From positions 5,516,859 through 5,580,858 of the forward strand of contig NZ_CP036298.1 of assembly GCF_007752135.1 (NCBI RefSeq): a DNA stretch of 64,000 nucleotides, read 5' to 3'. The notes under the pieces were generated by a model. The model saw nothing but the letters and a program-made list of their open reading frames with translations. It was not told the origin of the DNA and ran no database searches. Of the stretch, positions 1 through 64,000 are shown one piece after another (the stretch's first letter is position 1; every line of letters begins with the position of its first letter). The translations under genes and the position numbers were made by a program. Source of the DNA: Aureliella helgolandensis (GTDB lineage: Bacteria; Planctomycetota; Planctomycetia; Pirellulales; Pirellulaceae).

Positions 1-267
1 CCTCCTTTCCAATGAAGAGTAAACTTGGATGCGATCTATCGATTAGGTAATCCGGCACATCTTCCCATCGCAAGCCTTTGACTGATGCAATCGCTTCTAT
101 AGCTTCCGGTATTTCTGTTTCCAAAGAAATTTCATTCAAATTCTTTGTAATTTCAGAAGGGCAGTAGTTACTGTGAAGGCGATCATAAATAAATGCGATT
201 AGTTGAAGATATGTCTGCAGTTCGGTCTCGAATGAATGAGAATTGCTGTCGTCGGGTTCAAGCATTT
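1..267 (-). CDS. Partial hypothetical protein (runs off the window edge). It lies immediately downstream of RHS toxin cassette 1, so it is a candidate cognate immunity protein.
   Basis: Open minus-strand frame from ATG at 267 to the window edge (MLEPDDSNSHSFETELQTYLQLIAFIYDRL...), positioned as in toxin-immunity pairs. Confidence 0.3.
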
Positions 268-404
268 GGATGAGCCTTCGCGCAGGCGGTACATTTTCGA
301 GAACCTTTTTGCGCGTCAAATTCCTGATCTTTATGGGTTTGCCAGGAGGAATGAGATCGATTGAAGCATTTATTGGAAAAACTCCTTCGTCGATTTACGC
401 ACGT

Positions 405-1262
405 CTACGAAATTGCAGACGGTGCGAGCATTTGCTCCGGTGTTAGACTCCAGTCACATCGACCGCTTCTCCCCCGCAGCTTGCAACTCCTTGGTTGGTC
501 ACAGACTGCATGTACTAGTGCACTCTGACCAAGTTTGTAGGCATCCGAGCACTTTGGCTTGGGGCAACGTCGTTTTTTGGGAATCCTTGGTGGCTTGAAC
601 CATGGAGCCACTGCAACAGCGACTCTGCGTCCGAGAATCAAACCACACCCACCGCAAGCGCCAGAGCAAGCCCATTTGTGCCATCGTGGCATCAGTTGCC
701 ATGTCAGCTTCCAGCAATCAGCGTCCGTACCACAGTAGTAAACTGCAGGCCCTAAGCAAGCTGCACAGCCACCGCATGTCCCAACCGCCCAGGCCAAGAG
801 ACCAAGAGGATCACTATTGGTTGCGGGGTTAGCGTTCCCGTATTCATAGTATAGATCTTCTTCGAGATAGTACCCGATAGGATCTTTGGAGCAAGTGACC
901 AATCGAGCGCTACCAGCATAGACTGATTTGCGTAAGTCGCTGCAATATGTTGAGTTAGCTCGCAGAGATGGTTGGCCAGTGTAACTACGATCCTGCCCAC
1001 GCGCGTAAGGCGAGGTTTTGAAGTGGGTTTCAGTGCTGTGAGCGAAGGCGACCATGCCTGCTATTGTAAGGCTTCGCCATGACCGCTCGCTATAGTTCAA
1101 CTGACGGATTCTTCGGAACTCCAGAGCCGCTTGCTGAGGCGAGGTTTTCGCAACCATGCGTTCCAGCGAACTTAGCATCCAGCCGCCGCGGCCCTCAATC
1201 CGGCGATCATCCATGCTCGCCGTCTCGCTCCGCGTTTCCTTGATCTTTCTTAGGAGCATCAT
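405..1262 (-). CDS. Orphan RHS/YD-repeat C-terminal toxin cassette 1: RHS core end followed by a Cys-rich variable tip.
   Basis: Protein contains ...CSKDPIGYYLEEDLYYEYGNANPATNSDPLGL, matching the RHS core terminus (DPIGxxGGxNLYAYxxNPxxxxDPxGL), then a Cys-rich C-terminal domain. The N-terminal MVAFAHSTE...YARGQDR segment is shared with cassette 2. Confidence 0.6.
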   Translation of the reverse strand: MMLLRKIKETRSETASMDDRRIEGRGGWMLSSLERMVAKTSPQQAALEFRRIRQLNYSERSWRSLTIAGMVAFAHSTETHFKTSPYARGQDRSYTGQPSLRANSTYCSDLRKSVYAGSARLVTCSKDPIGYYLEEDLYYEYGNANPATNSDPLGLLAWAVGTCGGCAACLGPAVYYCGTDADCWKLTWQLMPRWHKWACSGACGGCGLILGRRVAVAVAPWFKPPRIPKKRRCPKPKCSDAYKLGQSALVHAVCDQPRSCKLRGRSGRCDWSLTPEQMLAPSAIS

Positions 1263-1405
1263 GACCAGAATGCAATCGACACTCTCCCTCTCGCATCACT
1301 CCGCTAACATCAGCGCACGCGCGGCAGGTGTGGCGGATTCAATTTGCTAAATCATCAACTCGCCTGCCTGCCTTGCCTAAAAGGCATCTTTAATTGTATT
1401 CGACA

Positions 1406-1801
1406 TCAACCAGTGCCTAAGTCACGTTCTTTTTGATCAAGCAGGCTTAACGCAAACTCTGCATGTTGCCGAACTTCCAAATTTTCGCACTTGCGGTGAC
1501 GCTCTATTACTTGCGCCGCAGGTCCACAGAGTTTGTGGTATGGCGTGCTGGAAGTCTGGCAAATAACATGCGCGAGTGAAGTCGTAGCTCGCGCTATTGC
1601 AAACGTCTCAAAAATTCCCGCGTTCGCTGAAATCTGAGGAGATTGTTGGAGAAATTTTATCAATGCTAATGCAACATCTCCTCGTGGATCTATACACGAA
1701 CCGGCGAACGTTGTAGCCCAACACCTGTCCCGAGCGTCAGGTGATACTAACTTTCTTAAAACATCTTTGATTTGATTCGCGGACATATTCACACCTTGCA
1801 A
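1406..1801 (-). CDS. Hypothetical protein, candidate immunity protein for RHS cassette 2 (start abuts the toxin stop).
   Basis: ATG at 1801 lies directly after the cassette-2 stop (1802), the usual toxin-immunity coupling. No recognisable domain. Confidence 0.45.
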   Translation of the reverse strand: MQGVNMSANQIKDVLRKLVSPDARDRCWATTFAGSCIDPRGDVALALIKFLQQSPQISANAGIFETFAIARATTSLAHVICQTSSTPYHKLCGPAAQVIERHRKCENLEVRQHAEFALSLLDQKERDLGTG

Positions 1802-2680
1802 TCAGGGCGGTGGAAATCTTTCGTCTGGCATTGGCGGTTTACCAGGAGGTTGATTCGGTGGGACGCAAGCAGAGAATGGAAAGTCCGCCCAGCACTCTGC
1901 AGGATCCTTGCACTCGCAACTTGTATCGATAATCGACCCTATGTTTTGCTGATTCCCTGTCTGAATTTCGCAGCACAAACATTGACCACCTGGGCATGTG
2001 GGCCATTTAGGACGTGGAGTTGGCGGGGCAATATCGATTGGGATTACATCGATATCCACTCTGGGCAAAGTGGACGCAATTACGGCTACGCCAATTACCG
2101 TAGCCGCAGTACATGCCTTTATGGCTCCACCTGGTCCCGGCAACGATGGATTACATGCAAAAGTTGTCGCAGTTACCCCGAGACACGGCGAGCATCGTGA
2201 AGATCTCGTTGTTGTTGTTCGATAAACTTGGTATCCAACAAATCCATCGATTCCCATTTCCAAACAAGTCGAAAGTGGATTATTACCACCGGTAAGTGGA
2301 GCGCGAATCCTGCGTCTTGACGTGCCCCACCACCAACCTGGCATATCGAACTGACATGTGACGCTATACGTAACCGATGTTGAACTTTCTGTAAGACAAC
2401 TTCCACTAAGCATTGTGGAGGACAGGCCCGATGGATCGCCGTATGTCATCGGGCGTCCGCCAACTAAAACGTAGAGCCCCAAGAAACCGCCTTCGAACCG
2501 GATCGGATCTTTGGAGCAAGACTCCAATCGAACGTTCCGGCCAGGGCTCGAACGGCGCAAGAGGGGACGTGTGCTCGACTTGGAACGCCGCGAAGCACAG
2601 ATGGTGCGCGTACGATCCTGCCCGCGCGCGCGAGGTGCGGTTCTGACAGAGAATTCAGCGGTTGGAGCGAAGGCGACCAT
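1802..2680 (-). CDS. Orphan RHS C-terminal toxin cassette 2 (RHS core end plus Cys/Pro-rich variable tip).
   Basis: CSKDPIRFEGGFLGLYVLVGGRPMTYGDPSGL motif, then a divergent Cys-rich tail. Begins with MVAFAPTAEF...RARGQDR like cassette 1. Confidence 0.6.
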   Translation of the reverse strand: MVAFAPTAEFSVRTAPRARGQDRTRTICASRRSKSSTRPLLRRSSPGRNVRLESCSKDPIRFEGGFLGLYVLVGGRPMTYGDPSGLSSTMLSGSCLTESSTSVTYSVTCQFDMPGWWWGTSRRRIRAPLTGGNNPLSTCLEMGIDGFVGYQVYRTTTTRSSRCSPCLGVTATTFACNPSLPGPGGAIKACTAATVIGVAVIASTLPRVDIDVIPIDIAPPTPRPKWPTCPGGQCLCCEIQTGNQQNIGSIIDTSCECKDPAECWADFPFSACVPPNQPPGKPPMPDERFPPP

Positions 2681-2788
2681 GCCACCAATTGTAAATGATC
2701 AGCGTAGTCGCAACTGAGCCAGCGCGCGGTCGTGTAGAGTCCGCCAACTCCTGAAAACAGGGTTTGCCCCAACGAAGTCCGCATTTTT

Positions 2789-3163
2789 TTAGGTTTCTTC
2801 GTGCTCCAGACCTGTTCGTACAAGATCATCGACCGGTATAGCCGCAGCGTCGATTTCGCCAACGGCTAGGTCCGCACCAGGTGGGACGAACTCTATCCAA
2901 TATTCGTTTGGTTCCTGGTTGCTCAAATTACTGGGCCAATTCGAGACAACACCCGATTTCCCTCGCAGCTCTACCAGGAAATGCGAACTCGAAACTGTTA
3001 CTCGATCACCATATCTCAACATGCTCTTTACCACATTCGCCCCGGACTTCCTGTGGGAGGTAACGGAATGGAAGGGCGTTCGGGTTCCGGCGTTACGGGT
3101 ACGACCGGAGCGGGGACCGCACCACAACCACCAAAACGACGATAGGGTCCGAAACATACGCAT
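2789..3163 (-). CDS. Hypothetical small protein, candidate immunity gene for cassette 3. The true start is probably the internal Met near 3022.
   Basis: ORF just downstream of the cassette-3 tail. The N-terminal part overlaps another frame; the internal start MLRYGDRVTV... is more plausible. Confidence 0.3.
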   Translation of the reverse strand: MRMFRTLSSFWWLWCGPRSGRTRNAGTRTPFHSVTSHRKSGANVVKSMLRYGDRVTVSSSHFLVELRGKSGVVSNWPSNLSNQEPNEYWIEFVPPGADLAVGEIDAAAIPVDDLVRTGLEHEET

Positions 3164-3184
3164 GTCGCTGGGTTCTGATTATAA

Positions 3185-3640
3185 TCATAATAGTGCCAAT
3201 GAGTCATGCTTCCCGTCCTGGCCAAGCAACCACCATGATCGTGGGTAGTATCGGTCACGGGGGGGCGGCGGAGTCGGGCAAGGAGGACAATTACTTGGCG
3301 GTTGATCCGAATCCCACATCCAATAGCACACTTTCGTGAGCACGGGCTTGGTACATTTCTGCCCAATTTGGTGGAAGACATAAGTGCAGACCAATATCGC
3401 AGCTACCTGTGGTGGCTTCGGACCTGCTCCGACACCAGGAGGAGGTCTGACAGGAATTCGCTCTAGCAAGCCGTCGGGATCCAAGCTTACCAAAGGGCGG
3501 TTAGTAACGTATGCAAAGAGATTCCAAGCCCCCCCTTCATACCCGATAGGATCCTTGGAGCGGAGTGCGACATCCTGCCTTAACAGCCTTTATCGGCATC
3601 CTGCCTCGGTTCGCAGGGTTGTTTCTCTGAAGCGAACTCC
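3185..3640 (-). CDS. Orphan RHS C-terminal toxin cassette 3 with no start codon (silent, recombination-substrate cassette).
   Basis: In-frame translation gives ...RSKDPIGYEGGAWNLFAYVTNRPLVSLDPDGLLERIP..., a textbook RHS core terminus. The frame is closed by TAA about 30 codons upstream of the motif, and the only Met is MVSL at 3493, inside the DPxGL motif. Confidence 0.5.
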
Positions 3641-3888
3641 GTACGCCCTGAACGGTTTCGACCTTGCCACCGAATTAGCAGGTTTGCACCGTTACCCGCG
3701 AGAGTACCGATGATGAGTCCTATGCCCGTAAATGTCAGCACAGTCCAGTGAAAACTCATCCCTTGGTTCTGATCCGCCTCCATAACGTAGCTCTCGAATG
3801 GGAGAGCGAGACGCGTGGAAATCAACCCGGTAAGGGCCCCGCTAACTATTCCAACAGCTACGATCGACTTTTGATTGATTAGAGCCAT
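3580..3888 (-). CDS. Small two-transmembrane-helix protein, candidate immunity protein for cassette 4.
   Basis: Hydrophobic helices (IVAVGIVSGALTGLISTRLAL; LTFTGIGLIIGTLAG); located directly downstream of the toxin stop at 3934. Confidence 0.4.
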   Translation of the reverse strand: MALINQKSIVAVGIVSGALTGLISTRLALPFESYVMEADQNQGMSFHWTVLTFTGIGLIIGTLAGNGANLLIRWQGRNRSGRTEFASEKQPCEPRQDADKGC

Positions 3889-3933
3889 ACATGTCTTTCC
3901 ACATTCAACCGAGAGACCAAGCCAGACCGACCG

Positions 3934-4557
3934 CTATCTCGTTCCAACGTAGACGTGGCAACTGCTAAACAGACCGTTCCACCACCAAGTCGAGCCGTGA
4001 TCGTAAAACAGATCTTCATACATATCATTATCTTGTTCCGGAGTTTGCGGATACGTCTCTGTGACATTTCCTGCAAACATCAAACTGCTGACAGTTTGGC
4101 ACTTGATTTTCTTTGGTTTGACCCACACACCTAAGCAGGCCGCAATTTCTGTGCAGAGATCGACTCCCCCGCCACTTCCATCGCCACTGCTACAAGATCC
4201 TTGATTAGCGGGGCCGGCTACTTCGCAGCAGTAGTAACCGCCGCAAGGCTTATCGACACAAATCTTCGAATGGTCACCAGGACTCGAACCGCCAAGCCAA
4301 TAGCTGCCTGTTCCCTCTGGATCAATTCTTTTCGATGGCTGGCTTCGCTCGAACTCATAAAGATTTTCACCATCCGCATACCCAATCGGATCCCTGGAGC
4401 AGAATCTCACTAAATTGGCGTCGTAAAGTCCAGCTCTGCAATAGTACAGCTTCGGCGTGTCGTCCCATTCGCGGTCTGTGTAAGTGTAACGATTACTGTG
4501 CGAAGAGCTACTGCGAGGGTGCCCTATGCATCGGTACTCCACAAGCGATGTAGGCAT
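3934..4557 (-). CDS. Orphan RHS C-terminal toxin cassette 4 (last YD repeat, core end, then Cys/Gly-rich tip).
   Basis: YYCRAGLYDANLVRFCSRDPIGYADGENLYEFERSQPSKRIDPEGT matches the RHS terminus RYYDPxxGRFxSxDPIG...DPxG. The variable tail follows. Confidence 0.6.
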   Translation of the reverse strand: MPTSLVEYRCIGHPRSSSSHSNRYTYTDREWDDTPKLYYCRAGLYDANLVRFCSRDPIGYADGENLYEFERSQPSKRIDPEGTGSYWLGGSSPGDHSKICVDKPCGGYYCCEVAGPANQGSCSSGDGSGGGVDLCTEIAACLGVWVKPKKIKCQTVSSLMFAGNVTETYPQTPEQDNDMYEDLFYDHGSTWWWNGLFSSCHVYVGTR

Positions 4558-4729
4558 TATGCGCTACAGTACTTGCCGCTGAACTGGTCAGTGCCGTTAC
4601 ACTGTATTGTTGATTTCAGTGGCAGCAGACACCCACACTCCCCGTCGGTCGATATTGATCTCGTAAGACTGGCTCGTTGGAAAGCGGCAAGCACCCCATT
4701 CACCGAACTCGCGAGCTACGACACCATTC

Positions 4730-5782
4730 CTACCGCCCCCAGAACCTACGCTGATTGGCCCTCCAGCGTTCAACGTCGATGTACGGCTTGCGCTGTGGAT
4801 CGGGAGCCGGTTTTGGCTTGACCGGTACCTTGCGGCGTTCTTCTTCAACCAGCCGGACTCCGCAGTAGTGCCCAGCAGCACAGGCATTGTACAGTGCATC
4901 GAACCAGTGGTTTTGCTTCCGCTTGCGGTCCCACTTGGTCACCATGCCCTTGCCTGAGATGAACTCCTCGGTCTTGACTTCAGCGGTCAGGTGCTTGGCG
5001 AAGGACAGGTGTTCCGTTGCACTGGCTTGGAAGAGTGTAATGGCTCCCACTCGGCTCGTGGGCGTGCTGAGACGTTGGTGTACCCAGGTCTTCCAGTGAT
5101 CCGCATCGACCTCCGCTAGGTAGACATTTGCATTGGGCAGCCAGTTGATATGGAAGCCTTCCCCCAGGTGCTGAACGACAGAGCCAGTTTGCGTCTCACG
5201 ATTCTGCCACTGCTGATGTTGCTGCGAGGCGCCACGCCCCACCGAGGGAATAAAGCGATTGCCCGACTCTCGATTGAATGCATACACCACGTCGGTCATG
5301 TAGCCAGCGTCGATGAAGCATAACTGGGGTATTAGTGTCTCACCTCCCACGACGCCAATGGGCCAGCCTGCGAGCACCATGGCTCGGAACTGTCGTAGGG
5401 CTACCATCGTTGCCTGCTCAACGCCCAGGTCGTCCGAGGCCACTTCAATGCGTCCGTAGTCCACAACGTGTCCATAGGGGCCTGCCGACCACGCTACCAC
5501 AACCCAATGATTGAGGTACTTGCCCAGATCCATCGCGATGGTGAGCGTGACCGTCAACCAACTTCGCATTAAGTATGCGGACGTATTTGGTGAGGGGACC
5601 AACGGTCGGAACAAAGTCTGGTTGCTCAAACGGATTGCTTGGCGAATGCAGGCCAACGAGGAAGGTGATCTTTCCGAACGGGCTCGTAAACGGGCCATTG
5701 AAATTGCGAACGATGCAGACCTACGGATGCTGCCGCCACGACGACCCAAGCTATCGGCCGACTCCTCCGAGCGGACCGTCAC
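4730..5782 (-). pseudogene. Phage terminase large subunit (GpA-like) C-terminal fragment. The N-terminal ATPase region is absent.
   Basis: C-terminus ...KWDRKRKQNHWFDALYNACAAGHYCGVRL resembles the GpA terminase nuclease tail (NHxLDxxVYAxAAA). Only about 350 aa are present, and the 5' end overlaps the DUF2924 gene. Confidence 0.45.
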
Positions 5783-6002
5783 GAAGAAAATCGGGATTGC
5801 TCAATCCAACGAGCTTCTTCCCGGTACCAAACTTCAGCGGGTCTACAAGGGAGAAACGTTCTCGGTCACGGTGCTGGAAAGTGGATTTGAGTTCCAAGGT
5901 GAACGCTTCAAATCACTGACTGCGGTTGCCAAGGCTGTCACCGGGAAGCACTGGAACGGCTTTCACTTCTTCGGCCTGCGTCAACCAAGGAGTGCCAAAT
6001 GA
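5511..6002 (+). CDS. DUF2924-family protein, the usual partner of large serine recombinases in integrative elements.
   Basis: Motifs RIAWRMQA, LSERARKRAIEIAN and GxxLxRxYKGETxxVTVLESGFEFxGERFKSLTAVAKAVTGxHWNGFxFFGL typify DUF2924. The stop overlaps the recombinase start. Confidence 0.6.
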   Translation: MRYLPRSIAMVSVTVNQLRIKYADVFGEGTNGRNKVWLLKRIAWRMQANEEGDLSERARKRAIEIANDADLRMLPPRRPKLSADSSERTVTKKIGIAQSNELLPGTKLQRVYKGETFSVTVLESGFEFQGERFKSLTAVAKAVTGKHWNGFHFFGLRQPRSAK

Positions 6003-7558
6003 GCGGTCGAACAAAAGAGAAGCCGCCTGCTAGAGACGTCGTGCGGTGTGCAATTTACACACGCAAGTCGACGGAGGAGGGACTTGAGCAGGAGTTCAAT
6101 TCCCTCGATGCCCAGCGCGAGGCAGGGGAAGCGTACATCAAGAGCCAGCAGCATGAGGGCTGGGTGTGCGTGCCGGATGCGTACGATGACGGTGGATTCA
6201 CCGGCGCCAATATGGAACGTCCAGCTCTGCGACGACTGCTCTGCAACATCGAAGAGGGGAAGGTAGACTGCGTCGTCGTTTACAAGGTCGATCGACTGTC
6301 TCGCAACCTGATGGACTTCGGACGCATCATCGAAATACTCGACAGGCACAATGTGGCGTTCGTATCGGTAACTCAATCATTTAACACTTCGACATCGATG
6401 GGGCGACTGATCCTGAACGTGCTCCTGTCCTTCGCCCAGTTCGAACGGGAAATGATTAGCGAGCGCACCAGGGATAAAATTGCAGCCGCGCGACGCAAGG
6501 GCAAATGGTCTGGAGGCATGCCTGTCCTGGGCTACGATGTGGTCAATACAAAACTGGTGGTAGACGAATGCGAAGCAGGGCGGGTGCGAGAGATCTTTCG
6601 GCTGTACCTCGATCAACAATCCCTGTTGGACGTTGCCAAGGAAATCAACGCGCGGGGCTGGCGCACCAAGCGTTGGGTCACCAAGAAGTCCGAGGTGCGC
6701 GGTGGAAAGCTCTTCGACAAGGGTTCGCTGCATCGACTGCTAACCAACGTTGTCTACATCGGCAAGCTCACTTATAAGACTGAAGTCCATGAGGGCGAGC
6801 ATGAAGCCATCGTGGACCTTGATGCGTTCAACCAGGCTCAGGCGCTGCTTGAGCGGAATGGGAGAAGTGGTGGGCGAGAAGTCCGGAACAAGCACAATGC
6901 TCTATTGCGGGGCTTGATGCACTGCGGGGCCTGCGACTGCGGCATGAGCCATTCGTATTCCAAGAAGGGTAGCAAGCTCTACAGATACTACGTCTGCCAC
7001 AGGGCGCAAAAGCGGGGCTGGGAGGAGTGCCCTGCGCCATCACTCCCGGCGGGGGAGATTGAGCGATTCGTAATTGACCAGATTAAACGCATTGGCCGAG
7101 ATCCGGCCCTGATTCGCACCACGTTGGCGCAGGTGCAACGACAATCGGACGAGGAACTCCAACGCCTAGCGGCTGAGAAAACGGCACTGGGCCGCGATGT
7201 GCGGCAAGACTACGTCGAGGTTGGCAGATTGGCGGGTACCGCAATGGCTGGCGATCCAAGACTGTTGGAGGTTCAAACTCGAATCCGGGATGCTGAACGT
7301 CGGATGACCGTCATCGGAGAAGAGCTGGCATCGCTGAAATCGCAGGTGATTGATGAAAAGGACGTAGTAGCCTCCCTGGGGGAATTCGACAGCACCTGGG
7401 AAGCACTCGCACCACGGGAACAGGCCCGCGTACTGGAGTTGCTCATTGAACGAGTTACCTACGATGCCGACACCAGCACGCTGTCGATCACTTATCGACC
7501 AACCGGTATCAAGTCGCTGGCCAAGAAGGGTATTGATCGAATTGAGGAAGCAGCATGA
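5999..7558 (+). CDS. Large serine recombinase (resolvase/invertase N-domain, recombinase domain, zinc ribbon).
   Basis: N-terminal CAIYTRKSTEEG...SLDAQRE...VVVYKVDRLSRNLMDF catalytic-serine motif; central recombinase domain; Cys cluster CGACDCG...C...C. Confidence 0.9.
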   Translation: MSGRTKEKPPARDVVRCAIYTRKSTEEGLEQEFNSLDAQREAGEAYIKSQQHEGWVCVPDAYDDGGFTGANMERPALRRLLCNIEEGKVDCVVVYKVDRLSRNLMDFGRIIEILDRHNVAFVSVTQSFNTSTSMGRLILNVLLSFAQFEREMISERTRDKIAAARRKGKWSGGMPVLGYDVVNTKLVVDECEAGRVREIFRLYLDQQSLLDVAKEINARGWRTKRWVTKKSEVRGGKLFDKGSLHRLLTNVVYIGKLTYKTEVHEGEHEAIVDLDAFNQAQALLERNGRSGGREVRNKHNALLRGLMHCGACDCGMSHSYSKKGSKLYRYYVCHRAQKRGWEECPAPSLPAGEIERFVIDQIKRIGRDPALIRTTLAQVQRQSDEELQRLAAEKTALGRDVRQDYVEVGRLAGTAMAGDPRLLEVQTRIRDAERRMTVIGEELASLKSQVIDEKDVVASLGEFDSTWEALAPREQARVLELLIERVTYDADTSTLSITYRPTGIKSLAKKGIDRIEEAA

Positions 7559-7941
7559 TTCAGACTCAACACAAGATTCATTTCAAATCGGGAAGGCGCT
7601 CGCGTAAGGAACTGTCGGATGGGGTCGCCGTAGCTCAGCCAAAGGGTCGGCTGCCTCGCATTACCAAGTTGATGGCTCTGGCGATTCGTCTTGACCATCT
7701 CATCAAGACTGGGCAAGTAACCGATCAAGCAGAGCTGGCACGCGTGGGGCATGTATCGCGGGCGCGGCTCACTCAAATTATGAATCTGCTCTATCTGGCG
7801 CCGGACATCCAAGAGGAGCTACTGCACCTGCCAGTCACGGTGAACGGACAAGATGCAATGATTGAACGGGACCTGAGGGCGATTGCGGGGATGGCGAGTT
7901 GGAAGAAGCAGCGGTTAAAGTGGAAACGGATTCACTCGTAG
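7555..7941 (+). CDS. Small hypothetical HTH-like protein translationally coupled to the recombinase. It has a paralogue at 12401-12778.
   Basis: ATGA overlap with the recombinase stop. Shares ITKLxALAIxxDHLIxxGxVxxQAELARxGxVSRxRLxQIxNLLxLAPxIQ with ORF 12401-12778. Confidence 0.5.
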   Translation: MIQTQHKIHFKSGRRSRKELSDGVAVAQPKGRLPRITKLMALAIRLDHLIKTGQVTDQAELARVGHVSRARLTQIMNLLYLAPDIQEELLHLPVTVNGQDAMIERDLRAIAGMASWKKQRLKWKRIHS

Positions 7942-8139
7942 CAAAGTTTCAAGTTCCACTTGTGGATCTGCAGACTTACCGACTGTCGATCGGTGACCTC
8001 ATTTAGGCTATTTTTGGTGGGAGTTACAGCAGGCTTCCTACAACTATGATGAAGAGATGCAAACTGAACGGCAATCGGATTGCGGTTTTGCGTCTCGCTG
8101 GGGCCCACGGAGGTCGAGTTGCTAGGCCAAGGAGCAACG

Positions 8140-9057
8140 CTAGGTCAATCTTGCTGAAGGATCGCCAGGCTCGTTCTCTGGTAATGCCCCCGCTTCGACT
8201 ATCTCCTGTAGCTGCTCCAGAACGTCAGGATAGCCCTTCGATAAAAAACGGACAATTCTCGCGTTGTCGAGGAGCTTACGAAGGTAGCCTGTAATAATCA
8301 CCAAGTGAAGAACATTTTTGCCATGGGATCCCTCGATTGCCTTCAGCTCGCGAACTAGTACCCGAGACTCCTGCTCGATTCGGGCTAAATCGTCATTTGA
8401 CATAATCTCCGGTCCACTGTCTCGGACCGCATCAATTTGCAATTCAGCTGGAGTTGCAAAGACAAGGCATTTCATGTACCCAATCGAATAGTTGTGTGAG
8501 GCTGTCATTAGTTGGGCAATTTCTATTTGCCTGATCGGACGGACCTTTCGTAATTCTCTGATCGCTACTGCAGATGTGCGCTTACCGCGCAGTATATGAA
8601 TAGCTTCTTTACAGATGCCGTCGAGCAGGTCCCGCTTCTGACGGATTGAAGCAGGGTCAACATTGAGCGCCCTCGCGATTCGCTCCTCCGAGACGCCGTT
8701 CTTAATCGCCTTTAGTATCATGAAGTGCTCTTGGATCGCCGTTAGGCGATTAATTTTATGATTGAAAGTGAAGCCTTCGTCGTCGGTGGCTATGAGACAC
8801 TTGGCCTCTTTCGCCCCTAAATCAGAAAGAATCGCGTGCCGTATGTGCCCGTCCAATATCATGAACTGGCCCTCTAGCTGAGCCTGTGGGAAAACCACGA
8901 GTGGCTCAATAAGCCCAAGTTCCCTTATGGAAGCTTCAATACAGGAATACTTTGGTGTTTTGAGTAAGCCGGCCGACAAGATGCGGACTGGCAATAGGCT
9001 CGCAAGCGGCACGATGACGACTTCTGATTTACAAGCCAATTGGACTTTTTGATTCAT
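8140..9057 (-). CDS. ParB/Srx-fold (ParB N-terminal domain) protein with HTH, copy 2 of a tandem pair.
   Basis: VVIVPLASLLP...ELGLIEPLVV...FMILDGHIRHAI matches the ParB N-terminal nuclease/CTPase-like domain. HTH-like segment VSEERIARALNVDPASIRQ. Start overlaps the upstream ParB-like stop (ATGA). Confidence 0.7.
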   Translation of the reverse strand: MNQKVQLACKSEVVIVPLASLLPVRILSAGLLKTPKYSCIEASIRELGLIEPLVVFPQAQLEGQFMILDGHIRHAILSDLGAKEAKCLIATDDEGFTFNHKINRLTAIQEHFMILKAIKNGVSEERIARALNVDPASIRQKRDLLDGICKEAIHILRGKRTSAVAIRELRKVRPIRQIEIAQLMTASHNYSIGYMKCLVFATPAELQIDAVRDSGPEIMSNDDLARIEQESRVLVRELKAIEGSHGKNVLHLVIITGYLRKLLDNARIVRFLSKGYPDVLEQLQEIVEAGALPENEPGDPSARLT

Positions 9058-9950
9058 TTGTCTGTTCCGTCCTGACGAATGCGCTCGGCAAGCAACTGCG
9101 GCATTGAATCGAGTTGCTCCGCTTTCAAGAGCGTTTGGAACTGATCGTCCTTGTATAATTCGGTGAATGCTGAGATCGCCATTAGCAGTCGACTTTCGCA
9201 GGCCTTCGTCTTGCGGATCAGCATTTTTTGCCTGAGAGTTTCATCCTGATAGGTCTGCACCAACGACTTGCTTGTCACTCCATCTGCCGGTGTCTTTCTC
9301 ACCGACGATCTTGGGCGTTTCCCGCCATTTTGGCGCTGTTCAATGATGCGCTTAGCGCGCACAAGCGCGTCGCCCCGCAGTACGTTATTTTCATATGCTT
9401 CCTGGAGTGCAATCTGGACCCCCTTGTCGTCCGACGTTGCGATCACCACCGCGACACTCACAGCCAGAACCCCCTTTTCGATCGCAAGCAACAGACGCTC
9501 TTCTCCTTTCTCCAGGAGTTTCAGGAGTCCACGAATGTAGGTGACGTCAAGATCAGTCTTTTTCGCTATTTCACCCGCCGTGTATCCCCGTTCCTTGAGC
9601 ACACCGAGTTCGCGCACTAGTTCCACACCGGAATGTTTTCGTCGTGCCAAATTTTCAGCAAGACTCATCAGCATTAAATCTTCTTTTGCCCCTTCAGCAA
9701 TAATGCATGGAATTTCCTGCTGTTCGAGAGCGATATAAGCCTCGAGCCTACCCTGGCCGCAAACAAGGTTGTAAGCGAACGCATCATTCTTGATTCCTGC
9801 GGCGACTACCGTTACCGGCTTCTTTAATCCGATGGCTGCTATGTTAGATTTGATCTGGTCGAACTTCTTTCGGCCTCGCTCGCGTGGGTTCAGAACCGAG
9901 ATTTGTGCCACTGGAATCATTACAATATCGCTTCGAAACGTAACTGCCAA
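9054..9950 (-). CDS. ParB/Spo0J-like protein (ParB N-domain plus HTH), copy 1 of a tandem pair.
   Basis: IPVAQISVLNPRERGRKKFDQIKSNIAAIGLKKPVTV...GQGRLEAYIAL ParB box motifs; HTH YTAGEIAKKTDLDVTYIRGLL. No ParA-type ATPase is present nearby. Confidence 0.7.
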   Translation of the reverse strand: MAVTFRSDIVMIPVAQISVLNPRERGRKKFDQIKSNIAAIGLKKPVTVVAAGIKNDAFAYNLVCGQGRLEAYIALEQQEIPCIIAEGAKEDLMLMSLAENLARRKHSGVELVRELGVLKERGYTAGEIAKKTDLDVTYIRGLLKLLEKGEERLLLAIEKGVLAVSVAVVIATSDDKGVQIALQEAYENNVLRGDALVRAKRIIEQRQNGGKRPRSSVRKTPADGVTSKSLVQTYQDETLRQKMLIRKTKACESRLLMAISAFTELYKDDQFQTLLKAEQLDSMPQLLAERIRQDGTDK

Positions 9951-9951
9951 C

Positions 9952-11502
9952 TTACACCTCTACTTTCTCTCTGGCCGATGCGGACGCCAAGAATTCAAGA
10001 CTGTCGAACTGATACGTGTCCAGGTGGACACCATTTACTTCACAAAGCAGAAGCTTTGGCGAGTCGATATCGATGATTGGGAGCAGATAGTAATCGGCAG
10101 GCGCAGTATTCTCGATATTCATGCGGACCAGAATAGTGATATCAGGCGTTACGCCTTGATTCAGTTTTATCAACCACCGGAGGGATCCTGCCTGGGTCTG
10201 TCGGCATCGAGAGAGTACCATTGATGCGCTGTACTCTCCATTGATCAACAGAAGATCGCTCGTGGAATCTTGCGTTACAGTCGCGCCCGCGGCACCGAGC
10301 TTTGAGGTGACATCTGAGACAAGTTGTGGGTACATCTGCCGAAGATCACGATTGATTTCTACATACCGATAGTCACGGTCTGGTTGGAGACCGATCTGCT
10401 TATACGCCGCTAGTAGGCTTCCGAATCTAGATCGATAAACGCTGCTGGATGGCATCGAGTGGCACGCGTCGATGAGTTGCCCAGAGAGCCGCGAGTTCTG
10501 ATCGGCCAACTTACTTAGTTTCGCAATCAACTCGTCGTTGGTTATCTTTCGAGCTCGTTCTTGAATGATTCCTCGAGCAACAAAGAACTCTTCGAGGGAA
10601 ACCACCGGTTCGAATGCTTGCTCGTGACGAACCCACATTTCCGGAGCGTTCTCGACTCGCTTCTTCTTCAGTTTGAAGGAAGTGCGGTTGTAGACATTGT
10701 TTCCAACGTACTTTTCGTTGGTGAGCACTTGATTGACGGTTCCCCGATTCCAGGAACGTCCGAGATCGGTTGAAATGCCCTTTTCATTTAACTCGTTTGC
10801 GATCTCGGCTTCCCGCTTTCCTTCCACAGTGAACGCGGTATAAATCCAGCGAACTGTCTCAACCTCCTCGTCGGGTCCCGGAACCAAGATCACTCTGTCA
10901 GTCTGCAGGCTTTTCCGCTCACCGCGTGCCAGCGGCCCTTTCTCGACGCCAGCCTGACTGATCAGCATGCGCCGTAGACCGAAGCCTGCCGGTCCGCCTT
11001 GCCGGTATCCAAGTTCGATTAGTCGGCACTGGCCTTTGAAAACCTTGGTCGAAAGCTCACGAGAGTACTCTCCAGCCATGGCTCGCTTCACACTTTTGAT
11101 GATTGTCGATGTGGGACCACCGTCATTCTCAAATGGCTCGGCACAGTAATGGACTTCTATCCCGGCACGTTTGCACAGATATTCGTAGTAGGCGCTTTCA
11201 TCTGCGTCTTGGAACCTCCCCCAGCGGCTAATGTCGTAAACCAGAATTGCTGAGAAGTCAGCTTTCCCGCACTGCACGTCGTCGATTAGCTGTTGGAGCG
11301 AGGCGCGCCCAGCCACATTAAGTCCACTTTTTCCCTCGTCCGCATAGGTCTTTACTATTTCGAATCCGCGGCGTCGGGCGAAATCCAAAATCGTATCGTC
11401 CTGATTGGCCGTAGAATATTGCTGGTGTTCGGTTGACATTCGCACGTATTGTGCAGCCCGAGTAAGGGTTTGAGGATGCTCATCAAGAGTTCGCAAATTC
11501 AC
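9952..11502 (-). CDS. Large serine recombinase (second copy, divergent from 5999-7558).
   Basis: AAQYVRMSTEHQ...ILVYDISRWGRF catalytic region, recombinase domain and C-terminal extension. Sits directly upstream of the two ParB-like genes in the same orientation (2-nt gap). Confidence 0.9.
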   Translation of the reverse strand: MNLRTLDEHPQTLTRAAQYVRMSTEHQQYSTANQDDTILDFARRRGFEIVKTYADEGKSGLNVAGRASLQQLIDDVQCGKADFSAILVYDISRWGRFQDADESAYYEYLCKRAGIEVHYCAEPFENDGGPTSTIIKSVKRAMAGEYSRELSTKVFKGQCRLIELGYRQGGPAGFGLRRMLISQAGVEKGPLARGERKSLQTDRVILVPGPDEEVETVRWIYTAFTVEGKREAEIANELNEKGISTDLGRSWNRGTVNQVLTNEKYVGNNVYNRTSFKLKKKRVENAPEMWVRHEQAFEPVVSLEEFFVARGIIQERARKITNDELIAKLSKLADQNSRLSGQLIDACHSMPSSSVYRSRFGSLLAAYKQIGLQPDRDYRYVEINRDLRQMYPQLVSDVTSKLGAAGATVTQDSTSDLLLINGEYSASMVLSRCRQTQAGSLRWLIKLNQGVTPDITILVRMNIENTAPADYYLLPIIDIDSPKLLLCEVNGVHLDTYQFDSLEFLASASAREKVEV

Positions 11503-11624
11503 AATTGAGCCTCGTCATTAACAAAGTCGCCGAACATTTATACGCAGAACAAATGACAATTCTGACTGCTAACTGTGGCAAAATGCGGTAGGTTACTGTG
11601 TTATTTCTGTGGGAAGTTCGATGT

Positions 11625-12077
11625 CTACCGATGGCAACGAAAGGAATAATGGCAGCGCACCGAGCCATCGATGCGGTCCGCAACCGCGTTCAGGCCGGCT
11701 TTGCGCAGCTTGATTCGAAGCGTTTTGATCACGCTTCTAATCGCAGAATCAGACCGCACACCTTCCCATAGTTCTTTGAGTAGGACGTTATGCGGGACAT
11801 AGATGCCTGGAGTGCGCATCAGTCGAGCTAAAATTTTGAAGGGCAGCGTATTACCTAGAAAACAGCACTTGCCGTCGTGGTAGACGCAGAGCATCTGCTG
11901 GTCGATTCGCGGCTCACTGCTCAGGCGTGTGTCGGTAGTTTCCTGGTTTGGTGGCCTAAGTGCTGCTTCGATAGTTGCTTTCAATGTCTGGAGGATCTCA
12001 GAGTGCGACCGGTGTTCCAGGATCAGTGTGTCAATCGCATCGCGCATCAGCTTCAGGTCTTCAGCAGCAATCATCAC
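11625..12077 (-). CDS. Winged-helix DNA-binding protein (OmpR/PhoB-type C-terminal effector domain only).
   Basis: LPFKILARLMRTPGIYVPHNVLLKELWEGVRSDSAIRSVIKTLRIKLRKAGL resembles the trans_reg_C winged helix. No receiver domain. Confidence 0.45.
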   Translation of the reverse strand: MMIAAEDLKLMRDAIDTLILEHRSHSEILQTLKATIEAALRPPNQETTDTRLSSEPRIDQQMLCVYHDGKCCFLGNTLPFKILARLMRTPGIYVPHNVLLKELWEGVRSDSAIRSVIKTLRIKLRKAGLNAVADRIDGSVRCHYSFRCHR

Positions 12078-12400
12078 ATGTGCCTCGGTGGAATTGAGCC
12101 TTTTCCATTCAACTTTGGCACGGCCGGCTTCGAGAGGCTAGCCAATTCTCTGTAAGTTTGGCCCTCTGGAGAATTCAAAGACTAAGAAGGTCCATCCGTT
12201 AGGGGGGGGGGGGCCGTGATTATCACCCCATCACTTGACCTACGACGGCGACGACAGCATGCTTTCCATCGCTTTTGGTTCGAAATCAATTCACCGGCCA
12301 AGCAGACTGTGGTACGAATTGAGGAGACAGCGTGTTCCAGTCCCAGCACGGGATAAGTTTCAAATAGGGTAGGCGTTCGCGGAAAGAGCTGGCAGACGGA

Positions 12401-12778
12401 GTGGCTGTACAAGGTTGTCGGGACCGGCTGACACGCGTCACCAAACTGCTCGCCCTTGCCATCCACTTCGACCACCTCATTAACGCCGGAGCAGTCATAT
12501 CCCAAGCCGAACTCGCCCGCCTCGGCCAAGTCAGCCGCCACCGCCTACCCCAAATCGTGAACTTACTGCACCTCGCTCCCAATATCCAACACCCAATCCT
12601 GCATCTCCCCCTGCTCACATCCGGTCGCGGTCCGATCACGGAACGCGAAATTCAACGGGTGAGTTGTATTCACAACTGGGAAAAGCAGGCAAACAGGAAG
12701 CGGTGCAGCGATTTTCGGCATGACGAAAAAGCGATTCGCTGCTCGCAATCGCTGTATCCGTGGTCTATCATTTATTGA
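12401..12778 (+). CDS. Small hypothetical HTH-like protein, paralogue of 7555-7941.
   Basis: About 45% identity over the core with ORF 7555-7941 (VTKLLALAIHFDHLINAGAVISQAELARLGQVSRHRLPQIVNLLHLAPNIQ). Confidence 0.4.
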   Translation: MAVQGCRDRLTRVTKLLALAIHFDHLINAGAVISQAELARLGQVSRHRLPQIVNLLHLAPNIQHPILHLPLLTSGRGPITEREIQRVSCIHNWEKQANRKRCSDFRHDEKAIRCSQSLYPWSIIY

Positions 12779-12806
12779 TAGACTTCCCGCTTCAAAGGAA
12801 AAAGAC

Positions 12807-13067
12807 ATGCCCCACTACCATCGAGCTATCGAAATTCAACAGCGACTTGAAGCTGTTCTTGAATTGGTTGCGGCTGGACAATACTCCACGCCACAAATTG
12901 CCGATGAAGTAGATGTGTCGACGGCAACGATTTCACGTTGTATCGACGCTTTGAGAAAACAAGGACACCGCATCGAGTCCGTCAAGATCGACGGTCAATG
13001 GTGTTATCGGCTGCAAGGAAGTGGTCAAAAGGGTTCGTCCAATCTCGCAAAGGCAGGGAAGTCATGA
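12807..13067 (+). CDS. Small HTH transcriptional regulator, first gene of a three-gene operon.
   Basis: ATG at 12807 preceded by GGAAAAAG. HTH-like segment YSTPQIADEVDVSTATISRCIDALRKQGHRI. Stop overlaps the ATPase start (ATGA at 13064). Confidence 0.55.
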   Translation: MPHYHRAIEIQQRLEAVLELVAAGQYSTPQIADEVDVSTATISRCIDALRKQGHRIESVKIDGQWCYRLQGSGQKGSSNLAKAGKS

Positions 13068-14056
13068 ATGCGGAACTACTCAAACGAATCATGCGAGCCA
13101 TCGCCAATGGTTCACAAGACGACCTCGAACAGCTTGCGGCGCGAGTCATTGATCGCGAACGTCAAAGCGGACACAGTCGGCTGGCAAATCAGCTCGAAGG
13201 CATTATGAGCAAGCCGCGTCCCCAGGTCGGTCGACCGGAAGGTGGCGGTAGTTCTGATCGAAATCTGTCCCAGCTACCTGTTAGTCGCCGGCACCAAGAG
13301 TTGCTCGCGACCTTGTTGCCACGTGAAGAACTCGAGCACCACATGGTGTTGCCGCCGGAGATCGAGAAACGCTTCGCTCGTGTCGAACAAGAATTTGCCG
13401 CCCGCGAACGCCTCGGAGCTTACGGTCTGAAAAACCGTAAGACGATTCTGCTTTACGGTCCTCCCGGATGCGGAAAATCTCTCGGAGCTAAACGTTTGGC
13501 ATGGAACACTGGCCTTCCACTACTAAAAGTCCGTTTCGACGCGCTCTTGTCGTCCTATTTCGGTGAGTCTGCCAGCAATCTGCGTGCAGTGTTCGACTCT
13601 GCCAAAGCACAGCCTTGCGTTTTGCTTCTCGACGAGTGTGACTTTATCGCGAAGTCAAGATCGAACACGCACGACATTGGCGAGGCATCACGTATCGTCA
13701 ATTCCCTGCTGCAATTGATGGAAGAATACGACGCGCCAGGACTACTGGTTGCCACAACCAACCTTGAAAACTCGCTCGACGACGCCTTGTTCCGTCGTTT
13801 CGACGATGTGTTTCAGATTCCGCCTCCAGGTGAAGATGAGATCAGTGAACTTCTTCGTACTACGCTTTCAGCCGTCAAGTGCGATGATAAACTTGCTTGG
13901 AAGAAAGCGATCAAGGAACTCGTCGGATCGTCCGCCGCTATGGTGGTGAAATCAGCCCGAGACGCAGCCAAAGCAGCCGTCCTGGGAGGCAAGAAGATTG
14001 TTGACACCCAGATCTTGCTCGCTGCCATCGACGAGAACAAACGAATCAACGAGTAG
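13064..14056 (+). CDS. AAA+ ATPase (IetA-like candidate).
   Basis: Walker A LLYGPPGCGKS, Walker B VLLLDECDF, sensor/arginine-finger region ATTNLENSLDDALFRRFD. About 130 aa N-terminal region of unknown function. Confidence 0.85.
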   Translation: MNAELLKRIMRAIANGSQDDLEQLAARVIDRERQSGHSRLANQLEGIMSKPRPQVGRPEGGGSSDRNLSQLPVSRRHQELLATLLPREELEHHMVLPPEIEKRFARVEQEFAARERLGAYGLKNRKTILLYGPPGCGKSLGAKRLAWNTGLPLLKVRFDALLSSYFGESASNLRAVFDSAKAQPCVLLLDECDFIAKSRSNTHDIGEASRIVNSLLQLMEEYDAPGLLVATTNLENSLDDALFRRFDDVFQIPPPGEDEISELLRTTLSAVKCDDKLAWKKAIKELVGSSAAMVVKSARDAAKAAVLGGKKIVDTQILLAAIDENKRINE

Positions 14057-14073
14057 CGTTTACAGGTCCACGA

Positions 14074-16689
14074 ATGCCGCCACCACCGTCGGAAAAGCCC
14101 TTTGACCATTTGCCGTTGGTACTGACCGGATCGGGTGACTCTCGCCCGCGAAAGCCGGTGGTGATGGATCCGAACCCGATAACCGAAGGTAACAAGGCAA
14201 ACCGAAGCGGACACGCTTCGAGCTTGCGGACGTCGTCGTTGGCTGTCGCCGAGCGTTGGAACGAAAGTCAAGCCGAGCGGGTCGCGGCAGGACTGCCGTC
14301 ACCCGAACCCGGCATCCCACTCTTATTGCAGATTGACACAGCGTTCGACCTGGACATTCTTCGACGACAGTTCAGTTTTGAAATTGTCTCCGAACACGAT
14401 GACGGCTTCGTCATTGTCGTCTCCAAAGATTTAGATCTGAGCCTGATCCAACAGAAGTTCGATGAATTCGAGCAAGAGGTGTACGGATCGGGTAGCATCG
14501 CCCAGATTCATGAACTCGTCAACGATGAGACACAGGAAGAACGACTTCGACGCATTCTTACCGATCAGTTGCTCAGCGAGTGGCCAACGCTCGCGGATGA
14601 CGCTGAGTACGTTGTTGATGTCAGTATCGCCTGCACCGGTGATTGGCAGATTCGCAATCGGCTCAAGCGAAATCCGCGATGGAAGCCAGAAACATGGGCA
14701 AGAAAAGAAAACGACTGGTCAAACGATCGCTTAGCCGCATACGAGCGATGGGATGCACTCAAAGATTCGCGGCTAGACGATGTCGAGGCGATGCTCGCAC
14801 CGTACAACGTTCAAGTTCTCAACAATTGGGACAATTCCGATGCGAAGTCTGTCCAACTGCCTGATAGCTTTACGCTAAGAATCCGAACCAGCGGTAAAGG
14901 ACTCCGCGACTTCGTCCTCAACTACGCTTACGTTTGGGAAGTCACTGAACCGGATGAAATTGAGACACCTCAGCAAGCAGCACGCAACCTTGCTGACCTG
15001 TCGGCCGGCCTTACCTTCAATGCTCCATCGACCAATGCCCCCGTTGTTTGCATCATTGACAGCGGCATCCAAGAATCCCACCTGTATCTTGAGCCCGCCA
15101 TTCGCGATTTCGAATCAAAGTGCTTTCTCGAAGGTGCTACGCCAACTGATGTGACTGACTGCGTCAAACCGAGCGGACACGGCACGCGCGTCGCTGGCGT
15201 CGTTCTGTACGGCGAGAATGTCCCAAAGTTCGGCATCGTCGACTTAGACTGCTGGATTCAAAATGCTCGCGTACTTGATGCACACTGCAAGATGCCGCTC
15301 ACGATGCTGCCGGCTGCGGTAATCCGTGATGTCGTCTCGCATTTCAATCGCGGCAAAAATCCAACGCGAATCTTTAATCACTCGATCAACTCGGCCGTCG
15401 CTTCACGCACACTGCATATGTCGTCGTGGGCAGCGGAGATTGACCAGCTATGCCACGATCGTGACATTTTGGTGCTCCAAAGCGTTGGCAACATTCGTCA
15501 GTCCAATCCCATACCCAACCCAGGCGTCGCCGAACAACTGGCCGCTGGCAAGTCCTATCCCGACTATTTGTCCGAGCCCGCATCACGCATTGCGAATCCA
15601 GCGCAGAGCCTGCAAGCGTTGACAGTCGGATCGGTTGCCTACGATACCGTCAACGCGGGCGGATGGCAGAGCCTTGCCAAACAGGGCGGTGAACCCTCCG
15701 CGTTCAGCCGCAGCGGCCATGGCATTTGGGACACCATCAAACCAGAGGTCGTCGAGTATGGCGGCGACTATATGATCGACGGTTCAACACCGCCAAGCGT
15801 AACCTATCCTGCCGCATGTGCGTCGGCGTATCCGATTCTGATCGGGTCAACGCTCCACGGCGAACCTGCAGTCACCCAAGACGATGTTGGCACCTCCTAC
15901 TCCACGCCAAAGGTCGCCCGGATCGCGGCTCGTTTGGCGGCTGTGATGCCAACGAATTCGTGCTTGCTCTATCGCGCCCTGATCATCCAATCGGCACAGT
16001 GGCCGGCGTGGGCCGAATCCCTCCCCATGCACGAGCAGATCAACATACTACGTCGTTTGGGATACGGGATTCCCAACATGTCGCGTGCGACCGAAAACAC
16101 CCAGTATCGTGCAACATTCACCACGTCGAGCGACCAAGTTCTCGGCACCAAGCAATGCCACGTGTTTCAAATCCCGATTCCAGCAGAACTACGAACGCCC
16201 GGTGGTGAGTACGACATCCGAATTGATGTGACGCTTTCGTACTCGGCCACTCCACGTCGAACCCGTCGATCGCCCCGCGGCTACCTAGCGGTTTGGCTCG
16301 ATTGGATTGCCAGCCAGTGCGGCGAATCCGCCGGCTCATTTTTGAATCGAGCACTGGCAACCGAAGATGATCCAGTCGGCGACCGCAATGGTGAACTGCC
16401 GTGGACACTGCACCCCATGACGCAACATGGACTATCCGGCGTGCGACGCAACCGAGGGACCGTTCAAAAAGACTGGGCCATCGTCAAATCGAATGCCCTG
16501 CCAGAAGATCTCAGCATCGCCGTTCGTGGACACCAAGGCTGGAGTCATGATCCCGACGAGACGGCATCCTACGCAATCGCTGTAACTTTCGAGATCGTCG
16601 GCCAAGAGATTCCGATCTATGAGCCGCTCCGTACTGCGGTCCTGGACCTACAGTTTGTTGTCGAAGTAGAGGTGGAAGCAGAAGTTTAA
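14074..16689 (+). CDS. Subtilisin-like serine peptidase (S8 family) with long N- and C-terminal extensions (IetS-like candidate).
   Basis: Catalytic triad motifs VVCIIDSGI (Asp), SGHGTRVAGV (His) and GTSYSTPKVA (Ser). 871 aa. 17-nt gap after the ATPase. Confidence 0.85.
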   Translation: MPPPPSEKPFDHLPLVLTGSGDSRPRKPVVMDPNPITEGNKANRSGHASSLRTSSLAVAERWNESQAERVAAGLPSPEPGIPLLLQIDTAFDLDILRRQFSFEIVSEHDDGFVIVVSKDLDLSLIQQKFDEFEQEVYGSGSIAQIHELVNDETQEERLRRILTDQLLSEWPTLADDAEYVVDVSIACTGDWQIRNRLKRNPRWKPETWARKENDWSNDRLAAYERWDALKDSRLDDVEAMLAPYNVQVLNNWDNSDAKSVQLPDSFTLRIRTSGKGLRDFVLNYAYVWEVTEPDEIETPQQAARNLADLSAGLTFNAPSTNAPVVCIIDSGIQESHLYLEPAIRDFESKCFLEGATPTDVTDCVKPSGHGTRVAGVVLYGENVPKFGIVDLDCWIQNARVLDAHCKMPLTMLPAAVIRDVVSHFNRGKNPTRIFNHSINSAVASRTLHMSSWAAEIDQLCHDRDILVLQSVGNIRQSNPIPNPGVAEQLAAGKSYPDYLSEPASRIANPAQSLQALTVGSVAYDTVNAGGWQSLAKQGGEPSAFSRSGHGIWDTIKPEVVEYGGDYMIDGSTPPSVTYPAACASAYPILIGSTLHGEPAVTQDDVGTSYSTPKVARIAARLAAVMPTNSCLLYRALIIQSAQWPAWAESLPMHEQINILRRLGYGIPNMSRATENTQYRATFTTSSDQVLGTKQCHVFQIPIPAELRTPGGEYDIRIDVTLSYSATPRRTRRSPRGYLAVWLDWIASQCGESAGSFLNRALATEDDPVGDRNGELPWTLHPMTQHGLSGVRRNRGTVQKDWAIVKSNALPEDLSIAVRGHQGWSHDPDETASYAIAVTFEIVGQEIPIYEPLRTAVLDLQFVVEVEVEAEV

Positions 16690-16784
16690 CGTCAATTGGG
16701 GATGTCCCCTGCGTTAAAACTGGTGGTGGCCTCGCTGGCTAAAGGGTACTGGAAAAGGTCTTAAGTATCAAACAGGTGATGGAA

Positions 16785-17570
16785 CTAAAGTGATGGGGCC
16801 CGTGCCGTCGCCGGCTTTTTTGGTGTAGAATTGTGTTCTCTCGCCAGGGCGGCAATCAGCTCAGGAAGTTCCTTGTGGCCGCCGATTCGATGGAACCCCT
16901 TTTCGGCCTCAAGCGGTGCGTACGACAGCCAGCGAATCGCCTGATCCGTGTCGGCTCGGAATCGTGTTACACGGCCCAAGCGGCGACGCGTGTTCTGGAA
17001 GGAGTTCTCAATTGCGTTGGTACTTAGCAGTGAACGATGGAGCGTGTTTGGCACTTCGAGTCGGTGAAGGGCTAGCAGGTCCTCACCGGCTTCATGAAGG
17101 CTCTTAAACGCCTCGGCATTGAGTGCTCAAGGAATGCCTCTAGCTCGCCGACGACCTCTTGTGCGGCGGTATAGCCCTGCACGCTACGGAGTCGTCTAAA
17201 CAGTCGAGCGAGTTCACCCGTATGACGCTTCGATAGCTTGCCACGAATGTTGCGTTCCTTGTGGACCAAGCAGCGTTGGATGGCCGAGGCGGGGAAGTGC
17301 TCCTTGCCCGCTTTGCAATACACTTCGGCATTCTGCGGATAGATTTCGGAGTCGTCCGGCTTTCCAGAGTCTTTCTTCGAGAGTCGGGAGTTGGCCGGAT
17401 AGGCCAAGACAAAGGTCGTATTCTTCGTATAACCCGCAGTAAACGCGGCCACTTAAAAACCCGCTACCTAGCGAGGTACAGCGGGTCGATTTGATGAATA
17501 CTAACTCCCTTATATCATGCACTGTAAACGCCGCTGATGAACGCCGAGATTTATGAATACTACGTACCAT
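16785..17570 (-). pseudogene. IS256-family (mutator-type) transposase remnant: frameshifted and N-terminally truncated.
   Basis: Fragments carry IS256 Tnp hallmarks QRCLVHKERNIRGKLSKRH and TNAIENSFQNTRRRLGRVTRF in different frames. Only about half of a roughly 400-aa transposase remains. Confidence 0.6.
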
Positions 17571-17593
17571 TTAACGGAGGTCGGCTTTTGACA

Positions 17594-18760
17594 CTAATCT
17601 GGGCGGCCTGACTTGCCGTTTATTCTGACGGTCTGCGACGCTGTCCGAAGTTCTTCGAATTTCTCTTCAGGGATTCCGGAATGCTCAATCGAAGCCCACC
17701 GAAGTGTTTCAGATAGGCTTAGCGACTCTAGATGTTGCGTCGTCAACCAAGGAACCTGGGTGCTTAGTCCCTCGAGCCTTTCAAGTGAGAAGATTAATCT
17801 AAATACCTCCGGAGTCACTGGTGCTAAATCCTGAGCTAGTACCAGAGTCTTAGGGTTTGTTGCGTTCAGTAGGCCTGCAATATCTGATCCTGAGAAATTG
17901 TTTTTGCTAATTCTGAGCACGTCGACGTTTATCGCTGGTGCCTCAACGAAGCTGTTGTTCCTGACGAACCCAATGCCACTGAACCAAAGTTCGTTTGGAG
18001 CAACGTTGAGTATTGAAGATAGCGATTTTTCACTCAATACTTGGTCACACACGTACATCCCGTGAACATCGTGTTCCAAGTTGTCAAGCAGCCCCGCGTC
18101 TTCATCCACAAGTCCGAACAATACGAGGTCAATGACGCAGTCTTCGGGTATCTCGTTGAGCCAGGCGATGACATTCTTTGTTAGCATCTGCTTTTTGGAT
18201 GCGGAAACGCGAACGTACATAAGGTGGTCAATCGGGATGCCTGTTAAAGTATCCTCTTGGAGTTCGTTCAAATCTAAATGAAGCAATCGCAAACCCGATT
18301 GGAAAAAGCTGGAGACTCGATGGTCAAACAGCAACTCAAAACAAGCACCAAACGATTCTGCCAGCCAGCCATTCGGAGCAAGGGAGTAGTTGGAGACTCC
18401 CGGCCGGTCGAGGTTGGCAGTAATCCGCCATTTCTCGACTACATAAGTTGAAGGGAAACATATCACCGCTACGCATACGGGAACTATTAGGACCAGAGTT
18501 CGCAATTCGATTCGTCTTGACCGGAATAACCGCCAGGAAAATAGAGTAACGGCCACGGCAAGAAGTGCCGCGATGAAAATCCAAGCAGAGGCTTGTGGAA
18601 AAAGAGACAAAAGCTTCCAAAGCAGAAAGCCCCCCAAAGCTCCAGCCAGGAGCATCAGAATATGTATTCGCCGAATTGCGGCGGTAATTTCTCTTGGAAA
18701 GTTCATGACCGGTGGCAAAACCCCTTCTGTGCATACCCGCAATGCTAACCCCAAAACCAC
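17594..18760 (-). CDS. Membrane protein with N-terminal TM helices and a C-terminal leucine-rich-repeat-like region.
   Basis: Hydrophobic N-terminus (IHILMLLAGALGGFLLWKLLSLF; IFIAALLAVAVTLF). Repeated LxxLxLxxN-type segments in the C-terminal half. Confidence 0.45.
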   Translation of the reverse strand: MVLGLALRVCTEGVLPPVMNFPREITAAIRRIHILMLLAGALGGFLLWKLLSLFPQASAWIFIAALLAVAVTLFSWRLFRSRRIELRTLVLIVPVCVAVICFPSTYVVEKWRITANLDRPGVSNYSLAPNGWLAESFGACFELLFDHRVSSFFQSGLRLLHLDLNELQEDTLTGIPIDHLMYVRVSASKKQMLTKNVIAWLNEIPEDCVIDLVLFGLVDEDAGLLDNLEHDVHGMYVCDQVLSEKSLSSILNVAPNELWFSGIGFVRNNSFVEAPAINVDVLRISKNNFSGSDIAGLLNATNPKTLVLAQDLAPVTPEVFRLIFSLERLEGLSTQVPWLTTQHLESLSLSETLRWASIEHSGIPEEKFEELRTASQTVRINGKSGRPD

Positions 18761-19079
18761 AATGATGTTTCGGCAACAACGCCCGATATGTAGCGTGTGG
18801 TTTGTTTTGCTCTGTCAGGCGGCGGAGTTTCGCGGCTTCCCCTGCAAGAATTATTACGTTGCGGGGAATGGCTAGGAACTTAGTCCAGCTGGCCGACAGA
18901 GAAATGCGCAACAATCAGCGTTCCAAATCTGGCAAGCCTACTGCGTACACTATGGGGCAGCGGTACGTCTCAAGCCAACAATTGTTGACTGCTAAGCTGA
19001 CGTCGGATTTGAGCTAAAACTTGGGGAGGCTTCCACAACTTTGGAGCAAAATTGCTGCGTATTATCGATTTCACCAGGA

Positions 19080-19535
19080 TCAGCGGTTTGCAATCGAAAA
19101 ACCAACGATAAAAACAATCACCACTATCAACAACACCAGGAGCCCGGTGCTAGTGGAAATGCCGCTACCTGGAGAATTGGCGCCAGACTTTGATTTGACT
19201 CTTGTGTCTCGAATTGCCAACCCGCACAAGCTAATGATCATGCCGGCACCGAGCACGAAGAGGCTGTTGAAACGCCCGGTAGACAACTCGTTTGGTGGAA
19301 GCGATGGAATGATCCAAAATGCGACCGCACCATAAGCAAGCGTTACTATACCGATGACGAAGACTCCTGTTCCAAACTTGCGGCGCAATTGAAAGCGCGG
19401 CACGGCGTGAATAGTGTCAGCCTCTGGTGGGTGGTAGGGGTTCGTGTTCATGGTAATCGAGCCGTTGGCATGGAATGGACGGTTCCAGGTAATGTTGATA
19501 CGCGAAGGCTGCAAGTTGCCGTCGGTATTGTTCAA
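19080..19535 (-). CDS. Hypothetical membrane protein.
   Basis: Three predicted TM helices; no conserved motif recognised. Confidence 0.35.
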   Translation of the reverse strand: MNNTDGNLQPSRINITWNRPFHANGSITMNTNPYHPPEADTIHAVPRFQLRRKFGTGVFVIGIVTLAYGAVAFWIIPSLPPNELSTGRFNSLFVLGAGMIISLCGLAIRDTRVKSKSGANSPGSGISTSTGLLVLLIVVIVFIVGFSIANR

Positions 19536-20152
19536 CCGTGACGGTGGGTCCAGCGGCTAGATTTCTTCGACAGTCGTGTCAGCGCCGAACGGCTCCAAAA
19601 AACTTCTGAGCAGACTAGCACCGTAACGATCCTTTACTTTTGCCAGAGGAATCTCACAGCAGTCGCGATCCCGTAGGGTTTGCTTTGATAGTGATTCGCA
19701 TTCAGGCTTCTTTAAACCGGTGACACGGGCGAGTCGCTTGGCAAGGTCGCGCACTTCCCAACCAGTGCCCTGAGTCCAACCGTCCCCGTCTCGCCAGCCA
19801 TGAATGCGAATAGCTACCATGGTTGCGATTATAACAGCACGGCCGGCAGTTCGGGTGCCGGAAAACTAGCGCGGAAATTGATCTAGCCTTCCAGTATCTA
19901 TTGGCAGCCACGGTGCCGTCGAATTCAAGCAACACTTCTGCTAAATTGCATTGGATCGATGCCGAACCGTCCCCCATTTGCTGCCCTTAATCCTTAACCC
20001 TATAGTGTGACGCGGTGAGGAGATTCGACGTACAGTCGGTTCCCTCTTGAAGAAATTCGAGGAACCGTATTCGAGAGTAGCTGAAGCCTTGACCAGCTTC
20101 CCTTGGTCATGATCAAAACCAGGCTATCCTCAACGCTAAGAATGAGTTTCTA

Positions 20153-20830
20153 ATGGCACTCACACAAATGCAAATCATTCAATCCCTTGGCGAAGCGATG
20201 GGTTGGTTTGAACGGGAGCTTAATTGGGGAGTGCCAGCCACGGAACTTCGGCACTTGTGCGGGAGGATTGGGGAACTTTATGCAGCGCTCATCACGAATG
20301 GCCAGATGGCTACCGAAGTCAATCAGAAGGGCTACGATGTCGTCAGTTCTAATGGCGAGCGAATCTCCGTAAAAACGACGGCAATGTCCGGTACATCAGG
20401 GCATATCTCGTTTAACGCCAGAACCATTGGTGATCTTGACCGAGTCATCATATTGCGAATAAACACCGAGGAAATGCAAATCGAAACTCTCCTCGATGCA
20501 TCAGTGAGCGAAGCCATCGGACTGATGGCTGCGGAGAGAGATGGGAAACGCGACTTGGCGCTGAGCAAGCTGATCAGGCCAGCTATTAGACCTATTGAGG
20601 TTGGAACGGTGAAAGAGGTCTCTTTTGAAGGATACACGGTCCGAGAACTAGAAACGGGCACGATCCAAGTTGAACTTGCTGGAAGGCCGATTTTGCCAGT
20701 AAAGCCAGCCTTGCGGAGACTCGCAATGCACCTCAACATTGCGTTGATAAACACAAACGGAAATGCGCTCAACACCCGTTCGCTCGGTAGCCTAGTAATA
20801 AGGAGTATTACCCAACTTAATGCGACATAG
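20153..20830 (+). CDS. Hypothetical protein (no recognised domain).
   Basis: Coherent ORF with ordinary composition; the overlapping antisense ORF 20332-21090 is low-complexity. Confidence 0.4.
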   Translation: MALTQMQIIQSLGEAMGWFERELNWGVPATELRHLCGRIGELYAALITNGQMATEVNQKGYDVVSSNGERISVKTTAMSGTSGHISFNARTIGDLDRVIILRINTEEMQIETLLDASVSEAIGLMAAERDGKRDLALSKLIRPAIRPIEVGTVKEVSFEGYTVRELETGTIQVELAGRPILPVKPALRRLAMHLNIALINTNGNALNTRSLGSLVIRSITQLNAT

Positions 20831-21432
20831 GGCCTCGGGCGATGCCCTGTGCGTACACCAATAACTGAGAGTCGCCGGGAAAACCAAGCAGTTTTCCACG
20901 AAGGGTTCGTTCCGGACACCGAAGCGAACCTGCTTGTTAACCCGATTCGTCCGGGAGAGCAGAGAGCGCGAGCATTTTGGGCCAGATTGGGTCCAGCTCG
21001 ACCGATGAGCAGCGCGCTAAAACCGCAGGGACGGGTTCTCTGAATAGCAGGTTGTGAGAAAACCTTGCAAAAACCACTATAGAAATGCAAAACGCCGAGG
21101 CGAAATGCTCTCGGCGTCTTGAGTTAACTAGGTTGTCGTCGCTATTCCGCAGCGAAAACAAGCTCCTCCGGTAGGACTCGAAGGTAGCCATTCCACTTTG
21201 GACTTGCGTTGGGCAAACGCTGATTTTGTGTTGATTTCCTTGCATTTTATGCGATTTGTAGCATTTTGCTAGGGCCGTCGTATTGAGCCTGTATTGGGCT
21301 TGAATTGCCAATACTGCCCCATTTTTGCCCCACAAATCGGCGTCGTTCTGGCTGCGTACAAGCCTCCGAAGCGAAGCTTGCAATGTACGTACATATGCCG
21401 TACAATTGCTGGTAATGAAAAGGAGCAATCAT

Positions 21433-21723
21433 ATGGCAACTGCTAATACATCAACTAAGTCAGCAAGGTTGGAAACACGTGTTTCCCAGGAGCAAAAGGA
21501 CCTGATCGAGCGAGCTGCGGCTTATTCAGGGAGGACGGTATCGGACTTTGTTGTTGCGCACGTGGAGGTTGCTGCCAAAAAGGTGGTCGAAGAATACGAG
21601 CGTATACACCTGGATAAGGAGCAGAGCCGCGTCTTGGTGGATGCTCTTCTGTCGCCTAAGCGGCCAAATAAGAAGCTCCGCGGTGCATTGGCTGAGCACA
21701 GCAAGCGAGTCGAAAGCAAATGA
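21433..21723 (+). CDS. DUF1778 (RHH, TacA/KacA-like) antitoxin.
   Basis: ATG at 21433 with AAAGGAG RBS. ARLETRVSQEQKDLIERAAAYSGRTVSDFVVAHVEVAAKKV is the DUF1778 signature. Stop overlaps the GNAT toxin start. Confidence 0.7.
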   Translation: MATANTSTKSARLETRVSQEQKDLIERAAAYSGRTVSDFVVAHVEVAAKKVVEEYERIHLDKEQSRVLVDALLSPKRPNKKLRGALAEHSKRVESK

Positions 21724-22217
21724 GCGATTTCGTATGCGAGCCGCTCAGCAAGAAACATGATAAGCAAGCATTTGATTGTGGCATCGCCGTTCTCAATAAC
21801 TATCTTGCCAAAATTGCTAGTCAAGATGTCAAGCGCAAAGCGGCAGCAGTGTTCGTATTGTCGCCAAGTTCCGAACCGTCTCGTGTCGCCGGCTTTTACA
21901 CACTCTGTTCAACTTCGATAGAGCTCTCAGCGCTTCCCCAGGAACTGACCAAACGCCTGCCACGTTATCCCGAAGTATCTGCAATTCTGATTGGTCGCCT
22001 AGCACGAGATGTTGCGTTTCCGGGAACCGGTTCATTGTTGCTTGCCGACGCGTTAAATCGCTGTGTTCGCGTCTCATCCGAAATCGCGGCCAGTGTAATT
22101 GTCGTCGATTCCAAAGGCGAGGCTGCGTCCAATTTCTATTCAAAGTTCGGCTTTATATCACTTCCACGAATGCCCCATCGAATGTTCCTGCCCATGGCCA
22201 CTGCTGAAAAGCTGTAA
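21720..22217 (+). CDS. GNAT-family acetyltransferase toxin (TacT/AtaT/KacT-like).
   Basis: GNAT fold motifs (AVFVL...GFYTLCSTSIE...IGRLARDVAFPGTGSLLLADAL) directly downstream of DUF1778. Confidence 0.7.
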   Translation: MSDFVCEPLSKKHDKQAFDCGIAVLNNYLAKIASQDVKRKAAAVFVLSPSSEPSRVAGFYTLCSTSIELSALPQELTKRLPRYPEVSAILIGRLARDVAFPGTGSLLLADALNRCVRVSSEIAASVIVVDSKGEAASNFYSKFGFISLPRMPHRMFLPMATAEKL

Positions 22218-22586
22218 GTTCATCACTCTGTTTACCCGGACACGCCGTTTGTGTTTCCGGCTTGCTCCTAAACTAAGCAAGTTACTAAATGAAAGGTAAT
22301 TTATGAGACGGAACTGGCGATACCGGCCTTCCATCCGCGAGCTAACTGCCGAAGAATTTGGCCACCTGCTGCACCTCTCGCACATTGTCGGCAGAGCAGT
22401 CCGAGCCATCCGGTTTCACGAAACGAAAATCGTGTTCCGCGTCGTTCCTGTGCGGGACCAGTACCTGAAAGCCCAAACTCCTGAGATCACTTGTTGAGTG
22501 GCGTAATCCCAAGCAGAATGAAGCTTTGGCTACTTTACCTTGGCGGTGCTATAATGACTACAGCGTTACTACGCAGGAGGTAACCC

Positions 22587-22838
22587 ATGAATCTAGTACT
22601 CAATCTTCCGGCTGACCTGGAAGCGATAATCAAAAAACGCGCCGAACAGGCTGGGCTGGACATTCCCACCTACGTTTTGCAGACTCTTCGTGTTTCAGAC
22701 CTCGAATTAGCAGGCGAGCCGTCGATTTCCAACGAGCAATTTGAAGCGAGCCTTAATCGACTCCGGGAGCTCCACTCTAAAGTTCCAGCCACTTTTGATG
22801 ATAGCCGCGAATCTATTTACGAAGGTAGGGGCGAGTGA
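22587..22838 (+). CDS. Small antitoxin-like protein (VapB-type position) coupled to the PIN toxin.
   Basis: AGGAGG RBS before ATG 22587; stop overlaps the PIN gene start. Confidence 0.5.
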   Translation: MNLVLNLPADLEAIIKKRAEQAGLDIPTYVLQTLRVSDLELAGEPSISNEQFEASLNRLRELHSKVPATFDDSRESIYEGRGE

Positions 22839-23278
22839 AGGTACTGCTCGACACCAATGTCTTGCTTCGACTCGCAGTAGCGTCGCATCCCACACACCCC
22901 GATGCAGTCTCAGCAGTCCTCGAAATTCGCCATCGCGGTGATCAACCTGCAATCGTTCCCCAAGTGCTCTATGAGTATTGGGTAGTTGCTACGCGTCCAA
23001 CTGCGCAGAACGGCCTTGGCCTTACACCTGCCGAAGCCCGGCAGGCAATCGACGAGTTTCTGAAGTCAATTGCCTTACTTAGAGATGAGCGGGGGATCTT
23101 TGCCAATTGGCTCGCGGATGTGACCGACCTCGCCATTTGTGGCAAACGTGCCCACGATGCGCGCTTGGTTGCAGCGATGCAACGACACGGACTACACCAG
23201 ATTGTCACCTTCAATAAGTCGGATTTTGCCGGTTTTCCAAACATCACAGTCTTCGCACCCGACGAAGTGTGTCCGTAG
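22835..23278 (+). CDS. vapC: PIN-domain ribonuclease toxin (VapC family).
   Basis: N-terminal MKVLLDTNVLL plus conserved acidic residues of the PIN fold. Confidence 0.8.
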   Translation: MKVLLDTNVLLRLAVASHPTHPDAVSAVLEIRHRGDQPAIVPQVLYEYWVVATRPTAQNGLGLTPAEARQAIDEFLKSIALLRDERGIFANWLADVTDLAICGKRAHDARLVAAMQRHGLHQIVTFNKSDFAGFPNITVFAPDEVCP

Positions 23279-23388
23279 TACGCCACCGCCCCCACTGCTA
23301 TTGGTAGTAGGAGTTGACCGCGGGCTGCTTGGTGTAGTAGAGAACGCCCGCGAGCTGAATCATCAACTCGCGGGCGTCTGTATTTGGG

Positions 23389-24570
23389 CTAGGCGGTTAT
23401 TTTGGTAACGACGCCGGAGCCTACTGTCTTGCCGCCTTCGCGGATGGCGAAGTGGTCGCCGGTGCTTAGGGCGATGGGTTGTAGCAAGTTGACTTGCAAC
23501 TGCACGCCGTCGCCGGGCATGGCCATTTGGACGTCGCCGATGACGTGGGTCTTGCCGGTGACGTTCGTGGTGCGGAAGAAGAATTGCGGCGTGTAGCCGT
23601 CGAAGAACGGAGTGTGACGTCCGCCTTCTTCCTTCTTGAGCACGTAGACTTCCGCTTCGAACTGGCGACGAGGTGTTACTGAGCCACGTGCGGCGAGCAC
23701 TTGGCCTTTGTGGACTTCGTCGTGAGCAGTCTTGCGAAGCAAACAACCAACGTTATCACCTGCTCGACCGGACTCGAGGATTTCGGCGAACGATTCGACT
23801 TGAGTGACGACGTCACTGACTGTCTGATCGGTCAAGCCGATGATCTCGATGGCGTCGCCGGAACGGACAATGCCTTGCTCGATCTTGCCCGTCACAACAG
23901 TACCGCGGCCGGCGATCGAAAACACGTTCTCAATAGGCATGAGAAAGGGCTTGTCGATCTGTCGCACCGGATCGGCAATCGTCGTATCTAGTGCCTGTAG
24001 CAGCTCGTTGATACAGGCGATCGAGTCCGCGTCGGTCGGGTTGTCGTGAGCCAACTTGGCTGAGCCGCGGATCACAGGCACTTCCGCGCCAGCGTAACCG
24101 TACTGCGTGAGCATTTCTCGCAAGTCGAGTTCAACTAGCTCCAGCAGCTCAGGGTCTTCGACCAAGTCGCACTTGTTCATGAACACGACCAAGTAGGGCA
24201 CGCCAACTTGACGCGCCAACAGGATGTGTTCGCGAGTCTGCGGCATCGGTCCATCAGCGGCCGAGACCAAGAGCACCGCGCCGTCCATCTGAGCCGCGCC
24301 GGTAATCATGTTCTTGATATAGTCGGCGTGACCAGGACAGTCGATGTGCGCGTACATTCGGCTCTCGGTTTCGTACTTGACGTGCGAAGCCAGGATCGTA
24401 ACAGTCTTGTTCTTGTCGCGAACAATGCCTCCCTTGGCGATGTCTTGATACGACTTCACCTTGGCCAAGCCCTTGGCTGCCTGGACGCGCAGCAATGCTG
24501 CCGTAAGTGTCGTTTTACCGTGGTCGATGTGACCGATGGTTCCGACGTTGACGTTCATTTTAGTAACCAT
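23389..24570 (-). CDS. tuf: Elongation factor Tu.
   Basis: [26 protein letters not shown]...[26 protein letters not shown]...NKCDLV and the rest are unmistakably EF-Tu. AAGGAGG RBS upstream of ATG at 24570. ORF-track Met at 24615 is an upstream in-frame extension. Confidence 0.95.
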
Positions 24571-24703
24571 AGCTCTAAACCTCCTTTGTCGAGGAAATAC
24601 ACACCCGCTGGCCAATCGCGAAGGTGAGCAGCCTCCGCAACCTTTTTGTGCACTCGCAGCGCCAGAGCAGCCGGCATGTCAAACGGAAAGGAACAAGTGG
24701 ATC

Positions 24704-24742
24704 AACGAAAAAAGCCCGCCTAATCAGGTGACCAGGCGGGCT
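24704..24742 (-). terminator. Rho-independent terminator-like hairpin (GC stem plus U6) about 135 nt upstream of the tuf start, minus strand.
   Basis: AGCCCGCCT-12 nt loop-AGGCGGGCT. On the minus strand it is followed by TTTTTTCG. Confidence 0.4.
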
Positions 24743-25398
24743 TGGGTAATCTGTTTTGTACTGCAACAACATCCCCCCACCGCCTCACCAGTCGTCTGAT
24801 GAGTCGTTTGAGTTTGATTGGCTGTTGTTGAAATGATTCATGCCTTTGCATTCTCCTGTAGGACTCAATAGACAAGTCGCAGATGCATCGGTTCGCGCTG
24901 AGATTTCGAGATTGGAGGGAAATCGGTCTCGCCGACACAAGATCTTGCCACAACCTTGTCAGCCAATTCATTGCCTTCGACAGAATAACAGAATATTTCT
25001 GACGATCTCCAGCCCCCGTGACCTAATGTGTCACGCGAAGGTGAAATGCTAGCGAAACCGATTGGCTGTGATTCGATTTGGAAGGAGTCGCGGGGAGGGA
25101 GTCCATAGGACGGATTCGCTAAGGAGGCGTTTAGGTAGCTCGACTTGCGATCGGCCGAGACGGGAAGTCCCTTAGAAAGCTTCAGGAGATAGCGTTGGAG
25201 GCGGATTGGAGAGTTCAACGGAAGCTGTGGCATACCGTTAGCCGAAACCATGTTCAACGCCGCTAGGAAAGACGTTTGCACTTAACTTGCGATTTTCGAG
25301 GGTCTGAAAGAAATCCGGCATCGACTGTTATAAACTCGCCTTCCTGTACGTCATTATTGTTGGAGCACACGTGACAGCGCGATACTTGGAGCTTTTCG

Positions 25399-25902
25399 AT
25401 GCACGACTGGGATGAGATTCGAAGAAATCACGGTCCAATGGTCTGGAACGCCATTGGCAGGATTCTTCGGAATTCCGAGGATATCACGGACTGCTACCAA
25501 GATGTTTTCCTTGAGGCCTTTCAACGATCTCTTACGCGTAGCATCAATAACATGCCGGGGCTATTGCGGTGGCTAGCAGTCCATCGCGCTTTGGATTCAT
25601 TGCGAAAGTTGAAAGCTCTGCCGAAGATCGCCGCAAACCGAAATGTTGACGGAATCACATGCGACAGTGCTCGCGATACGCAACGACTAAATGAACTTTT
25701 GGAGACTGTCCGATGTGAGCTTTCTTCGCTTTCTGTGGAGCAGGCGGAATGCTTCTGGCTCTGCTGCGTAGAGGGACTGAAGTATCGTGAAGCAGCCGAA
25801 GTAATGGGGCTTGAGACTCAGCACGTCGGAATGTTAGTTCATCGAGCTCGCAAGCACTTAAGCCAAGCTCTCATCGATTGGCATGATGGTCGCAACGTCT
25901 GA
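25399..25902 (+). CDS. ECF-type RNA polymerase sigma-70 factor.
   Basis: Region 2 (DITDCYQDVFLEAFQ) and region 4 HTH (YREAAEVMGLETQHVGMLVHRARKHL). Confidence 0.8.
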   Translation: MHDWDEIRRNHGPMVWNAIGRILRNSEDITDCYQDVFLEAFQRSLTRSINNMPGLLRWLAVHRALDSLRKLKALPKIAANRNVDGITCDSARDTQRLNELLETVRCELSSLSVEQAECFWLCCVEGLKYREAAEVMGLETQHVGMLVHRARKHLSQALIDWHDGRNV

Positions 25903-25938
25903 CAATTTTTAATCTTTTAACGCAGGGGGCTGCCAACA

Positions 25939-27279
25939 ATGGTCCGTCAAGAATTCAATCAAGGCGATGAAATACTCGAAATGGCTGTTCAGCAATTTAA
26001 GCAGCAGTCTATCCCAGAATTCACAAACCCAAGCGTTGCCTTTCCCGTTGAGAGTGCAAGTCGACAGCACATCGGGTTGGCATCGAATTTTTTGAAACGA
26101 AGGAGTAGTACGTTTTCTAACCGCCGCTTGGTTCTAGCGGTCGGGGTGGTGTTCGCAATTGTTATTGGAGGGTTCTCAGTGCTTCCTTGGGAGAGCACAA
26201 GTCAAAGGGCTTTTGCACAAATGCAAGAAGCGATTCGCGACCTGAACTCATTAGTGTTTGAGATGAAGTCGTATTCCGGCGAAGAAGTAACGGGAAAATA
26301 CCACATTTCGTACGCACAGGCAGGCGACGTTCGAATGGATAGCGGGCTTGTCTCCCATATCCTCAACGTGGCTAAAGAAGAATATATGATAGTGGATGAT
26401 GCGAATCGGGCTGTTACGATTCAACCTGTTTATGATATGGCTGCGATACAGGAGAAACTTGCCGGAGTGTTCGGCGCATTGCTAAATCTGGAACCATTGC
26501 CTTCTACCACTATGCGCACGGTGTCAAACGACGGCAAACCTGCAAAAGAGTTCAAGACTGTTTGGGATGGAAGTGTTGCAACTGTTATAGTTGACGCTAA
26601 AACGAACTTGCCTATGAAGATCGAGTTGGATCGTGGCAAGAGTCAACACGATAAACCGATTCGTGAAGTAGCAACGAACTTTCAGTTCAACGTCAGCTTA
26701 CCTGATTCCAGCTTTGCAATACTTCCTCCGAACGGATATGGCGTCGAACGAATTGAGAGACATGACCCAATCGTATCATCAGACAGTCTAATTTTGACTA
26801 TTGGCAAAGGGGTCGGTCCAGTTCGTTTCGGGATGAGTCTACAGGAGGTGCGAAATCAACTCGGGGATCCTGACTCATTTGAATCAAAACCTACTTTGGT
26901 CGCAGAGCTTGATGAGAAAGGACAACTTAAGCTGCCAATGCAACTCGTACCGGCCGATCCACCGCAGATAGTTGGCGTTATGCAATATCGGTCGTTAGGA
27001 TTGCAAATAGACGTCTCATCAATCGAGGGAGTCGAGTGGATTAGATGTTATGAAAAGCGGTTGACATGGAATCGATTCGGTGGAATGACGTCCCACGGAA
27101 TCAAGATCGGAATGTCTAAGAACGAAGTCAAGTCCGTGCTCGAAAAAGACGAATCGGCTAGTAGAAACTGGAAGCAAGCCGACGACCGATGGCTCTTGAG
27201 TGGAATGGACGTAGTCTTCGAAAACGACAAGTGTGTAAACATCACGCTAGGCAAGCCGAATATCGCTAAGCAACAGTAA
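25939..27279 (+). CDS. Membrane-anchored protein downstream of the ECF sigma (anti-sigma factor candidate).
   Basis: Single TM helix (LVLAVGVVFAIVIGGFSVL) after a cytoplasmic N-terminal segment, then a large extracytoplasmic domain. Gene order is typical of sigma/anti-sigma pairs. Confidence 0.5.
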   Translation: MVRQEFNQGDEILEMAVQQFKQQSIPEFTNPSVAFPVESASRQHIGLASNFLKRRSSTFSNRRLVLAVGVVFAIVIGGFSVLPWESTSQRAFAQMQEAIRDLNSLVFEMKSYSGEEVTGKYHISYAQAGDVRMDSGLVSHILNVAKEEYMIVDDANRAVTIQPVYDMAAIQEKLAGVFGALLNLEPLPSTTMRTVSNDGKPAKEFKTVWDGSVATVIVDAKTNLPMKIELDRGKSQHDKPIREVATNFQFNVSLPDSSFAILPPNGYGVERIERHDPIVSSDSLILTIGKGVGPVRFGMSLQEVRNQLGDPDSFESKPTLVAELDEKGQLKLPMQLVPADPPQIVGVMQYRSLGLQIDVSSIEGVEWIRCYEKRLTWNRFGGMTSHGIKIGMSKNEVKSVLEKDESASRNWKQADDRWLLSGMDVVFENDKCVNITLGKPNIAKQQ

Positions 27280-27302
27280 GCAATAGCATTCGATCGCGAT
27301 CG

Positions 27303-27340
27303 ATAAAACACCCGCGAGTCGAGAATGCGACCCGCGGGGG
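27303..27340 (-). terminator. Rho-independent terminator for rsr (also sits between convergent genes).
   Basis: CCCGCGAGTCG-6 nt-CGACCCGCGGG hairpin. On the minus strand it is followed by TGTTTTAT. Confidence 0.45.
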
Positions 27341-27384
27341 TTGAGTTCAATTATACAGCGGTTGAACCGGGGTCTAACTCGCGA

Positions 27385-29070
27385 TTATAGCTCGATCGCT
27401 TCAACTTCGGCGACGAAACGCTGGTTGTTGTCAGCGAGGAACGCACTGATGACGTTGAACACGGCGTCACTGAAGCCACCGATGTTCATGATGTCAGCTC
27501 GCTCGCAAGCTTGCGTTGTTTGATACGGCTGGATGTCGATGCAAACAAGCTTTGTGTTCGCGTCGCGGCCGGCCAACTTGCGTTGGTTGGCTACGAAGGC
27601 TTCCCACGCCGTCATTACACCAGTCGATCCGTGACGGCCCGTTCCAACCCAACTCTCGTTGTCGCTGACCAGTACAACTCCCGCAAACTTGCGTTCGCGG
27701 TGCAGCACATTGGCAGCTTCTAAAGGTAGAGCACAGTTGGTTCCACCGCCTCCGTACTTGCTCAGTCGCTCGGCGATGCTGAGGATCGAATCGCTTGGAG
27801 CGATGCGCACATCGTAAGCTTGAGTGTCGAACGGAATGACAACGCTGTCCGGGTTGCGACGCAGGATGGCTGCGGCGAACAAGGCGGCGACGTCGACGCA
27901 GCGCATCTTCGAAGTAGCTCCACGGCCACGGTTACCCGTAACGGCGCATCCCATCGAACCTGACGTATCCAGACCGATTAGGACCGGACCAGGTAATTCA
28001 GGCACGTTTCCGCACGCGATCTCGGCTGCCTTGTGCAAAGCGGCCTTGATCTTGGCTGGCATCTGGTCGTCAGTGTTCACATACGCAGCAAAGTACTGGT
28101 ATGGGAACTGACGTGAGCGAGCCACTTCAGCAGCGTCGGCGATGCGATCGGCAACATAGTCGACCATATTGTGGCACGGCGGTCCCCCGCCGTGATCTTC
28201 GGTGGGGACCACCGAGCTACGTTCAAACACATCGTGACGTAGCAGAGTGTTCAAGTTCATGCGTAGTGCCTGCGGTCCCATCTTACGAGCGATCGCAGCC
28301 CACACGCTCGGCCCCTTGGCAGCATCGGCGAGCAAGTCCCAGCGGACACCCGCTAGTTCCCCCATAACGAGCAACTGAGTCGCTTCGTCTGTGGCTGCGC
28401 GGTAGGCTGCTATTGCTTGCACCTCGGCTGGCAAGTTGGCCTCGCCGGCAGGAGTCCACTTTTCGATGGCCTTATCCGTCAACCAACCGAACAGCGCTCG
28501 ACGCTCGTCGTCCTTCGGAGTCGGACGAGCCATACGCAGGATATCGCGCAGGCTCGGCTCGTTGCCGATAGACGCCGACAGTAACTTTGCGACTGAGGCT
28601 TCGTTCAACCATCGCTGGAAGGCACGCTGCACGGAGCTCGAAAGTCCCGTTCGCGCAATTCCAGCTCGGTTCTTGAACTGGCCAGAGCGGATCATCTGGA
28701 ACGTGGTTCGCAGCACGCGTCCGTTGTCGACTACGCGATCGAACACTCGATGCATCAGTTCTGTGTTGCGGACCGAAAGGGCGACCAGCAACGCGGCTGG
28801 CATGTCCTTCATGGCTGCCTTCTGCCGAGCGTACACAGCCAGCTTGGCCAGGTACTGGTCGTCGTCGATGGTATCGATCAACTTCAGCACTTCTCCGAGC
28901 TGCGTTCCCGCAGTTGAGTAGTAGGCATCGCCAAACGTACCGGTTGCGGCAACTTGGGCCAGCGCCTGCTTCGGTTCGAGCGTGTAGGCTCGACCACCTG
29001 CTTCGTTGACAGTGTCGGCGCGTGGCAGCCGCGAAGACTTGCTTGAGAATAGTGACATGTTAGCCATGGA
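27385..29070 (-). CDS. rsr: Ro60-like ribonucleoprotein Rsr (TROVE domain plus C-terminal vWA with MIDAS).
   Basis: TROVE helical repeats, then vWA with MIDAS-like [10 protein letters not shown]...SDNESW. The start is probably the Met of [12 protein letters not shown] at 29070 or 29061 (ORF-track start 29208 is less likely). Confidence 0.75.
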
Positions 29071-29459
29071 TTCGTCCAGACTGAGCGGCAATGCGCTAGC
29101 GGCCGGTTCTGGCAATACAACGCCTGAAGAACCGACGGCTAGCGCCTCGTCGCTCAAAAAACTGTTCGACGAAGGGTAGTTGAGAAAGGCTTTCGCCATC
29201 TTAAGCAAAGATGTAATCCCAACTGGCAGTCGAACGAGAATCGCAAAGTAGATCGAAGCACTACGCTTCGTCCGCTTCCCCTATTTCATTTGTTTGTATC
29301 TATGCGAATAGAGACTCGCTTTCATCATCAAGGTTCACAGAAAAGCGACTGACGAAGTGTGACCAGAGCGCCATGACGACGTGCGTCAATTGATAGCTCC
29401 CGCTATCGCGGCTAAAGGGTGGGGATGTACTCCGAGTCGGCAGTCAGTCGTGGACGATT

Positions 29460-29825
29460 CTATTTGCGTTTCGACTTCAGCATCTTTCGCATTCGTTTCC
29501 ACACGCTGCGACCACTTTCGGGGTCCAACCGGACAAGCTGCTGCCGTCGCGTGTCGATGGTGTGTAGCTTGCCAGGTGGACGCTTGGCGTATACGAAGGG
29601 CAAGCAAACTGCGATGACCTTAAATGGTTGACCTGCCTCACGCGCCATATATCGCGAGCGTACTGGTTCATCCGGCGGTAATGTAGAGCTGGAACAGCAC
29701 CACAGGAACGACGGCAATTCGAAGACTTCATTCAACACAGTGACGTAGTCGCCGCGTTTAATGTCTTCTCCCGCGATCCGTGCTGCGACGGTGGTGTGCG
29801 ATTTGGGTTGCGTTTTTGTTTTCAT
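29460..29825 (-). CDS. Hypothetical basic protein.
   Basis: ORF only; Lys/Arg-rich termini. Confidence 0.3.
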   Translation of the reverse strand: MKTKTQPKSHTTVAARIAGEDIKRGDYVTVLNEVFELPSFLWCCSSSTLPPDEPVRSRYMAREAGQPFKVIAVCLPFVYAKRPPGKLHTIDTRRQQLVRLDPESGRSVWKRMRKMLKSKRK

Positions 29826-30701
29826 GGTTTTACATAGCTGTTTGAGAGAGTGGATTTGTACGTGTGCAGGTTCTTCGTCCGACGCTCGATTACTCGGCGC
29901 CGGTTGGCATAATCACGAAGAATCTGAATTGCACACGCATGGTTCACTCTTTGACAGTAATGTGGAAAACGAATGATGGTTTGAAAGCTAGCCAGACGGT
30001 GAGCTAATCGAAGTTCGCAGTGGGAAGATTCAATCCAGCTCCCTAAAAGTACTCGTCGCGATTGGAGCCATCAAAAACGGCCCGATCGCAGACAGCAGTT
30101 CTTGAAGCGTTGTCTGCTGCCACACGGGCATGGATCGTTGCGGCCTAGTTTTTCCTCGAGTAGCTTGTCGCCGTGGACAATCTGCACGCCGCGTTTGACG
30201 TTCGTCTCCGAAGGGTAGCCGCGTCGGCGTTTACTCATCGGTTCGAAAAAAGGAATCTTGAAGGTTGTTGTCGCGAATGATAGAGCTCCTAGTGAACACT
30301 GAGCGGTACGGCGCTAGCCGCCGGTTCTAGTAAGATCAGAAGAATCGAGATCAGAAGAACCGAGGGCTAGCGCCCAATCGCTCACAATAGAAAGAAAATG
30401 ACTCGCCACGACAGTTGCCTATCGCGGCGAGTCGTAACAATGCAAATGAACGAAGTGGTTTGTTCAGATACTTTTGGTGTTGGTTAATGTAATCCGAACA
30501 GGCAGTTCAAATGCCAGAGCCGACGACTGGATTCGCACCAGCATTGATCTGTTTACAAGACAGATGCCTTTCTCAGTCGAGCCACGTCGGCAAGAGCAGT
30601 CTATAGGTGTTGGCCTGTAGACTGAAGTATGAGAGACCTAAAGACGATTCGGGGTTCACGCTCGCATGTAAAGAATTCAACTTATTTGAACCATTGGTCG
30701 C

Positions 30702-31382
30702 TCAGTCTAATTTTGCCACAACCAAATATTTTTCGGTACGCGTGCTCGGTAATGCATTTGTTGCTTGCATCATCCCTGCGTGTGTTACCGTGAACCCGGC
30801 GATCTCTAGCAAGTAGGGCACTGTTGCCAGCGATTGGATGGCAGCCAGTGGCAAACAGTCAGCGAAGTCAGTGGCAAGGCTGGACCAAGCACTCCGACTG
30901 TAAAATCCATCGATGAGTAGCACGGTTCCCTGGGGCTTCAACCAATATCGCCAATTCACCATGGCCGAAAGCGGGTCGTAGAGCCCATTCGCTAATTGCC
31001 GCGAGATAATCACGTCAAAGGAGGCCGGCGGAAAAAGCGACATTTCGTCCGGCGAGTCGCAGAATCCTTGGCAGATGCGCACCGAACTCAACTCTGGCTT
31101 GCTACCCAATTTCTGTAGCATCAAAGTCGAAGGTTCAAGCGCCGTCAGTTCGAGACCGCCAATTCGAATGAGCATGCGGCACATTGCTCCGGTTCCTGCG
31201 CCCGCGTCCAGCACCGACATACCGGTCTCCAGTGCAAACACTTGGGCAATGTCGGCTAGACAGGCAAGTTCATCAACTTCGCCAATTTGCTGCGTCCAGG
31301 CTTCATATTGCTCGACGGCCGCAGCATCGTAGCTGGAAAGATGCTTGGCTCGGAATTCAGATTGAGATAAACGGTAGGTCAT
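30702..31382 (-). CDS. Class I SAM-dependent methyltransferase.
   Basis: Motif I VLDAGAGTGAMCRML; post-I acidic residue; motif II/III-like segments. Confidence 0.7.
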   Translation of the reverse strand: MTYRLSQSEFRAKHLSSYDAAAVEQYEAWTQQIGEVDELACLADIAQVFALETGMSVLDAGAGTGAMCRMLIRIGGLELTALEPSTLMLQKLGSKPELSSVRICQGFCDSPDEMSLFPPASFDVIISRQLANGLYDPLSAMVNWRYWLKPQGTVLLIDGFYSRSAWSSLATDFADCLPLAAIQSLATVPYLLEIAGFTVTHAGMMQATNALPSTRTEKYLVVAKLD

Positions 31383-31450
31383 ATCGTTCGTATTTGGAAA
31401 ACAAAAAGATGGCGTCCGCCGGTTGGGAAATAACCGACAGACGCCTTAGT

Positions 31451-32596
31451 TTACAGCAAGTTCATAACGCGATCGGTCAATCCCTTTTCGCCGAGTACGA
31501 TATTCATCTTGCCCGCCGTTGCGATCTTCTCGAGAACTTCCAGTTCTCGGAGTCGCATCAGCGTTGGGTTGTCGGCCAACAGCTTGGCGGTGTTGGCCTG
31601 GCTACGCATGGCAGCGGTTTCCTCGCGGCGTGCGATCAAGTTGGCTTCGGCCGCCTTCTTGGCTTCCGTTACCTTGTTCATCAGGTCCCTCATGTCGCCT
31701 GGCAGAATCACGTCCTTGATACCTACTGAGCTGACTTCCAGACCCAACACACTCGCCTGCTCGCGCACTTGCTGCTCAAGCTCCTGAGCCACATCGTCCT
31801 TGCCGGTCAAAAAGCTATCGAGTTCACGTCCGCCGATCACCGCTCGCAGCGCCAACTGCACCTCGCGGTACAACGACTGTCGAACATCGCTCGAAGCGCT
31901 CACGGCGCGACGAGCGTCCTTGATCGCGTAGGTTACGATCGCGTTCATGCGGAGCGTCACCTTGTCAAGCGTCATGATCTCCTGACCACTGACGTCAATT
32001 TGTGACTCTCGCATATCGAGCTCAACAACGCGCGAGTCGGCTGCATCCTTCCAGTATGCGTACAGACCCGGTTCGAGCTGAGCTACGAAGCGACCGTCGA
32101 TGAACAGCACACCCACGTGATCTCGTTCGACCTTGCAGATGTCCAGCAATCGAGCAGCTTCCGCGGCACGCACGATCGACTTCAAATCTTTGTGCTCGAA
32201 TCGTACGTCTCGCGAATCGACAATTTCCACTCGCACATCACGAACACCAGTCCAGTACACGTACAGTCCGGCGCCGAGAATTCGAGCGAATCGTCCATCG
32301 ATCCACACGAGCGCTCGCTGGTAGTCCTTCAAATCCAGCACTTCAGCCTTACCGGCCAATGCGCCGGACTTGACGATAACGTCCAGTTGATCGTCAGCCA
32401 GCCATGGATCTCGCTTTGAGACTACGCGAACGCGAATCTTGTTCAGAGGATCAATGATCCAGTGTGTACCAGCGTCGACCAGCCCCTTGAATTCGCCTTC
32501 GCGGAACTTCAGGCCAACTTCGTAGCTGCGAATCACAATTCTCTTTAACATGAAGCCGCCTCCTTTCACGAAAGCGAGTAACAAAATGCCGATCAA
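31451..32596 (-). CDS. SPFH/band-7 (stomatin/prohibitin-like) protein with coiled-coil C-terminus.
   Basis: N-terminal TM then SPFH core. Ala/Glu-rich heptad C-terminus (EAKKAAEANLIARREETAAMRSQANTAKLLA). Confidence 0.7.
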   Translation of the reverse strand: MIGILLLAFVKGGGFMLKRIVIRSYEVGLKFREGEFKGLVDAGTHWIIDPLNKIRVRVVSKRDPWLADDQLDVIVKSGALAGKAEVLDLKDYQRALVWIDGRFARILGAGLYVYWTGVRDVRVEIVDSRDVRFEHKDLKSIVRAAEAARLLDICKVERDHVGVLFIDGRFVAQLEPGLYAYWKDAADSRVVELDMRESQIDVSGQEIMTLDKVTLRMNAIVTYAIKDARRAVSASSDVRQSLYREVQLALRAVIGGRELDSFLTGKDDVAQELEQQVREQASVLGLEVSSVGIKDVILPGDMRDLMNKVTEAKKAAEANLIARREETAAMRSQANTAKLLADNPTLMRLRELEVLEKIATAGKMNIVLGEKGLTDRVMNLL

Positions 32597-32995
32597 TATC
32601 AGCGTAAGGTGTTTGAAGCAGAAAGAGGCCTTGAGGCACCGAATTGTTCGTCAATCACACGCGACTGCTACGGAGGAAGGCTTTGACAGAGCTCTGTCGA
32701 TAAGATTGGATCGAACTCTGGTGACAGACGCGGTAGGAACAATGCCCTACAGCCTCAGCACTTTCATTGCGATCCGCCTCTATCAACGTTGCAATGCTTC
32801 GGCAAACCTACAAGGTGAAGTCATGTGCTGCTGCGGCCAGTTTGTCGTCTACCTTCCGATTCACGCAGCGGCTTTCACCGATTCGTTAATGTTCCAGTCT
32901 ACAACTCACCAACTCGCAGCCGATCGAGCGAAACAATCGTTGCCCGCCAGCTTCTGTGGTGGACGCTTTCGCGCCCGGGTTGGTTTTCAGCCAAC

Positions 32996-33075
32996 TTGGT
33001 GCATCGACGGGAGTCGAACCCGTGACCGTCAGGTTATTAGCCTGATGCTCTACCCGCTGAGCTACTTCAATCGGT
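32996..33075 (-). tRNA. tRNA-like unit, anticodon loop reads AAU. Acceptor stem does not pair canonically (pseudo-tRNA?).
   Basis: T-arm ACGGG-AGTCGAA-CCCGT (RC), anticodon arm TCAGG-TTATTAG-CCTGA, D-arm present; 5' and 3' acceptor halves are non-complementary. Confidence 0.3.
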
Positions 33076-33318
33076 GTTGCTTTTAGAACCCGTTCACGGA
33101 ACACAGTACGCCAACTGCCGAAAGGCAGGGCAGTCTGCGCCGCCGGAACAACATCGACCAAATGCTTACTTACAAGCAGGAATGCAGTGGTTCGAACACT
33201 GTCCATCGGTTTTGGAGGCCGAGTCCGCTCCCAGGCGAACATTCCTGTATTGTGAACGGTTCGGCGCTAGCCGCCGGTATCGAAACCGAAGGCTAACGCC
33301 TATTCGCTCAGTCACAAA

Positions 33319-33984
33319 CTATGTTTCCAATTCAACGTTCCAGTACGCTTCGCTGATAAACTTGTTCCAGCTCTGGATGCGATTCATGCGCTGGGCATAG
33401 ATCGGCTTCCAATTCGGACGGACCGGTTGCTTGCGAAGCTTCATGCGAGCTTCGGCCGGCGTGCGATCTGCCTTGCGAGAATTGCAATCAACGCAAGCTA
33501 GAACGCAGTTGGTCCAGCTTGACTGGCCACCTTGAGCACGAGGAACAACGTGGTCGATCGTCAGCTCTTCGCCACCAGGCTGCTTGCTACAGTACTGGCA
33601 GGTCAGCTTGTCGCGCTTGAACACGTTGCGACGGCTGAACGTTACCGACTGCGTCGGCAATTGGTCGAACTTAGTAAGGGCGATCACTTCAGGCACGCGA
33701 AACTTCTGACGCACTGACTGAATGAACGGTTGGTCGCGATCTGGCACCAACTGGCTCCAATCGCTCCAGTCAAATAACTGGTAGTCCACCGGATCGACTA
33801 CCTTGGCGGAGTCGTTCCACAGCAGGATCAGCGCACGAGCGACCGTGGCCACATTGATCGGCTGCCAGTTGCGGTTTAGTACCAGCGTCGGAAGCTGGAG
33901 CGTCGGGCTCAAGCCCATGAAGTTCGTCTGTCGATCCAGATTTGCAGTGTTCACGTCAATTAGTCCATGTGATTTGAAGTCCAA
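33319..33984 (-). CDS. HNH endonuclease-domain protein.
   Basis: CQYCSKQPGGEELTIDHVVPRAQGG...NCVLACVDCNSRK has the HNH zinc-finger/His-Asn-His pattern. Confidence 0.7.
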   Translation of the reverse strand: MDFKSHGLIDVNTANLDRQTNFMGLSPTLQLPTLVLNRNWQPINVATVARALILLWNDSAKVVDPVDYQLFDWSDWSQLVPDRDQPFIQSVRQKFRVPEVIALTKFDQLPTQSVTFSRRNVFKRDKLTCQYCSKQPGGEELTIDHVVPRAQGGQSSWTNCVLACVDCNSRKADRTPAEARMKLRKQPVRPNWKPIYAQRMNRIQSWNKFISEAYWNVELET

Positions 33985-34097
33985 AGTGTTGAGTAAACTG
34001 TGTAAAAGGGACTCGCGTTAATAGGTGATTGTTCACGAAAATAATGCATGGAAAAACACTCAACGAAGTAATGGTCAGAGGTTAGCCCGTCCGAAAA

Positions 34098-34450
34098 TGA
34101 GCAAGCGGACGGAGCGGGGTTTGAACCCGCTCAATCTTGCGATTGACTTCCATGTACTCCGAGCCGTCAGTTGAGCATATATTGGTTCACTTGACGAAGT
34201 TGTGGACAGAGATCCGGCCCGTATATCAGTACGAGCGGGCCGGGCGAGATTCGAACCTGCTAAACCATGTACTCCGAACCGGCAGTCAAGTGAGTGTATG
34301 TTTTATGATCGACGAAGTGATGTGTCAGAGGGTTTACGGCGCTCTACCACTGAGCTACGGCGCAATGTTTCAAAACAAAGTCGCGCCGGTGGGACTCGAA
34401 CCCACGACATCCGGCTTATAATGCTGTACTCCAACTCGGCAGTCGATCAA
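34098..34450 (-). other. Three tRNA-like fragment units (T-arm plus hairpin, or D-arm half) that cannot be folded into canonical cloverleaves. Each carries the motif TGTACTCCGA-YCGGCAGTC.
   Basis: Good T-arms (GCGGG-GTTTGAA-CCCGC; GTGGG-ACTCGAA-CCCAC) and a perfect 5' half GCGCCGTAGCTCAGTGGTAGAGC, but no matching acceptor partners. Includes a GNRA-capped hairpin TCAATC-GCAA-GATTGA. Confidence 0.5.
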
Positions 34451-34451
34451 G

Positions 34452-34523
34452 TAGCCCGACCAGGAATCGAACCTGGGACTTCTCGTTAGAAGCGAGAAAT
34501 GATGTCCGTTTCACCACCGAGCT
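34452..34523 (-). tRNA. tRNA-Arg (anticodon UCU).
   Basis: Acceptor AGCUCGG/UCGGGCU (two G-U), T-arm CCAGG-UUCGAUU-CCUGG, anticodon loop CUUCUAA, discriminator A. Confidence 0.55.
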
Positions 34524-34696
34524 ATCAACAAGCGGAAGGCAAGGGAGTCGAACCCTCATCTCTAAACGAGAACCGCGTTAGCAGTGCGGCCCAGCAAACC
34601 GTATCTGGCTACCTTCCAAAACAGGCTTGAGACTGGAGACCGGAGGCTGTAGTAAAATCCCTACAGCCTCTCGCCTCAAGCCTCCCGCCTACTAAG

Positions 34697-34767
34697 AGGT
34701 TCGTTCGAGAATCGAACTCGATCTTCGTTCTTACCAAGAACGCGTGCTCCCGGAACACTTACAAACC
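34697..34767 (-). tRNA. tRNA-Thr (anticodon GGU).
   Basis: Acceptor GGUUUGU pairs ACGAACC, D-arm GUGU/GCAC, anticodon loop UUGGUAA, T-loop UUCGAUU. Confidence 0.65.
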
Positions 34768-34850
34768 CCAAAGTAATGGGCACACTCCGCTGTGCCGTGA
34801 CCTACAAAACCAGCGGACGGCAGAACGGAGTCTGCCTGCTACTATGTGAT
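34768..34850. repeat. Copy 1 of an 85-nt structured spacer element containing an imperfect inverted pair of hairpins (GGCACACTCCGCTGTGCC ... GGCAGAACGGAGTCTGCC).
   Basis: About 80% identical to 35612-35697; the two hairpins are reverse complements of each other. Confidence 0.6.
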
Positions 34851-34919
34851 CGCGGATGGAATCGAACCATCGGTCTCCTGCGTGTCATGCAGGCGTCTTA
34901 GCCGCTGGACCACGCGATC
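34847..34919 (-). tRNA. tRNA-Val (anticodon GAC).
   Basis: Perfect acceptor GAUCGCG/CGCGAUC, U8, D-arm, anticodon loop AUGACAC, T-arm GAUGG-UUCGAUU-CCAUC. Confidence 0.65.
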
Positions 34920-34929
34920 GTTTACTCAG

Positions 34930-35004
34930 TAGTCGAGACAGGAATCGAACCTGCAGAATCACCTGGCCCTCGACCAGATCGCTTTACCTGTTTGCGTACT
35001 CGAC
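34930..35004 (-). tRNA. tRNA-like unit with non-canonical anticodon loop (UCGAGGG, would read GAG); possibly pseudo.
   Basis: Acceptor and T-arm pair; C33 instead of U33 in the anticodon loop. Confidence 0.3.
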
Positions 35005-35085
35005 CGTCAGTAAGTGGCGGGTCCAGGAATCGCACCTGGCAGTCCAAGCTTATGAGGCTCGGATGAACACTAGCCCACCCGCGAG

Positions 35086-35153
35086 TTGCAAGCCCCGGAA
35101 TCGAACCAGGCGACCGACCGTATGAAAGTCGACTCAGTACCAACTAGCCTGCA
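35086..35153 (-). tRNA. tRNA-Met-like (anticodon CAU) with shortened D-arm.
   Basis: Acceptor UGCAGGC/GCUUGCA pairs, anticodon loop UUCAUAC, T-loop UUCGAUU; only about 14 nt between U8 and the anticodon stem. Confidence 0.4.
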
Positions 35154-35165
35154 GACTTTACGAAG

Positions 35166-35248
35166 TCACGAAGAGGAGATTCGAACTCCTACGCCTTGAT
35201 GGCACGACGTTCTGAGCGTCGCATGTCTACCAGTTCCATCACTTCGTG
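35166..35248 (-). tRNA. tRNA-Leu (anticodon CAG), class II with long variable arm.
   Basis: Acceptor CACGAAG, D-arm GAUGGAACUGGUAGACAU (Leu-like), anticodon loop CUCAGAA, 14-nt variable hairpin, T-loop UUCGAAU. Confidence 0.65.
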
Positions 35249-35255
35249 TTGTTAG

Positions 35256-35330
35256 TGACTCGGACCGGAATTGAACCGGCGTCGACCAGCTTGAGAGGCT
35301 AGTTGCAAGTACCAAACATCGCACCGAGCC
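35256..35330 (-). tRNA. tRNA-Glu (anticodon CUC).
   Basis: Acceptor and T-arm (UUCAAUU loop) pair; anticodon loop CUCUCAA. Confidence 0.5.
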
Positions 35331-35345
35331 ATATTGTTCGTTCAG

Positions 35346-35426
35346 TGAGCCGGGAAGGAATCGAACCTTCCGCGCCGCGAGGCAACTGTGTTACAGACAG
35401 CCTGGACTACCAAGTCCAACCGACTC
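35346..35426 (-). tRNA. tRNA-Tyr (anticodon GUA), class II.
   Basis: Acceptor GAGUCGG, D-arm GGAC-UUGGUA-GUCC, anticodon loop CUGUAAC, 14-nt variable arm, discriminator A. Confidence 0.65.
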
Positions 35427-35438
35427 GTTTCAACCAAG

Positions 35439-35512
35439 TGACGCAGGCGGGATTCGAACCCGCAATCGCGAAGGTTTAAGCTTCGCCGCTGTACCTGTTC
35501 GCGTACCGCGTC
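35439..35512 (-). tRNA. Class I (5-nt variable region) tRNA with anticodon UAA (Leu-type codon UUA).
   Basis: Acceptor GACGCGG/CUGCGUC (one G-U), anticodon arm CGAAG-CUUAAAC-CUUCG, T-arm GCGGG-UUCGAAU-CCCGC, discriminator A. Confidence 0.55.
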
Positions 35513-35535
35513 AATTAAAAACCTGTCAACTGTAG

Positions 35536-35609
35536 TGGTGAGGGTGGGACTCGAACCCACAAACACTGAGGTTTGAGCTCAGCCGCTATGCCAATTAGCG
35601 CACCGCACC
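35536..35609 (-). tRNA. Class I tRNA with anticodon CAA (Leu-type codon UUG).
   Basis: Acceptor GGUGCGG/CCUCACC (6/7), U8, D-arm CGCU/AGCG, anticodon loop CUCAAAC, 5-nt variable region, T-loop UUCGAGU. Confidence 0.55.
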
Positions 35610-35611
35610 AT

Positions 35612-35697
35612 AAAAAGTAGTAGGCACACTCCGCTGTGCCGCAACTCGTCACACTTGCGAACGGCAGAGCGGAGTCAGCCTGCCACTATTGAGTAGC
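35612..35697. repeat. Copy 2 of the 85-nt structured spacer element (see 34768-34850).
   Basis: Shares GGCACACTCCGCTGTGCCG ... ACGGCAGAGCGGAGTCAGCCTGC with copy 1. Confidence 0.6.
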
Positions 35698-35775
35698 TCG
35701 CCAAGGAATCGAACCTTGTCTAACAGTTTCGAAGACTGTCGTGCGAATCCATCACACTCGCAAGCCGTGTATCTT
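35695..35775 (-). tRNA. tRNA-Arg-like (anticodon UCG); acceptor register uncertain.
   Basis: T-arm CAAGG-UUCGAUU-CCUUG, anticodon arm ACAGU-CUUCGAA-ACUGU. Confidence 0.4.
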
Positions 35776-35794
35776 CATCTCGCATTTGTAAAAG

Positions 35795-35867
35795 TGTCCA
35801 TGTCAGGAATCGAACCTGATCTTCGACCTTCGCAGGGTCGCGTGCGCATCCACTACACTTCACAGAC
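35795..35867 (-). tRNA. tRNA-Arg (anticodon GCG).
   Basis: Acceptor GUCUGUG/CAUGGAC (two G-U), anticodon loop CUGCGAA, T-loop UUCGAUU. Confidence 0.6.
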
Positions 35868-35874
35868 ATATCAG

Positions 35875-35947
35875 TGGTGCGGGTGAGATTCGAACTCACA
35901 GACACTTGTTCCTAAGACAAGCCGCTCAGCCGTTGGCGTACCACACC
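35875..35947 (-). tRNA. Class I tRNA with anticodon UAG (Leu-type codon CUA).
   Basis: Acceptor GGUGUGG/CCGCACC, U8, anticodon arm CUUGU-CUUAGGA-ACAAG, 5-nt variable region, discriminator A. Confidence 0.55.
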
Positions 35948-35956
35948 GAATTGAAG

Positions 35957-36028
35957 AGGCGCTACCGAGATTCGAACTCGTTGTCAGCGTGTTTTGCAGA
36001 CACACCCCGCACCAAGCGGATTAGCGCC
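35957..36028 (-). tRNA. tRNA-Cys (anticodon GCA).
   Basis: Perfect acceptor GGCGCUA/UAGCGCC, discriminator U (as in Cys), anticodon loop CUGCAAA. Confidence 0.6.
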
Positions 36029-36036
36029 ACTTTCAG

Positions 36037-36109
36037 TAGTCCTGGACGGACTCGAACCGTCGATCGTCTGTTTGTAAAACAGAAGCCTTCGCCGCTAGGC
36101 CACAGGACT
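36037..36109 (-). tRNA. tRNA-Val (anticodon UAC).
   Basis: Perfect acceptor AGUCCUG/CAGGACU, U8, D-arm GCCU/AGGC, anticodon loop UUUACAA. Confidence 0.65.
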
Positions 36110-36126
36110 ATGTATTTCAAATAAGG

Positions 36127-36210
36127 CGGAAGACCAGGGACTCGAACCCCGAAGCGGTATCAGCGCCAGCCGTTTTCAAGACGGTTTCCTCATCCAGCCG
36201 GATGTCTTCC
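36127..36210 (-). tRNA. tRNA-Ser (anticodon UGA), class II.
   Basis: Perfect acceptor GGAAGAC/GUCUUCC, discriminator G, anticodon loop CUUGAAA, long variable arm. Confidence 0.6.
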
Positions 36211-36222
36211 AATAATGCAAAG

Positions 36223-36295
36223 CGCCCTTAACGAGGATCGAACTCGCCGCGAACTGATCGACAATCAGCCTCCACCACCAGATGGACTCAAGGGC
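36223..36295 (-). tRNA. tRNA-Asp (anticodon GUC).
   Basis: Acceptor GCCCUUG/UAAGGGC, discriminator G, D-arm UGGA/UCCA, anticodon loop UUGUCGA. Confidence 0.6.
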
Positions 36296-36309
36296 ATACA
36301 GTTAAACAG

Positions 36310-36383
36310 GGTGACCGATCGGAATTGAACCGACATGGACTTGGTTCACAGCCAAGTTCCTGAACCAATACAGGACGACCACC
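36310..36383 (-). tRNA. tRNA-His (anticodon GUG) with encoded G-1.
   Basis: Anticodon loop CUGUGAA; extra 5' G opposite discriminator C, the His-specific G-1:C73 pair. Confidence 0.65.
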
Positions 36384-36398
36384 ATCTTCAAAGTGCAG

Positions 36399-36472
36399 CA
36401 GCGGGGACAGGAATCGAACCTGCGACCTTCTGGTTCAGAGCCAGATGCGACTACCAACAGTTGCTACCCCGG
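36399..36472 (-). tRNA. tRNA-Gln-like (anticodon CUG); 5' acceptor strand not confidently placed.
   Basis: T-arm and anticodon arm UCUGG-CUCUGAA-CCAGA clear; discriminator G. Confidence 0.4.
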
Positions 36473-36493
36473 AATGTGAATTAAAATATAGAG

Positions 36494-36565
36494 CACGGGT
36501 GATAGGAATCGAACCTACATACCACTGCTTCAAAGGCAGCTGACTTGCCGTTAGTCGACACCCGA
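36494..36565 (-). tRNA. tRNA-Gln (anticodon UUG).
   Basis: Acceptor pairs (CACCCGA partner), U8, anticodon loop CUUUGAA, discriminator G. Confidence 0.55.
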
Positions 36566-36741
36566 ATGTTGATTTGGAGCTAAGAGTGCCATGTCGGAGT
36601 CGAACCGACCTGACCGGATTGGAAGTCTTTTTCACGTTGCTTCAGACTGGTTAAGGTTGGGGAGAGAAGCGTTCCCCAAAATCAAACTTCCCAGCGACGC
36701 GTAAAAGCCTTTGCCGCTCGGTCAATGGCACATTCATGAAG

Positions 36742-36816
36742 CTCCGGAGGCAGGAATCGAACCTGCGGCTAAGCGATTAACAGTCGCCCTCCCGTACCAG
36801 CACAGGACCCACCGGA
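36742..36816 (-). tRNA. tRNA-Asn (anticodon GUU).
   Basis: T-arm GCAGG-UUCGAUU-CCUGC, anticodon loop CUGUUAA, discriminator G, acceptor 6/7. Confidence 0.6.
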
Positions 36817-36832
36817 ATGTTTTTCACAAGAG

Positions 36833-36907
36833 TCAGGATGGTCGGATTTGAACCGACGGTCTCGTGCTCCCGAAGCACGCGGAGTAGCCAGACTTTCCCA
36901 CACCCTG
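36833..36907 (-). tRNA. tRNA-Pro (anticodon CGG).
   Basis: Acceptor CAGGGUG/CAUCCUG, U8, anticodon loop UUCGGGA, T-loop UUCAAAU. Confidence 0.6.
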
Positions 36908-36918
36908 AGTTACATTAG

Positions 36919-36992
36919 TAGCGGGAGACGGACTCGAACCATCGACCTCCAGGGTATGAACCTGGCGAGCTGACCAACTGCTCCATCCCGCG
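36919..36992 (-). tRNA. Initiator-type tRNA-fMet (anticodon CAU).
   Basis: 5' CGCGGGA with unpaired C1 opposite U72 (the initiator hallmark), anticodon arm CCAGG-UUCAUAC-CCUGG, D-arm GAGC/GCUC, discriminator A. Confidence 0.55.
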
Positions 36993-36993
36993 A

Positions 36994-37064
36994 AGCGCCT
37001 AGTGAGAATTGAACTCACGTTTTCTGCATGGCAAGCAGATGGGTTACCACTACACCATAGGCGC
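36994..37064 (-). tRNA. tRNA-Gly (anticodon GCC).
   Basis: Perfect acceptor GCGCCUA/UAGGCGC, discriminator U, anticodon loop UUGCCAU. Confidence 0.6.
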
Positions 37065-37133
37065 GATTATTTCGGATCTACCAAATTGTCAAAGATCAGT
37101 TTGTGTTCACGGAATTGTCAATTCAATGAACAG

Positions 37134-37204
37134 AGCACCGAGTGAGAATCGAACTCACGCCGCCGCTTTACGAAAGCGGTGTCATTCCACTAGACTATCA
37201 GTGC
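37134..37204 (-). tRNA. tRNA-Thr (anticodon CGU).
   Basis: Acceptor GCACUGA/UCGGUGC (one G-U), anticodon arm CCGCU-UUCGUAA-AGCGG. Confidence 0.55.
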
Positions 37205-37226
37205 TTGTGTGTTTCAGTTTTCGCAG

Positions 37227-37298
37227 TGGGACCGGTGGGAATTGAACCCACATCGTTCGGTTTAAGAGACCGATGCATTACCTTGTCTGCCACAATCC
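37227..37298 (-). tRNA. tRNA-Lys (anticodon CUU).
   Basis: Acceptor GGGAUUG/CGGUCCC (two G-U), U8, anticodon loop CUCUUAA. Confidence 0.55.
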
Positions 37299-37310
37299 CG
37301 TTTGTTTCAG

Positions 37311-37384
37311 TCGGCGTGGAGGGAATTGAACCCTCGACCTTCGTCTTATAAGGACGGTGCTCGGACCATCGAGCTGCACGCCGC
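37311..37384 (-). tRNA. tRNA-like with anticodon UAU (Ile/AUA-type). The anticodon stem has one A-C mismatch.
   Basis: Perfect acceptor CGGCGUG/CACGCCG, D-arm GCUC/GAGC, anticodon loop CUUAUAA. Confidence 0.4.
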
Positions 37385-37395
37385 TTGCTTAAGAG

Positions 37396-37467
37396 TGAGG
37401 CCGGAGAGATTCGAACTCTCACCTGGCGGATTAAAAGTCCGCAGTGCTGCCGTTACACCACAACCTC
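37396..37467 (-). tRNA. tRNA-Lys (anticodon UUU).
   Basis: Anticodon arm GCGGA-CUUUUAA-UCCGC, T-loop UUCGAAU, acceptor with G-U pairs. Confidence 0.5.
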
Positions 37468-37541
37468 GGGTTGGCTATGGCTATGCGTTTCAAACGAATT
37501 GGCAATTGCATCACGATCTCCTTAGTTGTTTGTCGTTTCAG

Positions 37542-37613
37542 TGGTAGCCCTGAGAATCGAACTCAGCGCCACTCGGTTATCAGCCGGGTATGAGCAACCA
37601 GCTCTCGACTACC
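37542..37613 (-). tRNA. tRNA-Ile (anticodon GAU).
   Basis: Anticodon loop CUGAUAA, T-arm CUGAG-UUCGAUU-CUCAG, acceptor 6/7. Confidence 0.5.
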
Positions 37614-37624
37614 ATTTCATGAAG

Positions 37625-37696
37625 TCGGGTGTGTCGGAATCGAACCGCTCTCGATCGTCCCAAACGATCTGTGCTAGCCATTACACTTCACGCCCG
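37625..37696 (-). tRNA. tRNA-Pro-like (anticodon UGG) with weak T-stem (3 bp).
   Basis: Anticodon arm GAUCG-UUUGGGA-CGAUC; acceptor 6/7. Confidence 0.4.
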
Positions 37697-37712
37697 ATAG
37701 TTGTTATGTCAG

Positions 37713-37785
37713 TGGACCTGCAGGGAGTTGAACCCTGAAGCCTTGAGTGCAAGTCAAAGCGCCGACCCGTCGGCAAGCCCATCCT
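37713..37785 (-). tRNA. tRNA-Ala-like (anticodon UGC); acceptor poorly paired and lacks G3-U70.
   Basis: T-arm CAGGG-UUCAACU-CCCUG, anticodon loop CUUGCAC. Confidence 0.35.
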
Positions 37786-37796
37786 TAGTTGCAAAG

Positions 37797-37869
37797 CGAC
37801 TCGTGTGGGATTCGAACCCAACCTGACTGGCTTGAAAGACCAGTGACCTCACCAGAAGTCGAACGAGCC
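37797..37869 (-). tRNA. tRNA-Glu (anticodon UUC).
   Basis: Acceptor GGCUCGU/ACGAGUC, discriminator G, anticodon loop CUUUCAA. Confidence 0.5.
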
Positions 37870-37971
37870 ATGTTGTTTTCTCAGTTCTGTCAGCGCGTAC
37901 CTTCCACGCAGTTGTTCATCAGGAGTTTTTGCCTAAGCCGTTTGCGACTGCTTCCTATGCATCACAGTGAG

Positions 37972-38043
37972 TGGACTGGGAGGTGCTCGAACCCTCCTCT
38001 GCGGTTCTTCAGACCGCCGCTATACCGTCTCAGCTACCAGTCC
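37972..38043 (-). tRNA. tRNA-Phe (anticodon GAA); last unit of the array.
   Basis: Perfect acceptor GGACUGG/CCAGUCC, anticodon arm GCGGU-CUGAAGA-ACCGC, T-loop UUCGAGC. Confidence 0.5.
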
Positions 38044-38440
38044 ATCTGCTTGTTACGTTGGAAATAGGCACGAAAAAACCCGGTGTTGCTCAAGGCGACA
38101 CCGGGTTAACCAACGTTGTCCGAAGACTTCAATCGGCCGAGTGTCACCTACGTTTAGGTTGCCCTAAATCAAAATTGCACGTGGACATATTCGCGTTTTG
38201 CAACACGATGCCTCTCCTGCAATTTTGATAACGTTCGGTACTCAGCCGTATTGAAGTCATTTGTCCAGTTCCGATACTTGATTTAGTTTTAGATTCCATC
38301 GCACGCTTCATTCCCGCGTGCTCACAGATATAGACGCTAAGCTGGTGCATTGGTTCGCAATAAAGTTCGCTTTTACGAAAATTGAGACACCACAATAGAC
38401 CGCTCTATTCCATTGAACGCACAAAAAACAGGAAAGTACC

Positions 38441-40154
38441 TCCCCGTAACGAACCCTCTTCATAACCATTCTCTGTTTCGGAAATGACGCAAACACAATG
38501 AGCACAAGGGGTTAGCGATTCCGAGTCCCGTTCGATCCCCTGGAGCGGACGCAACCGTTTACTGAAAACCGAACACAGAAGTGGGGGGTAGAGAAGTTCT
38601 CACAATGGAGCTTGAGCATGGGCTGACGGCGTCTCTGTCGGACGATGGAGCAGGCTAGTGACGGGCAGCCTACTCACGGAGTGCATGCTGACACCAGCCC
38701 CGCTCGAACGAACTGCTTCTGCTTGGCGCCAACGATGTTGACGATTCTCACGTCCGTCACAGCACTACTCTGGCGCCACCCTCGTCGCCCCGTTGCAGTC
38801 GCATTGCGAACTCCAATGGCCCACGTATGCTCTTCGGCTTAGCGGGGTACAAAAACCTCGCCACTTCGATTATTCCAAGATTTGCAAGGGACCAGCAGAC
38901 CAAGATGGCAGCCATCATTCATCCGCTTCTCGCACTCCTGGCCTCCCTCTCTCGACAGGAACTTGCTCGACAAGTTACCTATCTTAAAACTGAAAACCGA
39001 ATCCTGAGAAGTAAATTACCTCACAGGATTAGCCTCAGCAATCAGGAGCGTCGTACATTGGTCAAACACGGAAGGCAGTTAGGCGCTCGGATTAAGGAGT
39101 TGATCTCAATCGTCAGCTATTCCTCGTTTCGTCGATGGGTCCGTGAGCTGGAAGATGCTCCAAGTAAGCGGCCAGCGAGGAAAGACGGCAAGTGCGGACG
39201 CCCTCGTGTGGAGGAAAGTCTTAGTGATGCGATTCTTCGAGTTCGGAAGGAGACAGGCTGGGGTACACGAAGATTGTCCAGGCGATGCGGAGACTTGGGC
39301 ATAATGTCTCTCGACAGACTGTCAAGAATGTGATTGTCCAAGCAGGCCTAGGGCCGCAACCCCATGATTATCCCGATACTTGGACTGACTTTCTAAAACG
39401 ACACGCCGCCACGCTGTGGCAATGCGACTTTGCCTGCAAGAAGAAATGGACAGTGAAGGGACTTGTGGACGTCTACTTCCTCGTATTTATTCATATAGGA
39501 ACACGCCGCGTTTGGATTTCTCCTTGCACCGAGCATCCCACGGGCGAATGGAGTGCGCAGCAGGCGCGCAACTTCCTGATGCACATCCAGGACGAAGACC
39601 TTCCATGCACCCACCTGTGCCGTGACAACGACACGAAATACGTAACGGCCTTTGATTCAGTGTTTGAAGCAACCGGCTGCAAAGTCAAACGAACGACTCC
39701 CATGTCCCCCAACCTTCAGGCCCACGTCGAACGTGTAATTCAAACCATCAAGCATGAAGTGCTAAACGCCTTTTGTATTGTGAGCGACAGTCATTTGAAC
39801 CATCTGCTTCGTGTAACTCAAGATTGGTACAACTTCCGACGTGGTCACAGTGCGCGCGATCACTTGCCACCCATCCGCGACAGCGACACACCAGCGACCA
39901 TCGACTTGACGAAGCACAAGCTCATTTGTGTCGAGGAGCTCGGCGGGCATCTGAAATCCTATCGCACTGCTGCGTAGCGGAGGAAGGTGCAGCCCACACT
40001 GCTTTGTTCTATTGGATGTGAGCGAGACAGTGCTCAAGCAAAATTCTGAGCTTCTCCCTGGCTGCTCATAGCACCGCGGTCCGATACCACCAACTCTCGT
40101 CCAAGTGCAAAAATTGACGCTTGAGGCCTGTGGTGAGATTCGTGTACCGCGCGG
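38441..40154 (+). mobile_element. IS481-family insertion sequence, copy A. The transposase is frameshifted.
   Basis: About 97% identical to 44470-46188. The transposase reading frame (38905-39977) is split into ORFs 38827-39333 and 39285-39977 by loss of one G in the run GGCTGGGG(G)TACACG near 39262. Confidence 0.7.
38905..39977 (+). pseudogene. IS481-family DDE transposase (HTH plus rve integrase core), inactivated by a -1 frameshift.
   Basis: See copy B (44940-46013) for the intact 357-aa protein. Here two overlapping ORFs encode the N- and C-terminal halves. Confidence 0.7.
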
Positions 40155-40367
40155 TGATGCTCATTTTCGCGTTTCAATTGAGTGCATTCACGAAGGCGTA
40201 ACGACTAAGTTCACCGGGCACGCGGCCCAATGCGAGAAAACGTTGAACAACAAACAAGCGTAAACGAAGGTGAAGACGTTGAAAAGCCGAAAGACGAGCG
40301 TGCTCCGGTGCCACGCCTTGTTATCCGACAATTTCGATTTAGTTTGGCGCTACGCCATCATCGAAAA

Positions 40368-40832
40368 TTATTCGGGGCGGATCCTGATCAAACCAACAGT
40401 TGCTGCGCGATCATCCGTTGCCAACGAATCAATCAACGAGGAACCAACCCAAGAATTTAGGTTTTCTACGCTTTCGGCGCATTTAAGTCTTGCGACATGA
40501 ACGTCAACACTTGGATCAGTGTTGATCCAAAAGCTGATGCAGCCCAAGTCTGGATGCGATTCAACCGACACGGCACGATTATTGCCAATTAATGTTCGAT
40601 AGAATTTCGAAAGCTCGGATTCCCACCTACGGAAGGTTGGGAAAGCGAGCGTTGAAGCAAAGACAATCGCATTTGTCGCTTCGGCCCATTCATATTCCAG
40701 CGGCCTAACATCAAACGCATCTTGCGGCAAGTATTTCTTGATCTCGCTTGTCGCAGCGTATTTCATGGGTCTAGTCGGATAACGCCATTTGGTACAGTGT
40801 TTCGGTTGGCGAACAAGACTGACAGTATACAC
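40368..40832 (-). CDS. Hypothetical protein (duplicated at 60887-61435).
   Basis: Part of segmental duplication R2. Confidence 0.35.
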   Translation of the reverse strand: MYTVSLVRQPKHCTKWRYPTRPMKYAATSEIKKYLPQDAFDVRPLEYEWAEATNAIVFASTLAFPTFRRWESELSKFYRTLIGNNRAVSVESHPDLGCISFWINTDPSVDVHVARLKCAESVENLNSWVGSSLIDSLATDDRAATVGLIRIRPE

Positions 40833-41284
40833 AGTATGATGACACCAAGCGGGCCAAGCAACAGTCCAATCGTGTACGACACACTAAGTGCCGTGAAAAT
40901 ACGACGTCGCTTGTGTTTTATGGATCTACCGGACTTGTAGCCCAGCGCCACGTTCGCGCCTGCAAATATGACTGCGATTGCAACGAATACCGGACCCGTT
41001 GAGAGCCAGTTCGGCACGGCAAGCGATCCAGCGATGAGCGTGCAGACGGTGATAAGCGTCCATCGACGCATTTGGTCAAGGCTGGACGCCCAAACGACGC
41101 CAGCGAGAAAGCACGGAAGTGCAAAGGCTATCGCCAGAATGTTTGAGAAGATGTCCGCCGGTGTTGCAAGCATGGCGCCAAGTATTGCGGTAGGCAACCA
41201 GACCCAAATGTAAAGCAATCGATTCGTTTGGGTCGGCGATTTAGTGGCGTATTCATTGCGTGGCGGTGCGTACGGGTTCGTCAA
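40763..41284 (-). CDS. Hypothetical polytopic membrane protein (duplicated at 61381-61887).
   Basis: Five hydrophobic helices; part of duplication R2. Confidence 0.35.
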   Translation of the reverse strand: MTNPYAPPRNEYATKSPTQTNRLLYIWVWLPTAILGAMLATPADIFSNILAIAFALPCFLAGVVWASSLDQMRRWTLITVCTLIAGSLAVPNWLSTGPVFVAIAVIFAGANVALGYKSGRSIKHKRRRIFTALSVSYTIGLLLGPLGVIILCILSVLFANRNTVPNGVIRLDP

Positions 41285-41399
41285 TCGATTACGGTCTCTT
41301 CAGTCGGGTAACGGCGGCCATAACCCAGTCGCCGAAGTTGATTTTGATGTAACTAAACACAAGACCGGCGACTTGGGGTGAGTAGAGCGAGCTCTCTCT

Positions 41400-42100
41400 T
41401 TCAAGTTTAACATAAAGCTTGGACTTGATCGATTGAGCGTCGCCCCCTCCCAGAACCGGACGTGCGCCGTTAACGCATCCGGCTCCCCACGTTGGCCTTC
41501 CCGAAACGACAAGACGTTTCGATCTGCTATAAGGAATCAGTTGCATTGCTATCTGGCTCTGTGTCCAGACAATGCTGACGCCTTATCGCCGCCATCCGCT
41601 TGGCCGCCTTCCCTCCACCAGAGTTACCCGGCTTCAACGGTACTATGCAGCCTTCCGACTTCCTTTGCTCGTTTCCAAGCCTCTCCTTTTCAGATTGGTG
41701 ATGAATACTTGAACGAGCACAACTGCACGTGCAAGAAGCAAAGGATCTCACTGGTTGCCTTGAAAACATAATGTGTAACGCGACTGGGCCTTCGACCCCG
41801 GGTCTCTGAATATCGCTTGCCAAAACGCGATAGTCAGTATTGCCTTCCAGTATGAACAAACCTTGGGCAGGAGCCAACAGTCACCAAATTTCGGAGCTCA
41901 ATCTCGTTCAGGGCGGGACGGCCAGTCCCTACCTTTCATCCTCGCTAACTTTCTTGACTACACATCAACCGACGACTTCGGCACAGTGTCTTATACCTCG
42001 GTGCAAGCCTAGATACTGAGCCTGTGGCTAACAGCTGCTCAGTCGGGAGTTACACTCGCTAGTCATTCAAACATCTCCAGTTCGATTCGTTCATGCGATG
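41400..42100 (-). mobile_element. Degenerate, ORF-less group II intron derivative with internal deletion: retains the 5' domain I end, the RT N-terminal stub, and domains V/VI.
   Basis: Domain V GAGCCGGATGCGTTAACGGCGCACGTCCGGTTCT (41450-41490, minus strand). The 5' region is about 80% identical to the 5' region of the intact intron at 57580-57822. ORF 41527-41877 matches only the first roughly 110 aa of the RT. Confidence 0.55.
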
Positions 42101-42108
42101 GTTCGCTG

Positions 42109-42789
42109 TCATGTATCGCCAGCTGAGACGGGAGATTCTGGTTGCTGTATAGGCACCCACAGTACAAGCGAACTCAAGTATGGGAACGTATACGGAAGCA
42201 ATTCGATCATGAACGGCAGGCGATGACTATGGGCATCTTCCAACCGGATATCAAGCAGCTCATGCGCTTCACAATAGCGGGCAACAAGCTTCATGTAGCG
42301 ACGCAGTAGCAGAACCGACGGAAAGGCGTTTTTGAATTGGCACCACTCAAGCAGATCACGGTCCCGTTTGGAACTGTTACAGGATTTGCATGCCCAGACG
42401 AGATTGTCGGAGTAGTCCTCACCGCCCTTTATCCTCGGAATCAAATGATCGATGCTTAAAGAGGTTGTTGCTCCACAATAACAGCACGCTTGGGGGTAGT
42501 TGAGCTTGACTTTTTCATCGTCATAAAGCGTGCGCATCTGCATCGTGCTTGAGGTGAGCCCCTTGAAGAGCTTCGCGCGGATCATGTGATGCGTACGCGC
42601 ATATTTGATTGCACCTGCGTCGAGCGCAGCATGTGCACGAGCGAGGTTTGCATACGCCCACGCGATGTGTTGCCTTACGGTGTCGATCACTGGTGTTGGC
42701 ATAAGAAGTACGGTTCGGCTGATAGCGAACGAATAAGGTAAACGCGTCGAGGGGCTTGAGTTGGAAGTGCAAAGTGAATGACGTACCAC
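42109..42789 (-). CDS. HNH endonuclease-domain protein.
   Basis: CCYCGATTSLSIDHLIPRIKGGEDYSDNLVWACKSCNSSKRD HNH motif. Confidence 0.7.
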   Translation of the reverse strand: MVRHSLCTSNSSPSTRLPYSFAISRTVLLMPTPVIDTVRQHIAWAYANLARAHAALDAGAIKYARTHHMIRAKLFKGLTSSTMQMRTLYDDEKVKLNYPQACCYCGATTSLSIDHLIPRIKGGEDYSDNLVWACKSCNSSKRDRDLLEWCQFKNAFPSVLLLRRYMKLVARYCEAHELLDIRLEDAHSHRLPFMIELLPYTFPYLSSLVLWVPIQQPESPVSAGDT

Positions 42790-42837
42790 GACTGCGATTC
42801 ACCGCCATGGTTCGTCAGAATTTCGTCGTACTGGGGA

Positions 42838-43383
42838 TTACATGGAATTGTACGACAGGTACATCACACCAGATTTGAAATATACTCGAAGCTGTTTTCC
42901 ATTGTCAGCCATACTAGTTTCGAACGCCGCTATTGGTGAGTCAAAGCCCATAGCTTCTTCATCGTGCGTTAGCAGGTCACTTGATCCGGGGGTTAATCCC
43001 CAAGGATGGGTCGTTGCCCACGCATTGAATTGCGGTAGTGTCATTCGATAGGTTGCATAGAGTCGTGCAAAATCTGGAGAGTAGGTTACGCATCCACTAC
43101 GTGGGACAAATCGATTCTGCGCCTGGTGCCAAGCGGCGAAAACTCGGTGATGGAATGCGCCATTGAGCAATATCCCTGCAAATGGAGCGATAAAGAAAGC
43201 AACCAAGCATACGTTTCCCCAAGTCAGTTTTAGACGCTGCCTGAGTACTCCGAGAAGAACTAAAGTTGTGATCACCGGCGCCGCAAGGAGCACAAGAAAG
43301 GTCTTGAAGTAGATGTCACCTAAGTTCATGGGGTTCTTCGACGAACGACCGCAATAACCGAGTCGCGGGAGTTGATTGTCCAT
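42838..43383 (-). CDS. Hypothetical membrane protein.
   Basis: Three TM helices; no motif. Confidence 0.35.
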   Translation of the reverse strand: MDNQLPRLGYCGRSSKNPMNLGDIYFKTFLVLLAAPVITTLVLLGVLRQRLKLTWGNVCLVAFFIAPFAGILLNGAFHHRVFAAWHQAQNRFVPRSGCVTYSPDFARLYATYRMTLPQFNAWATTHPWGLTPGSSDLLTHDEEAMGFDSPIAAFETSMADNGKQLRVYFKSGVMYLSYNSM

Positions 43384-43458
43384 TGCGAAATCGCCCGGCT
43401 CCGCGACTTCGGTTGATCGCTTGGTTCGTCCGTTGCCTTTCTGGCAATCCGCTATGCA

Positions 43459-44470
43459 TTAATGTTTGACTGACAGCATGTCGGGCTCATATGTCGTTTC
43501 CGGACCAAGTTGAATGTTGACGTCGTTGTCGACAAACTTCGGCTTGAACCTACCCAAATACCAGAATCGCATTCCATCAGGATCTGGCTTGTAAAGCTTG
43601 ATCCAGTCGGTACCCGCAGGGAATTCGAGCGTGAAGGAACCAGCGTCGGAAGTGGTGGTTTTGGGCGAATTGCCATCGTTAGCCGATACGATGATTCCTG
43701 ATGCGTCTTTGCCTCTAGATAGTGTTACGCGACCGTTAAGCACTTGCGTGCCGTTCTGTTGCGTATCCCCACTTCCATTTTCGATGGCAGTTATTGGAAG
43801 CACGAAATCGTCGATCGATTTTTCGATAAACAGCTTAATTGACTTCTCCGTCCACAATAGCGTATCAATCTTGCCAGCATCCAAATCGAATCGATTAGAC
43901 GCAATTCGTATTTCATAGACCTCAGGCGGGAGGCCTTCGATACGAAAGGAGCCATCGCTTGAAACTGGCACTCTAATCAGATCCCAAGCAGGGGCCCGCC
44001 CGAGAGAAAGGACTAAATCCCCAAGCGACTGTTGATCGCTCGTCTCCAGTCGGCCGCTAAGCGAAACCGGGGCAACTGTGGTCAAGTCGCCGATGTGCAG
44101 TGTCCTGCCATTCGGCGGCGTAACGAACTTTTGAGTCATGATAATTTCATCGGAGTCTGATCGGTCCCCTTCGCCAACAACGGTATAGACGCAGTACTCT
44201 TGTTCTGCAAATAGATTTTTGAATTCGAATCTTCCTTCAGTGTCGGCAGTCATTGGTACTGCTGTCCGAAAAAGCTTTTCGCCTTTGTAAGAATGGTCAG
44301 TCTGCGCCACGAAGACGGTCATTCCCTGAACGGCCTGACCGTTGCTTGTGACGCGCCCGGTAATGTGAGCGCCTTCCAAAAGTTCGAAAGATTTTCGATC
44401 CGAGTCGGAATTGAGGTCGATGAATCTCCTGCTCGACAATCCCTCCGCTGATATCTCTACATCGACGCCA
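43459..44470 (-). pseudogene. 3' fragment of a paralogue of the secreted protein gene 62028-63629, truncated by the IS481-like insertion at 44470.
   Basis: About 99% identical to 62028-63040. Upstream of 44470 the sequence switches to the IS left end; the annotated N-terminus MLIVFASFPKQRMVMKRVRYGEV is read from IS sequence. Confidence 0.6.
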
Positions 44471-46188
44471 AACACCTCCCCGTAACGAACCCTCTTCATA
44501 ACCATTCTCTGTTTCGGAAATGACGCAAACACAATGAGCACAAGGGGTTAGCGATTCCGAGTCCCGTTCGGTCCCCCAGAGCGGACGCTACCGTTTACTG
44601 AAAACCGGACACAGAAGTGGGGGTTTGAGAAGTTCTCACTTTGACGCTCGAGCATCGGATGACGGCGTCTCTGTCGGACGGTGGAGCAGGCTAATGACGG
44701 GCTGCCTACTCACTGAGGAATGCTGACACCAGTCCCGCTCGAACGAACTGCTTCTGCTTGGCGCCAACGATGTTGACGATTCTCACGTCCGTCACAGCAC
44801 TACTCTGGCGCCACCCTCGTCGCCCCGTTGCAGTCGCATTGCGAACTCCAATGGCCCACGTATGCTCTTCGGCTTAGCGGGGTACAAAAACCTCGCCACT
44901 TCGATTATTCCAAGATTTGCAAGGGACTAGCTGACCAAGATGGCAGCCATCATTCATCCGCTTCTCGCACTCCTGGCCTCCCTCTCTCGACAGGAACTTG
45001 CTCGACAAGTTACCTATCTTAAAACTGAAAACCGAATCCTGAGAAGTAAATTACCTCACAGGATTAGCCTCAGCAATCAGGAGCGTCGTACATTGGTCAA
45101 ACACGGAAGGCAGTTAGGCGCTCGGATTAAGGAGTTGATCTCAATCGTCAGCTATTCCTCGTTTCGTCGATGGGTCCGTGAGCTGGAAGATGCTCCAAGT
45201 AAGCGGCCAGCGAGGAAAGACGGCAAGGGCGGACGCCCTCGTGTGGAGGAAAGTCTTAGTGATGCGATTCTTCGAGTTCGGAAGGAGACAGGCTGGGGGT
45301 ACACGAAGATTGTCCAGGCGATGCGGAGACTTGGGCATAATGTCTCTCGACAGACTGTCAAGAATGTGATTGTCCAAGCAGGCCTAGGGCCGCAACCCCA
45401 TGATTATCCCGATACTTGGACTGACTTTCTAAAACGACACGCCGCCACGCTGTGGCAATGCGACTTTGCCTGCAAGAAGAAATGGACAGTGAAGGGACTT
45501 GTGGACGTCTACTTCCTCGTATTTATTCATATAGGAACACGCCGCGTTTGGATTTCTCCTTGCACCGAGCATCCCACGGGCGAATGGAGTGCGCAGCAGG
45601 CGCGCAACTTCCTGATGCACATCCAGGACGAAGACGTCCCATGCACCCACCTGTGCCGTGACAACGACACGAAATACGTAACGGCCTTTGATTCAGTGTT
45701 TGAAGCAACCGGCTGCAAAGTCAAACGAACGACTCCCATGTCCCCCAACCTTCAGGCCCACGTCGAACGTGTAATTCAAACCATCAAGCATGAAGTGCTA
45801 AACGCCTTTTGTATTGTGAGCGACAGTCATTTGAACCATCTGCTTCGTGTAACTCAAGATTGGTACAACTTCCGACGTGGTCACAGTGCGCGCGATCATT
45901 TGCCACCTATCCGCGACAGCGACACACCAGCGACCATCGACTTGACGAAGCACAAGCTCATTTGTGTCGAGGAGCTCGGCGGGCATCTGAAGTCTTATCG
46001 CTCTGCTGCGTAGCGGAGGAAGGTGCAGCCCACACTGCTTTGTTCTATTGGATGCGAGCGAGACAGCGCTCAAGCAAAACTCTGAGCTTCTCCCTGGCTG
46101 CTCAAAGCACCGCAGTCCGATACCACCAACTCTCGTCCAAGTGCAACAATTGCCGACTGAGCCATGTGGTCAGATTCGTGTACCGCGC
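44470..46188 (+). mobile_element. IS481-family insertion sequence, copy B (intact transposase).
   Basis: Same 1.7-kb unit as 38441-40154; imperfect terminal repeats CCCCGTAACGAACCCTC / GTGAGATTCGTGTACCG. Confidence 0.7.
44940..46013 (+). CDS. IS481-family DDE transposase (N-terminal HTH, rve integrase catalytic core).
   Basis: 357 aa single ORF. rve-core features (CDFACKKKW...DVYFLVFIHIGTRRVW...LCRDNDTKY...ERVIQTIKHE). Confidence 0.8.
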   Translation: MAAIIHPLLALLASLSRQELARQVTYLKTENRILRSKLPHRISLSNQERRTLVKHGRQLGARIKELISIVSYSSFRRWVRELEDAPSKRPARKDGKGGRPRVEESLSDAILRVRKETGWGYTKIVQAMRRLGHNVSRQTVKNVIVQAGLGPQPHDYPDTWTDFLKRHAATLWQCDFACKKKWTVKGLVDVYFLVFIHIGTRRVWISPCTEHPTGEWSAQQARNFLMHIQDEDVPCTHLCRDNDTKYVTAFDSVFEATGCKVKRTTPMSPNLQAHVERVIQTIKHEVLNAFCIVSDSHLNHLLRVTQDWYNFRRGHSARDHLPPIRDSDTPATIDLTKHKLICVEELGGHLKSYRSAA

Positions 46189-46407
46189 GCAGGCGACTGT
46201 AGCCGGTGCAGAGCCATCGCAATGCAAAGCACCGCACCAGCAATAGGCGAGAAGTAGCTCGCGTGAGATACGCAGAAGAAGTCTGCTTAGAGTTACGAGA
46301 AAATTGAAAGTGAAGCGGTTTAGTTCAACGAATAGGATCACCTCGTTCCGGCGATCGATGAATTAGTACAGCGGACTGGCCACCGGAACTGTGGTGCATA
46401 CGCGTTG

Positions 46408-46956
46408 TTATCCGTCAGTCCCCGCCATTAGGAACCGGAGTGCTGGTTTCGCCAAGCGGCTGTCAGGATACAGCTCTAGGCACTGCTGGTAGAGTTGGAT
46501 GGCCCGTTCTCGGTCTCCGGCCAAAGCCATGTTTGTAGCCATGTTTGCCAGCATAATCTCACGCCAGTCCATTCCGGAGTAGTCCAGCATGCTGATTGCT
46601 CGGTACCGATCCGCCCACCGGCGATCGGAAAAATACTGGTAACCAGCTTCAAACATTGCAGCTGCCTCGCGGTATCGCTCTTCCGCCATGAGCCTCAGTC
46701 CTGCCTTCTGGAAGGACTTCGCTCGTCGCTGCAAAAGCACCTTCAGGACGAAGTACATCATGGTCGCGGCAACCAGTCCGGGAAGACCGGCGAAATACGC
46801 ACCGGCTCCCTGCAGCGAAAATAAAACTGCCAGAACGCTACAGAGACGCCACCAAGACGAAGTCCGAGCTACAAGCGGTTTCGTCAATGAATAGTCACTT
46901 TCGTTTTGAGACGGACAACGATCCGCGTCACCGGGGCCCGTGTGTTGAGTATCCAT
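46408..46956 (-). CDS. Membrane-anchored TPR-like repeat protein (identical paralogue at 57837-58418).
   Basis: Two TM helices then TPR-like helices (EERYREAAAMFEAGYQYF...AIQLYQQCLELYPD). Confidence 0.45.
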   Translation of the reverse strand: MDTQHTGPGDADRCPSQNESDYSLTKPLVARTSSWWRLCSVLAVLFSLQGAGAYFAGLPGLVAATMMYFVLKVLLQRRAKSFQKAGLRLMAEERYREAAAMFEAGYQYFSDRRWADRYRAISMLDYSGMDWREIMLANMATNMALAGDRERAIQLYQQCLELYPDSRLAKPALRFLMAGTDG

Positions 46957-47010
46957 TCGTAAAACCGAACCAACGGGCCTCCGCGTGCACGCGACGGTTA
47001 GACCAATCGG

Positions 47011-47439
47011 TTAGGGGAGAGTATCGGCATCGGATTCCATGATCCTTGGCCGGAATACAATCGCTAAATCATCACCCATTTTTTGAACACAACGCATTCC
47101 CGGCCTAAGGAGAAATTGGCGTTGTTCTGAATAGGATTCCGTTACGAGGCTGCCAAAAGACTGCTTTGTGGATTCGTATTCGAGAGATATCTGAATAGTA
47201 TCGTCTAGTTGCGTAGTAGCCGTGATTGATAAGGACTGTCCGTCATTGAGTTCAATATTCCTTAGAAATCCGGAAACGAATTCAATTTCACCAAGGATTT
47301 CGATTGGCATATCAGATGGAATTGACGAGAAATCTTGGCGAATTGTCGCCTCCTCCGCGCTCATCTTCGAACATCCGGAAATCAATAGCGGCGCGAAGAT
47401 GAGAAATTGGCCAAAGATGAGGAGTCGTGTGGTTTGCAT
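47011..47439 (-). CDS. Putative lipoprotein.
   Basis: Signal peptide plus lipobox-like LISGCS. Confidence 0.4.
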   Translation of the reverse strand: MQTTRLLIFGQFLIFAPLLISGCSKMSAEEATIRQDFSSIPSDMPIEILGEIEFVSGFLRNIELNDGQSLSITATTQLDDTIQISLEYESTKQSFGSLVTESYSEQRQFLLRPGMRCVQKMGDDLAIVFRPRIMESDADTLP

Positions 47440-47604
47440 AGTTTTCAGGGTCTAACGGTGCAATTCACGGGGTGGCGGGAGTTGACGTTGTTTAATACAA
47501 CGCCGGCCACCGCCGCTCCCGTGCTATTCTCTGGTTCGCCTCGGCTCGTGGCCAGGTTTGAGGTGAGCAATGAATATTTGTGGAGGTCGCTCCATCTGGC
47601 GCTA

Positions 47605-48456
47605 TCACTTGTTCTGTAGTAAGGACTTCAAGATATCCGGGACGTTCAGTCGGTTATCGGCTGCGGCAATCCTGCCTTGCTCATCGACGATGAAAACAGT
47701 GGGAAGTGATCCAACGTGGTACGTTCGGAGGAGTTCAGGCCCCGCCCATAGGACGGTCATACCCGACCACTTCTTCTCCTTCGCGATTCGGATTGCGTCT
47801 TCTTTCTCTCCATCCACGCTGACGGCGAGCAGTTCAACTTTTCCCTCCCACTCAGGATGCTCTCCGATGATCGTTTGCAATTCGTCGAGAGTCGTGATGC
47901 AGGGCCCGCACCAGCTCGCCCAGAAGTCGATAACAAGGACCCGCCCCGCCAAGTCCACCAACTCTGATTCGCTTGCATCTGATAATCTTTGGAACCGGAA
48001 ATTTGGTGCGACTGAATCAGTGGGAAGCAGGCGACCATCGACGAACATGTCCAGTTCGCTAAAGGTGCCGCGTCTGAGGCTTACGACCCGAGCATTTTGC
48101 GCTGACTCTCCAGCCGAGATGATGGTCAGTCGGACCAGCGACCCTTCGGGACCTCGGATCAATCCGACAGCGGCTTTCATCTTCATTCCGGCCAATTCGA
48201 CTGGCTTCCCGTCTCCTTCGGCAACTGCCACGATGCGGTCGCTTGGCTTTAGCAACCCATTCCGATCCGCTGGGGTATCAGGCACGATCTTGAAGATGGT
48301 GAAAGTCTCGTCTTCGATCGCCAATGCTACGCCTATTCCAGCTTGCTTCGGGTTTTCCTCTGCCGAATCGGTCGAGTGTTCGTCAGCAACTCCGAGAGAT
48401 ACACAAAAAGCCATTGCCACGAATGTCGACGCTTGTACGGTATGAGATCTGGTCAT
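47605..48456 (-). CDS. Secreted PDZ-domain plus TlpA/ResA-like thiol-disulfide oxidoreductase.
   Basis: Signal peptide, PDZ-like segment, thioredoxin motif FWASWCGPC. Confidence 0.7.
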   Translation of the reverse strand: MTRSHTVQASTFVAMAFCVSLGVADEHSTDSAEENPKQAGIGVALAIEDETFTIFKIVPDTPADRNGLLKPSDRIVAVAEGDGKPVELAGMKMKAAVGLIRGPEGSLVRLTIISAGESAQNARVVSLRRGTFSELDMFVDGRLLPTDSVAPNFRFQRLSDASESELVDLAGRVLVIDFWASWCGPCITTLDELQTIIGEHPEWEGKVELLAVSVDGEKEDAIRIAKEKKWSGMTVLWAGPELLRTYHVGSLPTVFIVDEQGRIAAADNRLNVPDILKSLLQNK

Positions 48457-48559
48457 TGGATTGTGCTCTGATGAGTACCTAATTTGGCGAACGAATTGCG
48501 ATTACTAGGTTGCGGCAGTTGATTTACCATTTGAGAACGCGAGGCCGGCCACTCCGCGT

Positions 48560-49147
48560 TCATCGCTTTACTACCTGGCTCATCAGGGATGTTGAGTCGT
48601 TGATTCGTCGAAGAATGTATTGGTCGTTGGACGTTCCTTCCGGTGAGAAGGATTTTGGCGGATGCTGGGAAGGACGGCCAACACCGCCATTCGTGCCACC
48701 GAGCGGATCGGTCACATTTGCCCCACCGCCGTCCGGATCGGATTCGTAATTACCAACCGCCCCAGACGTTGAGCCCAATCCGGTCGCGTCCATTGGGGTG
48801 GTCGTGTACATCAGATGGTCATCATATAGCTTCACGATGGCGTGACCAACAGTATGCGGAGCTTTGCCCTTACGGCGAACGAACGATACGGGGCTAGTCT
48901 GTTTGTTGTATTCAACGTTTTCGACAGTGCCCTGAATCAGCCTTCCATCCTTGAACAACGCCCACGTATTGTCCAAGATTACGAGCTGTATTGCTGATGA
49001 CTCATCGTATGTGGTGATACGATCCGCCTCGATTGCCGCCACATATTCCCATGTGCCGTTGAGTTGAGTAGCCGGATCACCAGCGCAACTCGGCGTACCA
49101 GCAAGGGCAACCAATGAGAGGCATACGCTTAGAATCATCTTTCGCAT
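48560..49147 (-). CDS. Putative lipoprotein, hypothetical.
   Basis: MRKMILSVCLSLVALAGTPSCAG lipoprotein signal. Confidence 0.4.
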   Translation of the reverse strand: MRKMILSVCLSLVALAGTPSCAGDPATQLNGTWEYVAAIEADRITTYDESSAIQLVILDNTWALFKDGRLIQGTVENVEYNKQTSPVSFVRRKGKAPHTVGHAIVKLYDDHLMYTTTPMDATGLGSTSGAVGNYESDPDGGGANVTDPLGGTNGGVGRPSQHPPKSFSPEGTSNDQYILRRINDSTSLMSQVVKR

Positions 49148-49380
49148 TTGAATTCTCCGTGCCAGATAACGTATTGCAATCTATCCGTCGGGATGACTTC
49201 AAGGTGCGCTTGGAAGTGAATGGAAGCTAAGTCGTCGTGATGAATAGGTGTAAGAACTGGCCGCGAACCGGCTTAGTGCAACGACCGCCGTAACCGGGCG
49301 GCGACGAAAGGTTGTCCATTTCAAGTCCGGCCGACTTCGCCGCTCCGGTTCACGGCTTGGTTCTGCCCGCTGTATCCGAT

Positions 49381-50535
49381 TTAATCGTCACTGAAAATCG
49401 GTTTCAGCGCTTCCTCAATTTCATCCGCGATGCTATCCAACCTGAGGTTCGATGAGTTGTCGAGTACTACCAGACAAGAGCGAGTCTTCGGGTATCGAAC
49501 GATGTACGTGTTCGCACCGAGCCACGCCCCGTTATGCCACTGTCGTTTTCGCTCCACGACCCATCCAAATCCATAGTCTGATCGACTTCCATCTTTCAAT
49601 TTTGGACGGTCAAACGCTTGCTCAAGCAGAGTATTGGAAACGCGTGAGTTGCCGTACCAAAACCGATCCCAAATAACGAAATCATTCAAGCTGCTGAAAA
49701 CAGCTCCATCTCCGGCTACACCGTCCAGCCATGTTGGTTCGATTGGCGTTCGGTCATCGTCAATCTGATCAAAGTCAGATGCCTGATTGGGCGAGCGTTG
49801 ATCCGACAGCAAATTCCAAACGCGTGTGTCATTCATGCCAAGCGGCTGAAACAATTCCTCAGACATGAACCTCTCAAAACTCATTCCGGAAACAGCCTCG
49901 ATGACTCCCGCAAGCAATACGTAGTTGGTATTGCTGTATTCCGTAGCGTCGCCGGGCGCGTAATCTGACTTTGAGTGCCACATCACCAATTCTACGGCCG
50001 TTGAAATCGTTAGGATGTCTCCCGCAGTTTCGCGATGCTCCTCAGCAAGGCTCATGTATTCGTCCGGAATACCGGACGTTTGGTTGAGCAGGTGACGAAC
50101 GCTCACATTCTCAAAAGAGAAATTCTCAAGATGCTCGGCAACCGAATCATCAAGGTCCAGTAGACCCATTTCGGCGAGCCTAAGCACGCCAGCGGCAGTG
50201 AACTGCTTTGAAACGGACGCCAATCGAAACGCCGTGTGGTCGTCAATTCGATGCGTTTTAGTATTGTCAGTGTACCCGCACGCTTTAGAAAGCAGGACTC
50301 TTCCATCTCGAATGATGAGAACGCCACCGTTAAACCTATGCTTCTCGAACTGGTCATCAAGCCATCCTGCGACCGCAGCTATCCGATCAGTTTCACTCGC
50401 GTCCGAAGCAACGACAATGGGGTCAACGTGCAGCAATGTGTAGATGTAGTAGCCTGCGCCGCCAGCAATAGCCAACAAGCCAAAACAGATAGAGGCTGTA
50501 ACGAGCATGACGATCCGAAGAGTCTTCTTTCGCAT
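49381..50535 (-). CDS. Beta-lactamase-fold serine hydrolase (class C/PBP-like family), membrane-anchored.
   Basis: N-terminal TM; SxxK active-site motif ASVSKQF; YxN-like motif. Confidence 0.7.
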   Translation of the reverse strand: MRKKTLRIVMLVTASICFGLLAIAGGAGYYIYTLLHVDPIVVASDASETDRIAAVAGWLDDQFEKHRFNGGVLIIRDGRVLLSKACGYTDNTKTHRIDDHTAFRLASVSKQFTAAGVLRLAEMGLLDLDDSVAEHLENFSFENVSVRHLLNQTSGIPDEYMSLAEEHRETAGDILTISTAVELVMWHSKSDYAPGDATEYSNTNYVLLAGVIEAVSGMSFERFMSEELFQPLGMNDTRVWNLLSDQRSPNQASDFDQIDDDRTPIEPTWLDGVAGDGAVFSSLNDFVIWDRFWYGNSRVSNTLLEQAFDRPKLKDGSRSDYGFGWVVERKRQWHNGAWLGANTYIVRYPKTRSCLVVLDNSSNLRLDSIADEIEEALKPIFSDD

Positions 50536-50716
50536 CTCAAACCAAATGAGCTAGGCCGAGGTGGTATCCGTGAGCGGCAGAACGGTTAAATTCACGGGGA
50601 ACGCGCGGGAGAATTTCCACCGCCCAAATAGCGGATCGCGTTCTCCCGTGCAATTTTTGGTTCTGCCAAATTTGGTGAGGCAGGTTTCGTACTTGGGCCA
50701 GAATGAATTTCTGTCG

Positions 50717-51184
50717 CTAAACTGCAACGACGCGTTGGCGCTCTCGTATTGGATCATGTGGCCAGCATGCGACGTAGCACATACTCATGCCGATCCGGCC
50801 ACCTTGCGCAATTGAAATCGCGATCCCGCATGTATACTTTTCAGCGCCATTCGGAAAGCGTCCGTCCAGGAAGAACGAAAGACGGCCTTCAATTGCGTCT
50901 AGGTCGAATTTCACAAGTTTGTCAGTGACAATTTTGGATTCGGAGAGCTCACAACTGTAGATCCGAATCAGCTGTCCAGGAACAATTCGAAAACTCATTC
51001 GAGGTCGATGGTCACGTCGAGACGCCGCGCAAAGCATGCCCATTCCCCAATACCCCGCAATATCATTGTTCCGCGAGCAGAGGTATTCGCATAGCGAACG
51101 AGCAAGCGAATTCATTTGGCGTCGTTTCATAGTCGCATGGCAGAACGAATAGCAATCTATCCCAACTGGGAGCGCAGCGAGCAC
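50717..51184 (-). CDS. Hypothetical protein.
   Basis: ORF only. Confidence 0.25.
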   Translation of the reverse strand: MLAALPVGIDCYSFCHATMKRRQMNSLARSLCEYLCSRNNDIAGYWGMGMLCAASRRDHRPRMSFRIVPGQLIRIYSCELSESKIVTDKLVKFDLDAIEGRLSFFLDGRFPNGAEKYTCGIAISIAQGGRIGMSMCYVACWPHDPIRERQRVVAV

Positions 51185-51289
51185 GGGGGGATAGATTGTC
51201 CGTTGAGCTGAGACGCTTCGCTCGACAGGTCCTATGCGGATAGTATTGAGCTGGCGTCAGATGCGAGTCAGTTTAGCCTAGTCAGAGAT

Positions 51290-51690
51290 GGCTTGGCAAG
51301 CAGTTTGTTGAACAGAATGGAAACGCATCGAGAGGCGGATAGGTATCAGGAGGCCTTGCAGTTGAACCGCCCAGCCCGGAGAAAGGGTTCTCGACGCTCC
51401 CATGACGCGATTCTCAATTTGCCTTCCAGCATGCACAAACCTTGGGCAGGAGCCGACAGCAACCGAATTTCGGGGCTCAATACCGTTCAGGGCAGGGTAG
51501 CTAACCCATGCCTTTCATCCTCGCTTCCTTTCTTGGCTACACATCAACCGACGATTTCGGCACGGTGCCTTGTACCTCGGTTGCAAGCCTAGATACTGAG
51601 CCTGTGGCTAACAGCTACTCAGGCGGGAGTTACACCCGCTAGTCATTCAAACATCTCCAGTTCGATTCGTGCATCGTCTGGTTCGCCGCT
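51290..51690 (-). mobile_element. 5'-terminal fragment (domain I region) of a group II intron, no ORF.
   Basis: About 85% identity to the 5' regions of the other two intron copies (CCTTCCAGCATGCACAAACCTTGGGCAGG...GGGAGTTACACCC...). Confidence 0.45.
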
Positions 51691-51699
51691 GTGTCCGCT

Positions 51700-53622
51700 T
51701 CAATCAGCTTTGGTCTTGAGCGCTTCATCGATCACACGGCTGAACATGACCACCTGCAACCGCGTCATCCTCTCCATGACTTCTTCTTCGGAAGCGTCTT
51801 TGTCAATCGGCCAAGGAAGTCCGGCAGATTTTGCAAGCGTTTCCATTTCATGCATGAAGAGGGCCCGATCTGTTGGGAAGTCACCACTGTTGAACGCGAC
51901 CGTTCCGTTACGATTTACGACAACAACGCTTGGATAACCTTGAATCGCATAGCGTTGAACGGTTTCGCCAGTCACGATCTCGTCCCCGGCATCCAAACCC
52001 ACGATGGTTTCCCATTCCTGTTGTTTTAGCAGTCGCTTCACAAGGGTCATGTCAGTTCCGGCGGTGTGTATCCCCAAGAACACAACATCGCCGTACTTAT
52101 AACGATCATGCAATTCCTTCATGGCGGGAATGGCATGGATACATGGGCCGCACCAAACACCCCAGAAATCCAGCACAACAACCTTGCCACGAAAATCTGA
52201 GAGTTTTCGATCCTTGCCGTCCGACCATTTCATGATCGTCCATTCGGGAGCGGCAGTCCCGGCCGCAAGGGCCGGTTTTCGCTCTGGCTGATTCGCGGAC
52301 GGGGCGGATGTGTCGCGTAGTTTCAGAATGACCAGTTCGTTCTCGCCCGTATCAAGTGGGACCTTTGTCGAAGTGCTGAGAGTGCCAAATTGTGCCGAGA
52401 TTCGCATCAGACCGGAAGCGAGATCGGTCAAGAGGCATTCACCATCGGGACCCGTACGAGCGATACGCGTGCGTGAGGCTTGGTCGTTAAGCGGTTCAAC
52501 GACGGCACCGTGAAGTGGTGTACCGCCTGGCCCAACGACGCGGACGCGAACTGAACAGCCGGGCTTCAAGGTGATAGGATCAACCTGTGCGATGCCATTC
52601 GCCCCAACCGTTACGAGAGTCGGTTTCGTGTCCATGCCGCCGAATCCCTCGCGAGTAATAATTAGTCCAACCTTTTGATCTGCACTTAGCTTGGGGGCGT
52701 CCACCGAGAACTGACCATTGCTGTCCGTCGTTGCTTTAATATTAATATTCCTGCTCCCGCTTCCGCCTTCCGAATAAAACCCCACCGTGACAGTTGCGCC
52801 TTGAATAGGGTCAGTATTTGCGGCGACGACCCGTCCGTGAAGTTGCGGCGACTCGTCGTCCGACCTAGCGGCATCAACGTTGATCACGACAATTAATTGC
52901 CCGTCGCGTACCAACGCTGCACAGTTTTTCAACGTGGCCGTACGGCTGCTGGAATCTTGCACAACAACGGTCCCGTCATCTTGGCGTTTGCCCTCCGACA
53001 CGACGTTGCGGGGATCAAACCCTTCCTCGAACTCGGCCACCATTCCGTCAGGTACAACGAGTTTCCGTTTTTCGTCTCCACAATGCACATTGAACTTTCC
53101 CGTAAGCTGTAGCATCGTGACAGTGCCGGTGCCTTTTTCGTTGAGTTCGCAGTAGCCGCTTATGTATTCATTGCCCTTCTGTTGTCCGAGCGAAACGAAT
53201 GTCTTTGGCACAGCCGATAGTGTGTCGGGATACCGAACGATGAACTCGATAGGTGAGCCTTTGCGGACTTGGTAGTTCTTCGTAAAGACGGGACGAACAT
53301 CAGTTGTCGCGAAAACTTGTGTCGCATTGGTTTCCACAGAGCAATAACCCGGAGGGGGCACCAGTTGCCACGCCCAGCCGTGGCCTGCGGGTACTTCAAT
53401 GGAGTAACGACCAGCATCGTCCGTTGATGATTTGCGAATCCGTTGCGAGGGTTCCGATTCGGACGTGATCAGAACTTGGACGGTCGTGTTCGCCACAGGC
53501 TTCTGGGTGTCCGCATCGGTGACAACGCCATCCATGCGATAATGCGACTGTGCCCAAGCTGGGACGTTGGAAACCAGCATGCAAATCGACATCGTGAGTA
53601 GCAGGCAACCATACCGTCGCAT
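51700..53622 (-). CDS. Secreted multidomain protein: repeated carboxypeptidase-regulatory/Ig-like beta domains plus C-terminal TlpA-like thioredoxin domain.
   Basis: Signal peptide MRRYGCLLLTMSICMLVSNVPAWAQ; C-terminal FWGVWCGPC thioredoxin motif. Confidence 0.6.
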   Translation of the reverse strand: MRRYGCLLLTMSICMLVSNVPAWAQSHYRMDGVVTDADTQKPVANTTVQVLITSESEPSQRIRKSSTDDAGRYSIEVPAGHGWAWQLVPPPGYCSVETNATQVFATTDVRPVFTKNYQVRKGSPIEFIVRYPDTLSAVPKTFVSLGQQKGNEYISGYCELNEKGTGTVTMLQLTGKFNVHCGDEKRKLVVPDGMVAEFEEGFDPRNVVSEGKRQDDGTVVVQDSSSRTATLKNCAALVRDGQLIVVINVDAARSDDESPQLHGRVVAANTDPIQGATVTVGFYSEGGSGSRNINIKATTDSNGQFSVDAPKLSADQKVGLIITREGFGGMDTKPTLVTVGANGIAQVDPITLKPGCSVRVRVVGPGGTPLHGAVVEPLNDQASRTRIARTGPDGECLLTDLASGLMRISAQFGTLSTSTKVPLDTGENELVILKLRDTSAPSANQPERKPALAAGTAAPEWTIMKWSDGKDRKLSDFRGKVVVLDFWGVWCGPCIHAIPAMKELHDRYKYGDVVFLGIHTAGTDMTLVKRLLKQQEWETIVGLDAGDEIVTGETVQRYAIQGYPSVVVVNRNGTVAFNSGDFPTDRALFMHEMETLAKSAGLPWPIDKDASEEEVMERMTRLQVVMFSRVIDEALKTKAD

Positions 53623-53759
53623 GACGAGGTCTCCGTTGGAAAAACTAGAAGGTTGCGTGAGCGGCGAACGGCGGTGTTCACGCCGTTCCGGGACATGACA
53701 TTTTGTGCAAAGTAAAGCGGCCTCCGGAACTGGCGTGCAATGCGTGGTTCGTCCGTCTC

Positions 53760-54167
53760 TTAACGTCGATCAGTTGCCGCGCTGCCGCTGGCCGACAGAT
53801 TTTTCGGCTTATTTCGACGGTCCCAAAATTTTGTCATAAGCAAGGATATGATTGTTTGCAGTGCTAAGGCGAAAACCACAATAGAAACGATTACGTACGC
53901 AGCTGAAAATTCGCGCAAACTCAGGAATGCACAATAGAACAAGCTAAGCGTTAGTGGAACGCCGAGCAAGAGGTACGGCAACCGTTTCGAGGTTTGAATC
54001 TCAAAAACACTTCCGAAGTAGGATTGAATCATACCGAATGAAAACAGAGTACCGCCCAATGCAAACAATAATCCCAAACGATCCAAATACAGTCCGAGAC
54101 CGCTAAGCAGGCAACCAGTCCAAATTACTGACTGACCGATTGCAGAGTTCTTCGTCATTGCGGGCAT
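53760..54167 (-). CDS. Hypothetical membrane protein.
   Basis: Four TM helices. Confidence 0.35.
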   Translation of the reverse strand: MPAMTKNSAIGQSVIWTGCLLSGLGLYLDRLGLLFALGGTLFSFGMIQSYFGSVFEIQTSKRLPYLLLGVPLTLSLFYCAFLSLREFSAAYVIVSIVVFALALQTIISLLMTKFWDRRNKPKNLSASGSAATDRR

Positions 54168-54298
54168 GTGAATATCTTCAAAGGACGAACGGCACGCATC
54201 ACGGGGTGGCGGAAGTTGATGTTGATTTCAAAACCGACTGGCCACCGCCACTCCCGTGCATGCGTTGGTTCCGTCGGCTTTTGTGTCCAGATTTGACG

Positions 54299-55645
54299 TT
54301 AACGAATGCGTTCCAGAGCAAGGTCAACGTCCTCTTTAAGTGTATCCGATATGCTCGGATCTTTTGCAAGCAATTCGAGAGCCCGGACAGCCGCAGTCGC
54401 ATCGGAACCGAGTTTCGCAAGAGCATGTACGGCCGAACTCGCAGGTTGATCAAAAATTCCATCGTGTTTTTCAAGTGCACGAATATACGCAGCGATCACT
54501 CGCGGTTCGGATATACCACGTGAACTGAATTTCTTAATGACGGTCTCGACGACCAATTCGTCCTCATCTTCCATCAAAGGAATGGAACGTGACACTGCGG
54601 TATCGGGGGCAATCGCAAAGAAGGCATCTACCAGTTCCCAACGTATCTGTGCAGAAGCGTGTTTTTTCGCACGTTCGAGTGAATCAAGAAGTCCACGAGC
54701 AGGAGGACCAAGTTGCGCAATTGCCTCTGGGGCATCATTTTGGACGAATTCGCGATCCATGTCGTCGAGCAAAAGCTGCCCCAACAAGTCCATCGCTTCC
54801 GGCGGGGGAGATTCCGATATCTTGCAAATAGCAGTGGCTGACCAAATCCGCACGTTTTTATTGTGATCTGGCCCGATTAGAGTTTTCAATTTCGGTATTG
54901 CGTCCGAGGCATCCGGACCGGTTTTTGCCAGAAGGCGAGCCGCGCGCCCTCGTAACTTCTCGGGCAACATGAAATCTCGTGAGACCGCGATGTAGACATC
55001 AGAATCATCGTCGAGCAGTTTGATGACTTCGGGTATGACAGGGTCAATGAGTTTAGACCGTTTGTCCAGTGCGTCCAGAACAGTCCATTTTACCATTGGA
55101 TCTGGGTCCAGTAGTAGTTTTCCAAACTTGAGCACGGATTCTTCGGTGTGATCTGCCACGGCGTCCAATGCCGAAATCGCTCGCGAACGCAGGTACACAT
55201 CGTCGCTGGTACAGAATGGCAGGATCATTTCGTATGCACGACGATCCGGTTTGCCAATTCGAGAGACAGCTTCGAGTGCTTTTGCTCGCGTACGGTCTGT
55301 CTCTAGCTTGGGCAACTCCTTCAAAATCGACGTGGCTGCCGCTGGAGGTAAGTCGAGCAATTTGAACCAAGCTCGTTCACTCACCGTTTCGCGACCAATG
55401 ATGTGTTCGACCACAGTTCGCTCATCATTCAAGAGGAGCGTGAGTTGCCGTGCAATCTCTGACTGGGCAAGTGTGTCGTTGGGTAATGACGATATTGCGG
55501 TGGCGATATCTTGTGCACTGCCGGACTTCAGCGAAGCAAGCGGATTCCCCGTTTCCGTTTCCTGTGCGGTAACGTGGTCACACAACAACAAGCCGATCGT
55601 GAGCAGGACTGTCGGGGCGTATGCGTGCATGTTGGTCAAGACCAT
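54299..55645 (-). CDS. Secreted HEAT/PBS-lyase-type repeat protein.
   Basis: Signal peptide, then repeated about 30-aa alpha-helical units with conserved LxxLLxDxDxxVR pattern. Confidence 0.55.
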   Translation of the reverse strand: MVLTNMHAYAPTVLLTIGLLLCDHVTAQETETGNPLASLKSGSAQDIATAISSLPNDTLAQSEIARQLTLLLNDERTVVEHIIGRETVSERAWFKLLDLPPAAATSILKELPKLETDRTRAKALEAVSRIGKPDRRAYEMILPFCTSDDVYLRSRAISALDAVADHTEESVLKFGKLLLDPDPMVKWTVLDALDKRSKLIDPVIPEVIKLLDDDSDVYIAVSRDFMLPEKLRGRAARLLAKTGPDASDAIPKLKTLIGPDHNKNVRIWSATAICKISESPPPEAMDLLGQLLLDDMDREFVQNDAPEAIAQLGPPARGLLDSLERAKKHASAQIRWELVDAFFAIAPDTAVSRSIPLMEDEDELVVETVIKKFSSRGISEPRVIAAYIRALEKHDGIFDQPASSAVHALAKLGSDATAAVRALELLAKDPSISDTLKEDVDLALERIR

Positions 55646-55814
55646 TTGGACGAATGCTTGGATGCCCGGCGTGACGCTTTGCCGACGGAACGGTGAGGAT
55701 CACGTTGTTCCGGGGCGTGAGGTATTAGCAAACTAAGCTCGCACCGGAACTGGCGGCGAGTAGTTTGGAATCTCTCAAGTTTAGGTCGAGGTTTGTGTTC
55801 GCTGTTTCCACGAG

Positions 55815-57822
55815 TTTCCTCCACGTGGTGCCACAATATTACGACCGTGCTTAATTGATGATCCGCACCCTCTCAGAACCGGACGTGCGCAGTTAACGCA
55901 TCCGGCTCCCAGCTATCACTTGTCTACCGATTCATTGTAGCAGCTAGTTGACGTCCACGGGCAATCAAATCCGTTAACCGTCGAGGTTCCGCCAGTGGAT
56001 TGCGAGCCAAGTACTGTGCAAACGTTTTACGACTGATGCGGCCTTTCTGACTGCGTCGGCAGATCCAGCGGTAGGCGAATCGCTTGGCCGCTTGGCGGTA
56101 CTTTACCAGGTACGGCCAATTGTCATTGATCCCGTAGTATTGGTAATGACCGCAGAGCTTGCGGTTGAGCGTCCGCCAGACCTCGGTGATCGGCTGAGTC
56201 AGATTGTGGCGTAGCCAGTCTTTGAGCGCTAGGTACTTAGCCCGTAGTTTCTTGGTGGCGGTTTTCCTCTTGAGTTTGAATTTGCCCGAGCGACTGTGGC
56301 CGCAGTAATGAGTGAAGCCGAGAAAGTCGAAGACCCCAGGTCGCCCACCGTTGCCGTAGCGCTTACTGTCGCGCTCGGCGAAGCGGCCAAACCTGATCAA
56401 TTGCGACTTGTCCTCAGCTAACTCTAACGAGAATCGAGCCAAACGTTTCTTGAGCACCTCTAGGAATCGGCGTGCATCGTCCTCACGCTCAAACCAGCAG
56501 ATAAAATCATCAGCATATCGCACAATGTGCGATTCGCCGCTGAGACGTGGTTGCACATCGCGGACGAACCATTGGTCCAATACGTAATGTAGATACACGT
56601 TAGCCAGTAAGGGACTGAGAACTGAGCCTTGCGCGACTCCGTCGTCTGTGTCATGACGCCGGTTGTCGATCATCACACCCGCCTTGAGAAAGCGTTGGAT
56701 TAGCCACAACATGCGAGGATCGGAGACACGCTGCTGAACTAACTCGATGAGTTGCTCATGACAGACGTTGTCGAAGAACCCTTTAATGTCCGCGTCAGAA
56801 ATCCAGTTCACTTTCTTAGTGGCGATGTCTGTGCCAAGCACACTCAATGCATCGTGGCACGACTTGCCCGGACGGAATCCGAACGAGAAGGCATAGAAAT
56901 CCTTCTCGTATATCCGTTCCAGGATCATCACGACGGCTCGTTGGACGAGTTTGTCTTCCACGCATGCGATACCCAGCGGTCGCGTTTTGCCATTCCCTTT
57001 CGGGATCTCTCTACGCAGACTTGGGTGGGGACGATAGCTTTGACGGTGAAGCCGGGTTGCGAGATCCTCAAGATTGCTCTCCAGGTTGGCCTCGTATTGC
57101 TCCCATGTCTGACCATCGACTCCCGGTGCTTTGCCTCGTTCGAGTTTGTGGAACGCGTGTCGAAGTAAGGTCACGTCGAGCATCGAGAAAAGGTTGTTAA
57201 ATGCCTCTTCAGGATGGCGTTCCGCTCGTTCGGAGATGCGAATCAGTCGACTTATCACATCGGTTCCCGCTCTGAGTTGGGGATGTGTTCGACTGGGATC
57301 GCGTGATAGCTTAGCCGCCTTCCCTCCACTGGCATTACCCAGCTTCGTTTCACGCACTCGGTCTGTGCGCTGCTGTGGTACTATTCGGCTATCCGACTTC
57401 CCAGCGTCATTTGCAAGCCTCTCCTCTTCGGATTGGGGATGCATACTCGCAGCGGCGTGATTGGTCTTCACGTCAAACAAGAACAGTTGGGATCTCACTG
57501 GTTGCTTTGATGACATAATGTGAAACGCGAATGGGCGTTCGACCCCGGGTCTCCAAACAACGCTCGCCATGACGCGGTGTTCGGTATTGCCTTCCAGTAT
57601 GCACACACCTTGGGCAGAATCCGACAGTTACAATAATTTCGGGGCTCAGTACCATTCAGGGCTGGATAGCTAGTCCATACCTTTCATCCTCGCTTCCTTT
57701 CTGTGTACGCTTCAACTTGCCTGTTACCAGACAACCTGCAACACTCGATACTGGGCTCGTGGCTAGCGGCTACCCAGGTGGGAGTTACACCCACTTGTCG
57801 TCAACTCATTTCCAGTACGCAC
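55815..57822 (-). mobile_element. Apparently intact bacterial group II intron (about 2.0 kb) with intron-encoded protein.
   Basis: 5' end GUGCG at 57822 (minus strand); domain V GAGCCGGATGCGTTAACTGCGCACGTCCGGTTCT at 55867-55900; putative domain VI at 55830-55860. The 5' exon junction coincides exactly with the start of repeat R4. Confidence 0.75.
55924..57606 (-). CDS. Group II intron reverse transcriptase/maturase.
   Basis: RT motifs including YADDFICWF (RT5, YADD), maturase X domain and C-terminal DNA-binding region. Confidence 0.85.
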   Translation of the reverse strand: MCILEGNTEHRVMASVVWRPGVERPFAFHIMSSKQPVRSQLFLFDVKTNHAAASMHPQSEEERLANDAGKSDSRIVPQQRTDRVRETKLGNASGGKAAKLSRDPSRTHPQLRAGTDVISRLIRISERAERHPEEAFNNLFSMLDVTLLRHAFHKLERGKAPGVDGQTWEQYEANLESNLEDLATRLHRQSYRPHPSLRREIPKGNGKTRPLGIACVEDKLVQRAVVMILERIYEKDFYAFSFGFRPGKSCHDALSVLGTDIATKKVNWISDADIKGFFDNVCHEQLIELVQQRVSDPRMLWLIQRFLKAGVMIDNRRHDTDDGVAQGSVLSPLLANVYLHYVLDQWFVRDVQPRLSGESHIVRYADDFICWFEREDDARRFLEVLKKRLARFSLELAEDKSQLIRFGRFAERDSKRYGNGGRPGVFDFLGFTHYCGHSRSGKFKLKRKTATKKLRAKYLALKDWLRHNLTQPITEVWRTLNRKLCGHYQYYGINDNWPYLVKYRQAAKRFAYRWICRRSQKGRISRKTFAQYLARNPLAEPRRLTDLIARGRQLAATMNR

Positions 57823-57836
57823 GTGCATACGCGTTG

Positions 57837-58418
57837 TTATCCGTCAGTCCCCGCCATTAGGAACCGGAGTGCTGGTTTCGCCAAGCGGCTGTCAGGATAC
57901 AGCTCTAGGCACTGCTGGTAGAGTTGGATGGCCCGTTCTCGGTCTCCGGCCAAAGCCATGTTTGTAGCCATGTTTGCCAGCATAATCTCACGCCAGTCCA
58001 TTCCGGAGTAGTCCAGCATGCTGATTGCTCGGTACCGATCCGCCCACCGGCGATCGGAAAAATACTGGTAACCAGCTTCAAACATTGCAGCTGCCTCGCG
58101 GTATCGCTCTTCCGCCATGAGCCTCAGTCCTGCCTTCTGGAAGGACTTCGCTCGTCGCTGCAAAAGCACCTTCAGGACGAAGTACATCATGGTCGCGGCA
58201 ACCAGTCCGGGAAGACCGGCGAAATACGCACCGGCTCCCTGCAGCGAAAATAAAACTGCCAGAACGCTACAGAGACGCCACCAAGACGAAGTCCGAGCTA
58301 CAAGCGGTTTCGTCAATGAATAGTCACTTTCGTTTTGAGACGGACAACGCCCCGCGTCACCGGGGCCCGTGAGTTTAGCATCCATTCGTGAAACCGACCA
58401 ACGGGCCTCCGCGTGCAC
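57837..58418 (-). CDS. Membrane-anchored TPR-like protein (paralogue of 46408-46956).
   Basis: Identical over 182 aa to the 46408 copy; the longer N-terminus is read from intron-flanking sequence. Confidence 0.45.
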   Translation of the reverse strand: MHAEARWSVSRMDAKLTGPGDAGRCPSQNESDYSLTKPLVARTSSWWRLCSVLAVLFSLQGAGAYFAGLPGLVAATMMYFVLKVLLQRRAKSFQKAGLRLMAEERYREAAAMFEAGYQYFSDRRWADRYRAISMLDYSGMDWREIMLANMATNMALAGDRERAIQLYQQCLELYPDSRLAKPALRFLMAGTDG

Positions 58419-58463
58419 GCGATGGTTATCCGCATTTTGCGTTCAATTTCGAGTACCCGTTCG

Positions 58464-58823
58464 TCAAGATTGCGGCGTGGGCCACCGCCCTTTGACTGCA
58501 ATGTAGGCGGACGCAATGCACATAGCGACGTAGTAGCAGCGTGCCTTGTTGCCGATATTGTCATTCGGGTTCACATAAGTGGCAATAAGCACCCATGTCA
58601 TTGCTATGAACGTAAGCACGCCCAGCAGTCTAATTGCTACGGTCCGAAGAGGAGGGTCAAGACACGCAACACCAACGAGCGCGGGATACACTGCGGTAGC
58701 GGCAAGGACCAACCATTGCCGCAATGGTCCACCAGAGTAGGCGAGATACGTTGCCAAAATCAATAGCATGGTGGCAAAGCACTCAGACACCACTCCAGCG
58801 ATCAACGCTAATGACCGTCTCAA
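58464..58823 (-). CDS. Hypothetical small membrane protein.
   Basis: Three TM helices. Confidence 0.3.
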   Translation of the reverse strand: MRRSLALIAGVVSECFATMLLILATYLAYSGGPLRQWLVLAATAVYPALVGVACLDPPLRTVAIRLLGVLTFIAMTWVLIATYVNPNDNIGNKARCYYVAMCIASAYIAVKGRWPTPQS

Positions 58824-58963
58824 AACATCAACCTAAAGAACGAATGAAATCATCGTATCGGATAACGACCAAATTCATCGAGTGCGAGGAGGTGACTCAA
58901 CGCGAGTTAAAACGTCTGCCCGAGCACTTCGATGCAATTTCCTGTTCTGCGCTTCTTTTCATT

Positions 58964-59440
58964 TTACTTTGCAGCGAGCAAGTCAAGAATCATCATAAAG
59001 CCGAAAAATAGTATCGGTGAAATGACGCTCGCGATCAAGCCCGTTGTAGTTGCTCGACGCCACCGCAACGCAGTTTTCGGAACCAGAAAGCGAGCTATCA
59101 AGAACAAAATGGTACTTATTGGAAAAAGCCAGAATAGCAACCAAGCTATCGTTACGAGAAATTTCTGCACGAACCCCACTCGGATTCGGAATTCTTTTGT
59201 TATCGCGTCGGCCGACAAAAGTTGTAACTCGTCAACACCGGCTTGTGTCGTAAATATTGTCCCACAACCCGGGCATTTAACGACGGTCTCCTGTGTTACC
59301 CATACTGGAATAAGACCGTAAAGCTTGTCCACAGTCCTCACGCGCAAAGCATCGGTCTGATTTGTCGATTGACAATGCGAACATTGAAGCGCTATCTCTG
59401 CGGTGTCGATCACCTCGCGACTCTGAACGATTGATACCAT
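58964..59440 (-). CDS. Hypothetical membrane protein with N-terminal zinc-ribbon-like CxxC...CxxC.
   Basis: CSHCQ...CPGCG then two TM helices. Confidence 0.3.
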   Translation of the reverse strand: MVSIVQSREVIDTAEIALQCSHCQSTNQTDALRVRTVDKLYGLIPVWVTQETVVKCPGCGTIFTTQAGVDELQLLSADAITKEFRIRVGFVQKFLVTIAWLLFWLFPISTILFLIARFLVPKTALRWRRATTTGLIASVISPILFFGFMMILDLLAAK

Positions 59441-59578
59441 GGGAGGGTGTAGTCCGATCGGGGATTTTCAACGATTTCAAAGCAGAACGTTTGGCATAAC
59501 CGGGCCGCCGCAGTTGATGCTCCATTTGAAAACGCGCGATCGGCGACTCCGCGTTCATGCCATGGTTACGCCGTTGTC

Positions 59579-60079
59579 TCAATTGGCTGACCAACGAGGT
59601 TGATCGGTAAGTTTCCAAGTATACCCAACGAACAAGATCAAGTGCGCCCGCCCACCGTATCCCACGGTATCCGTCATCCATGCGTAGTCGAACACGCAAA
59701 CGAGCGGACATGGGACGGAAGGTTGCCCGACATAGCACCAGGGCGAATTGAGTTGTTCGGGGCGGTTGAGCGCAACTGGGTCAATTGAGAGTTGTCGCAC
59801 CGCTCCTTCGGATTCCGAAAGCGATGTGGTCATTCGTGTGAGCGTGGCTTCAGAGACATTTCGAGAATGAGCGAATGTGGTTGCCCATACGAGTGCGTAA
59901 CCAAACGCGCAAGCGATTGCTGTCGTCCTGCGATTCTCGAGCAAACGATAGCACGATGCAATGACAGAAAGATTGATTAACGCGTAGACCAGCCCAAAGA
60001 ATCCAGCGGAAGCTACGGCCGCGAGCACAGCCGCGATGCAAAACGTCGAAAGGAGAAGCGTTCGCAGGGTGATGCTCAT
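59579..60079 (-). CDS. Hypothetical membrane protein.
   Basis: Three TM helices. Confidence 0.3.
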   Translation of the reverse strand: MSITLRTLLLSTFCIAAVLAAVASAGFFGLVYALINLSVIASCYRLLENRRTTAIACAFGYALVWATTFAHSRNVSEATLTRMTTSLSESEGAVRQLSIDPVALNRPEQLNSPWCYVGQPSVPCPLVCVFDYAWMTDTVGYGGRAHLILFVGYTWKLTDQPRWSAN

Positions 60080-60378
60080 TTTCGCGTTTCAATTGAGTGC
60101 ATTCACGAAGGCGTAACGGTCGGATTAACGCGGTTCCGTCACATGACATTGAACCGCAAAGTGTACGAGCCAACGGAAAAAGTGTACGAGCCAACGGAAC
60201 TCGCGTTCAATCCTTGGTTCGTCAGGCTTTCTGGTAGCGGCGAGCTTGCACCGAAGGAAGTGATGTTCCAAGTGAGTTTATCAGCTATCGAAGTTCACGG
60301 CAACAGATTTGTAAACGCATAGTAGCACCGACTTGCTCGATCATGTCCATGGCATGCCTTCGTTTTGATACGTTGAAG

Positions 60379-60687
60379 TTATCGAGTCGCCATCGTATAC
60401 AACATATGTAATAGCACGAACGCCCAAAATAGACCCACGGTCAATCCGCAATATCCCCACAGCCGAAGAACGAACGCAACGGACCGATTGTTTTCTATTT
60501 CCAATTGCGTTCCATTCTGCTTGCAAGTGAAGATCGCTGTGAACATCACCAACAACGGCATCACAAACGCCAGTCCGTGCAGAACTACGAAACAAAAGTA
60601 GGGTCCGCTATATGGGATCATCGCAATCGCGAAAACGAAGCCCACAAAAGTGGTCAACTCGAGCACAGCTTGCACAGAAAATCGCAT
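60379..60687 (-). CDS. Hypothetical membrane protein.
   Basis: Three TM helices. Confidence 0.3.
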   Translation of the reverse strand: MRFSVQAVLELTTFVGFVFAIAMIPYSGPYFCFVVLHGLAFVMPLLVMFTAIFTCKQNGTQLEIENNRSVAFVLRLWGYCGLTVGLFWAFVLLHMLYTMATR

Positions 60688-60886
60688 GTTGCCTTCGATG
60701 AGCTGTTCCTGCCTGACGAACGACTAAGTTCACCGGGCACGCGGCCCAATGCGAGAAAACGTTGAACAACAAACAAGCGTAAACGAAGGTGAAGACGTTG
60801 AAAAGCCGAAAGACGAGCGTGCTCCGGCGCCACGCCTTGTTATCCGACAATTTCGATTTAGTTTGGCGCTACGCCATCATCGAAAA

Positions 60887-61435
60887 TTATTCGGGGCGGA
60901 TCCTGATCAAACCAACAGTTGCTGCGCGCTCATCCGTTGCCAACGAATCAATCAACGAGGAACCAACCCAAGAATTTAGGTTTTCTACGCTTTCGGCGCA
61001 TTTAAGTCTTGCGACATGAACGTCAACACTTGGATCAGTGTTGATCCAAAAGCTGATGCAGCCCAAGTCTGGATGCGATTCAACCGACACGGCACGATTA
61101 TTGCCAATTAATGTTCGATAGAATTTCGAAAGCTCGGATTCCCATCTACGGAAGATTGGGAAATCGAGCGTTGAAGCAAAGACAATCGCATTTGTCGCTT
61201 CGGCCCATTCATATTCCAACGGCCTAACATCAAACGCATCTTGCGGCAAGTATTTCTTGATCTCGCTTGTCGCAGCGTATTTCATGGGTCTAGTCGGATA
61301 ACGCCACGCGTCACCCGGTACGCGCGAGAGATTTACAGATGCAAGACCGCCCGACTCGCGTACTCGGGTGCACGCGCTTGCTACACGCCATTTGGTACAG
61401 TGTTTCGGTTGGCGAACAAGACTGACAGTATACAC
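60887..61435 (-). CDS. Hypothetical protein, copy 2 of 40368-40832, carrying an in-frame 84-bp insertion.
   Basis: Identical to copy 1 except for a 28-aa insertion (VASACTRVRESGGLASVNLSRVPGDAWR). Confidence 0.35.
   Translation of the reverse strand: MYTVSLVRQPKHCTKWRVASACTRVRESGGLASVNLSRVPGDAWRYPTRPMKYAATSEIKKYLPQDAFDVRPLEYEWAEATNAIVFASTLDFPIFRRWESELSKFYRTLIGNNRAVSVESHPDLGCISFWINTDPSVDVHVARLKCAESVENLNSWVGSSLIDSLATDERAATVGLIRIRPE
61301..61384. mobile_element. 78-bp MITE-like insertion with about 22-bp terminal inverted repeats and a 6-bp target-site duplication (ACGCCA), in frame inside gene 60887-61435.
   Basis: Absent from the otherwise identical copy at 40780-40800. TIRs CGCGTCACCCGGTACGCGCGAG / CTCGCGTACTCGGGTGCACGCG; direct repeat ACGCCA on both sides. 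Confidence 0.55.
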
Positions 61436-61887
61436 AGTATGATGACACCAAGCGGGCCAAGCAACAGTCCAATCGTGTACGACACACTAAGTGCCGTGAA
61501 AATACGACGTCGCTTGTGTTTTATGGATCTACCGGACTTGTAGCCCAGCGCCACGTTCGCGCCTGCAAATATGACTGCGATTGCAACGAATACCGGACCC
61601 GTTGAGAGCCAGTTCGGCACGGCAAGCGATCCAGCGATGAGCGTGCAGACGGTGATAAGCGTCCATCGACGCATTTGGTCAAGGCTGGACGTCCAAACGA
61701 CGCCAGCGAGAAAGCACGGAAGTGCAAAGGCTATCGCCAGAATGTTTGAGAAGATGTCCGCCGGTGTTGCAAGCATGGCGCCAAGTATTGCGGTAGGCAA
61801 CCAGACCCAAATGTAAAGCAATCGATTCGTTTGGGTCGGCGATTTAGTGGCGTATTCATTGCGTGGCGGTGCATACGGGTTCGTCAA
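61381..61887 (-). CDS. Hypothetical polytopic membrane protein (copy 2 of 40763-41284).
   Basis: Near-identical paralogue. Confidence 0.35.
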   Translation of the reverse strand: MTNPYAPPRNEYATKSPTQTNRLLYIWVWLPTAILGAMLATPADIFSNILAIAFALPCFLAGVVWTSSLDQMRRWTLITVCTLIAGSLAVPNWLSTGPVFVAIAVIFAGANVALGYKSGRSIKHKRRRIFTALSVSYTIGLLLGPLGVIILCILSVLFANRNTVPNGV

Positions 61888-62027
61888 TCGATTACGGTCT
61901 CTTCAGTCGGGTAACGGCGGCGATAACCGAGTCGCGGGAGTTGATTGTCCATTGCGAAATCGCCCGGCTCCGCGACTTCGGTTGATCGCTTGGTTCGTCC
62001 GTTGCCTTTCTGGCAATCCGCTATGCA

Positions 62028-63629
62028 TTAATGTTTGACTGACAGCATGTCGGGCTCATATGTCGTTTCCGGACCAAGTTGAATGTTGACGTCGTTGTCG
62101 ACAAACTTCGGCTTGAACCTACCCAAATACCAGAATCGCATTCCATCAGGATCTGGCTTGTAAAGCTTGATCCAGTCGGTACCCGCAGGGAATTCGAGCG
62201 TGAAGGAACCAGCGTCGGAAGTGGTGGTTTTGGGCGAATTGCCATCGTTAGCCGATACGATGATTCCTGATGCGTCTTTGCCTCTAGATAGTGTTACGCG
62301 ACCGTTAAGCACTTGCGTGCCGTTCTGTTGCGTATCCCCACTTCCATTTTCGATGGCAGTTATTGGAAGCACGAAATCGTCGATCGATTTTTCGATAAAC
62401 AGCTTAATTGACTTCTCCGTCCACAATAGCGTATCAATCTTGCCAGCATCCAAATCGAATCGATTAGACGCAATTCGTATTTCATAGACCTCAGGCGGGA
62501 GGCCTTCGATACGAAAGGAGCCATCGCTTGAAACTGGCACTCTAATCAGATCCCAAGCAGGGGCCCGCCCGAGAGAAAGGACTAAATCCCCAAGCGACTG
62601 TTGATCGCTCGTCTCCAGTCGGCCGCTAAGCGAAACCGGGGCAACTGTGGTCAAGTCGCCGATGTGCAGTGTCCTGCCATTCGGCGGCGTAACGAACTTT
62701 TGAGTCATGATAATTTCATCGGAGTCTGATCGGTCCCCTTCGCCAACAACGGTATAGACGCAGTACTCTTGTTCTGCAAATAGATTTTTGAATTCGAATC
62801 TTCCTTCAGTGTCGGCAGTCATTGGTACTGCTGTCCGAAAAAGCTTTTCGCCTTTGTAAGAATGGTCAATCTGCGCCACGAAGACGGTCATTCCCTGAAC
62901 GGCCTGACCGTTGCTTGTGACGCGCCCGGTAATGTGAGCGCCTTCCAAAAGTTCGAAAGATTTTCGATCCGAGTCGGAATTGAGATCGATGAATCTCCTG
63001 CTCGACAATCCCTCCGCTGATATCTCTACATCGACGCCAAACACACCATCGACGAGGTCAATCTCGAAGTATCCATTCACGTCGGTTATGGCCGGACCGC
63101 CCCCTTTCGAAGAGGATGATCGAAGACCTTGCTTGTCAATCGTGTTTGCAGGAGTCACAAGAGCACCCTGGATAGGAATTCCAGTTTCATTCTCGACCGT
63201 TCCAGAAACGACTCGTTGAGGGTCCACGGTGGCGGGCCGTTCTCGCAGAGTCAAATCGTGATTTGTTCCTCGGGGTGCAATGAGTTCCGTTTGTGCGGTC
63301 TTGTACCCAGCGGCTGAAACGACGATCCGAAACTCAAGCCTAGGATCAAGATCAGCGATTTTGAATTGTCCTGCCTCGTTGGTCGTCGTCCACTTTTGGC
63401 AATCCAGATAACAACTTGGGCAAAAGATTGCTGGCCCCGATATTGGGGCGGCCGTGGAGATGTCGACTCGGGCGTTAGGGATCGGCTCTCCTTTTTCGTT
63501 CGATACAGTGCCTTGAATCACATTCAGGACATTTCCCTGGCCTAACGCGGTGCAAGAGCAAAATGCGGTCATCAGGCATGCTAAGGCCAAACGGGCAGAC
63601 CAGACTTTCGACAAGGCTAAATCGGGCAT
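62028..63629 (-). CDS. Secreted protein with tandem carboxypeptidase-regulatory/Ig-like beta-sandwich domains.
   Basis: Signal peptide MPDLALSKVWSARLALACLMTAFCSCTALGQ; repeated GxVxxxxGxPIxxAxV-type CarboPepD_reg-like segments. Confidence 0.55.
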   Translation of the reverse strand: MPDLALSKVWSARLALACLMTAFCSCTALGQGNVLNVIQGTVSNEKGEPIPNARVDISTAAPISGPAIFCPSCYLDCQKWTTTNEAGQFKIADLDPRLEFRIVVSAAGYKTAQTELIAPRGTNHDLTLRERPATVDPQRVVSGTVENETGIPIQGALVTPANTIDKQGLRSSSSKGGGPAITDVNGYFEIDLVDGVFGVDVEISAEGLSSRRFIDLNSDSDRKSFELLEGAHITGRVTSNGQAVQGMTVFVAQIDHSYKGEKLFRTAVPMTADTEGRFEFKNLFAEQEYCVYTVVGEGDRSDSDEIIMTQKFVTPPNGRTLHIGDLTTVAPVSLSGRLETSDQQSLGDLVLSLGRAPAWDLIRVPVSSDGSFRIEGLPPEVYEIRIASNRFDLDAGKIDTLLWTEKSIKLFIEKSIDDFVLPITAIENGSGDTQQNGTQVLNGRVTLSRGKDASGIIVSANDGNSPKTTTSDAGSFTLEFPAGTDWIKLYKPDPDGMRFWYLGRFKPKFVDNDVNIQLGPETTYEPDMLSVKH

Positions 63630-63895
63630 TGCAATGAGGCTTTGAATTCAAGGCGGAACGCGCGTTTGCGTGCGACGCTGATCATCTACGGACGAACGGC
63701 GGCGGTAACGGGGCCGCCGCCAATAAACTTTGATTTCAAAATTCGCGTCATCGGCGGCTCCCGTTCACCGATGTCGATGAAAGAGTTGTATTTGAAAAAA
63801 CGGTTCTCCGAGACAGTGGGAGCCGAGCAATCGTCTCTCGCTTACGCGAGAATTGACACTCAAATTAAACTACGTCCCTCTCGGAGAACCTCGCC

Positions 63896-64000
63896 ATGTT
63901 ATACCTGGGAATTGACCAGCACGCAAAGCAACTTACTGTTTCCCTGCGAAATGAGGCCGGAGACATTATCCTCCGTCGGCAGGTCTCGACGGAACCCGAA
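63896..64000 (+). CDS. N-terminal part (runs off the window) of an IS110-family (DEDD) transposase-like protein.
   Basis: MLYLGIDQHAKQLTVSLRNEAGDIIL resembles IS110 Tnp N-termini (xxGIDVSKxxL). Perfect 12-bp inverted repeat GGTTCTCCGAGA/TCTCGGAGAACC just upstream (63803-63889). Confidence 0.45.
   Translation, partial: MLYLGIDQHAKQLTVSLRNEAGDIILRRQVSTEPE

What the first reader, a model, noticed from the sequence alone, without database searches (positions are those of the whole stretch)
32996..38043. Array of about 40 tRNA and tRNA-like units in 5 kb, flanked by two HNH endonuclease genes
Most bacterial tRNAs are scattered or in small operons; arrays of this size are typical of horizontally acquired (phage- or ICE-derived) arrays. 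The array carries isoacceptors for most amino acids (Arg x3, Thr x2, Val x2, Leu, Glu x2, Tyr, Cys, Ser, Asp, His, Gln x2, Asn, Pro x2, fMet, Gly, Lys x2, Ile, Ala, Phe) plus several pseudo or atypical units. HNH endonuclease genes lie at 33319-33984 (near one end of the array) and 42109-42789 (about 4 kb beyond the other end), as in phage tRNA clusters.
Basis: seen in the sequence. Interest (0 to 1): 0.8.

Follow-up and report, generated by a model that had tools for sequence, protein, structure and literature searches.

The report
Mobile tRNA array with Y RNAs
This is an extra, horizontally spreading block of 37 tRNA genes in a planctomycete. Its "odd units" are a new set of Ro60-partner Y RNAs, so the block looks like a portable tRNA-supply and RNA-surveillance kit rather than a plain tRNA cluster.

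Summary
ARAGORN finds 37 tRNA genes in the window, all on the minus strand. Thirty-five lie in 3.6 kb (34451-38043), and together the 37 cover all 20 amino acids.

The accessory, horizontally moving reading is supported:
- The same syntenic array sits beside orthologues of the 33319 HNH gene in dozens of Pirellulales genomes, with 4 to 40 genes and sometimes two copies per MAG.
- It also occurs on one IMG/VR contig.
- Two closed genomes with a homologous array carry 62 and 81 tRNA genes in total.

1. The "atypical units" are not pseudo-tRNAs. Five are a covarying Y-RNA-like family, one with a YrlA-type tRNA-like domain, linked to a Ro60/TROVE gene (27385-29208). Others are about 80-nt hairpin insertions, one of which splits tRNA-Gly(UCC).
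2. The 33319 HNH belongs to a cross-phylum family that sits at the 3' end of tRNA arrays in Planctomycetota, in a Myxococcota MAG and in phages such as Mx1.
3. The second HNH (42109) is unrelated to the module.

The module rides on a serine-recombinase island that also carries an IetAS defence pair.

Most likely it is a backup tRNA pool plus a Ro60-Y RNA surveillance unit. That function is inferred, not shown. I rate it a new variant of a known kind (L-arrays).

The parts
38144..38395 (-). Small ORF (83 aa) at the 5' edge of the conserved module
   Evidence: About 350 nt upstream of tRNA-Phe is conserved in all arrays, and conservation then stops. The ORF shows weak protein conservation, 37-45% identity in L009, L014, L019 and L011. 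Its stop codon is kept as TGA or TAA, and a 15-nt indel stays in frame (alignment A5). It is probably coding, with unknown function.
38073..38107 (-). Intrinsic terminator (stem plus T6) 29 nt before the first tRNA
   Evidence: It is conserved in 10 loci, with one compensatory pair (GC in 5 loci, AU in 5). It may act as a read-through or attenuation point, but the promoter of the array was not identified.
34451..38043 (-). Block of 35 co-oriented tRNA genes. Order 5'->3': Phe-GAA, Glu-UUC, Ala-UGC, Pro-UGG, Ile-GAU, Lys-UUU, Ile-UAU, Lys-CUU, Thr-CGU, Gly-GCC, Met-CAU, Pro-CGG, Asn-GUU, [split Gly-UCC], Gln-UUG, Gln-CUG, His-GUG, Asp-GUC, Ser-UGA, Val-UAC, Cys-GCA, Leu-UAG, Arg-GCG, Arg-UCG, Leu-CAA, Leu-UAA, Tyr-GUA, Glu-CUC, Leu-CAG, CAU, CAU, Leu-GAG, Val-GAC, Thr-GGU, Ser-GCU, Arg-UCU
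   Evidence: Supported by ARAGORN and Rfam. Spacers are mostly 1-27 nt. None of the genes encodes CCA; each ends with the discriminator followed by C and T. Identity elements read from the sequence are G3:U70 in Ala, and an encoded G-1 with C73 in His. The same gene order is seen in L004, L009, L014, L018, L019, L081 and others.
36566..36740 (-). tRNA-Gly(UCC) interrupted by an ~80-nt hairpin insertion
   Evidence: The two ends match intact Gly-UCC genes of L018, L014, L012 and L009 at 96-100% identity. The middle 80 nt has no counterpart there. ARAGORN does not call it. The fold is shown.
35610..35692 (-). Long-hairpin repeat in the Leu-CAA/Arg-UCG spacer
   Evidence: Fold z-score is -5.0. 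It is 79% identical to the copy at 34768-34845, and one copy sits in a different spacer of L009. This suggests a small mobile palindromic element.
34768..34845 (-). Second copy of the same hairpin repeat (Val-GAC/Thr-GGU spacer)
   Evidence: Fold z-score is -4.6. The relation to the first copy is shown.
34618..34695 (-). Different palindromic repeat, at the place where other arrays have tRNA-Ala(GGC)
   Evidence: Copies occur in L038, in L063 (5 copies, both orientations) and in L076. Ala-GGC is present at this position in related arrays.
34306..34449 (-). Y-RNA-like unit U1 (YrlA type: terminal stem, bulged helix, T-arm, acceptor-like hairpin, D-arm)
   Evidence: Rfam YrlA scores 42.2 bits, E 4.6e-8, over model positions 23-87, which is below the gathering score of 69. 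The stem is supported by covariation. The unit is conserved in more than 15 loci.
34190..34290 (-). Y-RNA-like unit U2 (stem module plus T-arm plus hairpin)
   Evidence: Found by the motif search and supported by stem covariation.
34052..34175 (-). Y-RNA-like unit U3 (stem module plus T-arm plus hairpin, ends in a U-run)
   Evidence: Fold z-score is -2.9. Also supported.
33319..33918 (-). tRNA-array-associated HNH nuclease (N-terminal ~90-aa alpha/beta domain plus HNH core)
   Evidence: - Domain: Pfam HNH and HNH_5; phrog_16726.
- Breadth: 292 relatives in genome contigs, all but one titled Planctomycetota or unclassified bacteria, at 56-94% identity; 4330 proteins in the large collection.
- Linkage: tRNAs lie directly upstream or downstream in most loci, in viral contigs, in phage Mx1 and in a Myxococcota MAG.
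33176..33246 (-). tRNA-Trp(CCA), always downstream of the HNH gene
   Evidence: Found. It lies 45-90 nt after the HNH gene in most loci.
32930..33175 (-). Conserved structured region holding a tRNA-like fold (33006-33065) that lacks an acceptor stem and has a hypervariable anticodon loop
   Evidence: Rfam tRNA scores 51.5 bits over model positions 7-64 only. The region is conserved in L001, L003, L004, L008, L015 and L027. It precedes the SPFH gene. Function is unknown.
31451..32596 (-). SPFH/Band 7 protein, an optional module member
   Evidence: Pfam Band_7 E 3e-35. It occupies the same position in 12 related loci at 61-87% identity.
30702..31382 (-). SAM methyltransferase (found only in this copy)
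   Evidence: Pfam hit. No counterpart was found in the related loci.
30517..30591 (-). tRNA-Thr(UGU), the terminal tRNA of the module
   Evidence: Found. It follows Trp by about 7 nt in loci without the SPFH insertion.
30442..30514 (-). Minimal Y-RNA-like unit U5, directly after tRNA-Thr
   Evidence: Conserved in 10 aligned loci. It matches the relaxed Y motif.
30395..30433 (-). Intrinsic terminator closing the tRNA/Y RNA unit
   Evidence: A 15-bp stem followed by a U-run. Three pairs show compensatory changes across 10 sequences.
29341..29449 (-). Y-RNA-like unit U4 (no tRNA-like module), 133 nt upstream of the Ro60 ORF
   Evidence: Supported. A homologous unit sits upstream of the Ro60 gene in L011, L055, L056 and others.
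27385..29208 (-). Ro60/TROVE-vWA RNA-binding protein
   Evidence: - Pfam vWA_Ro60 E 2e-15 and TROVE E 1e-7.
- NCBIfam Rsr aligns end to end with E 2.5e-19 but far below its cut-off.
- phrog_850 E 1.7e-37.
- Found downstream of the array in 24 loci at 63-81% identity.
- 40% identity to the TROVE protein of phage Mx1.
5999..7558 (+). Large serine recombinase of the island that carries the module
   Evidence: Pfam Resolvase, Recombinase and Zn_ribbon_recom. Homologues at 51-53% identity lie a few kb beyond the Ro60 gene in L009, L012 and L025. A second serine recombinase with ParB/RepB genes lies at 8140-11502.

Best explanation
The region is an accessory 'long tRNA array' (L-array) carried on a serine-recombinase genomic island of a Pirellulaceae planctomycete.

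Order of the conserved module (all on the minus strand):
1. a small ORF and its terminator;
2. 35 tRNA genes;
3. three Y-RNA-like genes;
4. an array-specific HNH nuclease gene;
5. tRNA-Trp;
6. an optional structured RNA plus an SPFH gene;
7. tRNA-Thr(UGU);
8. a minimal Y RNA and a terminator;
9. a further Y RNA;
10. a Ro60/TROVE gene.

Shown here:
- the anatomy;
- the synteny and the variable content across genomes;
- the base-pair covariation of the Y-RNA stem;
- the linkage of Y RNA with Ro60 and of HNH with tRNA genes;
- the fact that related hosts have many other tRNA genes.

Inferred working:
- The tRNAs and Y RNAs are made as polycistronic precursors. They are cut out by RNase P and RNase Z and receive CCA from the host enzyme, since no CCA is encoded.
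- They give the cell a second, sequence-divergent tRNA pool for all 20 amino acids.
- The Y RNAs load the island's Ro60 protein. By analogy with Rsr-Y RNA-PNPase, this RNP inspects and helps degrade misfolded or damaged small RNAs.
- Together they would keep translation going when the housekeeping tRNA pool is damaged or limiting, for example through anticodon nucleases, phage attack or translation inhibitors.
- The HNH nuclease most likely keeps and spreads the array by cutting array-less or variant alleles (homing-type gene conversion), as proposed for the HNH genes of cyanobacterial L-arrays and phage tRNA regions.
For: Array:
- 37 tRNA genes on one strand, covering 20 amino acids, with short spacers.

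Accessory and mobile nature:
- The same gene order is found next to HNH orthologues in many Pirellulales genomes, with 4-40 genes per locus and two copies in four MAGs.
- The same array is on IMG/VR contig L081/L095.
- The island context has serine recombinases, ParB/RepB and IetAS here; Shedu in L009; AbiEi and PTH2 in L081.
- SH449 and SH501 have 62 and 81 tRNA genes in total, against 28 and 20 in their arrays.
- Gly-UCC is split here, although GGA/GGG make up 176 of 458 Gly codons.
- Ordinary-looking stand-alone tRNAs occur outside the arrays in L075 and L055.

Y RNAs:
- Sub-threshold but specific YrlA hit on U1.
- On 30 distinct units, 97.6% of cells are paired, against 32-46% in slid controls. 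Eight pairs show compensatory changes, and 0 of 500 shuffles reach the observed values for cells paired, cells changed on both sides, further pair types and covariation score (21 of 500 reach the count of 8 compensatory pairs).
- There are 62 motif hits in 1.27 Mb, all on the array strand and none on the other strand. Hits occur in 18 of 20 Ro60 loci against 7 of 48 Ro60-less loci.

Ro60:
-.

HNH-tRNA linkage across phyla and phages:
-.

Precedents in the literature:
- The Anabaena L-array is silent until translation is impaired, and it is co-regulated with a linked HNH gene and rtcB (PMC8421152).
- YrlA RNAs lie within 4 kb of Ro60 on the same strand and mimic tRNA (PMC4201824).
- A phage Ro60 binds phage Y-like RNAs and host PNPase (PMC12135203).
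Against: - No expression, processing or aminoacylation data exist for any member.
- About 13 of the 37 tRNAs score below the Rfam tRNA threshold.
- One gene is split, and Ala-GGC, Ser-CGA and Ser-GGA are missing relative to sister arrays. This copy is therefore partly decaying.
- The Y-like RNAs do not reach Rfam's YrlA gathering score in the window or in 7 related loci, and their 5' motif is GNCGR rather than GNCGAA.
- U1-U3 lie about 5 kb from the Ro60 gene in this window.
- The array's promoter was not found, and a terminator sits 29 nt before tRNA-Phe.
- HNH homologues also occur alone, without tRNAs, in unrelated contexts. The HNH could therefore be a selfish passenger.
- The host genome of the window itself was not available, so 'accessory' rests on relatives and on the decoding gap.
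Confidence: 0.7

Rival explanations
1. Cryptic, selfish cargo. The array is a phage-derived remnant that hitch-hikes on the island together with a homing HNH gene. It gives the host nothing and is slowly decaying.
For: - tRNA-Gly(UCC) is split, several isoacceptors are lost, and palindromic insertions are present.
- Array size varies strongly, from 4 to 40 genes.
- The HNH and Ro60 proteins match phage families best: phrog_16726, phrog_850 and phage Mx1.
Against: - Gene order and tRNA sequences are kept across families of Pirellulales.
- Identity elements are intact.
- The HNH protein is 56-94% identical with many invariant positions.
- The Y-RNA stems covary, which indicates purifying selection on structure.
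- Translation-related cargo recurs: PTH2 in L081 and Mx1, and EF-Tu next to the HNH in L057.
Confidence: 0.2
2. Housekeeping set. The array is the organism's main or only tRNA complement.
For: All 20 amino acids are represented, and the genes are co-oriented as in Firmicutes-type tRNA operons.
Against: - No intact tRNA in the array reads GGA/GGG, although these codons are common, including in the module's own genes.
- Closed relatives have 34 and 61 further annotated tRNA genes outside their arrays.
- Content differs between close relatives and copies are duplicated.
- The array lies in a mobile-element context.
- Many members have atypical, low-scoring structures.
Confidence: 0.03
3. The 'Y-like' units are only degenerate tRNA dimers, pseudogenes or terminator hairpins. 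They are not partners of Ro60, and the Ro60 gene is an unrelated neighbour.
For: - Chen et al. warn that tandem tRNAs can mimic YrlA (PMC4201824).
- The units sit in a tRNA array.
- Their Rfam score is below threshold.
- Several units end in stem plus U-run, like terminators.
Against: - The conserved part is the non-tRNA stem (GACUGCCG...GGAGUAC / CUCUG...ACUUCGUC). It covaries and has a bulge, like Ro60-binding helices.
- Units U4 and U5 have no tRNA-like part at all.
- ARAGORN calls no tRNA on either side of U1 that could produce a dimer artefact.
- The units co-occur strongly with Ro60 and are strictly co-oriented with it.
Confidence: 0.1

Closest known systems
Cyanobacterial L-arrays (Anabaena sp. 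PCC 7120 trn operon with HNH gene all8564; Santamaria-Gomez et al. 2021, PMC8421152)
   Same: - A long, co-oriented, supernumerary tRNA array that spreads horizontally.
- A linked HNH endonuclease gene.
- A neighbourhood enriched in RNA-processing and translation genes.
- The same paper lists Planctomycetes among the phyla that have L-arrays.
   Different: - Here the HNH gene lies at the 3' end, inside the module, rather than upstream.
- The partner is a Ro60/Y-RNA unit instead of RtcB/DpsA.
- The 9-nt promoter repeats of Anabaena were not looked for and are not expected here.
- I could not test whether all8564 belongs to the same HNH family.
Phage translation-support regions, e.g. Myxococcus phage Mx1 (OR576727.2) and Ro-encoding mycobacteriophages
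   Same: Mx1 has, within 7 kb, a TROVE/Ro60 protein (40% identity), a peptidyl-tRNA hydrolase, and the same HNH family (35% identity) wedged between tRNA genes. Ro60 with Y-like RNAs is known in mycobacteriophages, CcrColossus, phage G and phiLo (PMC4201824, PMC12135203).
   Different: - In Mx1 the tRNAs are dispersed, not a 35-gene array.
- My Y-motif search found no unit in Mx1.
- The window copy sits in a bacterial chromosome island without phage structural genes.
Rsr-YrlA/YrlB ribonucleoproteins (Salmonella, M. smegmatis, D. radiodurans; Rfam RF02553)
   Same: - The RNAs lie near a Ro60 orthologue and on its strand.
- They have a closing stem with a bulged helix.
- U1 has the permuted T-arm / acceptor-like stem / D-arm of YrlA.
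   Different: - The score is below the family threshold.
- The 5' motif differs.
- There are up to five units per locus, with three architectures.
- They are embedded in a tRNA operon rather than an rsr-rtcBA operon.
- The protein is far below the Rsr equivalog cut-off, 69 bits against 900.
tRNA array units on ICEs and plasmids (Acidithiobacillus, Mycobacterium; Tran et al. 2016, PMC4758250; Morgado & Vicente 2019, PMC6515697)
   Same: It meets the formal definition of at least 20 tRNA genes at 2 or more per kb, and it is carried on a mobile element.
   Different: The lineage is different, and no Ro60/Y RNA module is reported for those arrays in the texts I could search.

Membership tests
tRNA array unit / L-array | At least 20 tRNA genes at a density of 2 or more per kb (Tran et al. 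2016) | tested here: met
   35 genes in 3.6 kb, or 9.7 per kb.
tRNA array unit / L-array | Genes in one orientation and close enough to be co-transcribed | tested here: met
   All genes are on the minus strand. Most spacers are 1-27 nt. Transcription itself was not tested.
tRNA array unit / L-array | Supernumerary: the host keeps a dispersed housekeeping tRNA set | tested here: inconclusive
   The source genome was not available. Indirect evidence:
- Closed relatives SH449 and SH501 have 62 and 81 tRNA genes, against 28 and 20 in their arrays.
- The window's array cannot read GGA/GGG.
- Stand-alone standard tRNAs occur near arrays in L075 and L055.
tRNA array unit / L-array | Patchy distribution and signs of horizontal transfer | tested here: met
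   Gene content varies, copies are duplicated within MAGs, one copy is on a viral-classified contig, and the context is a recombinase and defence island.
YrlA / bacterial Y RNA (Rfam RF02553) | Reaches the Rfam gathering score | tested here: not met
   The best hit is 42.2 bits against 69. No YrlA hit at gathering score was found in 7 related loci.
YrlA / bacterial Y RNA (Rfam RF02553) | Encoded within about 4 kb of a Ro60 orthologue on the same strand | tested here: met
   U4 lies 133 nt and U5 about 1.2 kb upstream of the Ro60 ORF on the same strand. U1-U3 lie 4.9-5.2 kb upstream here because of insertions, but 1.4-2.8 kb upstream in L005, L007, L009, L019 and L081.
YrlA / bacterial Y RNA (Rfam RF02553) | 5'/3' closing stem with a bulged helix and a GNCGAA(N)G motif | tested here: inconclusive
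   The stem and bulge are supported by covariation. The motif reads GCCGAG, GCCGGU, GACGGC or GCCGAC, which is GNCGR and not GNCGAA.
YrlA / bacterial Y RNA (Rfam RF02553) | tRNA-like domain (T-arm, acceptor-like stem, D-arm) | tested here: met
   Met for U1. U2 and U3 have the T-arm and a hairpin but no D-arm. U4 and U5 have none and are YrlB-like.
YrlA / bacterial Y RNA (Rfam RF02553) | Bound by Ro60/Rsr | not testable with these tools
   This needs RIP or EMSA experiments.
Ro60 / Rsr | TROVE (HEAT-repeat ring) plus vWA domain | tested here: met
   Pfam vWA_Ro60 and TROVE. The alignment to the Rsr model runs end to end, residues 57-592 against model positions 15-528.
Ro60 / Rsr | NCBIfam Rsr equivalog cut-off | tested here: not met
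   69 bits against a cut-off of 900. The protein is closer to the phage family phrog_850, E 1.7e-37.
Free-standing HNH homing endonuclease | HNH beta-beta-alpha-metal core with catalytic His/Asn and the Cys4 zinc site | tested here: met
Free-standing HNH homing endonuclease | Site-specific cleavage of alleles that lack the gene, followed by copying of the gene | not testable with these tools
   Only indirect evidence exists. The gene is found alone in unrelated contexts and next to tRNA genes in several phyla and in phages.
Prophage | Phage structural and packaging genes around the array | tested here: not met
   The only hit is a terminase-nuclease-domain fragment at 4730-5782. No capsid, portal or tail hits were found with Pfam or PHROGs among the ORFs of at least 150 aa that were scanned (most of the window).

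The most novel reading that the evidence does not exclude
The module is a self-contained, mobile 'translation-rescue' operon. It would combine three things: a complete replacement tRNA set, a new multi-member Y-RNA family, and a phage-type Ro60. The Ro60-Y RNA particles would clear damaged host tRNAs, or shield or proof-read the array's own tRNAs. This would make the island an immunity or counter-defence element against tRNA-cleaving toxins and phage takeover. On this reading the array-specific HNH protein, with its conserved and unassigned N-terminal domain, recognises tRNA genes or tRNA-like RNA rather than acting as a simple selfish homing enzyme.
Probability: 0.25. Interest if true: 0.8.

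Novelty: new variant of a known kind. Interest (0 to 1): 0.6.

Why it matters
- L-arrays are widespread but poorly understood. Only the Anabaena array has functional data.
- This family ties three things that were studied apart into one conserved, mobile unit: accessory tRNA arrays, Ro60-Y RNA surveillance and a dedicated HNH nuclease. It also shows the same HNH-tRNA link in Planctomycetota, Myxococcota and phages.
- It offers cultivated, closed-genome strains (Brakhagea SH449 and SH501) in which the role of L-arrays and bacterial Y RNAs can be tested directly.
- It gives a set of about 60 new Y-RNA-like sequences, with up to five units and three architectures per locus. These could widen the definition of bacterial Y RNAs.
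- If the module protects translation against tRNA-targeting attack, it would be a new class of cargo on defence islands.

Tried and rejected
1. The first AF2 model of the HNH protein, built from 30 close homologues, was too poor to use (pLDDT 51). I redid it with 60 sequences from two clades (pLDDT 81.5).
3. I first read the conserved region upstream of tRNA-Phe as a riboswitch-like leader. It then turned out to hold the end of a small ORF, with the stop codon kept as TGA/TAA and an in-frame 15-nt indel, plus that ORF's terminator. Attenuation stays possible but is unsupported.
4. I tested whether the EF-Tu gene (23389-24615) is an island-borne extra copy. It is full-length and somewhat divergent, and its closest relatives are also stand-alone genes. 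The result is inconclusive.
5. I looked for shared synteny among HNH loci without tRNAs, to find an ancestral chromosomal role. None was found.
6. I looked for YrlA at Rfam gathering score in 7 related loci. None was found.
7. I tried to find the source contig by exact protein look-up. It is not on record.
8. The supplementary tables of the three key papers are not held, and two reviews are not held.
9. The second HNH gene (42109-42789) has no closer relative in the 80 genome loci screened and only core-motif similarity to the first. It lies beyond an IS element and just before an ORF-less group II intron. I rejected it as part of the module.

Full report

ARAGORN finds 37 tRNA genes in the 64-kb window. 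All are on the minus strand. Thirty-six lie in 33176-38043 and one lies at 30517-30591. Rfam's tRNA model supports 24 at gathering score, including a tRNA-like fold at 33006-33065 that ARAGORN rejects. A sensitive run adds more but leaves about 13 ARAGORN genes below threshold.

The dense block 34451-38043 holds 35 genes in 3.6 kb. Spacers are mostly 1-27 nt. The 37 genes carry 35 different anticodons and cover all 20 amino acids.

No gene encodes CCA. Every gene ends with the discriminator followed by C and T. Reading the sequence, tRNA-Ala has G3:U70, and tRNA-His has an encoded G-1 with C73. The genes therefore look built to work, even though many have unusual arms, for example the 69-70-nt Ala and CAU genes.

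**2. The HNH genes**

Both ORFs have HNH domains. The 33319 gene most likely starts at the ATG at 33918, giving 199 aa. It is not a flank. It sits between the 35-gene block and tRNA-Trp.

The 42109 gene lies beyond an IS element (38827-39977) and ends 57 nt before an ORF-less group II intron (41377-42052). It matches the first HNH only over the 85-aa nuclease core, at about 33% identity, and no closer relative of it was found in the 80 genome loci screened. I do not count it as part of the feature.

**3. Relatives**

A scan of one genome per species found 292 relatives of the 33319 HNH protein. All but one of the loci kept are titled Planctomycetota (mostly Pirellulales) or unclassified bacteria, at 56-94% identity.

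In most loci with enough flank, the same array lies directly upstream in the same gene order (Phe-Glu-Ala-Pro-Ile-Lys-Ile(UAU)-Lys-Thr-Gly ... Ser(GCU)-Arg(UCU)). tRNA-Trp and tRNA-Thr(UGU) follow the HNH gene.

Content ranges from 4 to 40 genes. Four MAGs have two copies: L044/L045, L018/L042, L014/L016 and L041/L046.

A Ro60/TROVE-vWA gene follows in 24 loci, an SPFH/Band 7 gene in 12, and a large serine recombinase in several. One IMG/VR contig (L081/L095) has the same array followed by Ro60, a PTH2 peptidyl-tRNA hydrolase, two ParB-like genes, a serine recombinase and AbiEi. L009 carries a Shedu gene after Ro60.

In the window, the island also holds two serine recombinases, ParB/RepB genes, an IetA/IetS defence pair (E 1e-72 and 4e-60) and a stand-alone EF-Tu gene.

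**4. Accessory or sole tRNA set?**

The source genome could not be retrieved. Four lines of evidence agree that the array is accessory.

(a) The closed genomes of strains SH449 and SH501 (genus Brakhagea, Pirellulaceae) carry homologous arrays of 28 and 20 genes (L019 and L011). They are reported to have 62 and 81 tRNA genes in total (PMC13092639).

(b) In the window, tRNA-Gly(UCC) is split by an ~80-nt hairpin insertion (36566-36740). This leaves only Gly(GCC), yet GGA and GGG make up 176 of 458 Gly codons in 15 local genes, including 18 of 42 in the module's own Ro60 gene.

(c) Sister arrays differ by whole genes.

(d) Ordinary-looking stand-alone tRNAs occur outside arrays in L075 (Lys-UUU) and L055 (Arg-ACG), whereas the arrays use Arg-GCG.

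This matches the published picture of L-arrays as supernumerary, horizontally spread operons, with Planctomycetes among the phyla that have them (PMC8421152; PMC4758250).

**5. The 'atypical units'**

Between tRNA-Arg(UCU) and the HNH gene lie three tandem units (34306-34449, 34190-34290, 34052-34175). A fourth sits 133 nt upstream of the Ro60 ORF (29341-29449). A fifth follows tRNA-Thr directly (30442-30514), ahead of a covarying terminator (30395-30433).

All five share three features:
- a closing stem;
- the strand motifs GACUGCCG-N4-GGAGUACAU and CUCUG-N-CA-N-ACUUCGUC, which pair into a helix with a bulge;
- often a U-run at the 3' end.

U1 also has a T-arm, an acceptor-like hairpin and a D-arm in the permuted order of YrlA. 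Rfam's YrlA model matches it at 42.2 bits, E 4.6e-8, over model positions 23-87. That is below the gathering score of 69.

On 30 distinct units from the window and related loci, the two-helix stem is paired in 97.6% of cells, against 32-46% when the partner is slid. Eight pairs show compensatory changes. No shuffle of 500 reaches the observed values for cells paired, cells changed on both sides, further pair types or covariation score, while 21 of 500 reach the count of 8 compensatory pairs.

A relaxed motif finds 62 units in 1.27 Mb of related loci. All are on the array strand and none is on the other strand. The motif occurs in 18 of 20 Ro60-containing loci and in 7 of 48 loci without Ro60. 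L081 and L095 are the same contig, and the loci are related, so these numbers are descriptive and not a formal test.

The tandem-tRNA artefact that Chen et al. warn about (PMC4201824) does not apply here. The conserved and covarying part is the non-tRNA stem, two units have no tRNA-like part at all, and no tRNA is called on either side of U1.

I therefore read these units as a divergent Y-RNA family. They fail the curated YrlA threshold in the window and in 7 related loci, and their 5' motif is GNCGR rather than GNCGAA. For that reason I file them as 'works like Y RNA' and not as members of RF02553.

The other odd pieces are small palindromic insertions:
- two copies of one hairpin family (35610-35692 and 34768-34845), with a third copy in a different spacer of L009;
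- a different palindrome at 34618-34695, where other arrays have tRNA-Ala(GGC).

**6. The Ro60 gene**

ORF 27385-29208 hits vWA_Ro60 and TROVE. It aligns end to end with the NCBIfam Rsr model but far below its cut-off, 69 bits against 900. It matches the phage RNA-binding family phrog_850 better, at E 1.7e-37. Its best annotated relative is the TROVE protein of Myxococcus phage Mx1, at 40% identity.

**7. The HNH family**

- The protein is strikingly conserved, with 73 invariant positions in 30 Pirellulales sequences.
- Homologues at 38-52% identity sit at the 3' end of different tRNA arrays on IMG/VR contigs of up to 390 kb.
- In phage Mx1 the homologue lies between two tRNA-Leu genes, about 5 kb from the TROVE gene and a peptidyl-tRNA hydrolase.
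- In a Myxococcota MAG a homologue directly follows a 24-tRNA array and is followed by tRNA-Arg.
- In a phage-like contig it is followed by tRNA-Leu.
- About a dozen Pirellulales copies stand alone, without tRNAs, in unrelated contexts.

This is the same kind of link reported for the HNH gene next to cyanobacterial L-arrays, where the gene is co-induced with the array (PMC8421152). From my own knowledge, it also recalls the homing endonuclease genes in the tRNA regions of phages T4 and T5.

**8. How it most likely works**

Shown here:
- the ordered module;
- its conservation and mobility;
- the structural selection on the Y-like RNAs;
- the Ro60-Y RNA and HNH-tRNA linkages;
- the fact that hosts have other tRNAs.

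Inferred:
- transcription into long precursors;
- processing by RNase P and RNase Z, and CCA addition by host enzymes;
- supply of a second tRNA pool;
- assembly of Ro60-Y RNA particles that survey or degrade damaged small RNAs, by analogy with Rsr-Y RNA-PNPase and with the tRNA-damage-induced rsr-yrlBA-rtcBA operon (PMC7790460, seen only as title and abstract);
- maintenance and spread of the array by HNH cleavage.

The recurrent company of defence systems (IetAS, Shedu, AbiE) and translation factors (PTH2, and EF-Tu next to the HNH in L057) fits a role in keeping translation alive under attack. That role is an inference.

Open points:
- The promoter is unknown. A conserved terminator lies only 29 nt before tRNA-Phe, behind a small, probably coding ORF.
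- A ~240-nt conserved structured region after tRNA-Trp holds a tRNA-like fold without an acceptor stem, and its anticodon loop differs in every locus.
- It is unclear why ~80-nt palindromes repeatedly land in these tRNA genes.

**9. Novelty and verdict**

Three things were already known:
- L-arrays with a linked HNH gene;
- Ro60 with Y RNAs, including in phages that carry tRNAs;
- L-arrays in Planctomycetes, from surveys.

The texts I could search did not contain any of the following:
- this conserved operon-like union of a full tRNA array, up to five Y-like RNAs of three architectures, a phage-type Ro60 and an array-specific HNH on a serine-recombinase island;
- the Y-like family itself;
- the cross-phylum HNH-tRNA association.

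I rate it a new variant of a known kind, with interest of about 0.6. It is right about an accessory, horizontally acquired array. It is wrong about the 'two flanking HNH genes', and it missed the Ro60/Y-RNA content.

Noticed in passing
window 12938-14056 (+) and 14074-16689 (+): An AAA ATPase plus S8 subtilase pair matches the IetA/IetS anti-phage/anti-plasmid defence system (PADLOC E 1e-72 and 4e-60). It lies on the same island as the tRNA array.
   Followed up: partly
window 23389-24615 (-): A stand-alone, full-length but somewhat divergent EF-Tu gene scores 576 bits on TIGR00485, against a cut-off of 522. It has no tRNA, secE or nusG neighbours. Its closest relatives (87-88% identity, L097 and L098) are also stand-alone. 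In L057 an EF-Tu gene directly follows the array HNH. Whether this is an extra, island-borne copy is undecided.
   Followed up: partly
window 32930-33175 (-): A ~240-nt conserved structured region follows tRNA-Trp and precedes the SPFH gene. It contains a tRNA-like fold (33006-33065) with no acceptor stem. Its anticodon loop differs in every locus (AAU, GUU, AGA, UUU and others), and in L003 and L027 it carries an ~80-nt insertion there.
   Followed up: partly
window 38073-38395 (-): A small, fast-evolving ORF lies upstream of the array. Its stop is kept as TGA/TAA and a 15-nt indel stays in frame. It is followed by a conserved intrinsic terminator only 29 nt before tRNA-Phe. This could be read-through or attenuation control of the array. 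No promoter was recognised.
   Followed up: partly
window 41377-42052 (-) and 55924-57787 (-): There are two group II introns. One is an ORF-less copy that starts 57 nt after the stop of the second HNH gene (42109-42789). The other is a full copy with an RT/maturase ORF (55924-57606) downstream of a TPR gene. A paralogous TPR gene lies at 46408-46956.
   Followed up: no
window 38827-39977 (+) and 44940-46013 (+): Two copies of an IS element with an rve-type integrase lie just outside the 5' edge of the array module. The first appears split into two ORFs.
   Followed up: no
window 36566-36740, 35610-35692, 34768-34845, 34618-34695 (-): Small (~80-nt) palindromic elements are inserted in or between tRNA genes. 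One family also occurs in a different spacer of L009. Another has 5 copies in L063, in both orientations. Insertions at the anticodon region recur in other loci.
   Followed up: partly
window 4730-5782 (-), overlapping ORF 5511-6002 (+): A terminase-large-subunit nuclease-domain protein without an ATPase domain (Pfam GpA_nuclease, phrog_15) lies next to the serine recombinase. The related loci L009 and L081 have a DUF2924 gene at the corresponding place. It is the only phage-like packaging signal in the window.
   Followed up: no
L100/L101 (Myxococcota-like contigs) 5001-7743: Two paralogues of the array-type HNH protein flank selA (selenocysteine synthase, a tRNA-Sec enzyme). ARAGORN calls no tRNA there.
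   Followed up: no
window 33253-33278 and 30300-30389 (-): A short GC-rich palindrome in the HNH/tRNA-Trp spacer is repeated, in both direct and inverted orientation, just downstream of the terminator that follows tRNA-Thr.
   Followed up: no

What the first reader, a model, noticed from the sequence alone, without database searches (positions are those of the whole stretch)
35439..35947. Three class I (short variable arm) tRNAs carrying leucine-type anticodons UAA, CAA and UAG
Bacterial tRNA-Leu are class II with a long variable arm; the canonical class II tRNA-Leu(CAG) is also present at 35166-35248. Units at 35439-35512, 35536-35609 and 35875-35947 fold with good acceptor, D, anticodon and T arms but only 5-nt variable regions and discriminator A. 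They could be non-Leu identity tRNAs that read Leu codons (recoding), degenerate copies, or unusual array tRNAs.
Basis: seen in the sequence. Interest (0 to 1): 0.7.

Follow-up and report, generated by a model that had tools for sequence, protein, structure and literature searches.

The report
Leucine tRNAs lacking the long arm
The three flagged units are real, conserved leucine-type tRNAs without the usual long extra arm, and this form turns out to be common in phage genomes and mobile bacterial tRNA gene arrays, so they are ordinary members of a little-discussed class and not a sign of genetic-code change.

Summary
Three tRNAs lie on the minus strand at 35439-35512 (anticodon UAA), 35536-35609 (CAA) and 35875-35947 (UAG). 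Each has a 5-nt variable region and discriminator A73. A fourth unit, Leu(GAG) at 34930-35005, was missed, and Leu(CAG) at 35166-35248 is class II.

All five sit in a 37-tRNA array on a Pirellulaceae (Planctomycetota) chromosome. About 25 related Pirellulales arrays carry the same set in the same order. Across 78 distinct orthologues, 97.9% of stem positions pair and 18 of 20 pairs show compensatory changes, so these are not decaying copies.

The tRNA bodies are leucine-type: a 3-bp D stem, a 10-11-nt D loop with A14, A15 and G18G19, plus U48 and A73. That signature occurs in 5 of 5 Leu and 0 of 32 other tRNAs in the window.

Published work shows that bacterial LeuRS charges tRNALeu without the long arm. 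SerRS does require it, and TyrRS does as far as I recall. Consistent with this, tRNA-Ser and tRNA-Tyr in the arrays and in phages keep their arm. In a phage sample, 17 of 61 tRNA-Leu were short, against 1 of 95 Ser plus Tyr.

My reading is that these are arm-less leucine tRNAs of a mobile tRNA array. Recoding is not supported. No charging or expression data exist.

The parts
35439..35512 (-). tRNA-Leu(UAA), class I-like: variable region CGAUU (5 nt), A73, D loop GAACAGGUACA, no encoded CCA
   Evidence: ARAGORN; RF00005 55.8 bits; Leu-type D arm; orthologues in 15 array loci
35536..35609 (-). tRNA-Leu(CAA), class I-like: variable region UGUUU, A73, D loop UAAUUGGCAUA
   Evidence: Second-best hit (53.7 bits) of a covariance model built only from housekeeping class II tRNALeu. 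Orthologues listed.
35875..35947 (-). tRNA-Leu(UAG), class I-like: variable region UGUCU, A73, 10-nt D loop CAACGGCUGA (lacks A20a)
   Evidence: 26 short orthologues in related arrays (a 27th UAG gene there, L065, is class II)
34930..35005 (-).
   Evidence: RF00005 42.7 bits; C33 present in 18 of 19 orthologues
35166..35248 (-). Class II tRNA-Leu(CAG) with a 13-nt variable arm. Its D loop GAACUGGUAGA is 9/11 identical to that of the short Leu(UAA).
   Evidence: 71.7 bits with the housekeeping-Leu model R1
30517..38043 (-). tRNA array of 37 same-strand tRNA genes covering all 20 amino acids. A terminator-like hairpin lies just beyond the last gene (30433-30400).
   Evidence: Synteny with Pirellulales arrays L007, L017, L021, L046, L047 and others.
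33319..33984 (-). HNH endonuclease gene embedded in the array, used as the handle to find related arrays
   Evidence: Pfam HNH. 292 relatives in genome contigs, best 94% identity in Pirellulaceae MAGs.

Best explanation
The three units, and a fourth Leu(GAG), are functional leucine tRNAs that have lost the long variable arm. They belong to a long, horizontally spread tRNA array (an 'L-array' or 'tRNA array unit') in a Pirellulaceae chromosome.

They keep the elements that bacterial LeuRS is known to read: discriminator A73, U8-A14, the A15-U48 Levitt pair, G18G19 at the elbow, and the 3-bp D stem with its large D loop. The host LeuRS should therefore charge them with leucine, and they should decode UUA/UUG, UUG, and CUA (plus other CUN codons) in the standard way.

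The arm can be lost in tRNALeu because LeuRS does not need it. It is retained in the array's tRNASer and tRNATyr because SerRS (per the cited review) and bacterial TyrRS (from memory) do need it.

Shown here: the structure, its conservation, the Leu-type body, and the wide distribution of this form. Inferred: charging by LeuRS, expression as part of an operon, and the role as supernumerary or back-up decoders.
For: 1. **Cloverleaf with a 5-nt variable region** in ARAGORN and Rfam.
2. **Selection on the fold.** In 78 distinct orthologues, 97.9% of stem cells pair and 18 of 20 pairs have double changes. The covariation score is 0.655 against 0.233 in shuffles (0 of 500 reach it). Slid controls pair in only 31-45% of cells.
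3. **Invariant or near-invariant positions:** U8, A14, A73, G18G19, U48.
4. **Leu-specific signature** (Leu-type D arm plus A73):
   - window: 5/5 Leu against 0/32 others;
   - Pirellulales arrays: 58/75 short Leu, 15/16 long Leu, 10/695 others;
   - independent phage sample: 34/42 long Leu, 13/18 short Leu, 9/959 others.
5. **Arm loss is Leu-specific.** In the phage sample, 17/61 Leu are short against 1/95 Ser plus Tyr (p = 3e-7). In the arrays, all 69 distinct Ser and 17 of 19 distinct Tyr are 81 nt or longer.
6. **Published identity rules.**
   - E. coli LeuRS needs A73, A15-U48, G18G19 and A20a, but not the arm or the anticodon, and arm-less minimal tRNALeu remains active (PMC9976931).
   - The A. 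aeolicus arm-deletion variant mainly lost affinity, which I read as still being charged (PMC2377443).
7. **No rival identity.** Pair 3:70 is never G:U. Leu codons have the standard meaning in EF-Tu.
8. **The same kind of gene is annotated as tRNA-Leu elsewhere:** in 325 T5-like phage records, in Gordonia and Streptomyces phages, and noted in a mycobacterial tRNA cluster (PMC6582537).
Against: - There are no aminoacylation or expression data for these genes.
- A covariance model built from six housekeeping class II tRNALeu did not separate the units cleanly. It ranked them 2nd, 3rd, 6th and 8th of 37, with Lys and Met tRNAs interleaved.
- An anticodon-masked HMM isotype classifier trained on phage tRNAs was only 51% accurate. 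It put Leu first for CAA, second for UAA and UAG, and not in the top three for GAG.
- For M. tuberculosis LeuRS, a contact between Arg921 and the arm is proposed to be critical (PMC3561953). In A. aeolicus, arm deletion lowers affinity. Charging could therefore be inefficient or host-dependent.
- Leu(UAG) lacks A20a and has a shorter D loop. Leu(GAG) has the rare C33.
Confidence: 0.8

Rival explanations
1. They are expressed and structured, but their main role is not decoding. They could be decoys or spare substrates that absorb or escape tRNA-directed toxins and nucleases, or partners of the neighbouring Ro60/Y RNA system, with poor or no aminoacylation.
For: tRNA-targeting defences and phage counter-tRNAs are well documented (PMC10264068, PMC11555353, PMC11464382). 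A Ro60 gene and a YrlA-like RNA lie in or next to the array. Ro60 recurs near 24 of 80 related loci. Arm deletion lowers LeuRS affinity in A. aeolicus.
Against: The anticodon (A35 invariant), the 7-nt loop, A73 and the full LeuRS identity core are conserved. This is what a decoding tRNA needs and more than a decoy would need. The set of four covers complementary Leu codons.
Confidence: 0.08
2. They are pseudogenes or decaying copies of class II tRNALeu in a silent array.
For: L-arrays were reported as poorly transcribed in several species (PMC8421152). Variable-region length drifts from 4 to 10 nt among orthologues. A tRNA fragment and a disrupted copy exist nearby.
Against: Stem pairing is 97.9% with compensatory changes in 18 of 20 pairs across 78 distinct sequences. 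Core positions are invariant. Synteny is kept across many genomes.
Confidence: 0.04
3. They are tRNAs of another amino-acid identity carrying Leu anticodons, so that Leu codons are recoded or ambiguously read.
For: The short variable region is atypical for bacterial tRNALeu. The housekeeping-Leu model and the HMM classifier were not decisive.
Against: The Leu-type D arm, U48 and A73 are shared with class II tRNALeu and are nearly absent from other isotypes. There is no G3:U70 and no long arm with G73 for SerRS. UUG, CUC and CUA sit at conserved Leu positions of EF-Tu. Most other synthetases read the anticodon and would not accept UAA, CAA or UAG (established knowledge, PMC9976931).
Confidence: 0.03

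Closest known systems
Short-variable-loop tRNALeu(UAG) of the horizontally acquired tRNA gene cluster in Mycobacterium mucogenicum and M. phocaicum (Behra et al. 2019, PMC6582537)
   Same: A cluster-encoded tRNALeu with a short variable loop, next to normal class II housekeeping isoacceptors. The cluster also carries tRNAIle(UAU), tRNAArg(UCG) and an HNH endonuclease gene, as the window array does.
   Different: Different phylum (Actinomycetota against Planctomycetota). That case was mentioned in one sentence for one isoacceptor. Here four isoacceptors are short and are conserved across about 25 arrays.
Phage-encoded 74-77-nt tRNA-Leu genes, such as T5-like Demerecviridae tRNA-Leu(UAA), Gordonia phage Boopy Leu(UAG/UAA/CAA) and Streptomyces phage Tomas Leu(UAG)
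   Same: Same architecture: a 4-5-nt variable region, A73, and a D loop with A14, A15 and G18G19 on a 3- or 4-bp D stem. Sequence identity to the window genes is 76-82%. They are annotated as tRNA-Leu in hundreds of records.
   Different: These are in virus genomes, and some encode CCA. The window array shows no phage structural genes in the ORFs examined.
[quoted passage not shown] 2021, PMC8421152; 'tRNA array units', Morgado and Vicente 2018, PMC5966550)
   Same: Dozens of same-strand tRNA genes covering all amino acids. HNH endonuclease genes are common inside them. They spread horizontally, and Planctomycetes are listed among the phyla that have them.
   Different: Those papers do not discuss the variable arm of the array's tRNALeu. 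Induction under translational stress is shown only for Anabaena.
Engineered arm-less or minimal E. coli and A. aeolicus tRNALeu (Larkin et al. 2002 as summarised in PMC9976931; Yao et al. 2008, PMC2377443)
   Same: tRNALeu bodies without the long arm that bacterial LeuRS still appears to charge, dependent on A73 and the D/T-loop tertiary core.
   Different: These are laboratory constructs. The natural genes here have a regular 5-nt class I variable loop with U48.
Animal mitochondrial tRNALeu(UUR) and tRNALeu(CUN)
   Same: Natural class I tRNALeu whose identity rests on A73 and A14 without a long arm (PMC9976931).
   Different: Those are organellar, often with degenerate D and T loops and a dedicated mitochondrial LeuRS. 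The window tRNAs have canonical G18G19 and a T-loop UUCGA elbow, and presumably use the host's bacterial LeuRS.

Membership tests
Canonical bacterial class II tRNALeu | Leucine anticodon (NAG or YAA) in a 7-nt loop | tested here: met
   UAA, CAA and UAG, plus GAG, with A35 invariant in 78 orthologues. The GAG member has C33 in place of U33.
Canonical bacterial class II tRNALeu | Discriminator A73 | tested here: met
   A73 in all four window genes and invariant in alignment A1
Canonical bacterial class II tRNALeu | Leu-type D arm (3-bp stem; 10-11-nt loop with A14, A15, G18G19, A20a) and the A15-U48 pair | tested here: met
   U48 is at least 90% conserved. Leu(UAG) lacks A20a.
Canonical bacterial class II tRNALeu | Long variable arm (stem-loop of more than 10 nt) | tested here: not met
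   The variable region is 5 nt (7 nt in GAG) in every fold. These units are therefore not filed as class II.
Arm-less (class I-like) tRNALeu of phages and mobile tRNA arrays | Variable region of about 4-5 nt combined with a Leu anticodon, a Leu-type D arm and A73 | tested here: met
   The same combination is seen in 129 of 131 pattern hits in IMG/VR and in T5-like, Gordonia and Streptomyces phages.
Arm-less (class I-like) tRNALeu of phages and mobile tRNA arrays | Encoded in a phage or a horizontally spread tRNA array, not as an isolated housekeeping gene | tested here: met
   37-gene array with an embedded HNH gene, flanked by recombinases, IS elements and group II introns
Arm-less (class I-like) tRNALeu of phages and mobile tRNA arrays | Aminoacylated with leucine | not testable with these tools
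   Inferred from identity elements and the published LeuRS rules only
L-array / tRNA array unit | At least 20 densely packed same-strand tRNA genes covering most amino acids | tested here: met
   37 genes in 7.5 kb covering all 20 amino acids
L-array / tRNA array unit | Supernumerary to a housekeeping tRNA set | tested here: inconclusive
   Only 64 kb is visible. The array lacks Gly(UCC), so other tRNA genes must exist (inference). A class II Leu(UAG) with encoded CCA lies beside a related array in L065.
Identity-switched or recoding tRNAs (for example Candida tRNASer(CAG), nematode nev-tRNAs) | Body carries the identity set of a different amino acid | tested here: not met
   No G3:U70, no long arm with G73, and a Leu-type D arm
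Identity-switched or recoding tRNAs (for example Candida tRNASer(CAG), nematode nev-tRNAs) | The codons concerned no longer align with Leu in conserved proteins | tested here: not met
   UUG (5), CUC (6) and CUA (2) fall at positions that are Leu in a solved EF-Tu. This rests on one gene only.

The most novel reading that the evidence does not exclude
Loss of the long arm is adaptive, not neutral. Mobile tRNA sets in phages and arrays would carry arm-less tRNALeu because these stay chargeable by LeuRS while being poor substrates for toxins or nucleases that recognise class II tRNAs through the arm or variable region. Examples of such enzymes are Schlafen-type RNases (human SLFN11 targets type II tRNAs), MenT3, which I recall depending on the tRNASer long arm, and VapC52, which cuts in the variable or anticodon loop. 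On this reading the Pirellulales module of tRNA array, HNH, Ro60 and Y RNA is a self-contained back-up translation kit.
Probability: 0.15. Interest if true: 0.7.

Novelty: new member of a known kind. Interest (0 to 1): 0.38.

Why it matters
Textbooks state that tRNALeu is class II everywhere except animal mitochondria. These genes, and the survey they prompted, show that arm-less tRNALeu is a regular feature of phage and mobile-array tRNA sets. It accounts for roughly a quarter of tRNA-Leu genes in one phage sample, while tRNASer and tRNATyr keep their arm.

That pattern is a natural experiment agreeing with the biochemical finding that bacterial LeuRS ignores the arm.

It has practical consequences. 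Annotation pipelines and isotype models should not flag such genes as suspicious. They also offer compact natural scaffolds for tRNA engineering. If arm loss protects against arm-directed nucleases, it would add a new mode of tRNA-based defence evasion.

For this window specifically, the result is reassuring and not surprising: there is no recoding.

Tried and rejected
- **Megablast of the array** against the phage and plasmid collections gave no match. The first guess, that the window is a phage, was dropped once the HNH protein placed it in Pirellulaceae chromosomes and no phage structural proteins appeared.
- **Covariance model R1**, built from six housekeeping class II tRNALeu. It was supportive for CAA and UAA, but Lys and Met tRNAs scored as high as GAG and UAG. 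It is not a clean isotype test.
- **Anticodon-masked per-isotype HMMs** trained on about 1,900 phage tRNAs. Only 19 of 37 window tRNAs were assigned correctly, so the method is too weak to decide. I relied on the explicit D-arm/A73/U48 signature instead.
- **Sigma-70 promoter scan.** It found fewer sites than in shuffles and is uninformative for a planctomycete.
- **Nearest-neighbour analysis of short against long tRNALeu.** 39 of 234 short genes have a long gene as nearest neighbour. That hints at repeated loss, but tRNAs are too short for a firm phylogeny.
- **Literature searches** for an explicit description of arm-less phage or array tRNALeu found one passing sentence. Subscription journals and the older T5 literature were not searchable.
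- **tRNAscan-SE isotype models** were not available.

Full report
**1. What is there**

ARAGORN finds 37 tRNA genes between 30517 and 38043, all on the minus strand. Rfam's general tRNA model confirms most of them.

- Leu(UAA) at 35439-35512, 55.8 bits;
- Leu(CAA) at 35536-35609, 52.6 bits;
- Leu(UAG) at 35875-35947, 53.8 bits.

Their cloverleaves have these parts:
- a 7-bp acceptor stem and a 3-bp D stem closing a 10-11-nt loop;
- a 5-bp anticodon stem with a 7-nt loop;
- a 5-nt variable region (CGAUU, UGUUU, UGUCU);
- a 5-bp T stem with a UUCGA(A/G)U loop;
- discriminator A73.

CCA is not encoded. ViennaRNA folds show no hidden long arm. The class II Leu(CAG) at 35166-35248 is confirmed, with a 13-nt arm.

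It has a 7-nt variable region and an anticodon loop UCGAGGG, that is, C33.

**2. Where the window comes from**

The array has no near match among deposited phages or plasmids. The surrounding ORFs encode:
- two serine recombinases and IS-type integrases;
- two group II introns, one with a reverse transcriptase;
- a Ro60/TROVE protein, an EF-Tu, an ECF sigma factor, an SPFH protein and a methyltransferase;
- an HNH endonuclease inside the array.

The HNH protein has 292 relatives in a one-genome-per-species collection. The best matches, 94-79% identical, are in Pirellulaceae and Pirellula genomes.

The window is therefore a planctomycete chromosomal region carrying a long tRNA array. This kind of element has been described as an 'L-array' (PMC8421152) or a 'tRNA array unit', in which HNH genes are the most common embedded ORF (PMC5966550).

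**3. Conservation**

ARAGORN on the 80 related loci finds about 25 arrays with the same gene order (Phe-Glu-Ala-Pro-Ile-Lys-Ile-Lys-Thr-Gly and so on) and the same Leu set:

| Isoacceptor | Length (nt) | Genes found |
|---|---|---|
| Leu(UAG), short | 73-76 | 26 (plus one class II, L065) |
| Leu(CAA), short | 74-80 | 21 (plus one class II, L056) |
| Leu(UAA), short | 74-77 | 15 |
| Leu(GAG), short | 75-82 | 19 |
| Leu(CAG), class II | 83-86 | 14 |

I aligned the 78 distinct short sequences (A1) and counted the cloverleaf pairs.
- 97.9% of cells form standard pairs. The figure is 76.8% in column shuffles and 31-45% when partners are slid by 1-3 columns.
- 18 of 20 pairs show changes on both sides.
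- The covariation score is 0.655 against 0.233 in shuffles, and 0 of 500 shuffles reach it.

The class I-like fold is therefore under purifying selection, and these are not decaying copies.

**4. Which identity**

In A1, the positions U8, A14, A35 and A73 are invariant. G18, G19, the A before the 3' D-stem strand, G45 and U48 are at least 90% conserved.

This matches the published bacterial leucine identity set: A73, U8-A14, A15-U48, G18G19, A20a and the D/T-loop core. The anticodon and the long arm are explicitly dispensable, and arm-less minimal tRNALeu remain active (PMC9976931). For the A. aeolicus arm-deletion variant, the paper reports mainly an affinity decrease, which I read as still being charged (PMC2377443).

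I turned the D-arm architecture into an explicit test: U8, a 3-bp stem, a loop of the form N-A-A-N(1-3)-G-G-N-N-N-A, plus A73.

| Data set | Short Leu | Long (class II) Leu | All other tRNAs |
|---|---|---|---|
| Window | 4/4 | 1/1 | 0/32 |
| Pirellulales arrays | 58/75 | 15/16 | 10/695 |
| Independent phage sample | 13/18 | 34/42 | 9/959 |

For the phage sample, p = 3e-47 for long Leu and 4e-20 for short Leu against the other tRNAs. Of the ten non-Leu matches in the arrays, nine are Val(GAC) genes that fit the loose pattern, and one is a disrupted Leu(GAG) copy.

The D loop of the array's own class II Leu(CAG), GAACUGGUAGA, differs at only 2 of 11 positions from that of the short Leu(UAA), GAACAGGUACA. 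The short genes are thus tRNALeu bodies minus the arm.

Other identities are unlikely.
- Pair 3:70 is C-G or U-A in all 78 sequences and never G:U.
- There is no long arm for SerRS or bacterial TyrRS.
- The remaining synthetases largely depend on anticodons that these tRNAs do not have.
- In the window's EF-Tu gene, UUG, CUC and CUA fall at positions that are Leu in a solved EF-Tu, so the local code is standard.

Two more generic isotype tests were less decisive.
- A covariance model built from five E. coli isoacceptors and one planctomycete class II tRNALeu ranked the short genes 2nd, 3rd, 6th and 8th of 37.
- Anticodon-masked HMMs trained on phage tRNAs were only 51% accurate overall. They placed Leu first or second for three of the four.

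**5. How general this is**

A distant BLAST of the region hit annotated tRNA-Leu genes of 74-77 nt in Gordonia, Streptomyces and T5-like phages. Their cloverleaves are of the same type. The T5-type 77-nt tRNA-Leu(UAA) is present at 95% identity or more in 325 phage records.

Of the 131 matching tRNAs, 129 carry Leu anticodons and are 71-78 nt long.

To avoid that selection bias, I sampled phage contigs through an unrelated anchor, a tRNA-Asp pattern. Among the 1,070 tRNAs found:
- 17 of 61 tRNA-Leu are 80 nt or shorter, all with A73, and 16 of 17 have U8 and the A14-A15...G18G19 D-loop core;
- only 1 of 57 tRNA-Ser and 0 of 38 tRNA-Tyr are that short (p = 3e-7).

The same holds in the planctomycete arrays, where all 69 distinct Ser and 17 of 19 distinct Tyr are 81 nt or longer. 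Loss of the arm is therefore specific to tRNALeu. LeuRS is the only one of the three class II tRNA synthetases shown in the cited work not to need the arm. That bacterial TyrRS needs it I state from memory.

The sample is approximate. The loci are partial, the scan was truncated, and the classes were set by length.

In the literature I could search, the phenomenon is mentioned once, in passing, for a mycobacterial tRNA cluster (PMC6582537). Papers on arrays and on phage tRNAs do not discuss it.

**6. Mechanism and caveats**

The most likely mechanism has three steps:
1. The array is transcribed as an operon. A strong terminator-like hairpin follows its last gene.
2. The short tRNALeu are processed, CCA-tailed and leucylated by the host LeuRS through A73 and the tertiary core.
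3. They decode Leu codons normally, as supernumerary tRNAs.

The array alone cannot decode GGA or GGG, because it has no Gly(UCC). Other tRNA genes must therefore exist in the genome (inference).

What such arrays are for is known only from Anabaena, where the array is induced under translational stress (PMC8421152).

Three caveats apply.
- Charging and expression are inferred, not shown.
- An arm contact is proposed to matter for M. tuberculosis LeuRS (PMC3561953), and arm deletion lowers affinity in A. aeolicus, so these tRNAs may be weaker substrates.
- Whether arm loss is neutral erosion or an adaptation, for example escape from arm-directed nucleases, is open. Variable-region lengths of 4-10 nt among orthologues, and short genes whose nearest relatives are long ones, show that the trait is labile.

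**7. Verdict**

The recoding and pseudogene readings are not supported. The units are new members, from a new phylum, of an existing but barely described class: arm-less tRNALeu of phages and mobile tRNA arrays.

Noticed in passing
34335-34413 (-) and 27385-29208 (-): A YrlA-like (bacterial Y RNA) tRNA-like module lies inside the array. It scores 42.2 bits, below the Rfam gathering score of 69, with E = 4.6e-8 in a 511-nt search. A Ro60/TROVE+vWA gene lies 1.3 kb beyond the array. Ro60 homologues (about 80% identity) occur within 10 kb of the HNH gene in 24 of 80 related Pirellulales loci. Streptomyces phage Tomas also has a Ro-like gene beside its tRNAs.
   Followed up: partly
34930-35005 (-): The short-arm tRNA-Leu(GAG) has C33 in place of the near-universal U33 (loop UCGAGGG). 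C33 is present in 18 of 19 orthologues in related arrays, so it is a conserved oddity and not an error.
   Followed up: partly
34770-34845 and 35614-35689: Two 76-nt spacer repeats (79% identical) lie between tRNA genes. On the minus strand each folds into a long hairpin (-37.6 and -40.8 kcal/mol, z about -5). An 18-nt core motif of the repeat also matches once in L012. Function unknown; possibly a processing site or a small mobile palindrome.
   Followed up: partly
35014-35083 (-) and 35085-35153 (-): Two very short tRNA-Met(CAU) calls of 70 and 69 nt have weak or truncated D arms, and one has a C1xC72 mismatch. Rfam's tRNA model does not find them at E < 1. Similar 67-71-nt Met(CAU) genes sit at the same array position in related genomes.
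   Followed up: partly
33006-33065 (-): A tRNA-like fragment scores 51.5 bits and matches only model positions 7-64. It has intact D, anticodon (apparent anticodon AAU) and T arms and a 3' CCA, but no matching 5' acceptor strand. It may be a pseudogene or an integration remnant.
   Followed up: partly
30517-38043 (-): The array's anticodon set is atypical for bacteria. It has Ile(UAU), Arg(UCG) and Arg(GCG), with no Arg(ACG) and no Gly(UCC). This is the same peculiarity reported for a mycobacterial tRNA cluster. It might reduce dependence on A34-to-inosine editing, and perhaps on lysidine formation, although the array still has three CAU genes.
   Followed up: no
23389-24615 (-) and 25399-25902 (+): A full-length EF-Tu gene (536 bits to solved EF-Tu structures) and an ECF-type sigma factor lie about 6 kb from the array, among mobile-element genes. 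I could not tell whether this EF-Tu is the housekeeping copy or an island-borne paralogue. It is not a conserved neighbour within the 10-kb flanks of related loci.
   Followed up: partly
57533-57787 (-) with ORF 55924-57606; 41377-42052 (-) with HNH ORF 42109-42789: Two group II introns (Rfam 126 and 87 bits). One has a reverse-transcriptase ORF. There are also two serine recombinase genes (5999-7558, 9952-11502) and IS-type integrases (39285-39977, 44940-46013). The region looks like a hotspot for mobile elements.
   Followed up: no
L065:11192-11275 (-): A canonical class II tRNA-Leu(UAG) with encoded CCA lies on the opposite strand, about 600 nt from the HNH gene of a related array that has no short Leu(UAG) in the captured stretch. 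It may be a housekeeping gene, possibly the integration site of the island.
   Followed up: no
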